The position numbers and the translations under genes are program-made. 50,930 nucleotides of DNA from Macrostomum lignano (lineage: Eukaryota), in assembly GCA_002269645.1 (NCBI GenBank), contig NIVC01002512.1:1-50930 (forward strand). The letters are read 5' to 3'. Of the stretch, positions 1 through 50,930 are shown piece by piece. Position 1 is the first letter of the stretch, and every line of letters begins with the position of its first letter. The notes beneath the pieces were generated by a model. It ran no database searches and was not told the DNA's origin. It saw only the letters and a list, made by a program, of their open reading frames with translations.

Positions 1-2080
1 TAAAAACACCAAATCCCTCAAACAACAGAGTAACAATTGATGAAAAATTATCATACACTTTCAAAATCTTGTAACTGAACAAGACAGCAGCATTAGACTT
101 TCATACAATCTTCACCTTGACAACCCTATTCTGGCTGATTTAGAGGCTTTCAATGCCCCATTCACCAAAGAAGAAGTTATAAAACATATTAAAAAGCTCA
201 AAACCGACAAAGCACCTGGGCACGATAAAGTATATGTAGAAACACTCAAATACCTCGAGAACGAACTTGCTGACCTCCTATGCTCACTTTTCAACAAAGC
301 ACTCAAACAAGGAACCTTCCCAACTAGTTGGATAACAAATACACTTCATCCGATTTATAAAAACAAAGGCAGCAGTGCCGACCCCAACAATTACAGAGGA
401 AGCTGCATTAAACCAATTCTTGGTTTATTAAATCCAGACTCGAAAACCTAGCATACGCAAACAATCTTACTGGTATATCAAAATACCAATACGGTTGCAA
501 GCCCAATCACAGCACAATCGACCAATGTTTTAATCTTTACAACATTATAAACCAATCCATCTACAACAAAGAAGAACTCTTTATTGGATTTGTTGACTAT
601 GAAAAAGCCTTCGATAGCTTAAATCAACCGACCCTTTGGCACAAAACGGATAACCAGGGTATTAAAGGTCAAATGACGGAACTTATCAAGAACATGCATA
701 AAAATGCCTGCTTCATTCTAAAAAAAGATGATGATGATGATGATGAAACCCAGCCAATCCCTATCTAAAGGTGTTCTTCAAGGCAACCCTCTCTCTACCA
801 TCCTTTTTGAACTATATATTGACGACATTGTTGAATATCTTGAACTCTCTAGCGCTAGGCGCTCTCTTTCGAGATCTGCTTTCCCACTCATCCTACTCTT
901 TGCAGACGATCAAGCCATTCTAGCTAAAAACAAAGACGAACTTCAAGACACATTTACGACTATGGAAAATTACTGCAAACAAAATTACTTGAAAGTAAAC
1001 GCAAGCAAAACAAAGTTCATGCAGGGCAATACCAGACAAAAAAACGACACAGAAAGCATTGCTACAAAAATATACTACGACAACCAAGAAATAGAGGAAG
1101 TAAATGAATTTAAATACCTGGGAATTATTTTTGAACCAAAAAACAGCTTTAAAAAATGTATTGAACACCAAACTAAGCAGGGATATACAGCCATGTTTTC
1201 CCTACTCCATAGGGTAAAGAATACGTCCCTAGACATCACACTCATTCGCAGACTATTCGACGCGCTTGTTACCCCCGTTATCACTTACGGTTGTGAGCTC
1301 TGGGGCCCTCTGGCTACCATGTCTGATACAAAAGCTATTGATAATATTCAGCTGAAATTCTACAAATATCTCCTCAATCTACCAAAATTTGCTAGCAACA
1401 GTGTGATATCATCAGAACTTGAGCTTACTTCAATCTCTCAACGAATCGCTAAAACCTACCTCATCTACTGGCTGAAGATTAGACACAAAAAACTCTGCCA
1501 AACGACTCTAGAAATTTTCTACTCAAACACCGGCCAAAAAAATCCATGGAAAATGAATGTACTAAAGAAACTAGAAAGTATAGACCTAAAAGCACTAACT
1601 GAAGATAAACTTTCCCAAAGCTTTAATAACGAGAAATACCTAGTGAAAAAGCACCTCAAGATACACAGAGAAAGAGAACTTAGCCAAAAGCTAGAGAATT
1701 GCAGCAACATATTAAACTCTACAAAAACGCCTATCTCTACAAAAAAATCTGCAGGCCCGACCTTTCAGATTACTTTCCATGCACATTTAGAAACAAAAAA
1801 TTCTTAACAACCCTCCTAAAACTGAAATGCGAGAGTACACCCAACTTTTTTTCTCAAGAACCCATGTAAAATGTGTGGAGCGCGAAATGGTTCTGACATT
1901 CTACACTACTTGACCGAATGTCCACAAACTGAAGAGATCAGGAAAAAATACTTCTGTCAATATCTCTTAAATGGCAATCAAATACACAAGATAGGATATG
2001 CTACAAATGAAAAAAGAGTCAGAAAAGAACTCACTGGTGTAGCTAAAATATATGAAGTTATGAATAGCCAAAACAGTTAA
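1..2080 (+). mobile_element. Degenerate non-LTR retrotransposon (LINE) reverse transcriptase region, cut by the window start
   Basis: Broken reading frames give DKAPGHD, PNNYRG, FVDYEKAFDSL, KGVLQGNPLSTILF and LLFADDQ (RT motifs; ORF 728-1807). A C-terminal CKMC..HYLTEC knuckle lies at 1860-1930. Several frameshifts and stops. Confidence 0.9.
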
Positions 2081-3059
2081 ACAAACTGAATCAGATACAT
2101 TAGCAGTGTAACAAATCCGCTTTTCAGTTATTTATTCATTTACTGTCTTTTTTAATTTCCTATTTAAATCGTCGTTATTCGTTAAACGTAAAGTTCGTCG
2201 AAGTATGTTTATGTTCGTTTTTCCCGCTTTGAAATATCACGCGTTTTCAAAAATACTGCATCTTTTTACAAAAAAACTTTAGACGCTCTTTCAAATACCT
2301 TACTTTTACAAATATCGTAACTCGCATCGTAACTCGTGTAAAAATTTAACTTTTGAACAAATACTAAATACATCGGATTATACTGGCAAAACAGGCTCCT
2401 TAAGCCTGAGCCAAATTTACTACTACATATACATCATCATGTAGTGTGTAGGAAAAACTGGTTGTCTATTGACTGGGTATTCAATACATTTTTGAATTGC
2501 TCCATACTGCTAACCGCATAACTTGACTTGAAGAAGTAAGAGTAGTAAAATGCAGAATCTGCAGTCATCAATGCAGTGCAGTGTATATATTTAAATTAAA
2601 GTTACGCGCTTGGTATTGGTCAATCGTCATTTCATGACCAATGAAATAATGATCAATGTCAATGATGTGGTTTGTTCCTCATGGATTTAGTAGGCCCTTA
2701 TAGTAATTTTTTAATCCTGTTGGTTGTTTTTAAATTTACAAGTAGGCCTAATTATTTATAATATTGTAGGCCCCTAATAATTATTCTGTATTAAATAAAA
2801 TTGAAATTGTGAATAAAATTCTTTTTTTTCTTTTTTCAATACTCAATAGTTTAGGCCTAGAGTTGTTGACCATGACTAGGCCTATAGTAAAAAACTTAAT
2901 ATGCTAAATTATTAATGCTAGAGCTAGAAGAAATGCTGGCTATCCTATCCTTCAGTTTCGTTCGTTTAATTATTTTCAGTCTTAGGCCTATATTATTTTT
3001 TACCCCTTTTTCAGCATGGTGGGTCACCCATCTGCTTCGACAACAATTGTCACGACACG

Positions 3060-3477
3060 AAATAAGACTATCATTGCCGCATGGTGTCCTTCATCGGTGT
3101 CTTGAGGGCCCACTAGTACAGGAAGTCCACTAGTTGGGTTAGCTGCAAGTGGCTACACTCAAAGAATGAGCCTTTCCTGATAGACTCCTGAGTGCGGCAG
3201 TCCTTGCAGGCCCAGGCCTAGCCATCAACGTAACGATCACCTTGATGACATTGAAGCCGCATTTAGGGTGTCATAGAGCAGTTGTCGTTGTGGCACTGGC
3301 GCTCGTTAGGCAGCAGCCGGTACTTCGCCAGCCAGCGCATCACAGATTGGTGTCAGCAGTCAGGATAGGCCTAGCAAGGTCACGCATCTTCATGAATGGA
3401 AGATCGCATAGGTCAGTCGTTGGCCTGACCTCAGCCGGTGGTACAATCGTCGTTGGAGCAGATGGGTGACCCGCCAT
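3060..3477 (-). pseudogene. Merlin (IS1595/ISXO2-like) transposase N-terminal relic
   Basis: My minus-strand translation gives WLAKYRLLPNERQC...VDG*AWACKDCRTQESIRKGSFFECSHLQLTQLVDFLY*W. This resembles the Zn-ribbon plus SIRxGS/TxFE motif of Merlin transposases. In-frame stops; not in the ORF track. Confidence 0.65.
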
Positions 3478-5782
3478 GCTAAAAAAGGGGTAAAAAATAA
3501 TTAAACAAACAAAACTGAAGGATAGCCCTAATCGCTAATATGGAAGACAAAATTTTAGTAAAAGTTTTTTACTATTGAAAAGGCCTGTCTTTGCTCTTTT
3601 TAAATGCAATGCTTGTTCTATTCAATTCACTTTACATGCATAGAATAAAAAATGAATGCTCAAAATTAAGAAGAAGAAAAGTACTTTGGCAAAGATAAGA
3701 AACCTTTTAAAAATGTTTTTTTGATTGATTTGGGGTAATATTAATAACAAACTATATCTATATTAATATATATTTTTCATAAAAATTAGTTTTTGAAAAA
3801 CTGCAATTGGCCTATGCTAAGGGCTCCAGTGAGATTTTGAAACTTCTAAATTTCTAACTTAAGATGCCAGATATGAACTTAAAAGTCAAAATAGACCCCA
3901 AAGCATCAGGAGGCTGGAGCCTCTTCACGACAATCGATTCCAGAACCAGAATCAGTTTGGATTTCCAAGAAAAAAAGTAGTATAACTATTTAACTTTGTT
4001 GAATGTTTGATTGCCTTAACAGCCTCACTTTACACAATTTTTCACTTTCTTCTTGGCTTTTGCCATTCAATAATCACAATTTTAAAGCACTAATATCCCT
4101 TTAGTTTAGGAGACAAAAAGTTATACTTTACAAAATGGTTTTGGTTCTAGAACCAGAACAAGCAATATGAAGAGCCTCCAGGTCCAAATTTCTCTATGTC
4201 AATCTCTTCATTTGGAGCCAAATAGTTCCTGTTATGCCTAAAACCAAGGAATTCTAAATCTAGATTTAGAATTCTTTGCCTAAAACCAACCACTTTAGAA
4301 TTTGGGATATCTATAGGGAGAAATAGGGATTTCATGTGAACTTAACTTTAAGCTGCCAGATGGTCAGCAAAGCTGACCATGGACTAACAGCCTTTACTGC
4401 TAGTAATTTTTTGGAGTCTGGTAAAAGAAAGTTAAGTGCTGCCACAGATGATAAAACATTAGATATTTTACTCTGCATTGAGTTAAGCAATTTTTTGTTA
4501 TAGTCTATGGCTCAAAAAAGTGTCTATTCTTTGGGTGAGCATCAATGTGCATATGGCAAAAAAAATTGCTAGTTGCTCCCATGCTTGGGCGCAACCTAGG
4601 GATTTACCTGGCCGTTTCTATTGATAACACACACATGTAAGTTGCTATTGGACGGATTAATAGTCATGTGACTGCTCTTAGCCAATAGCAACTTATGTGT
4701 GTGTTGCCAATAGAAATGGCTGAGTGATTCCCAAGGTTGCGCATATATGGTTACTCCAAAAATGAATTTTGACATAAGGCACTGCTGTTTGAGGCATCCA
4801 TGTTCGTTCACACTACTAACCAAAGAGTAGTTGCAAAAATCTAAACAAGATCTGTGAGTGCTGCATAGTAGCCATTCCTGCCGAGCATGGTCAGCAATGC
4901 TGACCATTTACAAAAAATGGGTGAAATAAGTCCTACTTATCTGCAATGGAATGTAGCAACTCGGTTTCAGCATTCTCTATGATGACATCATCAGTCTCAG
5001 AATCTAATGTATGAAAAATGACCATGGTTGTAGCTGATTTACTTTTCAATAAAATGATGCACTACTCAAATGAAGTGCTTATTAAGTAGGTGCAGTGCTT
5101 TCTCTTTCAAAAAGGCCTGATTGCAGATTTTAAAGTGAACCGTAGTGTCTATAGCTAGACATCAAGTGTACACACTGCATAATCTATTTAGAGAGCATTA
5201 AGTAAACTGCACTTAAAACTGCTTTTTTCTACCCTAGATTTGTCTAAGCTGAGTCCAAAATGCTCCCTTCTCAGCTAGAAAGGCTTTGTACAGGGCGCAA
5301 TAAGATTCTAGCTATGGTCTATGATCAGTCAGCCCAGCTGACCATGTCGACAGGAATGGAGCTTTTGTATTTCTAGCTCCAGCGCGAAAATGTTAAGGTG
5401 CCAGAAAAGAGTCTAAAGCATCAGGTCCCAATTTCTCTATGCCAATCCCTTCATTTAGAGCCAAATAGCTCCCATTATGCCTAAAACCCATTTTATTTTC
5501 GCTCATTAAGTTGGTACTGTTCTCACTTCTTCATTTATTAAAGCTAAAAACAAAATCCTACACATAAAAGCCTCATTGAGGAATTACAAATGATTGACTA
5601 CTGCTGTAATTTAATATCGAATTGATTTTTCTACCTATTTTATTGGAAACGGGACTCGCATGTCTATCAATCGATCCAAGACCTCTCTTTGCCAGTCACT
5701 TTAATGTTATCCCAATTCATGCTTGTAAAAAGTCCCCTCTAGCGACTCGTAAATCCCGGACCCCAGGATCTCTCTTGCACAC

Positions 5783-6131
5783 ATGAGTTCAGTTCCCAGC
5801 ATGCCGCAGCCCTACGGTGCTGGCGCCATCTTCGCCTTGCCTGAGTCCGAGATCAAGCTCGAGACCGCAGATGACGACGCCGTCATCGACTCCGCCAATG
5901 CCGTGGACACCAATCCAGATCGACGTCGTCGGCGCGCCGGCTGCGACGGCGACAAGCCGACAACGGTGAGAAAGAAAAAATCCAAGATGACGCCGGCTGA
6001 ATCCGCGGCTGCGGCGGCGCACAGCGGGGAAGCCCAGATATGCTCCGTCTGTGGCGACTTCGCCTCCGGCTTTCACTACTCGGCGCTCACGTGCGAGGCC
6101 TGCAAGAGCTTCTTCAAGCGGACTGTGCAAG
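5783..6131 (+). CDS. Nuclear hormone receptor (ERR/NR3-like), coding exon 1: N-terminus and first zinc finger
   Basis: [30 protein letters not shown], then donor G|gtttga at 6131/6132. The start ATG is uncertain; upstream exons are possible. Confidence 0.9.
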
Positions 6132-6137
6132 GTTTGA

Positions 6138-7675
6138 CTGTCTGATCCCTGCTGTCTCCTCTGTCTGATCCTTGCTGTCTCCGCTGTCTGGTCCCTGCTG
6201 TCTCTGTCTGGTCCCTGCTGTCTCTGTCTGGTCCCTGTTGTCTCCTATGTCTGGTCCCTGTTGTCTCTGGTCCCTGCTGTCTCTGTCTGGTCCCTGCTGT
6301 CTCTGTCTGGTCCCTGTTGTCTCCTATGTCTGGTCCCTGTTGTCTCTGGTCCCTGCTGTCTCTGTCTGGTCCCTGCTGTCTCTGTCTGGTCCCTGTTGTC
6401 TCCTCTGTCTGGTTCCTGCTGTCTCCTCTGTCTGATCCTTGCTGTCTCCGCTGTCTGGTCCCTGCTGTCTCTGTCTGGTCCCTGCTGTCTCTGTCTGGTC
6501 CCTGCTGTCTCTGTCTGGTCCCTGTTGTCTCATATGTCTGGTCCCTGTTGTCTCTGGTCCCTGCTGTCTCTGTCTGGTCCCTGTTGTCTCCTCTGTCTGG
6601 TCCCTGCTGTCTCTGTCTGGTCCCTGTTGTCTCCTCTGTCTGGTCCCTGTACACCTCTGTCTGATCCCTGCTGTCTCCTCTGTCTGGTCCCTGCTGTCTC
6701 CTCTGTCTGATCCCTGCTGTCTCCTCTGTCTAATCCCTGCTGTCTCCTCTGTCTGATCCCTGCTGTCTCCTCTGTCTGGTCCCTGTTGTCTCCTCTGTCT
6801 GATCCCTGCTGTCTCCTCTGTCTGATCCCTGCTGTCTCCTCTGTCTGGTCTCTGCTGTCTCTGTCTGGTCCCTGCTGTCTCTGTCTGGTCCCTGTTGTCT
6901 CCTCTGTCTGGTCCCTGCTGTCTCTGTCTGGTCCCTGTTGTCTCTGTCTGGTCCTGCTGTCTCCTCTGTCTGGTCCCTGCTGTCTCTGTCTGATCCCTGT
7001 TGTCTCCTCTATCTGATCCCTGTTGTCTCCTCTGTCTGGTCCCTGCTGTCTCTGTCTGGTCCCTGTTGTCTCTGTCTGGTCCCTGCTGTCTCCTCTGTCT
7101 GGTCCCTGCTGTCTCTGTCTGGTCCCTGTTGTCTCTGTCTGGTCCCTGCTGTCTCCTCTGTCTGGTCCCTGCTGTCTCTGTCTGATCCCTGTTGTCTCCT
7201 CTATCTGATCCCTGCTGTCTCTTCTGTCTGATCCCTCCTGTCTCCTGTTTGATCCCTGCTGTCTCCTCTGTCTGATCCCTGCTGTCTCCTCTGTCTGATC
7301 CCTGCTGTCTCCTCTGTCTGATCCCTGCTGTCTCTTCTGTCTGATCCCTGCTGTCTCCTCTGTCTGATCCCTGTTGTCTCCTCTATCTGATCCCTGCTGT
7401 CTCTTCTGTCTGATCCCTCCTGTCTCCTGTTTGATCCCTGCTGTCTCCTCTGTCTGATCCCTGCTGTCTCCTCTGTCTGGTCCCTGCTGTCTCCTCTGTC
7501 TGATCCCTGCTGTCTCCTGTTTGATCCCTGCTGTCTCCTCTGTCTGGTCCCTGCTGTCTCCTGTTTGATCCCTGCTGTCTCCTCTGTCTGATCCCTGCTG
7601 TCTCCTCTGTCTGGTCCCTGCTGTCTCCTCTGTCTGGTCCCTGCTGTCTCGTTTGTCTCATCCCTGCTGTCTCCT
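6138..7675. repeat. Intronic minisatellite (TCTGTCTGGTCCCTGCTGTCTCC-type, ~20-23-bp units)
   Basis: Tandem array filling intron 1 of the nuclear receptor; source of many spurious ORFs. Confidence 0.95.
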
Positions 7676-7824
7676 CTCTCTTTTCTCTAGTCTAAGGTCT
7701 TCTGCATGGTAATTGAAGTCTTTTCTTTGTCCCAACAGTTGCAATCTCATTCCTGACCCCCGTCTACAGTCTACAATGCTTTTTCTGGGATTTTCTTCTT
7801 AATAGCCACAAATCCCCTTTGCAG

Positions 7825-7941
7825 ACAAGCACGAGTACACCTGCTCTGGGAACTTTGACTGCGCCGTCAGCAAGTCGATGCGCAAGTCCTGCCAGTACTG
7901 CCGCTTTCAAAAGTGCCTGCGTAACGGCATGCTGCCGCAGG
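7825..7941 (+). CDS. Nuclear receptor exon 2: second zinc finger
   Basis: Acceptor tttgcag|AC; reads (D)KHEYTCSGNFDCAVSKSMRKSCQYCRFQKCLRNGMLPQ; donor G|gtgag. Phases match exons 1 and 3. Confidence 0.92.
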
Positions 7942-7961
7942 GTGAGCCGGCTGGGACTCCC

Positions 7962-8064
7962 GGGATCTGGGATCAGTGTAGCATTGGGATCTGGGATCAG
8001 TGTAGCATTGGGATCTGGGATCAGTGTAGCATTGGGATCTGGGATCAGTGTAGCATTGGGATCT
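7962..8064. repeat. 24-bp tandem repeat x4 (GGGATCTGGGATCAGTGTAGCATT) in intron 2
   Basis: Four exact copies plus a partial copy. Confidence 0.95.
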
Positions 8065-8081
8065 GTTATTCTCTCTTCCAG

Positions 8082-8424
8082 ACGTCCGCATGGATCGCAC
8101 CCGGGGCGGTCGCAAAAAGTGCAAGCGAACTTCTCGCGAGCAGTTCGACCAGCTTGTGGAGCGAATTGCCGTGGCCGGCGGGCCCGCAGTCGTGGCCGAA
8201 GAGTCCTCGCCACCCCTTCGGCGCCAGCCTCAGCAGGCCCAGCTGTCCCCGGCTGTCTCGGTGCCGACTCCTTCGCCGCGAGGGGCCTCCTCGGGCACCG
8301 AGAAGCCATCGGGCGATCCGTTGGAGAGCTTCATTCGAGAGGCCCTGGCCAGCGACTGGATTAGCAGGCCGCTGCAAATCCACCCCACTCCATTGTCGCA
8401 CGCTGACATGCATTCTGCGCTGAA
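8082..8424 (+). CDS. Nuclear receptor exon 3: C-terminal extension of the DBD and hinge
   Basis: Acceptor cttccag|AC; reads (D)VRMDRTRGGRKKCKR, compare ERR VRLDRVRGGRQKYKR; donor AA|gtgag at 8424/8425. Confidence 0.88.
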
Positions 8425-8468
8425 GTGAGCTTAATATTGCTTTTAATCCGCCGGTTCTTGACTGAAAT

Positions 8469-11108
8469 CTTCCCAGATCCCAGTTCTGAATCTACTGATC
8501 CCCAACCGGACACTTCCCAGATCCCAGCCAGTTCTGAATCTACTAATCCCCAACCGGACACTTCCCAGATCCCAGCCAGTTCTGAATCTACTGATCCCCA
8601 ACCGGACACTTCCCAGATCCCAGTTCTGAATCTACTGATCCCCAACCGGACACTTCCCAGATCCCAGCCAGTTCTAAATCTACTGATCCCCAACTGGACA
8701 CTTCCCAGATCCCAGTTCTGAATCTACTGATCCCCAACCGGACACTTCCCAGATCCAGTTCTGAATCTACTGATCCCCAACCGGATACTTCCCAAATCCA
8801 GTTCTGAATCTACTGATCCCCAACCGGACACTTCCCAGATCCCAGTTCTGAATCTACTGATCCCCAACCGGACACTTGCCAGATCCCAGCCAGTTCTGAA
8901 TCTACTGATCCCCAACCGGACACTTCCCAGATCCCAGTTCTGAATCTACTGATCCCCAACTGGACACTTCCCAGATCCCAGTTCTGAATCTACTGATCCC
9001 CAACCGGACACTTCCCAGATCCAGTTCTGAATCTACTGATCCCCAACCGGATACTTCCCAAATCCAGTTCTGAATCTACTGATCCCCAACCGGACACTTC
9101 CCAGATCCCAGTTCTGAATCTACTGATCCCCAACCGGACACTTGCCAGATCCCAGCCAGTTCTGAATCTACTGATCCCCAACCGGACACTTCCCAGATCC
9201 CAGTTCTGAATCTACTGATCCCCAACCGGACACTTCCCAGATCCCAGCCAGTTCTAAATCTACTGATCCCCAACCGGACACTTCCCAAATCCAGTTCTGA
9301 ATCTACTGATCCCCAACCGGACACTTCCCAGATCCAGTTCTGAATCTACTGATCCCCAACCGGACACTTCCCAGATCCCAGCCAGTTCTAAATCTACTGA
9401 TCCCCAACCGGACACTTCCCAGATCCCAGTTCTGAATCTACTGATCCCCAACCGGACACTTCCCAGATCCCAGTTCTGAATCTACTGATCCCCAACCGGA
9501 CACTTCCCAGATCCCAGTTCTGAATCTACTGATCCCCAACCGGACACTTCCCAGATCCCAGCCAGATCTAAATCTACTGATCCCCAACCGGACACTTCCC
9601 AGATCCAGTTCTGAATCTACTGATCCCCAACCGGATACTTCCCAGATCCAGTTCTGAATCTACTGATCCCCAACCGAACACTTCCCAGATCCCAGTTCTG
9701 AATCTACTGATCCCCAACCGGACACTTCCCAGATCCCAGTTCTGAATCTACTGATCCCCAACCGGACACTTCCCAGATCCAGTTCTAAATCTACTGATCC
9801 CCAACCGGACACTTCCCAAATCCAGTTCTGAATCTACTGATCCCCAACCGGACACTTCCCAGATCCCAGTTCTGAATCTACTGATCCCCAACCGGACACT
9901 TGCCAGATCCCAGCCAGTTCTGAATCTACTGATCCCCAACCGGACACTTCCCAGATCTTAGTTCTGAATCTACTGATCCCCAACCGGACACTTTCCAGAT
10001 CCCAGCCAATTCCGAATCTACTGATCCGTAACCGGACACTTCCCAGATCCCAGCCAGATCTGAATCTACTGATCCCAAACCGGACACTTGCCAGATCCTA
10101 GCCAGTTCCGAATCTAGTGATCTCCAACCCCAAACGGACACTTCCCAAATCCAGTTCTGAATCTACTGATCCCCAACCGGACACTTCCCAGATCCAGTTC
10201 TGAATCTACTGATCCCCAACCGGATACTTCCCAAATCCAGTTCTGAATCTACTGATCCCCAACCGGACACTTCCCAGATCCAGTTCTGAATCTACTGATC
10301 CCCAACCGGATACTTCCCAAATCCAGTTCTGAATCTACTGATCCCCAACCGGACACTTCCCAGATCCCAGTTCTGAATCTACTGATCCCCAACCGGACAC
10401 TTCCCAAATCCAGTTCTGAATCTACTGATCCCCAACCGGACACTTCCCAGATCCCAGTTCTGAATCTACTGATCCCCAACCGGACACTTTCCAGATCCCA
10501 GCCAATTCCGAATCTACTGATCCGTAACCGGACACTTCCCAGATCCCAGCCAGATCTGAATCTACTGATCCCAAACCGGACACTTGCCAGATCCTAGCCA
10601 GTTCCGAATCTAGTGATCTCCAACCCCAAACGGACACTTCCCAAATCCAGTTCTGAATCTACTGATCCCCAACCGGACACTTTCCAGATCCCACCCAGTT
10701 CTGAATCTACTGATCCCCAACCGGACACTTTCCAGATCCCACCCAGTTCTGAATCTACTGATTCCCAACCGGACACTTGCCATATCCCAGCCAGTTCCGA
10801 ATCTAGTGAACTCCAACCCCAACCGGACACTTCCAGATCCAGTTCTGAATCTACTGATCACCAACCGGACACTTCCCAGATCCCAGCAAATTCCGAATCT
10901 AGTGATCCCCAACCGGACATTTCCCAAATCCAGTTCTGAATCTACTGATCCCCAACCGGACACTTCCCAGATCCCAGCCAGATCTGAATCTACTGATCCC
11001 CAACTGGACACTTCCCAGATCCCAGCCAGATCTGAATCTACTGATCCCCAACCGGACACTTCCCAGATCCCAGCCAGATCTGAATCTACTGATCCCCATC
11101 CGGACACT
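8469..11108. repeat. Intronic minisatellite, ~42-48-bp unit (TTCCCAGATCCCAGTTCTGAATCTACTGATCCCCAACCGGACAC) with higher-order duplications
   Basis: Fills intron 3. Identical ORF-track translations at offsets 266 bp (8724/8990) and 496 bp (9926/10422) show higher-order repeats. Confidence 0.95.
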
Positions 11109-11159
11109 ACTATGGCAGGTCTGAGTTATCCCAATCCGATACTACAAATCCCATTTAAG

Positions 11160-12093
11160 TCGCGTAGTCATGGAGACGAGCGCAGGTGAAATTCTACAGG
11201 TGCATGCGCGCCCCCATCCGTACCTACCAATCTGCAGTCAGTGGTTCGAGCGCGGCCTGGAGTCGGTGGTGGCCTGGAGCAACTCGCTGCGCTGCCTTGA
11301 CGTGCTGCTGCTGCAGGACCGCATCGCACTACTCACCAAGAACTGGTTCGCCGTGCTGCTCATGGACACCCTCTCCAGGTCGCTGCCATTCGACGGCGGA
11401 ATTCACTTCGCCACCAACCTGAGCCTCCGCCCTGCCGACGCTGCCCTCGCCCAGCTGCCTGCCGACTTCTTCAGCACCATCCACGGCATGTTCGAGTCGC
11501 TTGACCAGCTGCAGTTGGAGCGCAGTGAGCTGTCCATGCTGAAGCTCATGACCCTGCTGGATCACAGCATCGTGGACGATATGGAGGTCATCTGCCGGTC
11601 GGAGCCGCTGCGCAGCTCAACACTGCGCTCGCTCTATCGGGTCTGCTCGGCCAAGATTCGCGAGCCGGACGACTCGGACGCGTGCGACCTGTACGTCAGC
11701 AAACTGCTGCTCCGGCAGGGCTTCTGCGTTAACCTCAAGATGGGCCTGGAGTCCTGGCGATCGCTGGAGCCGCCTACGCCTAACCGCTGCTCCGAGCTGA
11801 TCGCGGCCGGGCTCGGCATCGACTGCCCGCCACCGGTGCCGCCAGTGCCGCAGCTCAGTCCCGAGGACGACGCCACCAGCACAGACTCGTGTCCCGACCA
11901 GTTCCGCAGCCGGGTCTATTATAAAGCTATGCGGCTGGGGGCCGGCCCGCCCACGCCTGGCCAGGGGCCCACGGCCTGGTTTGTACAGCAGCCGTCTCAG
12001 CAGCAGCAGCAGCAGCAGCAGCCATTTCAGGAGGACTTTGACCAGCACCAGCTCATGGAGCAGTATCCAGCGGATGACGCCAGCTTTGACTGA
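11160..12093 (+). CDS. Nuclear receptor exon 4: ligand-binding domain and Q-rich tail
   Basis: ICSQWFERGLESVVAWSNSL..LQDRIALLTKNWFAVLLMDTLSRSLPFDGGIHFATNL resembles ERR LBD helices 3-6. The only phase-compatible acceptor I found is catttaag|T at 11159/11160, so this boundary is inferred. Confidence 0.85.
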
Positions 12094-12137
12094 CGCTTGG
12101 CGGGGACATTGTTGTTGCCGGACTTCAGGCAGCCAGG

Positions 12138-12660
12138 CAGGTACATGTACACGTAGACAGACAGACAGACTGGTACATGTACACGTAGACAGACAGACTG
12201 GTACATGTACACGTAGACAGACAGACTGGTACATGTACACGTAGACAGACAGGCAGACAGACTGGTACATGTACACGTAGACAGGCAGACAGACTGGTAC
12301 ATGTACACGTAGACAGGCAGACAGACTGGTACATGTACACGTAGACAGACAGACTGGTACATGTACACGTAGACAGGCAGACAGACTGGTACATGTACAC
12401 GTAGACAGACAGTCTGGTACATGTACACGTAGACAGACTGGTACATGTACACTTAGACAGACAGACAGACTGGTACATGTACACGTAGACAGACAGACAG
12501 TCAGACTGGTACATGTACACGTAGACAGACAGACAGACTGGTACATGTACACGTAGACAGACAGACAGACTGGTACATGTACACGTAGACAGGCAGACAG
12601 ACTGGTACATGTACACGTAGACAGACAGACAGACTGGTACATGTACACGTAGACAGACAT
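12138..12660. repeat. Minisatellite GGTACATGTACACGTAGACAG(ACAG)n
   Basis: Tandem array of ~28-36-bp units just after the receptor stop codon. Confidence 0.95.
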
Positions 12661-13364
12661 TGCTGACATTTCGTTGCGTCATATACAGTTCTGACACTGA
12701 ACGCGTGCACAGCAAATTTTTTATAGACGTTAATCCTTTACACGCTTTGAATTCTGTGTTGCTGTTTTTTCTTTGTTTTTGTTCGTCGCTCTTGGTTTGT
12801 GGGTAACCTTGTAAATGCTTGCTAATCATTTCGTGTTTGTACCTGTGTGGCTGTGTTGGCGTTCTTTTTATTCGTTTCATTAGCATTCTTAGCGATGTGC
12901 CATTTGTAGGACACAGATGAACAATTTATTGTTTATTAGTGGCTTCATCTTTTCACTATTTGTTTGTTTGTTGAATAAAAATATTTTCAAATTCTCATCT
13001 CTTGCCACTATTTTTAATAGCTAACACTATTTTGCACAATTTGTTCCGCTCATTTATTACGAGCGTAATATTTTATCTGCACTACTTCTAGTAGAGTTGT
13101 TCAGTCGAATTAGAGATTTTGTTGGAAAGAGTTTCAGAAATTACGAGAAAAAATTAAGAAAACTATCGAACTACTGCGAGTTTCTTGGCCATAGCGAGTG
13201 TGTGCTTCTTCTGAGAGAGTTTCTACTTTTGACTCAGTTTTTATTGATGCTCACGCTGTTCTGCGTGTCTCTGTGTAGCCTTGTACCAAATCTGTTTTTG
13301 ATTTTTCTATTTTTGGTGCGCTCTCGCGTATTCTGAAACTGCGGTCTTGCTGATTGGCTGGGTA

Positions 13365-15105
13365 TCCTGCCTGTCCCTCTCTTGTCTCTCCCTCCCTTGT
13401 CTGTCCTTCCCTTGTCTGTCCTTCCCTTGTCTGTCCTTCCCTTGTCTGTCCTTCCCTTGTCTGTCCTTCCCTTGTCTGTCCTTCCCTTGTCTGTCCTTCC
13501 CTTGTCTGTCCTTCCCTTGTCTGTCTCCCCCTTGTCTGTCCTTCCCTTGTCTGTCCCTATCTTTTCTGTCTCTCCCTTGTCGTCTGTCCTTCCCTTGTCT
13601 GTCCCTCCCTTGTCTGTCTCCCCCTTGTCTGTCCCTCCCTTGTCTGTCTCCCCCTTGTCTGTCCCTCCCTTGTCTGTCCCTCCCTTGTCTGTCTCCCCCT
13701 TGTCTGTCCCTCCCTTGTCTGTCTCTCCCTTGTCGTCTGTCCTTCCCTTGTCGTCTGTCCTTCCCTTGTCTGTCTCCCCCTTGTCTGTCCCTCCCTTGTC
13801 TGTCTCTCCCTTGTCGTCTGTCCTTCCCTTGTCGTCTGTCCTTCCCTTGTCTGTCTCCCCCTTGTCTGTCCCTCCCTTGTCTGTCTCTCCCTTGTCGTCT
13901 GTCCTTCCCTTGTCTGTCTCCCCCTTGTCGTCTGTCCTTCCCTTGTCTGTCTCCCCTTGTCTGTCCCTCCCTTGTCTGTCTCTCCCTTGTCGTCTGTCCT
14001 TCCCTTGTCTGTCTCCCCCTTGTCTGTCCCTCCCTTGTCTGTCTCTCCCTTGTCGTCTGTCCTTCCCTTGTCTGTCTCCCCCTTGTCTGTCCCTCCCTTG
14101 TCTGTCTCCCCCTTGTCTGTCCCTCCCTTGTCTGTCCCTCCTTGTCTGTCCCTCCCTTGTCTGTCTCCCCCTTGTCTGCCCCTCCCTTGTCTGTCCCTCC
14201 CTTGTCTGTCTCCCCCTTGTCTGTCCCTCCCTTGTCTGTCTCTCCCTTGTCGTCTGTCCTTCCCTTGTCGTCTGTCCTTCCCTTGTCTGTCTCCCCCTTG
14301 TCTGTCCCTCCCTTGTCTGTCTCTCCCTTGTCGTCTGTCCTTCCCTTGTCGTCTGTCCTTCCCTTGTCTGTCTCCCCCTTGTCTGTCCCTCCCTTGTCTG
14401 TCTCTCCCTTGTCGTCTGTCCTTCCCTTGTCGTCTGTCCTTCCCTTGTCTGTCTCCCCCTTGTCTGTCCCTCCCTTGTCTGTCTCTCCCTTGTCGTCTGT
14501 CCTTCCCTTGTCTGTCTCCCCCTTGTCGTCTGTCCTTCCCTTGTCTGTCTCCCCCTTGTCTGTCCCTCCCTTGTCTGTCTCTCCCTTGTCGTCTGTCCTT
14601 CCCTTGTCTGTCTCCCCCTTGTCTGTCCCTCCCTTGTCTGTCTCTCCCTTGTCGTCTGTCCTTCCCTTGTCTGTCTCCCCCTTGTCTGTCCCTCCCTTGT
14701 CTGTCTCCCCCTTGTCTGTCCCTCCCTTGTCTGTCCCTCCTTGTCTGTCCCTCCCTTGTCTGTCTCCCCCTTGTCTGTCCCTCCCTTGTCTGTCCCCCCT
14801 TGTCTGCCCCTCCCTTGTCTGTCTCCCCCTTGTCTGTCCCTCCCTTGTCTGTCTCCCCCTTGTCTGTCCCTCCCTTGTCTGTCTCCCCCTTGTCTGCCCC
14901 TCCCTTGTCTGTCCCTCCCTTGTCTGTCCCTCCCTTATCTGTCTCCCCCTTGTCTGTCCCTCCCTTGTCTGTCTCCCCCTTGTCTGCCCCTCCCTTGTCT
15001 GTCCCTCCCTTGTCTGTCCCTATCTTTTCTGTCCCTCCCTTGTCTGTCCCTCCCTTGTCTGTCCTTCCCTTGTCTGCCCCTCCCTTGTCTGTCCCTCCCT
15101 TGTCG
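13365..15105. repeat. Pyrimidine-rich minisatellite (CCCTTGTCTGTCYYT, 15/18-bp units)
   Basis: Tandem array; explains the 566-614-aa low-complexity ORFs. Confidence 0.95.
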
Positions 15106-15520
15106 CCATTCGCAAGCCACTGACCAGAGCTGCCATAAAAGTTCCTCGTGTCAAGCTGGATTGCCGGTTTGCTAAAATTTCCCAAATTTGACTTCTCGTT
15201 ACTGTTTTGTGTTTTTGACCTGTCTGCTAAACGCCTGTCAGAATTCTGTTGCATCATATTCTATTTATTTTTTTCTTGGCGCAAATGGATTTTCGAAATT
15301 TTTTACGAGAAAATTAATTAAACTTTTTAATCTTATTTGATTGTTTGGTTTCTTTTTTAATACTACTGTTAGTAAGCGATTTGATCAGTTGCGGCATATG
15401 TAAACTATCGGCGCTTATCTGTCTGTCTATACAATGTCCTGTTTCGTTTTACATCAGATATTTGTGAAGCTTTTGCACCAAAATTAAATAAATTCTTTGG
15501 CGTGCAGAATGTTTGTTATA

Positions 15521-17798
15521 CACCATTTTACCCTCACTTTTGAGCAGACTCCGTTTCACTTTGGACAGTCGGAACTTCAGTTTAGAAACTTTTAGACTGG
15601 AGCCCCGAATCTACATTCACTATCGACAAACTCCGTTTCAGTATCGACAGCTAAGTTTTGTGGTGCTACACTTCTATCTATTTACATAGGCAAGTAAGAA
15701 AACGCACATCCAGATCAAGGCGAAACTCCCTTTCACTTTCGACAAACGCCACTTCTCCTTAAACAGTCTATGGTCTAAGCTGCTGAAACTCCGTTTCACT
15801 TTAGTCAACCAACATTCAAGATAGACAAGATACATTCACTTTAGACATGAACTCACACGGGAGGTGTGCAAAGGTTTATTAAGCATGTTCATGGAAATTT
15901 CCAAGGTTTAAAACTTTCATTGTAACAGAAGATGGCGTGCATGGAGGATTTTTTATCAATAAACAGTTAGCTTGGCTGCCTAATTTAAAAGGCATTTGAG
16001 AATTCAGGACTTCCGAAAAATGTTTGTTTAACAGCGTCGTGATTAAAACGGCAAAGCCAACAGAAGCGAAGCGATAGTTCAGCGATGGGTTCTGATTTCC
16101 ATTAGCCATCAATTGGCTGAGACGCCAAGCACCGTGGCAGATACCTGAAGCAATGGCTGAGCCACCGTGCCACCTTCTCTATAGTGATGCAGTCGGCGGT
16201 GCCGTCCACCTCACGAAGTAGAATGTCTCGGCGGTACGCCGCCAGGCTGCGACCAGCAAGCTGCTGCTCGGTCGGCCTGATGAAGGAATCTTGATCGCCG
16301 ACAGTCGACGCTTCAGAGCCGCCTTCCAGCATGATATCGCGTTCTCAACTGGGGTGAGAAATGGGCTGTAGGGTGGCAGTCGTCTCACTTCCACAGCGTC
16401 TTCGACCTCGTAGCTTTCGGTGTCATTGTGGCTGCTGACGTTGTCTATGACAACACTGATGCTGCTGTCCGGAAACACGCTGTGGAAGTTGGCGATTGTG
16501 ATTGTGAGAAACTCGCCGAATCTCTCCTTTGTCATGCCGCTGTCGTATGACTGGAAGTGCACGATTCCAGCAGCCGGGCTTACTACCAGGCAGACGGTGA
16601 TGCGCTGTCCCTTCTGTCCAGAAACCTGTTGGTACACGCGCTGTCCACGAAGAGATCGTCCATAGGATCGCCGCATCCATGTGTTGAAGCCAAACTCGTC
16701 AATAAAGATCTTCTCTGTGTCAGATGCTTCGGGCGAGCACATCCACTGAGCAAATTGCTCACGAGCGGCTACAACCCTTGGCGAGTTGCGCTCAGCTGGA
16801 AGATCTCGTGCCAGCTTCGTTGTGAACAGTGCACCGTCGAGTTTTATGCTCAGTGTCTTTTCTGAGACATGCTGCTTCTCAGGAAAAGCTTGTCTGAGCA
16901 TGGTGTTCATCTCTTTCAGAGTCAGCAATGGATTCTGCTCCACGATTGCGCACAAATATTCTTGCATCTCACCATCCCACTTCACGTTCTTGGCTCCGCC
17001 GCACGAAAGCTTCTCCACTCGTCCACTCCTCACAATGGAATATGCGGTCGTTCTCTTGATGCCAAGTTGAGAGGCCAGTAGGATAAAATCTTCGCCCTTC
17101 TGGTAAGCGGAGAGAAGTCGCTGCCTGTCATGGTTGCTCACTGGCTGTCGCTGTTGCGCTGGAGCCTGCTCTTCAAAGTCGCTTTCACTTTCGTCTTCGT
17201 AACCAGGCTCCTCTTCTAGGTACGAATCTTCACTGTACTCCATATTTTTCAGGGCTTGCTTTAGCGAATATCTTTAGCAAATAGGCTTCAGTGTTTGGAG
17301 CGAAGGGAGAGTAGGCTGAGACTTTGGTTCGGAAGTTCGGAAGGTCTGGCCGGCGACCCTGCCACCCCACACTGTTCAAAGGGGCGAAAAAGGTGTCTTA
17401 AAAGGTATCTATGGTCAAAACCCCTCTTTCAGCCAACACTTAGGCGTAAACAAATGACGCATCTAATAATCTGTCTAAAGTGAATGTATCTTGTCTATCT
17501 TGAATGTTGGTTGACTAAAGGGAAACGGAGTTTCAGCAGCTTAGACCATAGACTATTTAAGGAGAAGTGGCGTTTGTCGAAAGTGAAAGGGAGTTTCGCC
17601 TTGATCTGGATGTGCGTTTTCTTACTTGCCTATGTAAATAGATAGAAGTGTAGCACCACAAAACTTAGCTGTCGATACTGAAACGGAGTTTGTCGATAGT
17701 GAATGTAGATTCGGGGCTCCAGTCTAAAAGTGTCTAAACTGAAGTTCCGACTGTCTAAAGTGAAACGGAATTTGTTCGGGAGTGAGGGTAAAATGGTG
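15521..17798 (-). mobile_element. Tc1/mariner (IS630-like) DNA transposon with 327-bp TIRs and TA target duplication
   Basis: TA|CACCATTTTACCCTCACT (15521-15847) is the reverse complement of 17472-17798 ...AGTGAGGGTAAAATGGTG|TA, with a few mismatches. A transposase lies between the TIRs. Confidence 0.95.
16102..17243 (-). pseudogene. DDE transposase, frameshifted near the C-terminus
   Basis: FIDEFGFN / VVIDNVSSH / LPPYSPFLTPVE triad in ORF 16179-17243. The natural-looking C-terminus (ITIEKVARWLSHCFRYLPRCLASQPIDG*) is in another frame (ORF 16102-16332); the shift is near 16290-16310. Confidence 0.85.
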
Positions 17799-17864
17799 TA
17801 TTAATTTGTTACTATCTCACTTTGTTTATGCTTTGATTGGTTTCAATGCCATGTGTGCTACTCT

Positions 17865-18435
17865 ACCCTCTTCTCTCCCTCCCCTCTCCCCTCTCTTCTC
17901 TCCCCTCTGCCCTCTCTTCTCTCCCTCCCCTCTACCCTCTCTTCTTTCCCTCCCCTCTACCCTCTTCTCTCCCTCCCCTCTACCCTCTCTTCTTTCCCTC
18001 CCCTCTACCCTCTTCTCTGCCTCCCCTCTACCCTCTCTTCTCTCCCCTCTGCCCTCTCTTCTCTCCCTCCCCTCTACCCTCTCTTCTCTCCCCTCTGCCC
18101 TCTCTTCTCTCCCTCCCCTCTACCCTCTCTTCTTTCCCTCCCCTCTACCCTCTCTTCTCTCCCCTCTGCCCTCTTTTCTCTCCCTCCCCTCTACCCTCTT
18201 CTCTCCTCTGCCCTCTCTTCTCTCCCCTCTACTCTCTCTTCTCTCCATCCCCTCTACCCTCTTCTCTCCCTCCCCTCTGCCCTCTCTCCTCTCACCTTCT
18301 GCCCTCTTCTCTCCCTCCCCTCTGCTCTCTTCTCTCCCTCCCCTCTATCCTCTTCTCTCCCTCCCCTCTGCCCTCTCTTCTCTCCCCTTCTTACCTCTTT
18401 AACCCCTCCACCCTCTACCCTCTTCCCTCTCTACC
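17865..18435. repeat. CT-rich minisatellite (CTCTCTTCTCTCCCTCCCCTCTACC-type)
   Basis: Tandem degenerate array. Confidence 0.9.
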
Positions 18436-18539
18436 CATTCACCTACAAGTAGAACACTGTGCACTCTACTAAGTAAGTAGTATAAGCGGAGCTATTGCGC
18501 CTTAAAGAATGAACGCTACCGACGCGCCGCTCAAACTTG

Positions 18540-19001
18540 ATGCCGCTGCTTCAGCAAGACGCATCGGAGAGTCCTGCCGCGGACCTGCTGACCGCCATTG
18601 CCGCCGTGCGGGTGAGCTCGGTGCTGAACAGGAACAACTCCGAGTTCGGCAAGCGGCACCTCACCGATCGCAATCCCGAGACCTGCTGGAACTCCGATCA
18701 GGGCGCCGGGCAGTGGATTGAGCTGGCCCTGGCCCGGCCCTCCCGGCTGCTCAGCCTGCAGCTGCAGTTTCAGGGCGGCTTCTCCGCCACCCGCTGCCTG
18801 GTGGCCGCTCTTCCAGGCGATGGCGAGCCTCAACTGCTGGCGGACGCCCGCCTCTCCGACTCCAGCCAGTTGCAGTCGCTGAACTTGGCGCCGGGCGCGC
18901 CGCCCGTGCGCGACCGGATTCGACTCACTTTCTTAGAAACTGCCGATCCTTTTGGCCGGGTGACAGTCTACCAGCTGGGGGGCACCGTGCTCCCGTGCTG
19001 A
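18540..19001 (+). CDS. NR2C2AP: Nuclear receptor 2C2-associated protein (discoidin-like fold), single exon
   Basis: VRVSSVLNRNNSEFGKRHL..ETCWNSDQG..QW..LQFQGGFS..DPFGRVTVY matches the NR2C2AP family as I recall it. ATG is at 18540; the ORF track starts at an upstream TTG. Confidence 0.9.
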   Translation: MPLLQQDASESPAADLLTAIAAVRVSSVLNRNNSEFGKRHLTDRNPETCWNSDQGAGQWIELALARPSRLLSLQLQFQGGFSATRCLVAALPGDGEPQLLADARLSDSSQLQSLNLAPGAPPVRDRIRLTFLETADPFGRVTVYQLGGTVLPC

Positions 19002-19011
19002 CTCACACGCC

Positions 19012-21198
19012 TTAGCTAATGATCCCAAATCCCTTAGCTAATGATCCCAAACCCCTTAGCTAATGATCCCAAACCCCTTAGCTAATGATCCCAAATCCCT
19101 TAGCTAATGATCCCAAATCCCTTAGCTAATGATCCCAAATCCCTTAGCTAAGCATCCCAAATCCCTTAGCTAATGATCCCAAATCCCTTTGCTAAGCATC
19201 CCAAATCCCTTAGCTAAGCATCCCAAATCCCTTAGCTAATGATCCCAAATCCCTTAGCTAAGCATCCCAAATCCCTTAGCTAAGCATCCCAAATCCCTTA
19301 GCAAAACATCCCAAATCTCTTAGCAAAGCATCCCAAATCCCTTAGCTAAGCATCCCAAATCCCTTAGCTAATGATCCCAAATCCCTTTGCTAAGCATCCC
19401 AAATCCCTTAGCTAAGCATCCCAAATCCCTTAGCAAAACATCCCAAATCTCTTAGCAAAGCATCCCAAATCCCTTAGCTAAGCATCCCAAATCCCTTAGC
19501 TAATGATCCCAAATCCCTTAGCTAAGCATCCCAAATCCCTTAGCTAAGCATCCCAAATCCCTTAGCTAATGATCCCAAATCCCTTAGCAAAGCATCCCAA
19601 ATCCCTTAACAAAGCATCCCAAATCCCTTAGCTAATGATCCCAAATCCCTTAGCTAAGCATCCCAAATCCCTTAGCAAAGCATCCCAAATCCCTTAGCAA
19701 AGCATCCCAAATCCCTTAGCTAATGATCCCAAATCCCTTAGCTAAGCATCCCAAATCCCTTAGCTAAGCATCCCATATCCCTTAGCAAAGCATCCTAAAT
19801 CCCTTAGCTAATGATCCCAAATCCCTTAGCTAAGCATCCCAAATCCCTTAGCTAAGCATCCCAAATCCCTTAGCAAAGCATCCCAAATCCCTTAGCAAAG
19901 CATCCCAAATCCCTTAGCTAATTATCCCAAATCCCTTAGCTAAGCATCCCAAATCCCTTAGCTAAGCATCCCATATCCCTTAGCAAAGCATCCCAAATCC
20001 CTTAGCTAAGCATCCCAAATCCCTTAGCAAAGCATCCCAAATCCCTTAGCTAATGATCCCAAACCCCTTAGCTAATGATCCCAAACCCCTTAGCTAATGA
20101 TCCCAAATCCCTTAGCTAATGATCCCAAATCCCTTAGCTAATGATCCCAAATCCCTTAGCTAAGCATCCCAAATCCCTTAGCTAATGATCCCAAATCCCT
20201 TTGCTAAGCATCCCAAATCCCTTAGCTAAGCATCCCAAATCCCTTAGCTAATGATCCCAAATCCCTTAGCTAAGCATCCCAAATCCCTTAGCTAAGCATC
20301 CCAAATCCCTTAGCAAAACATCCCAAATCTCTTAGCAAAGCATCCCAAATCCCTTAGCTAAGCATCCCAAATCCCTTAGCTAATGATCCCAAATCCCTTT
20401 GCTAAGCATCCCAAATCCCTTAGCTAAGCATCCCAAATCCCTTAGCAAAACATCCCAAATCTCTTAGCAAAGCATCCCAAATCCCTTAGCTAAGCATCCC
20501 AAATCCCTTAGCTAATGATCCCAAATCCCTTAGCTAAGCATCCCAAATCCCTTAGCTAAGCATCCCAAATCCCTTAGCTAATGATCCCAAATCCCTTAGC
20601 AAAGCATCCCAAATCCCTTAACAAAGCATCCCAAATCCCTTAGCTAATGATCCCAAATCCCTTAGCTAAGCATCCCAAATCCCTTAGCAAAGCATCCCAA
20701 ATCCCTTAGCAAAGCATCCCAAATCCCTTAGCTAATGATCCCAAATCCCTTAGCTAAGCATCCCAAATCCCTTAGCTAAGCATCCCATATCCCTTAGCAA
20801 AGCATCCTAAATCCCTTAGCTAATGATCCCAAATCCCTTAGCTAAGCATCCCAAATCCCTTAGCTAAGCATCCCAAATCCCTTAGCAAAGCATCCCAAAT
20901 CCCTTAGCAAAGCATCCCAAATCCCTTAGCTAATTATCCCAAATCCCTTAGCTAAGCATCCCAAATCCCTTAGCTAAGCATCCCATATCCCTTAGCAAAG
21001 CATCCCAAATCCCTTAGCTAAGCATCCCAAATCCCTTAGCAAAGCATCCCAAATCCCTTAGCTAATGATCCCAAATCCCTTAGCTAAGCATCCCAAATCC
21101 CTTAGCTAAGCATCCCAAATCCCTTAGCTAAGCATCCCAAATCCCTTAGCAAAGCATCCCAAATCCCTTAGCTAAGCATCCCAAATCCCTTAGCTGAG
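19012..21198. repeat. 22-bp satellite (ATCCCAAATCCCTTAGCTAAGC / ...CTAATG) with a 1012-bp higher-order duplication
   Basis: About 100 units. Rare variants recur at offset 1012 (e.g. CATCCTAAAT at 19791 and 20803). Confidence 0.95.
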
Positions 21199-21428
21199 CA
21201 TGGTGACACTTTAGTTCCTTGGCACCAGTTGCCAGCAGTTGAAATGCGAAGTCTTTTGTCAAGTAGTTATGTACGCCTGTGCCATGAAATATATTTTATG
21301 AATTTTATCATTGGAGCGAGGTATTCATGCCTCGCTGTATTTTACAGACATGTATCATCACTGTACTGAGCGTAAAATGAACGAAATCACCACGTATTTT
21401 TACGTTATCTCAATGAGTGACGGACAGT

Positions 21429-21778
21429 GGCCGTAGCCCAGTGGTCTAGCGCAGGCTCTGGTGTGCCAGCGGTCCAGGCTCGATTCCAAGTGCAGTCACG
21501 TTAATTTGGGGCTAAATTGGATTCTCGGCTTGGCTCTGCTCGTGCAATCAACGCCCTTGAGGGCCAACCCCCAAGGCACGGTGAAGTGTACTTGCCTAAC
21601 GATAAAATAAAGTTAGGGCCGCTGTCCACTCCTTGCACTTGCGCTTGCGCTTGTGAGCCTACTCAGGGGAGTCTGCGGAATGGGCAGTAATGCCTCTCGC
21701 CGGTTGTGTGCCTATGTCGCTTAAAGTGCGCCAAGGTGCACACAACGGCCCTGCCTCTTCTACCTCTAATAAATAAAT
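21429..21778 (+). mobile_element. Probable tRNA-derived SINE
   Basis: Pol III A-box TAGCCCAGTGG (21434) and B-box-like GGCTCGATTCC (21477), a GC-rich body and an AATAAATAAAT tail. Confidence 0.65.
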
Positions 21779-21807
21779 GAGTTAGGGAATGAGGATACGC
21801 TTGAGTC

Positions 21808-23137
21808 TGAAAATTGGATTGGATGGGGTCAGGCAATTGGGTTGGATGGGGTCAGGCAATTGGATTGGATGGGTCAGGCAATTGGGTTGGATGGGGTCAA
21901 GCAATTGGGTTGGATGGGGTCAGGCAATTGGATTGAATGTGGTCAGGCAATTGGATTGGATGGGGTCAGGCAATTGGATTGAATGTTGTCAGGCAATTGG
22001 ATTGGATGGGGTCAGGCAATTGGGTTGGATGGGGTCAAGCAATTTGGCTGGATGGGGTCAGGCAATTTGGCAGGATGGGGTCAGGCAATTGGGTTTGATG
22101 GGGTCAGGCAATTGGATTGGATGGGGTCAGGCAATTGGATTGAATGTGGTCAGGCAATTGGATTGGATGGGGTCAGGCAATTTGGCTGGATGGGGTCAGG
22201 CAATTTGGCTGGATGGGGTCAGGCAATTTGGCTGGATGGGGTCAGGCAATTGGGTTGGATGGGGTCAGGCAATTGGATTGGATGGGGTCAGGCAATTGGA
22301 TTGGATGGGGTCAGGCAATTGGGTTGGATGGGGTCAGGCAATTGGATTGAATGTGGTCAGGCAATTGGATTGGATGGGGTCAGGCAATTGGATTGAATGT
22401 GGTCAGGCAATTGGATTGGATGGGGTCAGGCAATTGGATTGGATGGGTCAGGCAATTGGGTTGGATGGGGTCAAGCAATTGGGTTGGATGGGGTCAGGCA
22501 ATTGGGTTGGATGGGGTCAAGCAATTGGGTTGGATGGGGTCAGGCAATTGGGTTGGATGGGGTCAGGCAATTGGATTGGATGTGGTCAGGCAATTGGATT
22601 GAATGTGGTCAGGCAATTGGGTTGGATGGGGTCAGGCAATTTGGCTGGATGGGGTCAGGCAATTTGGCTGGATGGGGTCAGGCAATTGGGTTGGATGGGG
22701 TCAAGCAATTGGATTGGATGGGGTCAGGCAATTGGGTTGGATGGGGTCAGGCAATTGGATTGAATGTGGTCAGGCAATTGGATTAGATGGGGTCAGGCAA
22801 TTGGGTTGGATGGGGTCAGGCAATTTGGCTGAATGGGGTCAGGCAATTTGGCTGGATGGGGTCAGGCAATTTGGCTGGATGGGGTCAGGCAATTGGATTG
22901 GATGGGGTCAGGCAATTTGGCTGGATGGGGTCAGGCAATTTGGCTCGATGGGGTCAGGCAATTGGATTGGATGGGGTCAGGCAATTGGATTGAATGTGGT
23001 CAGGCAATTGGATTGGATGGGGTCAGGCAATTGGGTTGGATGGGGTCAGGCAATTTGGCTGGATGGGGTCAGGCAATTTGGCTGGATGGGGTCAGGCAAT
23101 TGGGTTGGATGGGGTCAGGCAATTGGATTGGATGGGG
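21808..23137. repeat. 23-bp G-rich minisatellite (GGGGTCAGGCAATTGGATTGGAT), left of the Polinton
   Basis: Tandem array interrupted by the Polinton. Confidence 0.95.
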
Positions 23138-23473
23138 AGTAGTAGGGAAAAAGACGCTTCTAGACCCAGAGCACTTTTTTAACAGCCGTTTTAAGGGTCT
23201 AGAGGGGGGACACGAGGGGGAAATAAAAAAACACATCTAAACACCCTCCAAAACAAAAACACATCTAAAAACCCCCTAATAACAAAAATCAATAAAAATC
23301 ATTCCAACACTTCCCAACACTTCCCCTCGCGTCCCCTCGCGTCCCCCCTCTTAAGACCTTACAAACGGCCATTAAAATAAGGTCTGATCTAGAAGCGTCT
23401 TTTTCTCCACTACTACTCTATAACCCGTCGCCCGCGCCGCAGGCGCGAAGGGTCTTTTTCTGTTACTAAAAAT
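23138..23473 (+). repeat. Polinton left TIR (336 bp)
   Basis: Reverse complement of 40722-41047 except one extra 10-bp unit (TCCCCTCGCG) and two 1-bp indels. Confidence 0.95.
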
Positions 23474-23483
23474 AGAACAAAAA

Positions 23484-23870
23484 ATGACACATGTTACTAA
23501 TATGCAAAATCTGAATGAATTACAGGTAGGAGACCCAGTTGAATACCGAGGTGAGGGGCTTTTTGATGTGGTAGGAACAGCAGCAAATTTTGTTAAAGAC
23601 AATATGGGTCTTATAGGGCAAGCAGGCTCCGCAGCAGGTTCCATAACAAATGCTGTAAAAGGAGGAATTGAAGCAGCGAAAGCAGCAGAAGAACTAAAGA
23701 AATTGAGAGAATTTAACGACACCCTCTCACAAATAAATGCAATAAAAGATTTAAAGCTGGCACAAGCCGCACAACCAACAGAAACCCCCGCGAAAACCAC
23801 GCCAATAAGTAATAAAGATATTCAGGATTTTAATAAAATGTTAACCACAATTAAAGGTGGAAAGGATTAA
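23484..23870 (+). CDS. Polinton protein of unknown function (Gly/Ala-rich amphipathic; possible virion core protein)
   Basis: 128-aa ORF with AAAAAATG start, directly after the TIR. Confidence 0.7.
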   Translation: MTHVTNMQNLNELQVGDPVEYRGEGLFDVVGTAANFVKDNMGLIGQAGSAAGSITNAVKGGIEAAKAAEELKKLREFNDTLSQINAIKDLKLAQAAQPTETPAKTTPISNKDIQDFNKMLTTIKGGKD

Positions 23871-23891
23871 AAAAATTTTAACAATATAAAA

Positions 23892-24866
23892 ATGGACACT
23901 GATAATGATCGGCTATATTTTATAGGAGAAATTGTAGATACTTTAGATCTAGATGATAATAAACATAGCCACGCAATGTTAAAAAAATTGGATCGTTTAG
24001 GTAAAAAACTTGACTACGACATCGAGACGTTTAAACTTGCTGCCAAATATGCACAAGAAGGAAGGCCAATATCCTTTAAGAATCGCGGTAGAAATTATAG
24101 GCTGACAGACTCCGATGTAAAATTTTTATTGGAGACTCATACTAAAAAAGACGGCGGATTGTTACCTATTTTACCGATTCTTTTAGGCCTCGGAGCAGCT
24201 GGAGCAGCCGGTTTAGCAGGTAAAAGAATTCATGATAACCGAAAACAGTTAGCAGAATTAAAGGCAAAACAGGGAGGAATATTGCCATTAGCAACTTTAT
24301 TACCAATAATTTTTGCAGGAATAGGAGCAGCTGGTGGAGTTGCTGGCGGAGCAGCTGGAATTGCAAAAGCAGTAAATGACAAAAAAGCTGCGGATGAAAA
24401 AGCCAAAAGAGAGGCCGAATTTCAAAGACAGCAAATAACGCAGGACGCACAATTCAAACAGAAACTCATTGACACCATTAATAGTAGTTCAGCAACAGCA
24501 GAGCAAAAAAGAAATGCAGAAGCTAGGTTAGCAGCCGGAAAAGGTTTACTGTTAAATGGCAGCGGTTTGGTACTAAAAGGAACAACCCAAGGAAGTGGAG
24601 TTGTAGCAGATAAACTACAGGAATTTGGTCAAACTTTAGAAAAAACGGGTGAGAAAGCTAAAGGATTTTTTGACAATATTGGAGCTAATTTTAGGCCAGC
24701 AGTTCAGAAGATTTTTACTAAGTTAGGAAAAGATTTTAACATAATTGAAAAACACGACGGAAGCGGATTATATCTCGAAATGAGACCAAAAGCAGGTTCA
24801 GGAATTTTCTTAAATTCAAATGTTATGGGCAATGGATTGCTATTACCAAAAGCAGATCTCGAATAG
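23892..24866 (+). CDS. Polinton protein with two adenovirus pX-like hydrophobic segments (putative core/membrane-active protein)
   Basis: GGLLPILPILLGLGAAGAAG and GGILPLATLLPIIFAGIGAAGG resemble adenovirus pX (GGILPLLIPLIAAAIGA). Multiple GxG motifs. Confidence 0.7.
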   Translation: MDTDNDRLYFIGEIVDTLDLDDNKHSHAMLKKLDRLGKKLDYDIETFKLAAKYAQEGRPISFKNRGRNYRLTDSDVKFLLETHTKKDGGLLPILPILLGLGAAGAAGLAGKRIHDNRKQLAELKAKQGGILPLATLLPIIFAGIGAAGGVAGGAAGIAKAVNDKKAADEKAKREAEFQRQQITQDAQFKQKLIDTINSSSATAEQKRNAEARLAAGKGLLLNGSGLVLKGTTQGSGVVADKLQEFGQTLEKTGEKAKGFFDNIGANFRPAVQKIFTKLGKDFNIIEKHDGSGLYLEMRPKAGSGIFLNSNVMGNGLLLPKADLE

Positions 24867-24950
24867 GCTCCTGGGGGGTGGGTCAGGACGCTAAAAACAT
24901 AAAATTAAAAAACCAATAATTCAAATACTATATAAATTATATTCCATAAA

Positions 24951-27900
24951 ATGGAAGCAATTTTAGCTCAAATCGATAATCCCGAAATTAGAGCACAATT
25001 AATAGCTCAATTGGAATTAGAAAGAGCTAATATAGAAGCTAGAGTTAGGGCAGAAAATGAGATACGTTTAGAAAGACAATTAAATGATATTGATAACCCC
25101 CAACCACAAAGACAAAATGGAGCTGAAGTAATAGATATAGATATTGATATAAATACAAATTATAAAGAATATTTTAAACAAATGAAAGATAAATTAAAGA
25201 CCATATTAAACAATTATACTATAAGGCCAAATAACAAACTACAGCCAATTAAGTATAAAATAGAAGTTGAAACAGAATTTAAAAAACCAAATATACTTAA
25301 TGCAAATTCAGAAATTGAAGTAATAAATAACTTTTCACAAGAATCTTATAAGACACTTCTATCAATGAGAAATTACAACAATCAATTTAATCAAGTAGAA
25401 GCTGAGTTTGATGAATGGATAGATAAGATGACAGAAAACGGATCCGGGTTTATATTTGTATCCTGTAATTCAGCAATAGTAAAGATTGCACCCATAGAAA
25501 TTCTTAAAGGACGATCACACATGAAGCTATACTTTAAATCACCAATGATTATAAATCCAGACAATAGAGATAATAAATGTTTATTATGGTGTTTATTAAT
25601 TCATAAATATCACAATCAAGTAGAATCACACATTAATAAAATATATAATTATAGACAATATGAGGATGAAATAATAATGAAAAACATATCATACCCAGTA
25701 GCAATAGATGATATATATAAGATTGAAAAAATGAATGGTTTAAATATTAATGTGTTTACAATTGAAGAACCAGAAGATCTAGAAGTAATTCTAGCTGATA
25801 AAGAATGGTATAAGAAAAACTGTTATTTAGTAAAACCAGCAACTGATATAACTGCACCAGATCAAATCGATCTTTTGTACATGCAGCGCGAAAATGAAAC
25901 ACATTATATATACATAAAAGATATTAGTTCTTTTTTAAGAGAAAATAGAAATAGATATCCACTATGTAGAAATTGTTTCACATTTAAAAAGGATGAAACA
26001 GCTCTTAAAAATCATCAACGATTTTGTTTAGATCATAAATTTACTAATGTTATAATGCCAGATTATGAAGATGCAACCCTAAAGTTCCAACAACATTATA
26101 TGGCAATTAAAAAACCAATAGTAATATATGCTGATTTTGAAGCAACAAATGTTCCCTTAAAAGAATCACAGACGGTATCTGATGGAGATCATGCAAAGCA
26201 TGCGACCCTACGGGACGAATGCACAAAAAAATTAGCACAACAGTTTCCGAATAGTTATTGTATATATGTACACTCCGTAGCTGATCATATATTTAAATCA
26301 AGGATGATTACTTACCACGGCGAGGACGCAGCAAAACACATGGCAGAATCATTAGTAAATGCATTTGAAGTTATACAAAATCAATATGATAAATTATCAA
26401 AAAATATTATTATGACAGATAAGGATAGAGACAATTATAAAAATGCAACAAATTGTTTTATGTGCAAAAGGTATTTAAGTAAGAATAATAAAATACGAGA
26501 ACATTGTCATCTAACGGGAAAATATCGTGGGGCAGCATGTAGATCATGTAACGCAAAAGAAGGAAAAGGCTGTAAGGAAATACCAGTATTTTTTCATAAT
26601 GGTTCCGGATATGATTTTCATTTCTTAGTTCGAGAATTGCTACATTTAGGAAAGGATGAATATGAAGTAAATATATTACCTAAAACATCAGAAAATTACA
26701 TATCAATAACATATGGTAAGAAATACTCCCATCTAGTTTTTCTAGATTCCTTGAGATTCTTATCAACATCTTTAGCAAATGTTGTTTCATCATTAGTTCC
26801 AAAACCATGGGATTTAGAAATAGTAAAGAAAAACTTTCCAATCTTATTGGATCGCTTTAAAAAGGAAAAACTATCCGAGGAAGAACTAATGCTATTAACT
26901 CGTAAGGGCATCTACCCATATGAATATGTAACATCTAAAGAGGTATTTTCTCATACCGAATTACCCCCAATTGATAAGTTTTATTCCACATTATCACAAT
27001 CAAATATAAGTGAATCGGATTATGAACACGCTCAAAAAGTATGGAAATACTTTAATTGTAAAACATTTAAAGATTATCATAATCTATATCTTAAAGCAGA
27101 TGTTCTCCTATTAGCTGATGCATTTGAAAACTTTAGGAATCATACATATGAGAATTTCAAAATTGATCCCGCATATTGTTTTAGTGCACCGGGATTAACA
27201 TGGGCTTGCGGTTTGAAACATACAGATGTTGAGATTGATTTACTAACTGATCATGATATGTTGTTAATGATTGAGAGAGGAATTCGCGGTGGATTCTCGG
27301 GTGTACTAGGAGATAGATATACTAAAGTAAATAATAAATATCTACCAAATTATAATAAAAAAGAAAAATCATCATATGTATTATATCTAGATGCAAACAA
27401 TTTATACGGCGGTTGTATGAAACAAAAATTACCAATAGCTGATTTCCAATGGGAAGACGATCCCGATTATTACAAAAACATTCCCGAAGGAAGGGGCTGT
27501 ATCGTAGAAGTGGATTTGCAATATACTCGGGAAGCAAAAGCAAAAACATATAAATATCCTTTAGCTCCAGAGCATTGTTCAGTTACTGAAGATGATTTAT
27601 CACAAACACAAAAAGATTATCTTAAAGCAGATAATGCAAAACATCTAGCAACAAAAAAGTTAATACTAAATTTACATGATAAGAAAAACTATGTAGTGCA
27701 TTATAAGCTTCTACAATTTTATGAAAAGCAGGGATTAAATGTGTCTAAAGTACATCGAACAATATCGTTTATTGAGGAAGATTGGTTAGCTAAATATATT
27801 GATTTTAATTCAAATCAGAGACAGATGTCAAAAACAAATTTTGAGAAAGATTATTGGAAATTAATGAATAATGCTTTTTATGGAAAAACGGTTGAAAATA

Positions 27901-28919
27901 TTAGAGATAGAACCCAATTCCATTTAGAAAAGGATATTGATAAAGCAAAGAAATATTTCTCAAAACCTAACTTTAAAGATTTTATAAAATTTGATGATAA
28001 CTTTATGGGTATTCATATGAGAAATAAAACAACAAAATTTCTTAAACCAATATTTATTGGAATGGTTGTTTTAGATTTTGCAAAGCTAGTAATGTATGAA
28101 TATTATTATGATGTTATAAATAAAACATGGCCAGATAACTATCCAATATATGCAGACACCGACAGTTTGGTATTTAAGGTTGAAACAGATGACCGGGCAA
28201 AGCCCGCGAACCAAAGGTTCGATGTCTATAAAGATATGGAAAAAATTAAGGATACATTGGATACCTCCGACTATCCGGATAACCATCCTTTAAAATCAGA
28301 TCAAAATAAAAAAGTTGTACTTAAAATGAAAGATGAATTAAATAGCAAAATCATAACCGAGTTTATAGCAATAAGATCAAAATGCTATGCATTTAAAGTT
28401 TTAGGACAGGAGGGAGAGGTAAAAAAAATAAAAGGGGTATCAAGGGCAGCAGTTAAAAAGATAACATTTGATGATTATAAAAACGTACTTTTAGATTATC
28501 TTAATACAATCGAAAATTATCATGCTCCACAATATCAATTAAATTCAGATAAGCATAAGATGTTTGTCATCGAGACAGATAAAAAAACATTAAGTCCATT
28601 TGATGATAAAAGATATTTAGATGATAAAATAAAAACATATCCATATGGTTTAAAAGAAGAGATAATAAACATGATAAAAGATAAAAAACAAAAAGAAGAT
28701 ATTATAAGCAATTATAAAGAATACAAAGAAGCAATAAATAATTATTATTACGATTGTGATTGCGAATCCGAATGTGAATGTGAATATAATAAATTTCTAG
28801 AATATAAAAAAGATATAGATAATTATTATGCAACATTTCCAAAAGAACTTAAAAAATTAAATAAGGAAAAAGTCTTGAATAACTGGAAGAGATTAACAGA
28901 AAAATTACTTATCGGATAA
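24951..28919 (+). CDS. polB: Protein-primed family B DNA polymerase (pPolB), 1322 aa
   Basis: IYADFE, FFHNGSGYDFHF, RKGIYPYEY, YLDANNLYG, KLMNNAFYGK and YADTDS motifs; endonuclease VII-like Zn insert CFMC..REHCHLTGKYRGAAC; uninterrupted frame. Confidence 0.97.
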   Translation: MEAILAQIDNPEIRAQLIAQLELERANIEARVRAENEIRLERQLNDIDNPQPQRQNGAEVIDIDIDINTNYKEYFKQMKDKLKTILNNYTIRPNNKLQPIKYKIEVETEFKKPNILNANSEIEVINNFSQESYKTLLSMRNYNNQFNQVEAEFDEWIDKMTENGSGFIFVSCNSAIVKIAPIEILKGRSHMKLYFKSPMIINPDNRDNKCLLWCLLIHKYHNQVESHINKIYNYRQYEDEIIMKNISYPVAIDDIYKIEKMNGLNINVFTIEEPEDLEVILADKEWYKKNCYLVKPATDITAPDQIDLLYMQRENETHYIYIKDISSFLRENRNRYPLCRNCFTFKKDETALKNHQRFCLDHKFTNVIMPDYEDATLKFQQHYMAIKKPIVIYADFEATNVPLKESQTVSDGDHAKHATLRDECTKKLAQQFPNSYCIYVHSVADHIFKSRMITYHGEDAAKHMAESLVNAFEVIQNQYDKLSKNIIMTDKDRDNYKNATNCFMCKRYLSKNNKIREHCHLTGKYRGAACRSCNAKEGKGCKEIPVFFHNGSGYDFHFLVRELLHLGKDEYEVNILPKTSENYISITYGKKYSHLVFLDSLRFLSTSLANVVSSLVPKPWDLEIVKKNFPILLDRFKKEKLSEEELMLLTRKGIYPYEYVTSKEVFSHTELPPIDKFYSTLSQSNISESDYEHAQKVWKYFNCKTFKDYHNLYLKADVLLLADAFENFRNHTYENFKIDPAYCFSAPGLTWACGLKHTDVEIDLLTDHDMLLMIERGIRGGFSGVLGDRYTKVNNKYLPNYNKKEKSSYVLYLDANNLYGGCMKQKLPIADFQWEDDPDYYKNIPEGRGCIVEVDLQYTREAKAKTYKYPLAPEHCSVTEDDLSQTQKDYLKADNAKHLATKKLILNLHDKKNYVVHYKLLQFYEKQGLNVSKVHRTISFIEEDWLAKYIDFNSNQRQMSKTNFEKDYWKLMNNAFYGKTVENIRDRTQFHLEKDIDKAKKYFSKPNFKDFIKFDDNFMGIHMRNKTTKFLKPIFIGMVVLDFAKLVMYEYYYDVINKTWPDNYPIYADTDSLVFKVETDDRAKPANQRFDVYKDMEKIKDTLDTSDYPDNHPLKSDQNKKVVLKMKDELNSKIITEFIAIRSKCYAFKVLGQEGEVKKIKGVSRAAVKKITFDDYKNVLLDYLNTIENYHAPQYQLNSDKHKMFVIETDKKTLSPFDDKRYLDDKIKTYPYGLKEEIINMIKDKKQKEDIISNYKEYKEAINNYYYDCDCESECECEYNKFLEYKKDIDNYYATFPKELKKLNKEKVLNNWKRLTEKLLIG

Positions 28920-29300
28920 AATCCGCGACCCTTCGGGGCGGACAAAAACCAAAGCATGTAATTGTTTGAGCATATCATTAACTTCAATTTCATATATTAT
29001 TGAGCACCAATTATCCTCACAGTCGGCAGGGTAACTTAAACATTCCTTTATTTTTTTCCTAAGTTTTTTTATTTTTCTAACAAGACGATCAATTTCAATT
29101 TCAATTACTATTTCAGCATAATTAATTGCTTTTTGTATAAAACGTTTTCTTTTATCCAAGTCGTATCGGATAGGAAACATATCGTCCCCATAATCACTAT
29201 AAAACATATTATTTATTTTTTTATTAATATAATTAAGTTCACGCTCTTTAGTGATAAGGATTTTTATTGTCTCCATTTTCTTATAAAAAAATTTAGTCAT
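28905..29300 (-). CDS. Polinton hypothetical protein (131 aa)
   Basis: ORF with A-rich start in a tightly packed gene block. Confidence 0.55.
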   Translation of the reverse strand: MTKFFYKKMETIKILITKERELNYINKKINNMFYSDYGDDMFPIRYDLDKRKRFIQKAINYAEIVIEIEIDRLVRKIKKLRKKIKECLSYPADCEDNWCSIIYEIEVNDMLKQLHALVFVRPEGSRILSDK

Positions 29301-29625
29301 CTTCGTCAGCCTCCCAAACCGAAGCCAATTTTACAGTCCTATCACACTTTTTATTTTTTGGTTGTTTTAGTTTAAATTGCAACCCACCCTCCAGACTGTA
29401 TTTCATAACAAACGCTTTTGGTTTATTAATAACTAAAACAGGAAAATTTTTAACATCATCTCCGCTTAGACATAAAATTTTATGCCCATCTAATTGTAAA
29501 AATATCGATTGAAGTCCAATAAATTTAACCTGTCTCAAACATATAATATTATATTCTTTATTCTCCAACATATTGGGGGTGACATAATTAATCACATTAG
29601 AATCGGTTTTGAACCAGCTTTCCAT
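29293..29625 (-). CDS. Polinton hypothetical protein (110 aa)
   Basis: AAAATG start; abuts neighbouring ORFs. Confidence 0.6.
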   Translation of the reverse strand: MESWFKTDSNVINYVTPNMLENKEYNIICLRQVKFIGLQSIFLQLDGHKILCLSGDDVKNFPVLVINKPKAFVMKYSLEGGLQFKLKQPKNKKCDRTVKLASVWEADEDD

Positions 29626-29651
29626 TTTTAATCTAAAAAAATAACAAAAAA

Positions 29652-30146
29652 ATGAAAGACATTTACGAATGTAAAAAATGTAACGTGACTATGCATAGAG
29701 CTCAAACAGCAAGCGGAGATATATATCATATGTGCTATTCATGTTCTAAAATATATCAATTTGAAAAAACAAAAAAGATTGAAAACTCATATTACTATTT
29801 TAAAAACACAATTTTAAGAAATCTTACAAGAGACATTTCTAATCCAATTTTAATTCCCGGAAATAATGTTTATTTATATAACAACTTTTTCCATTTAAAT
29901 AAAGGAGTGGGATTAAGTTCGAAAGACTCCGAAAGGATTTTAATTTTAGTTGGATATTATTTTAATTTTCTTATTCGAGAGAATACAAAGTTTATAAGGA
30001 TAGGTAACATACCTAACGAAATGTTACTGAAAAAGTCGTTGGAATTTTTATGTATTGATAAAAAATTTAAACCTAGGATTACAAGAGAATTACCACTTTG
30101 GGAAGAATATATAACGTATGCGTTAGAAAAAACTAAACAACATTAA
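29652..30146 (+). CDS. Polinton hypothetical protein with N-terminal CxxC..CxxC zinc ribbon
   Basis: YECKKCN...MCYSCSK; AAAAAATG start. Confidence 0.6.
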   Translation: MKDIYECKKCNVTMHRAQTASGDIYHMCYSCSKIYQFEKTKKIENSYYYFKNTILRNLTRDISNPILIPGNNVYLYNNFFHLNKGVGLSSKDSERILILVGYYFNFLIRENTKFIRIGNIPNEMLLKKSLEFLCIDKKFKPRITRELPLWEEYITYALEKTKQH

Positions 30147-30789
30147 GTTCTACCGCACTACCTGACCGTGGGCTTTGTACCCCAGTAGCCAGAGTTTCGG
30201 GTTCGTAAATACCTAATGTTTCTATCGGAGGAGCTTTGGGTTTGTCCAAACGTAATTCCTTCAATTCCATATCGGTAAAAGTTTCAACATCTAAAATTCT
30301 ATTTCTATCTTTTAAATATTTTTCATATAATTCCACCGCCGTTGATAACTCATGAATTGTTATCTTTCCATCATCCAATATTTTTTGCACATATAAATAC
30401 AACTGATTTTTATATTGTTTTGCAATATCTCTTAATGATTTATATTTATCCTTTCGTTTTTTAAGATATAATTTAATTGCTAAAAGTATTGATAAGTTTC
30501 TGATCATTTCAAAACCTGATATTGAGCCAATTGAAATACCTAAAAATAATTGAGATAAATTAAGAGTTGGAATAGATTGTAAAATACCTAAAACGATTAC
30601 ACATAACATTGATAAACTTCCAAATCCAATATTGAAAAAATCCATATTTCTGATATGGTTTGAAACTCTTCTTACTTTTTTGGTATATAAATCATAATCA
30701 TAGTTAATACGATCAACATTACTTAACATGTGACCCTTGCGTTGGTTAAAATGGTCACGTTCCCTTTTATCTGCTTCAGATACCGACAT
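30133..30789 (-). CDS. Polinton membrane protein (two predicted TM helices)
   Basis: Hydrophobic hairpin IGFGSLSMLCVIVLGIL..LFLGISIGSISG followed by KILDDGKITIHEL. Resembles a recurrent Polinton accessory protein, from recall only. Confidence 0.65.
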   Translation of the reverse strand: MSVSEADKRERDHFNQRKGHMLSNVDRINYDYDLYTKKVRRVSNHIRNMDFFNIGFGSLSMLCVIVLGILQSIPTLNLSQLFLGISIGSISGFEMIRNLSILLAIKLYLKKRKDKYKSLRDIAKQYKNQLYLYVQKILDDGKITIHELSTAVELYEKYLKDRNRILDVETFTDMELKELRLDKPKAPPIETLGIYEPETLATGVQSPRSGSAVELNVV

Positions 30790-31105
30790 TTTCGTCTATT
30801 TTTAATAGCACCAAAATGAATTCCCCGCGCTCTTTGGGTATTTGCCCGGAGCTTAATAGGTATTGTATTGGAGTGATTCTTTCTTTTTTCTCCCATTTAA
30901 ATCCAATCTTCCAAAACTCTTGAAGTATAATATGATTTTTTAATAGTTTAATTAATTCTTGAAGCTTCTTGTTATCCTGAACATTTACAGTACTAAATAA
31001 AAATTTGGTATGAGATTTGAATGTTTTTATATTTGATTCTTGTTTAGGAATAGGAATAATAACGTTATTATTTTGTCGCATCGATGGAGTTCTACTAAAA
31101 GCCAT
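30776..31105 (-). CDS. Polinton hypothetical protein (109 aa)
   Basis: AAAATG start; overlaps the next ORF. Confidence 0.55.
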   Translation of the reverse strand: MAFSRTPSMRQNNNVIIPIPKQESNIKTFKSHTKFLFSTVNVQDNKKLQELIKLLKNHIILQEFWKIGFKWEKKERITPIQYLLSSGQIPKERGEFILVLLKIDENVGI

Positions 31106-31161
31106 TTTATATATAAATATTTAAGGTATCGAACCTTTGGTTCGCGACTTAGGCTTTAGCC

Positions 31162-33207
31162 TTAGGCGATTTCGGTTTGTGGCCGTTCCAAATATGCGGT
31201 CGCAGCAAAATCATATCCTGCTGATGTGCTACCACAAACGGCAGCGCCACGAATAAAATGTGCAGCATCTGCTCCTCCAGTTCGAGCACCAAAACCCATA
31301 AGAGTTCCCGTTTTATCTAAAGTTCCCCAAGTTCCACTATCATATGTAAAAAAGTTTTGCCCAATTAGCGTATATGTATTAGCTGAAACATTGTATGTGC
31401 TTATTTGATACCAAACTCTTTGATTTAAAATATTAATTTCAAAAAGATGCCAATCACCATTATCAATATTAGCATAGGTTATAGTTTGATCTGCGTCATT
31501 AAGAACATCATTACGAACTGTTGCACCGTCTGATTTTATATTGCTCCAAAGAACCCCAACTCTATCATGCCATTCACTCGCAAACACAATCAAGCCGGCG
31601 TTGGTTGTTAACCCGGATCCAAATTCACTTGTTGGTCGTTCGTGACAATATGCATAAAACCAAACCGCATCAGCACCACTTCCTGTGGCATTAGCAACTC
31701 GGAAATAGAAGGAGGCGGATATATTACGAAAATGGGTGAAATTAAATTGTAACGCTCCAGAGCGACCCGATGCTTCATCAGTAATTCTAGCTCCATTTTG
31801 ATAATCAATATATGTAGCATCACCAACAAAACTTCCAGTTGGAAAAATATCGCCGGCGGTGGTTGGGTTTTGATATCCAGTCCAATTGCAAATTACAGGC
31901 TCGTACAAAGCGGCATCGATTGCAGGTATTCCATCCAATTTTATTTTATCGTTAAAAGACATTCGGCCATCCGCCGTTTGTGTTACTCGCGTATCAACAT
32001 AACCTTTAGTAACAACAGAACTGTTATTGTTTATAGTAGAGATATTAGTAATTGTATTACCTCCCATATCAATTGATTGATCAACTACTCCCAAATTTAA
32101 ATCAAGAATTGTAAACGTCTGTCTATAAATCTGGAAGGTTGACAGACCTGGGTTGGTAGCGCCCGAGGTTGATGTAAGACAGAACAATCTGAAATATGAA
32201 TATGTTTTATCAAAATTTTGTGTGACATTAATTGTTTGAGTTGAGTTATTTATTACTACAGAACTATCCGCAGGTATTAATACGTCCCAACTTGTATTGT
32301 CGTTACTCCCCTCAAATCGCCATGATGCTGGGTGTTCGGTTGAAGGTGATGGCCTACCACGTAAATCAATTTTATAACACATTATTGCGGAAGGGCATTG
32401 GACTTTTATCCAATAATCGGTTTGAGTATTATTTGTTGCCCAATCTGTTGAATCATCACCATCAAACGCTTTCCAGCTTGCAAAATCGGTTGTATTAAAT
32501 GCAGTGCTTGCGGTTATTGCAAAACCATTTCCACTCCAATCTGACATGGTTGGTATGTGACCAGTTTCAACCGTTTGGAACCGATCTTGTTTTTGGGCTC
32601 CACCTCCAACTAAATTATCAACCTCCGTTTTGGTATAAGAATCAGCAACATTCCGTTTTAAATTTAAGGAATTATCAACTTCAGTTTTGGTATAAGAATC
32701 AGCAACATTTCGTTTTAAATTTAGGGAATTATCAACTTCAGTTTTGGTATAAGAATCAGTTATATCTCTTTTCAAATTTAGGGAATTATCAACCTCTGTT
32801 TTGGTATAGGAATCAGCAACATTCCGTTTCAAATTTAAGGAATTATCAACTTCGGTTTTGGTATAAGAATCGGCTGTATCTCTTTTTAAATTTAATGAAT
32901 TATCTATTTGAGTTCGAGAATAAGAATCAGTTATATCTCATTTTAAATTTAACCCATTGTCAACTTCGGTTTTGGTATAAGAATCGGCAGTATTGCGTTT
33001 TAAATTTAGGGAATTATCTATTTGAGTTTTGGTATAGGAATCTGCAACATTTCTTTTTAAATTTAGTTTAGTATCAACTTCACTTTTTTTATAACCTTCA
33101 TCTTCATTAATATATCGGTTGTCTCCGAATGTAACACTTATTCCACCAGAAGTACCACCACCAGTACTTGATGTTCCGTTCCATGAGGGTGTTCCAGAAA
33201 ATAACAT
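31162..33207 (-). CDS. Fibre/receptor-binding-like protein: 19-aa repeats, discoidin (F5/8C)-like domain, lectin-like beta domain; one in-frame TGA at 32938-32940
   Basis: ORFs 32938-33207 and 31162-32832 are in the same frame. About 8 copies of KRNVADSYTKTEVDNSLNL; also ASWKAFDGDDSTDWAT..YWIKVQ..WRFEGSNDNTSWDVL. Confidence 0.75.
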
Positions 33208-33217
33208 TTTTTACTGT

Positions 33218-33658
33218 CTATTTTATAGAGTCTAAAATCATCTTAAATACTTCGGGAGTTACACGAGCTTCATTCGAAAGTCGATATAAAAAATACAACG
33301 CCGCTTGCCCGCAATAACTTTTATCAAAGGTTTGAAACTGTTCGTGATAATCTCCACATAAACGATTTTTAGTATGATTAAATTTATCTTTTATTTCCTG
33401 TAACGGAGGAAGCGCGTATGAATCAAAAAAATAAACAAGTTTAGGTTTGGAATAAACTGCCGACCAATGAACCCCGTTTTCTTTTGTTGTTTCTATATTG
33501 ACAATGTAAGATCCATATTGTGGTAAGTCTTTGATCTCATCCCGCATAACACATCTGAATGGTTTTATTTTTAACTGCCGCGCCCAATTTGTTAATTCGA
33601 TATTGCTTGTTGTGTCTGTTCCATATCTTTGTTTAAAATCATCCCACGTCATGGTCAT
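33218..33658 (-). CDS. Adenain-like cysteine protease (virion maturation protease)
   Basis: NGVHWSAV, YFFDSY and QTFDKSYCGQAALYFL give an H-D-(Q)-C catalytic set. Confidence 0.9.
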   Translation of the reverse strand: MTMTWDDFKQRYGTDTTSNIELTNWARQLKIKPFRCVMRDEIKDLPQYGSYIVNIETTKENGVHWSAVYSKPKLVYFFDSYALPPLQEIKDKFNHTKNRLCGDYHEQFQTFDKSYCGQAALYFLYRLSNEARVTPEVFKMILDSIK

Positions 33659-33659
33659 T

Positions 33660-33833
33660 TTATGTTCCTGAAAAACTCTTGGTTTTGGTTAGTTTCGTAG
33701 GTTTGGATTTTAACAGTTCCTTTCTGATTTTTTCTGCCTGTAATTGTTTCAATTTTGTTAATTCGATTTCATAATTATCTTTTGCATTTTGAACTTTATC
33801 TGATTGTTTTTTTAAAGCATTGTTGTTACCCAT
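33660..33833 (-). CDS. Small basic coiled-coil protein (57 aa) with MG N-terminus
   Basis: AAAAATG GGT AAC..., reads MGNNNALKKQSDKVQNAKDNYEIELTKLKQLQAEKIRKELLKSKPTKLTKTKSFSGT*. Fills the penton-protease gap almost exactly; below the ORF-track cutoff. Confidence 0.6.
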   Translation of the reverse strand: MGNNNALKKQSDKVQNAKDNYEIELTKLKQLQAEKIRKELLKSKPTKLTKTKSFSGT

Positions 33834-33843
33834 TTTTACAGTA

Positions 33844-34629
33844 CTAAACCTGTTTTATACGTAAAATCACTGTTATTGACTGCCCACCAAAACTTATTAA
33901 TCTATCGCTTTCATCTACAATCCTAATATAAATTGATTGAACACTATATTGATTTAATGGGTAATATATTGGGGTTTGAGGTGAAACAATCATTTTCTCT
34001 CCAATTGGAACAGCAAGAAATGGGATTGAATAAATAATTCCACGTTGAACCAAAACTCCGTTATCGTCTGTTATATAACCGCCGTTTGATTTGTCGGTTG
34101 TTATATTAATTGTGTTGACTCCACCCTCAATATTTCCAACTGTATCGCCGGTGCTTGATGTGGTAACTATTCGGGAATTAAATCCAAGTATGGTTCTGAG
34201 TGAATTTGCAATTGTGAAATCAACCTGATATCCGGATTCGAGTGATAGTGTGAATCTGCCAGACGGTAAATCAACACCTATAACAATTGCTCCTGCTACC
34301 CAATCTCCATTAGCTGTTAATTCTCCTTCTATATAAGCATTCAAATCAGTATAGCTATACGCACCCGGGCTAACACTAAATGTTGTCCAATTGGCTCCGG
34401 AATCTTTAGAATATCTAAATTGATTATTTGTTGCATTAATTAATTGTGGCATGTTAAAAACCGAAAATAATATCAAACCTATTTGATAACTTAGGCTTTG
34501 ATCAAGTTGTAACGGATCGCGCAATTGAATCCGTTGCTCGCTGGTTGTCATTATAAACTGTAATGTTGTACTAAATTTTGAATTAGTTCGATCTACCAAT
34601 TGTTTTGTAGTATTTAAATTTGTAGTCAT
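33844..34629 (-). CDS. Minor capsid protein (penton)
   Basis: PLQLD..YQIGLILFSVFN..INATNNQFRY..VSPGAYSYTDLN pattern typical of Polinton pentons. True start is probably the AAAAATG at 34629, not 34728. Confidence 0.8.
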   Translation of the reverse strand: MTTNLNTTKQLVDRTNSKFSTTLQFIMTTSEQRIQLRDPLQLDQSLSYQIGLILFSVFNMPQLINATNNQFRYSKDSGANWTTFSVSPGAYSYTDLNAYIEGELTANGDWVAGAIVIGVDLPSGRFTLSLESGYQVDFTIANSLRTILGFNSRIVTTSSTGDTVGNIEGGVNTINITTDKSNGGYITDDNGVLVQRGIIYSIPFLAVPIGEKMIVSPQTPIYYPLNQYSVQSIYIRIVDESDRLISFGGQSITVILRIKQV

Positions 34630-34708
34630 TTTTATAGTGGGGAAATCGTGCCATAGGCACGCGGACTCCGTCCGATCGCCCCGTAGGGTCGCGTTCCGAA
34701 GGAACGAA

Positions 34709-35473
34709 CTATGTCTCTTCTTCCTCATTATCTTCTTTTATCAGATCTCTTAAGATTCGATTTTTCCTTTCTAACCTAGGGTTGATATATATATGTTTGT
34801 ATTGGCTATCTTCCCAAATTTTTTTACACAAGCTTTTAAATGGTTTTGTATCCAACCCGGGATTAAATCTAGCGTGTATATTTTGTAGATCATAATTATC
34901 TAAATCAAACATTACACAACAACTTGCATTCTTTTTTATAATCGATTCTAATTCTCTAAAGGACTGTGTTAGATAAAAAGCTCCAATTCCATCTCCTCTA
35001 CCACTAACAAAAATTTCCTTTTGCAATTCTTGATCGCCGTCATTAATACAATCATCAAAAATAATTAGTGTTTTATCATTTTTTGGAATTTGATCATAGC
35101 CTAATCGGGTTGATACTCTAACAGTTGGGGCTCGTTCGGTGATGTTTTCTGGATCTTCTGCCATTTTTTTACATAAATCCTCAATGTCATCGAGTGTAAA
35201 TCGCGGTTCGTCATCATCCTCATATTGCTCATATGCTCTTAACATTCTAAACAAGACATCTTTTTTTAATTTGTTTTTTAATCCATGTTTAAGAAATTCA
35301 TAATATTTTATTCTAGGTTTGTTAGTATAAATTATTAAATTATTATAGTCTATCATTCCATCGGTTGTTAACAGGTCATAAACAAAGTGTGTTTTTCCTT
35401 TACCAGACCCACCAATTACTAAACAAAGAAAAGGATCATTTGGAAATATAATATTGTGTTTTGCTTTTACCAT
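34709..35473 (-). CDS. DNA packaging ATPase (A32/FtsK-HerA superfamily)
   Basis: Walker A GGSGKGKT, Walker B LIIFDD and motif SGRG..IGAFYLTQSF. Start probably AAAAATG at 35473. Confidence 0.92.
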   Translation of the reverse strand: MVKAKHNIIFPNDPFLCLVIGGSGKGKTHFVYDLLTTDGMIDYNNLIIYTNKPRIKYYEFLKHGLKNKLKKDVLFRMLRAYEQYEDDDEPRFTLDDIEDLCKKMAEDPENITERAPTVRVSTRLGYDQIPKNDKTLIIFDDCINDGDQELQKEIFVSGRGDGIGAFYLTQSFRELESIIKKNASCCVMFDLDNYDLQNIHARFNPGLDTKPFKSLCKKIWEDSQYKHIYINPRLERKNRILRDLIKEDNEEEET

Positions 35474-35489
35474 TTTTAAAGATAAAATT

Positions 35490-36962
35490 TTACAGCGGCG
35501 CGTCCCGAACAATCGTGCCATCAGCTTTAGCAATTGATAAATATTCCTCTAGAAACAATACGTGTGCGTCTATTGCCTGATTACCGGTTTTATTAATCTC
35601 TAACATATAATTAAGTCCAATATTGGCTACGTTTTCTTTCTGTGCCGTTAGATCATAAACAACCACTGGATGGATGTTTAGAAACTCTGTGGGAGTGTAC
35701 TGAGGGACGGCATACGCTTCATTTTTGGCATAATCTTGATAATATTTTATAAAATCATTAACATCATTATTTGCAATATTTAGATTAAGAGGATCTTTAA
35801 CCGGATAGTATTGATCATCAACCTGCAGGCGGATATTCTGAACATTAAACTCGTTAATAGCCGCAACCTCATTATCTGATGCTGTGGCTGCTTGTGCTGC
35901 TATGGCGTCCGATTGAAGCCAATATAAATCCCCATTTGCTCTTTTACTCCTTCTATTTGTTATCTTAAACCAAACAAAAATATATCTCACCCGACGTTTT
36001 GATGTCAGTATTTGCCACTGGAATGAATCCTGGTTATTATTAATGGTTCGCATAAAATGTCGACGATTCAAATAAAATATTTCCTGATCATGCGTTAACT
36101 GATTATCGACATGTTTTAAAAGTGGAGCTGTTACCTCAATAGTTGGCACGACTAATTGTATTGATGCTATGCGAACTGCTATATCGGTTGAAATAGAGGT
36201 TCCATAAAGTATCCTAGGCTGATATCCACCAGATATTTGCAACTGTACCCCAAATTTTAATCCTTTCCATACCCGATTTGGTGAGAAGAATCCAAATAGT
36301 GGAAAGATTGAAAAGTCTTGCTCATATGCTGTTGCTGTGGTTAAAACTGCAACTGGGAATTTATTCTGACGATCTATAAAACCTGTATTAATCTCTTTTG
36401 TATTAGTCATGGTGGTTACAACTGGAACTATATTGGTATTAAGGTAAGCAATTAGAGCTGCAGTATCTGCACCAGCTGCGTTTTGTACATTAGGGAAAAC
36501 TACTGCTTGACCATTGCCCTTATCAGGCATCCACCCAACATTATCACCAACTTGTTTTGATAAATAAGTATAATTTAAATGTTTCAAAACTCCATTAATC
36601 TCTGCGGGGTTTGATGATGTCTCAACCTCGGCACCATTAACAGTTAGTTGAGCTTGGGAAAAACATTTATAAAACCAATCATTTTCTATTATTATTCCAG
36701 ATCGATCTGCGATATCTCCGGCTGCAAGAGCAGTTCCATCATTTCTAGTATACAACCATCTAACGCGGAAAAATGCATTTTTCATATCCAATATGGTGTT
36801 GGTTGCGCCGATGTCAAAAGCTACCGTTCCACTAGTAAAGTTATTTGTATTATCACTTGTTGGTAGGGTATAATTTAAATCTCTTGCTCTGACCTCATTA
36901 ATATACTGGCGGTGCTTTTTGAAATGAAATTTAACACTCCATATAGTTTTTGTTTCAGCCAT
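35490..36962 (-). CDS. Major capsid protein (double jelly-roll), 490 aa
   Basis: Size, beta-rich composition and position upstream of ATPase-penton-protease. Inferred from synteny, not from a profile hit. Confidence 0.8.
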   Translation of the reverse strand: MAETKTIWSVKFHFKKHRQYINEVRARDLNYTLPTSDNTNNFTSGTVAFDIGATNTILDMKNAFFRVRWLYTRNDGTALAAGDIADRSGIIIENDWFYKCFSQAQLTVNGAEVETSSNPAEINGVLKHLNYTYLSKQVGDNVGWMPDKGNGQAVVFPNVQNAAGADTAALIAYLNTNIVPVVTTMTNTKEINTGFIDRQNKFPVAVLTTATAYEQDFSIFPLFGFFSPNRVWKGLKFGVQLQISGGYQPRILYGTSISTDIAVRIASIQLVVPTIEVTAPLLKHVDNQLTHDQEIFYLNRRHFMRTINNNQDSFQWQILTSKRRVRYIFVWFKITNRRSKRANGDLYWLQSDAIAAQAATASDNEVAAINEFNVQNIRLQVDDQYYPVKDPLNLNIANNDVNDFIKYYQDYAKNEAYAVPQYTPTEFLNIHPVVVYDLTAQKENVANIGLNYMLEINKTGNQAIDAHVLFLEEYLSIAKADGTIVRDAPL

Positions 36963-36996
36963 TTTTTTATGTTAAAAAAGTTTTTTATGTTAAAAA

Positions 36997-37671
36997 ATGA
37001 GTCAATTTATGGACGTTGATGGAGAGTTAGCGATTTATAAAGAGAAGCAAAGATATTCTGATTTTGTTAGAAATTTGCAAAAAAGAAAGTTAGGAATACA
37101 ATTAGCTGGCGAAAGATTTGCTGCTCCTTTTGTTAATCCTATTACTGGGAAAATTAGTGAACTAGAAAAAACAGATAAAGACCTTCTGGAAAAAATTGCT
37201 ACGAATACTGAGCCAAAAGAGGATGAAATTTTGGATGAGCCGCTTGCTTATAGTGTTGCTCAAGCGCTAATGAGACTTGCAGAGATTAGGGGTGCAGAAA
37301 GGGGTGAAGAAGTTGAACAATTTCCAAGAGTACCAGATAGTATTGCTGTTAAAGATTTAGGTGGTGGTAATTATCAAATTGGTGGAGTTAATAAACATCG
37401 AAATGAACTATATAGCGAATTGGGTGGAGCATTTAATATTATTACGAACCCTAGGCTAAGATTTAACCCTGATTTATATACTAGGGATGAATTAGTAAGT
37501 GCTAAAAAATTTTACGATGACTTAGGAGGAGCTGTTAAAAATACCAGCTTGTATAAAAGGATTGTTGATTCTATAAATAACAAGCCAGCTGTTGGTGAAG
37601 GATTTAAAACTCCTAGAAAACTTGTTTTAGCTGCTGCGAAAGCTGCTGGGCATACAGGAATCGCCCCGTAG
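36997..37671 (+). CDS. Polinton hypothetical protein (224 aa)
   Basis: AAAAAATG start, divergent from MCP. Its stop codon TAG lies inside a hairpin repeat. Confidence 0.7.
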   Translation: MSQFMDVDGELAIYKEKQRYSDFVRNLQKRKLGIQLAGERFAAPFVNPITGKISELEKTDKDLLEKIATNTEPKEDEILDEPLAYSVAQALMRLAEIRGAERGEEVEQFPRVPDSIAVKDLGGGNYQIGGVNKHRNELYSELGGAFNIITNPRLRFNPDLYTRDELVSAKKFYDDLGGAVKNTSLYKRIVDSINNKPAVGEGFKTPRKLVLAAAKAAGHTGIAP

Positions 37672-37723
37672 GGTCGCGAACCAAAGGTTCGATTAATTAA
37701 TTGTTAAATTTATTTTTTATAAA

Positions 37724-38390
37724 ATGGATGAAACAAAAATTTGTAGTCGATGTAAAGAAGAAAAATTTTTGTTTGAGTTTAGATATAGAAAAACCCAGAA
37801 TCGATATGAAGGTAATTGCAAAGAATGTGAGAAATTTTATCAAAAGAATATTCGCTATCCTCGATATTATGCTGAAAATAAAGAAAAAATTATAGAGAAA
37901 GTTAAAATATACACACAAAACAATAAAGAAAAAGTTAATCAATATAGAAAAAACAAGATATGGTGAAGATGAAAATTTCAAACTTATTATAAACATGCGA
38001 TCTAGAATAAATAAACTATTAAAATTAACTAATGGCCAAAAAGATAATCATACTATTTATTATCTTGGTTGCACAATTGAATTCTTTAAAGATTGGTTAA
38101 ATTTCACTAAAGATTATTATGTGCCAAAAGATTATATTGGTGTTTTGCATGTTGATCATTTTATTCCTGCTTCATCTTTTGATTATCGCAATGAAGAACA
38201 AATTAAAAAGTCGGAACATTGGACAAATAAAAGATACTTAGCTGCTATTGATAATATAACCAAATCTGTTAAACAACCAACCATTGAAGAATTTGCAAAA
38301 CAATTAGTGTTAACTTGTATTTTTAAGGCTATAAAAAATGAGCAATCATGCGACGCATGCGAACCGAAGGTTCGACCAATTAGTGTTTGA
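37724..38390 (+). CDS. Free-standing HNH-type (homing) endonuclease, +1 frameshift in the A-run near 37945-37952
   Basis: N-part CSRCKEEK..GNCKECEK plus basic repeats. Skipping one A continues as KTRYGEDENFKLIINMRSRI..YLGCTIEFFKDWL..LHVDHFIPASSFD..HWTNKRYL..DNITK, like NCLDV/phage HNH nucleases. Confidence 0.75.
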
Positions 38391-38496
38391 AGGAGGATTG
38401 TTAGATGTTCAAAAAGGATTAACAAGCTTACCACCAATCTTTACTACTGGTAAATATACAGGGGAACTACACCTACCATCAATGAACTTCACAGGT
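38338..38496 (+). CDS. PLA2-integrase fusion gene, exon 1 (53 aa)
   Basis: AAAAAATG start; reads MSNHATHANRRFDQLVFEGGLLDVQKGLTSLPPIFTTGKYTGELHLPSMNFTG, followed immediately by in-frame TAA (the first intron bases). Not in the ORF track. Confidence 0.85.
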
Positions 38497-38799
38497 TAAC
38501 CCGTGGCCTGAGTGGTAGAAGCAAACCTACTGCTAGTCACTATTTGTGGCGACATCTTCAAATTGCGTGAAACCCGTCATACAGCTTCAAGTACCACTTC
38601 AATTGAGAAATCCTTTGAAGGAACAGAGGTAACTCCTCTTCCCAACGGTAACAAGCTTGAAGACAAGGTGGCAATGCGCAGCCAAGCTCCTAAGTATTTT
38701 AAATATAAGGAGAAGGTTCAGAGAGCAGACGGAGATGGGCGGTAATCATCGCCGCTTAAGGTGTGCTCCAGCCTCTTTCGAAAGATTGAGGGTAAACTG
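38497..38799 (+). ncRNA. Group I self-splicing intron, IC1-like, 303 nt, no internal ORF
   Basis: P1: exon CAGGU pairs with GCCUG (38506-10), with U.G at the splice site. P3: CAUCUUC (38553-59) / GGAGAUG (38731-37). P4: UGCGUG / UGCGCA. P5abc with A-rich bulge and GAAA loop. P6. P7: GAGAGCA (38721-27) / UGCUCC (38764-69) with bulged A. P8: GGCGGU / AUCGCC. P9; P9.0 AG/CU; terminal G38799. Splicing restores FTG|PGT. Confidence 0.93.
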
Positions 38800-39948
38800 C
38801 CGGGGACTCGCTTAGATTTGAGATTAAATCCTGACAATACTCCAAAATCTGATTCAATTCCAATAAATGGTATTGACTGGTTAGCATATTATCATGACTT
38901 AGCATACAGAGATGCTGACAAGAACCCGCCCGAGGAAGCACTAAGATTAAAACATGAAGCCGATCAAAAAATGATTCAAGGATTAGATAACTTGCAGGGA
39001 TTATCGGTAGGGCAAAGATTAACTAGGTGGATGGTTAAAAAGATCTTGCAGTCTAAAGTTAAATTTGGTTTGGGAATTAATTACAACCAACATGGAAATA
39101 ATTGTGTCGAGTGTTTGTTGTTAAGTGGTAGTGGGCTAAGTTCTGATAAGGCAAAGGTGCTTCATAAAGAATATAGAAAACCTAAATTTTATAGAAAAAT
39201 CATGAACTTCAAAAAGAATGAAATTTGGTATGCTGATTTAATGTCGCTGCCGAAAGATCTGGGATATAAATATATCTTAACCATATTAGATGGTTTTACT
39301 CGATACGCGTGGGCTGTTCCTTTAAAATCCAAAAAGGGAGAGGAGGTTGCTGCTGCTTTTAGAAGTCTTGATGAAAAAAGCGAAAGGTTGTGTGTTGATG
39401 AAGGAAAAGAATTTTACAATCCTCATATGTATAAATTGTATCATTTTGAAAAAGGAAAAGAAAGGATGAAGGACGCGAATGGGGAGTATATTAATAAAAT
39501 TTATTCTATTTATGGAGAAAGCAAAAACGCATTAATAGAAAGATTTAATCGAACTTTAGGTAAGAAATTATGGTTTCAGTTTAGTCTTAATGGTAACCAA
39601 AAGTGGGTAAAAATATTACCAGACGTAGTGAAAGATTATAACAATTCATATCATTCAGCTATAAAGATGACTCCTCAACAAGCTTATAACAAACCTGAAA
39701 ATGTTAAGGTTACTTTTGGAGAATTTGAAAAAAAGAAAACTAAAGGTTTTAAAGTTGGTGATTCTGTTTATATCTATAAATGGAAAGATAAGTTTGAAAA
39801 GGGAAGAAAAGGATATTGGAAAATAAGTGAGAAATTTACCATCAGTAGGGTTTTAAATACCAATCCTACAACCTATATAATTGCTGATAAGGATGGTGAA
39901 GAAATATTGGGTTCTTTTTATGAGAACCAGATAATGTCTGCGAACTAA
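38800..39948 (+). CDS. PLA2-integrase fusion gene, exon 2: rest of the parvovirus-type PLA2 domain and retroviral-like DDE integrase
   Basis: PGTRLDLRL..PINGIDWLAYYHDLAY..HEADQ (PLA2 HD motif), then WYADLM, ILDGFTRYAWAVPLK, VDEGKEFYN, IERFNRTL and the C-terminal FKVGDSV..GSFYENQI typical of Polinton integrases. Confidence 0.92.
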   Translation, partial: PGTRLDLRLNPDNTPKSDSIPINGIDWLAYYHDLAYRDADKNPPEEALRLKHEADQKMIQGLDNLQGLSVGQRLTRWMVKKILQSKVKFGLGINYNQHGNNCVECLLLSGSGLSSDKAKVLHKEYRKPKFYRKIMNFKKNEIWYADLMSLPKDLGYKYILTILDGFTRYAWAVPLKSKKGEEVAAAFRSLDEKSERLCVDEGKEFYNPHMYKLYHFEKGKERMKDANGEYINKIYSIYGESKNALIERFNRTLGKKLWFQFSLNGNQKWVKILPDVVKDYNNSYHSAIKMTPQQAYNKPENVKVTFGEFEKKKTKGFKVGDSVYIYKWKDKFEKGRKGYWKISEKFTISRVLNTNPTTYIIADKDGEEILGSFYENQIMSAN

Positions 39949-39958
39949 GTTCAAACAG

Positions 39959-40183
39959 TTACTTAAGACAACATGGTAGTAAATTTTTTATAACAAACAA
40001 AAACAATATTATTACTATTATTGTTACTAATATTATTATTGACATTTGTTCAACTGTTATCAAACTTAAATTTTCATTAAGTTCATTAATCGGAACATTT
40101 CCGATGTAGGAGTAATTTACCTTCATTTTTTTATATATATTTTTCATAATAAAAGTCGTTTCTGTTATAGAATAATAATTCAT
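39959..40183 (-). CDS. Small single-pass membrane protein (74 aa)
   Basis: IIILVTIIVIILFLFVI hydrophobic run; AAAAAATG start. Confidence 0.55.
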   Translation of the reverse strand: MNYYSITETTFIMKNIYKKMKVNYSYIGNVPINELNENLSLITVEQMSIIILVTIIVIILFLFVIKNLLPCCLK

Positions 40184-40198
40184 TTTTTAAATATTTTT

Positions 40199-40405
40199 TC
40201 ACAGTTTAAACATTGTGCTTTGCTCCCCCTTATCCCAAATATACTCTAATTCTCCAATTTCAAGCGGATATATCTTTATATTTGGAAATATATATACTTC
40301 GTCTAGTATTTCATCCTTTATTAATTTTTTTATTGAATCAAGTGCATTAAATATTGTTTGAGTTGATTCAACTATTGAAAAGTGGGGTCTGTTAAATAAT
40401 TCCAT
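40199..40405 (-). CDS. Small acidic protein, paralogue of 40409-40723
   Basis: Shares I.DEVY....K.YPLE..E with its neighbour. Confidence 0.6.
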   Translation of the reverse strand: MELFNRPHFSIVESTQTIFNALDSIKKLIKDEILDEVYIFPNIKIYPLEIGELEYIWDKGEQSTMFKL

Positions 40406-40408
40406 TTT

Positions 40409-40723
40409 TTACATAAAAATTTCACTTTCATTCTCAGAATCACTGGTTTCATATGAACTATTTGTTGATTCGGAATCTGTTGATCTAACCTCCCAATCAT
40501 CCGAATTTAAATAATCTCCAAGTTGAAATATTAACTCTCCCTCTTGTTCTAAATCATACATCTCATCCAACTCTAATGGATAAAGTTTTAGGTCATGCTT
40601 GTCGTCATATTTTAAATAAACTTCATCAATTATTCCATTCAAAATATGTTGTTTTATTATCTCTGCATTTTTAGCAACAGTCTCAAAAGTATCACTAACA
40701 GAAAAGGTGTAAACTCGGCTCAT
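40409..40723 (-). CDS. Small acidic protein starting at the right TIR edge
   Basis: The ATG overlaps the TIR boundary; IIDEVYLKYDDKHDLKLYPLELDE; Ser/Glu tail. Confidence 0.6.
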   Translation of the reverse strand: MSRVYTFSVSDTFETVAKNAEIIKQHILNGIIDEVYLKYDDKHDLKLYPLELDEMYDLEQEGELIFQLGDYLNSDDWEVRSTDSESTNSSYETSDSENESEIFM

Positions 40724-41047
40724 TTTTAGTAACAGAAAAAGACCCTTCGCGCCTGCGGCGCGGGCGACGGGTTATAGAGTAGTAGTGGAGAAAAAGACGC
40801 TTCTAGATCAGACCTTATTTTAATGGCCGTTTGTAAGGTCTTAAGAGGGGGGACGCGAGGGGAGTGTTGGGAAGTGTTGGGAATGATTTTTATTGATTTT
40901 TGTTATTAGGGGGTTTTTAGATGTGTTTTTGTTTTGGAGGGTGTTTAGATGTGTTTTTTTATTTCCCCCTCGTGTCCCCCCTCTAGACCCTTAAAACGGC
41001 TGTTAAAAAAGTGCTCTGGGTCTAGAAGCGTCTTTTTCCCTACTACT
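40722..41047 (-). repeat. Polinton right TIR (326 bp)
   Basis: Inverted copy of 23138-23473. Confidence 0.95.
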
Positions 41048-42390
41048 ATGGGGTCAGGCAATTGGATTGGATGGGGTCAGGCAATTGGGTTGGATGGGGT
41101 CAGGCAATTGGATTGAATGTGGTCAGGCAATTGGATTGGATGGGGTCAGGCAATTGGATTGAATGTGGTCAGGCAATTGGATTGGATGGGGTCAGGCAAA
41201 TGGATTGGATGGGGCAGGCAATTGGGTTGGATGGGGTCAAGCAATTGGGTTGGATGGGGTCAGGCAATTGGGTTGGATGGGGTCAAGCAATTGGGTTGGA
41301 TGGGGTCAGGCAATTGGGTTGGATGGGGTCAGGCAATTGGATTGGATGTGGTCAGGCAATTGGATTGAATGTGGTCAGGCAATTGGGTTGGATGGGGTCA
41401 GGCAATTTGGCTGGATGGGGTCAGGCAATTTGGCTGGATGGGGTCAGGCAATTGGGTTGGATGGGGTCAAGCAATTGGATTGGATGGGGTCAGGCAATTG
41501 GGTTGGATGGGGTCAGGCAATTGGATTGAATGTGGTCAGGCAATTGGATTAGATGGGGTCAGGCAATTGGGTAGGATGGGGTCAGGCAATTTGGCTGGAT
41601 GGGGTCAGGCAATTTGGCTGGATGGGGTCAGGCAATTTGGCTGGATGGGGTCAGGCAATTGGATTGGATGGGGTCAGGTTGGATGGGGTCAGGCAATTTG
41701 GCTGGATGGGGTCAGGCAATTTGGCTCGATGGGGTCAGGCAATTGGATTGGATGGGGTCAGGCAATTGGATTGGATGGGGTCAGGCAATTGGATTGAATG
41801 TTGTCAGGCAATTGGATTGGATGGGGTCAGGCAATTGGGTTGGATGGGGTCAGGCAATTTGGCTGGATGGGGTCAGGCAATTTGGCTGGATGGGGTCAGG
41901 CAATTGGGTTGGATGGGGTCAAGCAATTGGATTGGATGGGGTCAGGCAATTGGGTTGGATGGGGTCAGGCAATTGGATTGAATGTGGTCAGGCAATTGGA
42001 TTAGATGGGGTCAGGCAATTGGGTTGGATGGGGTCAGGCAATTTGGCTGAATGGGGTCAGGCAATTTGGCTGGATGGGGTCAGGCAATTTGGCTGGATGG
42101 GGTCAGGCAATTGGATTGGATGGGGTCAGGTTGGATGGGGTCAGGCAATTTGGCTGGATGGGGTCAGGCAATTTGGCTCGATGGGGTCAGGCAATTGGAT
42201 TGGATGGGGTCAGGCAATTGGATTGGATGGGGTCAGGCAATTGGATTGAATGTGGTCAGGCAATTGGATTGGATGGGGTCAAGCAATTGGGTTGGATGGG
42301 GTCAGGCAATTGGATTGAATGTGGTCAGGCAATTGGATTGAATGTGGTCAGGCAATTGGGTTGGATGGGGTCAGGCAATAGGATTGAATG
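41048..42390. repeat. 23-bp G-rich minisatellite, right of the Polinton
   Basis: Same unit as 21808-23137. Confidence 0.95.
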
Positions 42391-42761
42391 GTGTCCTTAA
42401 ACTCCCGATTCAAAGGTTGTTAATTAATTTTCTCAGATGTATATTTCACTGTGACGAGCCGGCACATCTGGATATATGCGCTATATACAGTATATCTTAT
42501 TATTACTATAATATAGGTATTCATTACTTGCGCAGTAAAATGATATGGTGACTACTGTAATGCTAGATGCATTGCTTCGTTTATCTTATTACAAAAACAA
42601 ATTGTCTTCAACAATTGCCAACAGAAAGTTTTTTATCTAATCTCCCTATTGCACAAGCGCGTGCATAAATATCGTTTTATAGCGTCCGTCTGCCTGTCCG
42701 TCTGTCTGCCTGTCCGTCTGTCTGCCTGTCCGTCTGTCTTCCTGTCCGTCTGTCTGCGTCG

Positions 42762-43503
42762 CTACTTCCGCCAGCTGCCGCTCTGAAAGTGAAAATTAAA
42801 AACACTATAATAATTTGTTTTAAATTCAGCAACATAAACACACTATACTGCTTTAAGAAGTTTCATCAGTAGAACAATCTGCGCATGAAAATTGTTTGTT
42901 TCATGGTCGACTGTATGCAAATGTACTTGTAATATTTATCTCACCTTCTGAGACCTCTCAATTACAAACTGTGCAGGTACATGTACATTTGTACATATGT
43001 GCTTTGCCAATTAGTGAAAACTGCAGCTTCGCTCACCGTGTGGATTTCGTAGATGCAGTTGCGCAGCCGGCCGCCGCAGAACTCGTCCCGGTTGCCGTTG
43101 CAGCGCAGGTTGCACTCCCGTTCGCTCTTCTGTCCGTACAACCCGTAGGTGTTGCCGCAGAAGCACAGGCGCCCGTTCTGCAGCCCGAAGTACCGGTAGC
43201 GGAGCCTGTCGCACTCCCTGTAGCAGAACTCTACCGACATGCGGCTGCGGGCCACGTAGTTGGAGAGGTCCCGCCGGCTGGTGTCGCCATAGCAACCAAT
43301 GTAGGAGTACTTCGGCCCTGCGATCGATAGGAGAATGGAAAAAATAACCCCAGTTCAGTTGAAAGACAGACAGACAGACAGACAGACATACATACAGACA
43401 GACAGACAGGCAGACAGACAGACAGACGGACACTAAGACAGACAGACAGGCAGGCAGGCAGACTGTCAGGCAGACAGACAGACAGACAGACAGACAGGCA
43501 GGC

Positions 43504-43550
<47 letters not shown>

Positions 43551-43664
43551 GACAGATGGACACTAAGACAGACAGACAGGCAAGCAGACAGAGCAGACAG
43601 ACGGACAGACAGAGACAGACAGACAGATGGACACTAAGACAGACAGACAGGCAGGCAGACTGTC

Positions 43665-43705
<41 letters not shown>

Positions 43706-43762
43706 GTCAGACGGACAGACAGGCAGACAGACAGAGACAGACAGACAGATGGACACTAAGGA

Positions 43763-43797
<35 letters not shown>

Positions 43798-43868
43798 GCA
43801 GACAGACGGACAGACAGAGACAGACAGACAGATGGACACTAAGACAGACAGACAGGCAGGCAGACTGT

Positions 43869-43903
<35 letters not shown>

Positions 43904-44062
43904 ACGCACAGACAGACACTAAGACAGTCAGACAGACAACACAAGGAATCAAAACAGGCAAATTGCCTGTCAAATAGATGCCTTACGGTATTGTTCAGCA
44001 GTACAGCCAGCTATGAAGAACAGTGCTGCTGCAGCCAGATACAAAATGGTTAATTTCGACAT
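42762..44062 (-). CDS. Secreted single WSC-domain protein, 125 aa, 3 exons (44062-43987, 43317-43037, 42782-42762)
   Basis: Exon 1 is signal-peptide-like [25 protein letters not shown] (C|gtaag). Exon 2 reads [44 protein letters not shown] (cag|, |gtgag). Exon 3 reads SGSWRK* (ttttcactttcag|). All phases are consistent; 378 nt in total. Confidence 0.85.
43363..43940. repeat. (GACA)n-based compound microsatellite in WSC gene intron 1
   Basis: GACA runs punctuated by GATGGACACTAA. Confidence 0.95.
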
Positions 44063-47002
44063 TTGCAATTTGTAGATACAGTAATTCAGCTAGATATAGT
44101 AGACAACTTTAAAAGATCTGTAGTCAGTTGTTGACGGCTGAAGTTTTAAATCTTGCTAAGCAATTTATAAACATTATGCCCAAACAACTCAGCATGAGTC
44201 CCAATTCGAAGGCAACCCCGCTAGCTACAGCAGATTAGATTACGCGAGCGACGCGAGCCTTTATGCCCGCGGTTTTTAAAATCTACGGGTCGATTTCTGC
44301 TCTGAACAGCAGTACAGATTGTCGGCATGGCAACTAAGGAAAGTAGAGACGACCTCTGCATTTTTTGGCATTTATGTGGTGCTCACATGGTAAAGATAAG
44401 CTTTTTATTTCATTATTTTACAAGATCAACGTTAAGTCGAGCATTTTACTGTGTAATTTGTGTGTCTGGTAAAATTGTGATGCACAGCTGTATAGAGATT
44501 TTACCAGCTGACTGCATCCGTTGCAGGTTTGTTAAAAAACCCGGCCTGTTAAAAAAAAACAATTAACAGATCAGACTCAAGACTCGCTCATAACTATATA
44601 CATGTATTAATTTACATGTAAGTACATATCATGGACATGCAAAAATTGAAAGTGTGCCTGCACGTGTGTTACATATGTGTACATGCATTTTGGTAGGTGA
44701 AATCTGCATTTGCATGTACATTTCCGTGTAGTACGCAAAAAATTGAATCTCACGAATATATTATTAATATATTACAAATTTATGTACATGATACCTACAC
44801 ATTTATAATCTTGAGGTACTTCGAGAACAATTTATACATGTACATATATGCAGAGCAATAAAACAGTCAAACAGTCATATGTTGCAGTACCCCCTAGAGG
44901 ACATTCTGTTTCTCAAACTTAGCAGAACTAGTCTCTGTGCCATTCTTAGCAGATCTTCTCAATCTGCTCGGTTCTTGCAGGATCTTCTACGATGGGAGGT
45001 ACATTTGTTTTGTTATTCATTTGGCTAAGTGTTCTGCTGAACTATATTTGATTTTATGACAAAATGGGACAATAAATTTAAGAAAATATGCGATTCGAAG
45101 CTATAAAAGGACATAAAAGATAAGATCTTATACGATGTAGCAAGTCGCCCAGATCTGGTAAGTTTACCTAAGTATTTATTATAGTAAAGATCTTGCACGT
45201 TTTTGCAAGTTACTTGCGCAGCAACCCAAGAAGCTGATAGACAAGATCTGCTAGAATCAACAAGTCAATGTCTTCTAGGGACTAATATATGTTGTTGTAT
45301 TGCTATTTTGTGTCGAAAAATATACGTCTGTTTAAAAATGCAATTGCATTTTTATGTTTACGTCAACTACATGTAAATGTGTATGCCAGTGTGCACATTT
45401 TTAATTCCCAAGTCGATCATACTTGTATTTTTTGAGCCAACAAAGCCTAAAAAATTCTTCAAAGTTTTCCTAACTATTGTACAGCACCGCATATGCAGTA
45501 GACATATGATACATCTACCATGACTGTCAATGTCTGTCAATCCAACCTTATATACATGCTTGTACATGTGCCAAATTGTATTTTTTTAATGTTACATGTA
45601 GCACTATAGCTTAGCTACCGATTCATCTTCACCCAGCACAACTCCTGGGAAGAGGTCGGCTTCTTGTTCTAAAGTGACCTTCATTTTTATTATATTTTTT
45701 GCGCTCTCAAAAGTCCGACTTACTGGAACTCTAAAAAGACCATTGCATGAGCCCGCATGCGCCTTTCAGCAGTTTAAACAAAAATTCACAGTTCTCATTT
45801 ATATGAGTGATAAAATCAACGTAAATCCATAAAATATCTTGTAAAAGTTACAATTTATTACTTTGCTTTGGGTAAAAATGTGAATTTAATATTTTCATAT
45901 TCATGGGGAATTTTTAACTTAAGGAGACGATGCCAATTTTTAGATCCTTGTTAACTGTTGTTCAACTACATATCCGTGTGCCAATTATTTCAAAGGCTGT
46001 ATAAATTCTTTAACGGCTAAATGCTGAATCAATAAATCAAAGTAATTTGAACCTTATAGTATAACACTTTATGCCAACCTCATCTCATCTGAATCGTCTA
46101 CTGATTTATTTAAATTCAATTTATTCAGTTGTCATCACCTTACCTAAAGTAAAGACCAATTTTCTAGCCTCCTAGCTCCAAAGCATAAAGCAAGCACAAA
46201 GTAGTTAGCTACTTTGCTAATTAAGCTATATTTAATCCAGGCTTTCTATATTGAAAACTTGAAAATGCATTAAGTATGGATGATGTAGGCCTGATTTTTT
46301 AAGTAAAATTTAGAAGCCTGATGGCGATGCTTTAAAGCAGAAGTTATGAGTATGATTTTTGTTTGTTGCATTATCCTTCTGAATAATTTTCAGACAGTCA
46401 CTTTAAAATTATTGAAAAAGCTATTGCTAATCTAGTAAGCCTATTGTAATTTTTAAACTAGAATTTCATCAACATGTATACTATATTATATATATAGTGA
46501 TCATCCCATTTGGCATTAATACTGAATATTATTTGTTAGTATCTCATAATCTTTTACTATACTCCATTGCCATTTTATAGACTATAAAATCTAATATGAA
46601 AAAATAAATTTATAAGTTGCAATTTTGTAATAATAAAATATATTAAAATGAAATAATAGATAAAATAAAAAGTTTCAGTAAGGCATAACTGCCATTGAGT
46701 TTCACTACTACAAATTTTTTTTTCTTTGACCTAATCTATATCCAATCCATAGGTGTACCTAGATTTTTCTTATAATAGTCTGACTACTATGAATATCCAT
46801 AGTTAATTAATATCCCTAGGCTATAACCTATAACTTGATATCAATAATTGAACTTATTACTTATTAATAATGTCTCATTTAATTACCTTAATATATAAGA
46901 AGAATGTCTAAACTTGTATTGTTTGAACACCTGACCCTAGGGACTTTAGAGTTCCCTTCTTAAAAGCTACTGGCAAAATTTATTCATTTCTATTGCTTTA
47001 CC

Positions 47003-49362
47003 ACCGTCTGCCGAAGTGGCCACCATGTTGCTACTATTGCGCGTTCAGGGACGCCAACACGCACAGCCACTTTGCTAGCACTTTCATCACTGCACTTGGT
47101 GGCAAGCGTGGAGGTGCTTAGTACGCGGAGGTATGCACTGCAGTTTGAGCCACCGCGGAACAAGCAGTCCTGCTAATGCGACCAGCCTAGAGAGAGCAGC
47201 CGGTATGGCGAGCCGACCCCGCAATTTGGCAAGCGAGGGAAGAGCTGGAGAGACACCGTTTGAGCAGGCGACCAACACGCGAGGCAGAGGAGGCTCTGCT
47301 GCTGGGCCCGATACCAGAGGCCGCGTGGCCTGGTCGGCTATCAATGCTCTGACAGGGCGAAAGCGGCGCATTCCGCTAAACCTGGCAGGCGACTCTGCGG
47401 ACGAGCGCAGGAACGAGCTGCGTGAGTTCTTCGACGCCGTTGTCAACGCGCCGCCACCCCCGCTGCCAGACAGTCTGACGCTGCCGCCGGAGATGTCGTT
47501 GCCGGCAAAGGAGAGCTTCAGCCTAGCACCAGTCAGCACAGCCGACGTTGTGAGGTTCGCCCAACAGTCACCGGGCGGGAAAGCGCTGGGTCCGGACGAG
47601 GTGCCCATCGAGGCGCTGCGCATCCACTGTGTGGCCAGTGGGGTCGCCAGCGTGATGAACTGCGTGCTTTTCGGTGAGGCGGCACCCAACGAATGGACCA
47701 CGGCGCACATCGTCGCAGTTCCAAAGAAGCCGGGCACCACGAGGCTTGAGGAGCACCAAGGCATCTGTCTGCAGTCCTGTGCTGCGAAGTTGTTCAACCG
47801 GTTGCTGTTATCGCGGTTGCAGCCCGTGCTGGATCCGTACCTGCGTCCTGAGCAGAACGGCTTCCGGCCCCATCGCGGCACAGTGACGCAGATCCTGGCT
47901 CTTCGGCGAGTCATCGAGAAAGCACGGATACGTCAGTCGATCCTGATTGTTATCTTTATAGATTTCAAGAAGGCATTCGACTCGGTCGTCAGGTCTGTGC
48001 TCCAAAGGTGCTCCGTGCGTACAACGTGCCAGAGCAGCTGATTTCCGCCATCATGGCGATGTACCGTGATACGAAAGCTGCTGTTTCAACACCAGACGGC
48101 CTATCGGACTTCTTTGAGACATTTTCCGGGGTGCTTCAGGGAGATACGCTTGCGCCGTTCCTGTTCGTTCTGGTGCTTGACTGGGTGCTGCGGACCGCTC
48201 TTCCTACCAACGATGACGGCTTTCTGTTACGGCGACGCGTCGGTCGACGTCAACCGGAGAGGCGGCTCAGCGTGCTTGGCTACGCCGACGACCTCGCCTT
48301 GCTGTCCTCAACTGTCGAGGGCGCCCAGCGACAACTGGACAAGCTAGATGATGTTGCGGCGAGTGTCGGCCTGGTGGTCAACACGCAGAAGACCATCGTG
48401 CTCTGCGTGCCAGACGACATCGAGGCAGCGATTTTGTGCCGAGGCGCTGATGGACAGGCGACAGAGCTTCCGCGTTGTCAGCAGTTCGTCTACCTCGGCA
48501 ATCTAGTTCCCGGTGTCCGCGAGGATTTGCGGCGTCGCCGCGGGCTCGCCTGGGCTGCCTTTCGTTCTGTGAGGGCAGCCCTGCAGTCCGAGGCCTTACC
48601 TGACCGCCAGAGGGCGGCGTTGTTCCAGGCGGTGATCGATACCGTCCTGCTGTACAACGCCGAGTCGCTGACGGAGTCGCTCGAGCAGCAAGTTGACGCG
48701 GCGCACGCTGGCCTGCTGCGCGCCGCCTTCAAAATCGGCGACAAGCGAGTGACCAACGCGGCTTTGTATCGCCGCGCCGGCCTGGTCCGTCCAAGCGACC
48801 TGCTGCGCCGTCGGCGACTCCAGCTGGCAGGCCACATCATCCGTGCCGAGTCGAACTGCCCAGAGCCGGTTCTTCTTCATTCTTCTTCATCTTCGGGTCA
48901 CGGACATTGTAGCTAGACGATGTAGCTAATAGGACCGGGTGCCTAGCACCATGCAGTCGGGGCGCTGACTCCGCGTGGGCGGACAGTAGATGGTAAAATC
49001 CAATTTGCGGCCTGCGGCGGGTGGCCAGAAAGCAAGGGAACCCGAGTCCCGGTGCGCAGGGCTCCTCCGCAGACCGACTTACGCTGTAAAAAGCGCCACC
49101 CACCGCCAACCTAATGGTGAGGGACAGCTCCAGGCTGCATACCCGGAGGTGAGACCAATTCGTCACCCCGTCGATGGCAGGGACGGACGGAGCTCCTGCC
49201 ACATTGGCGGGGTGTCCAGGGGCGCGACGTGGATGCTGGTCTCGTGCCACCCCCAGAGCCGGTGCAGGTGCTGCTGCTGACGCTGCAGGCACCCTACCGG
49301 CGGGGACAGGAGCGCGCCCTGTGACGCTAACCTGCGTATTCTATTGTTGTTGTTGTTGTTGT
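47003..49362 (+). mobile_element. 5'-truncated non-LTR retrotransposon (RTE-like RT), frameshifted, with a nested insertion
   Basis: EQNGFRPHRGT, IFIDFKKAFDSV (ORF 47133-48041); GVLQGDTLAPFLF, LGYADDLALL (ORF 48008-48916); frameshift near 48008; ends near a (TTG)n run. Boundaries approximate. Confidence 0.88.
48871..49251 (-). mobile_element. 381-bp nested insertion (SINE-like or truncated retroelement) with 12-bp TSD
   Basis: CCCAGAGCCGGT at 48859-48870 and 49252-49263. The RT coding sense (CPEPV|Q.VLLLTLQAPYRRG) resumes after it. GAAGA-type tail on the minus strand. Confidence 0.8.
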
Positions 49363-49697
49363 ATTGCTTTACCCTTCAAGCATAAAATCAATGGCTCTAA
49401 TAGTCTTTTAGTGGCCAATAATATTAAACACAGGAACTGTATATCTTCTTGCAACTTTCCATAGCCATACCTGCTGCTATGGTAGAGTCAAATATATTAT
49501 CAAATAATTATACTCTTTAAATACGAATAATAGGCCTATATCAGTTCTCTAAATTAAAACTGCAATTAGCTATGGAGTTATATCATTATGCTTAGATTTT
49601 ATTTTTGTATAAAAATGTGTCATCTATAAGCAGACAAAGCCATTATTGGGCCTGACAGATTCTATTGAAAATAATACAATGATTTCAGCCAACAGTC

Positions 49698-50930
49698 ATG
49701 GCATCTGAAGACAATTACTATGCCATCCTTGAGATCAACCCAGACGCTTCTGAGGCTGAGGTGCGCAAAGCCTACAGGCAAATGGCACTTCGCTGGCACC
49801 CAGACAAGAATCAGACAAATCCTGATGAGGCTGAACGCCGGTTCAAACTCATCAGCGAGGCCTACGAGGTATTGAAAATTCACGTTGATATATGTATGTT
49901 TTGCTATTATAATTAATCATCGCTTGACTCTACTGCTCTCAGTAGAAAAATTAGCACACGATAGAATTTTTATCAGAATACGTTATATTACTAATAATAG
50001 TTGCTTGACTCTACTTTTGTCAGTAGAAAAATTAGCACACTACAGTTATTTTTTAAGAAATAAGAAATAATCCGACCAAATATCTGCCAGGTTCTGTCCG
50101 ACCCGGAGAAGCGGCGAATCTACGATTTCTACGGCAAGGAAGGCCTCGCTGAGGCGGCGGCGGCTGAAGAGGGTGAAACCAGGGCAGACGATTTCTTCCG
50201 CCGTCAGCAACAGCAGCAGCAGCAGCGCCAGCAGCAGCGACAGCAACGCAGCTATCAGCCGCGCCACGACAGAGATTGGTACGACCAGCATCAGTATCAT
50301 TTCCGCGATCCACGCGACGTATTTCGCGACTTTTTTGGGCCGAGCGACCCGTTCTCGCGCATTTTCAACCCGGACCCGTTCAAGGTAAGAACAGCAACAA
50401 TGTGATACGTGATATCGGATTAGTCGTAAGAATACTGCACAAATCCTCATTTTTCTACTTAGAAACTCTATATAAGTAGAGTGTTGCAGATATTCTTCAT
50501 ATTTTTTAATTGGCATTGTCGTTAAATTTCCAACCAACCCATCAGACGCTAGAGGAGTCGATGCGCGACATCGGCGACCGGCACCGCGCCAGCAACAACA
50601 TCGGAGGGCCCGGCAGCAACTTCTTTAACTTCGCCAACTTCAACCAGCACACCGGCGCCGGCTTTGCCTCGTCGTCCAATACGGCCGGCGCAGGCCGGTC
50701 GTCTAGAAACGCAGCCAGCAGCGGCCGAGGCGGCAGTCAGCGGTTCGCGCCGCTGCACTCCACCCGGGTGACGCAGACCTTCACAAACACGCGCGATGGC
50801 AGGCGGGTGGTGGTGCACAAGGTGGTGGAGAACGGGTGGAGACGGTCACTGACTGGACGGCCGGGTGACGAAGAAAACAGTGGACGGCCGTCTTGTCGCT
50901 GGCGGTGACCAGCAGCCGAGCATCCGGGTC
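49698..50930 (+). CDS. DnaJ/Hsp40 co-chaperone, DNAJB6/B8-like; exons 49698-49868, 50091-50384, 50546 to window end
   Basis: J-domain NYYAILE..RWHPDKN..ISEAYE|[12 protein letters not shown]; [17 protein letters not shown]; [24 protein letters not shown] phase-0 junctions. Apparent indels at ~50835-50855. Confidence 0.88.

Follow-up and report, generated by a model that had tools for sequence, protein, structure and literature searches.

The group I intron in a 50,930-base stretch of Macrostomum lignano DNA (hereafter the window, meaning the whole stretch analysed) is probably a mobile one, resident in a PLA2-integrase gene that belongs to animal Polintons. It is an RNA of a known kind in a host compartment and gene for which no earlier report was found, and the mobile system that accompanies it is unusually complete.

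Identification, boundaries and fold of the intron

That positions 38497 to 38799 hold a genuine group I intron is, judging from the sequence, virtually certain. The initial annotation had proposed an intron here and named the Rfam family RF00028 as a check, and the covariance search returned a match at window positions 38488-38790 on the forward strand (63.7 bits against a gathering score of 50, E 6.4e-14), the sole RNA family match across all 50,930 bases. Standard pairs made up every one of the 17 helices that were traced by coordinate in the window (P1, P2, P2.1, P3, P4, P5, P5a, P5b, P5c, P6, P6a, P6b, P7, P8, P9, P9.0 and a possible P10), with the P3-P7 pseudoknotted core, the P4-P6 domain, P8 and P9 all present. 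The folding energy of the whole intron was ordinary (z -1.37), hence the proof lies in the covariance model and in covariation, not in stability. The intron and its parts are as follows.

38497..38799, forward strand: group I intron, 303 nt, no ORF, terminal G38799, boundaries from empty alleles
38492..38510, forward strand: P1, with U38496.G38506 at the 5' splice site and the internal guide at 38506-38510
38500-38505 with 38800-38804, forward strand: possible P10
38512..38550, forward strand: P2 (38512-38533) and P2.1 (38536-38550)
38553..38737, forward strand: P3 (38553-59/38731-37), enclosing P4, P5, P5abc, P6, P6a and P6b
38563-69/38675-81, forward strand: P4, inside P3
38585-38662, forward strand: P5abc, with an A-rich bulge and a GAGA loop
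38721..38769, forward strand: P7 (38721, 38723-27/38764-69; the span includes P8), with the G-binding pair G38723-C38768 and bulged A38722
38763, forward strand: G of J8/7, at the position of Tetrahymena A306
38770..38798, forward strand: P9.0 and a short P9 with a GAAA loop, no P9.1/P9.2

The U.G pair that the initial annotation placed at the 5' splice site was confirmed, P1 being retained in both Polinton families described below (A, that of the window, and B) and the pair being present in all 75 parsed loci. The P10-like pairing that it had also described can form in the window copy but was not conserved across copies. Introns of subgroup IC1 are marked by P2/P2.1, a P5abc with an A-rich bulge and a P9.1/P9.2 extension; the window intron possesses the first two of these features and lacks the third, with 8 nt following P9.

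The boundaries were provided by an intron-less homologue from another assembly (P0043), of which residues 1-32 matched the end of exon 1 at 72% identity and residue 33 onward continued, without a gap, from residue 1 of exon 2. As natural empty alleles join exon 1 directly to exon 2, the intron boundaries are exact.

The interrupted PLA2-integrase gene

The intron was inserted at one exact site within the code for the GPG calcium loop of the PLA2 domain, dividing the gene into two exons.

38338..38496, forward strand: exon 1, 53 codons from ATG 38338, the last being the Gly codon that precedes the Pro of the GPG loop
38800..39948, forward strand: exon 2, 382 open codons, encoding the remainder of a parvovirus-type PLA2 domain fused to a retroviral-type integrase (rve)

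Two earlier readings of this gene were sustained, namely that unspliced exon 1 runs at once into a stop (a UAA at the first intron codon) and that excision would rebuild the GPG loop. Exon 2 alone scored 18.7 bits against PF08398, under the cut-off, in contrast to the gapless, intron-less P0043, which scored 33 bits across the insertion site, over the cut-off. Fusion of PLA2 to integrase was the natural form in six of seven relatives. The claim that the intron gates the integrase, on the other hand, was not upheld, as exon 2 has an in-frame ATG at 38971, before the integrase, from which a 325-codon frame covers that domain in full, and splicing therefore need not gate it, despite several out-of-frame ATGs upstream. 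Integrase alone may come from ATG 38971, and it is doubtful that integrase production depends on splicing.

The Polinton and its chromosomal setting

The interrupted gene belongs to a Polinton recognized by its terminal inverted repeats and gene set, on a contig that also encodes host proteins.

23138..41047, no strand assigned: Polinton element, 17.9 kb
23138..23473, forward strand: left terminal inverted repeat, beginning AGTAGT
40722..41047, reverse strand: right terminal inverted repeat
23132..23137, forward strand: left copy of the 6-bp target-site duplication, in register with a 23-bp host minisatellite
41048..41053, forward strand: right copy of the 6-bp target-site duplication
24951..28919, forward strand: presumed DNA polymerase B of 1322 aa, containing an endonuclease VII-like domain (PF02945)
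34709..35521, reverse strand: A32-type packaging ATPase (PF04665)
35490..36962, reverse strand: major capsid protein candidate (Atlas 0.97-0.98 to viral clusters, some of them double-jelly-roll; low recognition value)
5783..12093, forward strand: host nuclear-receptor gene in several exons, with zinc fingers (PF00105) and a ligand-binding domain (PF00104)
18540..19001, forward strand: host NR2C2-associated protein gene, the named matches being all animal among the 120 listed of 688

The element holds both a retroviral-type integrase and an A32 ATPase. We take the 1322-aa product to be polymerase B from motifs recognized in its translation, profile searches of it having returned no polymerase family match, and a maturation protease is presumed from a motif. 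No Pfam or NCBIfam family names the polymerase, the protease, the capsid candidate or the HNH-like gene described below. The endonuclease VII-like domain lies inside the polymerase (window 26440-26595, residues 497-548); an HNH domain found in one class of Polinton polymerases is a topic of a nematode preprint, in its available part.

Several other features of the window were recorded. A 33-nt inverted repeat (85%; 31116-31148 and 37673-37705) brackets the minus-strand block of virion genes, and a related motif occurs at 38360-38378. Within the tail-like virion gene region is a 57-bp tandem repeat of 8.5 copies (32613-33094), adjoined by a gene with an F5/8 type C domain (31162-32547). An intact-looking DDE_3 transposon, with a 354-aa ORF and 330-nt inverted repeats, occupies 15518-17801. 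In the window element (23138) and sister copies L292-L303, the terminal repeats differed between copies yet agreed within a copy at positions 7-20, as is expected if both ends are homogenised during replication.

Placement of this Polinton in animal nuclear DNA, as the initial annotation had it, is held with very high confidence. Nuclear receptors are an animal marker, and the element is flanked by an exact 6-bp duplication. A Polinton of a protist, symbiont or free virus could instead have been misassembled into the animal contig through the minisatellite: the same 23-bp repeat, which is prone to misjoining, lies on both flanks, GC falls from about 50% to 30%, and Polinton-like viruses of protists carry group I introns. 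However, the duplication is in register with the repeat, and five of six other copies examined had their own 6-bp duplications, each in a different, unique flank, three of the six sitting on contigs of 227-454 kb. Over 100 copies were found across the assembly, and the stretch was present in sequencing runs of 8 studies under one organism label (7 without a possible source study). These observations, together with the host genes, make contamination unlikely, and we consider misassembly very improbable.

Sister copies, empty alleles and a second intron type

A search of the assembly (764 Mb) yielded 173 candidates, of which 40 were scored matches at ≥95%, and a search with the PLA2 exon gave 150 scored out of 514 candidates. 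For classification, 109 family-A loci on contigs up to C4057 were used, with 11 family-B loci, one partial locus and later contigs left out. The window-type intron was carried by 85 of these loci, a second intron type by 21, and three were empty, such that 106 of the 109 held an intron in a sample that favours close kin of the window. Pattern searches were less discriminating: a P7 pattern gave 126 matches against 59 for its control (100 of the 126 with positions, which set the C4057 limit above) and was used with positions only, a degenerate empty-site pattern was too noisy for counting alleles (240 matches against 116), and a 14-base pattern for the second intron retrieved mostly unrelated matches.

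The genome-wide RF00028 search led to a second Polinton family, family B, to which all 28 scored loci belonged. It has about 58% protein identity to the family of the window, and its intron ends directly before the same exon 2. Intron-less sister alleles, for which the initial annotation had suggested a survey, were found in the M. lignano genome at L307, L308 and L431 (window's family) and at L309 (second family), in addition to P0043 elsewhere. Both L307 and L309 have C in place of U before the insertion point, which makes the U.G pair impossible there, and they are possibly intron-resistant alleles.

The second intron type (24 loci, 325 nt; for instance L304-L306, L310 and L436, on contigs C904, C103, C87, C486 and C249) starts at the same position as the window intron. 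It scored 42-43 bits against RF00028, under the cut-off, and was nearest to a metagenome locus, L212 (71% over 251 nt). Its P2, P2.1 and P5abc are shared with the window's family whilst its core differs, a combination that suggests core swapping, and its sole in-frame 3' end leads to an altered loop with one extra residue. In L436, about 800 nt of unrelated DNA lie within P8.

Signs of exchange were also seen among the commoner introns. P2 came in two versions, each paired throughout, that have been shuffled from copy to copy (17 and 21 of 38), and the 333-nt introns of L034, L035, L048 and L049 bear an additional P5abc hairpin of 30 nt, a feature otherwise characteristic of family B and apparently the product of recombination between families. 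Recombination would, in general, shuffle intron parts among copies.

The terminal G described in the initial annotation is present in the window, but at the position of window 38799, 20 of the 38 distinct family-A copies (L004-L049) end in A, with the G-binding pair unchanged. The remaining copies end CTG, CAG, CGG or ATG, and terminal A is associated with particular exon-2 start codons. Exon 2 was open in 18 of the 20 terminal-A copies, the PLA2 codons of which had 11 synonymous-only columns against 3 amino-acid-changing columns. A precedent exists in hexacoral mitochondria, where ND5-717, an intron in an animal protein gene, yields ligated exons without a terminal G; according to the available passages, that intron is mitochondrial, fixed and obligatory, whereas the Polinton intron is nuclear, multicopy and polymorphic for G/A (PMC6545197).

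Selection on the fold and on the interrupted reading frame

An alignment was made of 38 distinct cores (28 of family A, nine of family B, and L212), with two loci unparsed. Paired states filled 2688 of 2764 cells, and 21 of 73 pairs had double changes, two of them doubtful as the P9 rows look misaligned for L212; as the cores are related sequences from three lineages, these counts do not represent independent events. P7 took three versions at the same site in the three lineages (GAGCA/UGCUC, GACUU/AAGUC and GACUA/UAGUC), all of them paired, and the G-binding pair was G-C in 36 of 38 cores. Within family A, P7 and P4 were invariant in all 28 cores, and paired sites varied less than unpaired sites (7/146 vs 11/103).

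Tetrahymena has a 306.266-309 base triple, as described in the accessible text of PMC10020454. The third base of this triple followed the 266-309 pair, G accompanying G-C, as in the window, and A accompanying C-G; among 84 viral cores, the former combination was found in two and the latter in 69, with 12 unparsed and one other. The covaried P7 (GAGCA/UGCUC) of the initial annotation is one of the three paired versions at this site, and the variant, together with its J8/7 base, is also present in those two viral cores.

Constraint on the protein was estimated from 10-20 intact haplotypes of 49 loci. Codons 1-57 of exon 2, which precede ATG 38971 and are useful only after splicing, had dN/dS values of 0.04 and 0.09, compared with 0.25 for exon 1 and 0.10 for the integrase, in a sample where 30 of about 50 loci had been chosen as best protein matches, which lowers dN. 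Of the 49 loci, 47 shared one catalytic His-Asp segment. Part of this PLA2 constraint signal could stem from selection acting on the few empty alleles and passed on by recombination with them.

Probable splicing of the intron

From the covariation and the purifying selection, we infer that the intron is quite likely to be spliced in vivo at a useful level. Following transcription in the animal nucleus, the intron would, with a similarly good chance, remove itself by two guanosine-dependent transesterifications, perhaps with the help of host RNA chaperones, and so restore a full-length PLA2-integrase.

No spliced joint was listed in the contigs of three runs guessed to be RNA (X19, X11 and X4), and in each of the three a contig reads across the 3' splice site in unspliced form (X19 record 16, X11 record 6, X4 record 28). 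Since the kind of run was guessed (none of the runs listed with the stretch is on record as RNA), contigs drop rare forms, and the runs may contain DNA, the missing joint is weak evidence against splicing. Contigs of a DNA run likewise showed no joint, though empty alleles exist in the assembly; these make up about 3% of copies and have differing flanks, and the DNA run is consequently not a clean sensitivity control.

The unspliced contigs do agree with the notion that the intron, whilst real, splices barely or no longer in this animal, its conserved fold having been inherited from an earlier phase. Intron copies would then make integrase from the in-frame ATG 38971, with PLA2 supplied by those few alleles that are empty, and the many terminal-A copies fit the same picture. 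It is hard to reconcile, however, with the strong constraint on PLA2 codons that depend on splicing, terminal-A copies included, with the invariance of P7 and P4 in family A and the lower variability of paired sites, or with the ligated exons of the coral intron that lacks a terminal G. We regard loss of splicing as unlikely, and a working ribozyme as the preferred reading.

Removal by the host spliceosome through a cryptic GT-AG pair, with the ribozyme fold as a passenger, was considered because two in-frame GT-AG pairs exist, one of them with its donor at 38495 and its acceptor at 38815. Both pairs, however, delete codons of the GPG loop (18 and 63 nt lost) that are conserved in all empty alleles, and the option was rejected on that account. 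The intron start is moreover not GT, its end in the window copy is not AG, and the catalytic core covaries; spliceosomal removal is accordingly rated as highly improbable.

Linked nucleases and proposed homing

Family-B introns measured 836-895 nt in 26 parsed loci, a length explained by an ORF held in the P2.1 loop. This ORF matched PF09553 (Eco47II) over the cut-off, and the model of its product (pLDDT 96, 107 sequences) had a PD-(D/E)xK fold with conserved acidic and lysine residues, the best fold match being EcoO109I (TM 0.66-0.70), among type II restriction enzymes. In L212, the same gene is interrupted at the same site by an intron with a nuclease ORF in the P2.1 loop, as in family B. 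Ten of 17 close nuclease relatives read on into a translation resembling the intron core, which indicates that the nuclease-bearing mobile form exists in further lineages.

The intron of family A has no ORF, and a free-standing nuclease gene instead occupies a slot upstream of exon 1.

37724..38390, forward strand: HNH-like free-standing nuclease gene, two broken ORFs in the window, overlapping the start of exon 1

We take this gene to be HNH-like from its motifs; it had an Atlas lead of 0.88 and no Pfam match. Among the 38 distinct family-A copies, the slot held an HNH-like gene in 32 and a free-standing Eco47II-like gene in six, the latter being 65-69% identical to the intron-borne nuclease. 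The slot ORF was unbroken in many sister copies, and unbroken ORFs mostly end 106 bases ahead of the intron. The HNH-like alleles in the slot (window 37724-38390, L002-L050) have about 64-82% protein identity to that of the window.

The arrangement in family A resembles collaborative homing in phages, in which an ORF-less intron is accompanied by a separate, adjacent nuclease gene, and the model of which predicts that the intron can take up the nuclease gene (PMC3984707). In the available passages of that paper collaborative homing is shown in phages alone, whereas the M. lignano genome, that of an animal, contains a single nuclease family in both states. Homing by a linked, predicted nuclease is moderately likely, and on balance the intron would spread in this manner between Polinton copies, with empty alleles cut by the Eco47II-like nuclease, which is encoded within the intron in family B and, for collaborative homing, in the neighbouring slot in family A. 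A still active animal-nuclear system, in which mRNA splicing occurs even with a terminal A, nucleases drive homing and a second intron competes for the site, has somewhat less than an even chance of being correct. The idea in the initial annotation of a ribozyme riding a Polinton was right as to integration, but it missed the mobile intron-nuclease system, with its empty alleles, nuclease-bearing form and second type.

Origin and relation to known systems

Apart from the relatives described above, the intron came closest to introns of viral contigs, with about 70% identity over less than 200 nt (up to 192 nt); many of these contigs are of giant-virus type. Bodo saltans virus is reportedly a giant virus with group I introns. 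The giant-virus introns (IMG/VR loci L080-L159) share core words and, in two of 84, the same P7/J8-7 variant with the window, and differ in belonging to free viruses of protists. In one such contig (L101, 56-347 and 3001-3110), a giant-virus-type capsid gene has one group I intron; it is followed by a second, partial core, whose P7 variant is that of the window, and by an HNH-like ORF on the opposite strand. Relatives of the Eco47II-like nuclease at about 33% were found in giant-virus-type contigs, with no RF00028 match near the distant nuclease relatives in 15 loci scanned. A scan of viral contigs with the PLA2 exon gave one intron-less relative, and a scan with P0008 gave none. The intron may well have entered animals inside a Polinton, from an intron/nuclease pool of aquatic DNA viruses, an origin that we favour to a moderate degree.

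Group I introns have been reported in integrated Polinton-like viruses of Rhodomonas lacustris, Paulinella and Desmodesmus (PMC12220804, 2025). These are likewise RF00028 introns (309-376 nt) within protein genes of nuclear-integrated elements, but their hosts are protists, and the gene they interrupt is short, unannotated and situated upstream of that for the capsid, in contrast to the animal host, PLA2-integrase gene and exact site described here, and the available passages of that paper give no empty alleles, intron-borne nuclease or splicing data. Nuclear rDNA introns of the IC1/IE type share the P1-P9 core, P2/P2.1, the A-rich-bulge P5abc and nuclease genes in peripheral loops, the differences being that the window intron lies in an animal protein-coding gene and is without P9.1/P9.2 (PMC3679873, as far as available). 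With adintoviruses and other animal Polintons, the element shares a parvovirus-type PLA2 gene, an integrase and, presumably, polymerase B and a capsid module; the adintovirus PLA2 is fused to a pX-like domain (PLA2X), unlike the PLA2-integrase fusion found here, and the accessible text mentions no group I intron, its single occurrence of 'intron' being unrelated (PMC8502044).

Searches of the open literature, which leaves aside closed journals and repeat databases, turned up no group I intron described from an animal Polinton or from animal nuclear DNA. The word 'intron' is absent from PMC11131425, and in the available portions of other sources (nematode preprint, PMC11296320, 10.64898/2026.10.13.758929) such introns are mentioned in passing alone. 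The range of group I introns given in the initial annotation had missed the integrated Polinton-like viruses of protists (PMC12220804).

Significance

A 2013 review assigned the group I introns of nuclei solely to the rRNA genes of eukaryotic microorganisms (PMC3679873, in the passages available), and the rule that they are confined to rRNA genes and absent from animal nuclei has already been dented by the protist examples (PMC12220804, in part). In practical terms, gene finders would truncate the PLA2-integrase gene of these Polintons, and the Eco47II-like nucleases may represent a homing enzyme of a new type. As one genome holds empty sites, ORF-less and nuclease-bearing introns, free-standing nucleases, a rival intron and both G and A ends, homing and nuclease capture can be studied together. 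The presence of more than 100 copies in an animal genome also makes it testable whether such ribozymes can work in animal mRNA, and why they are rare.
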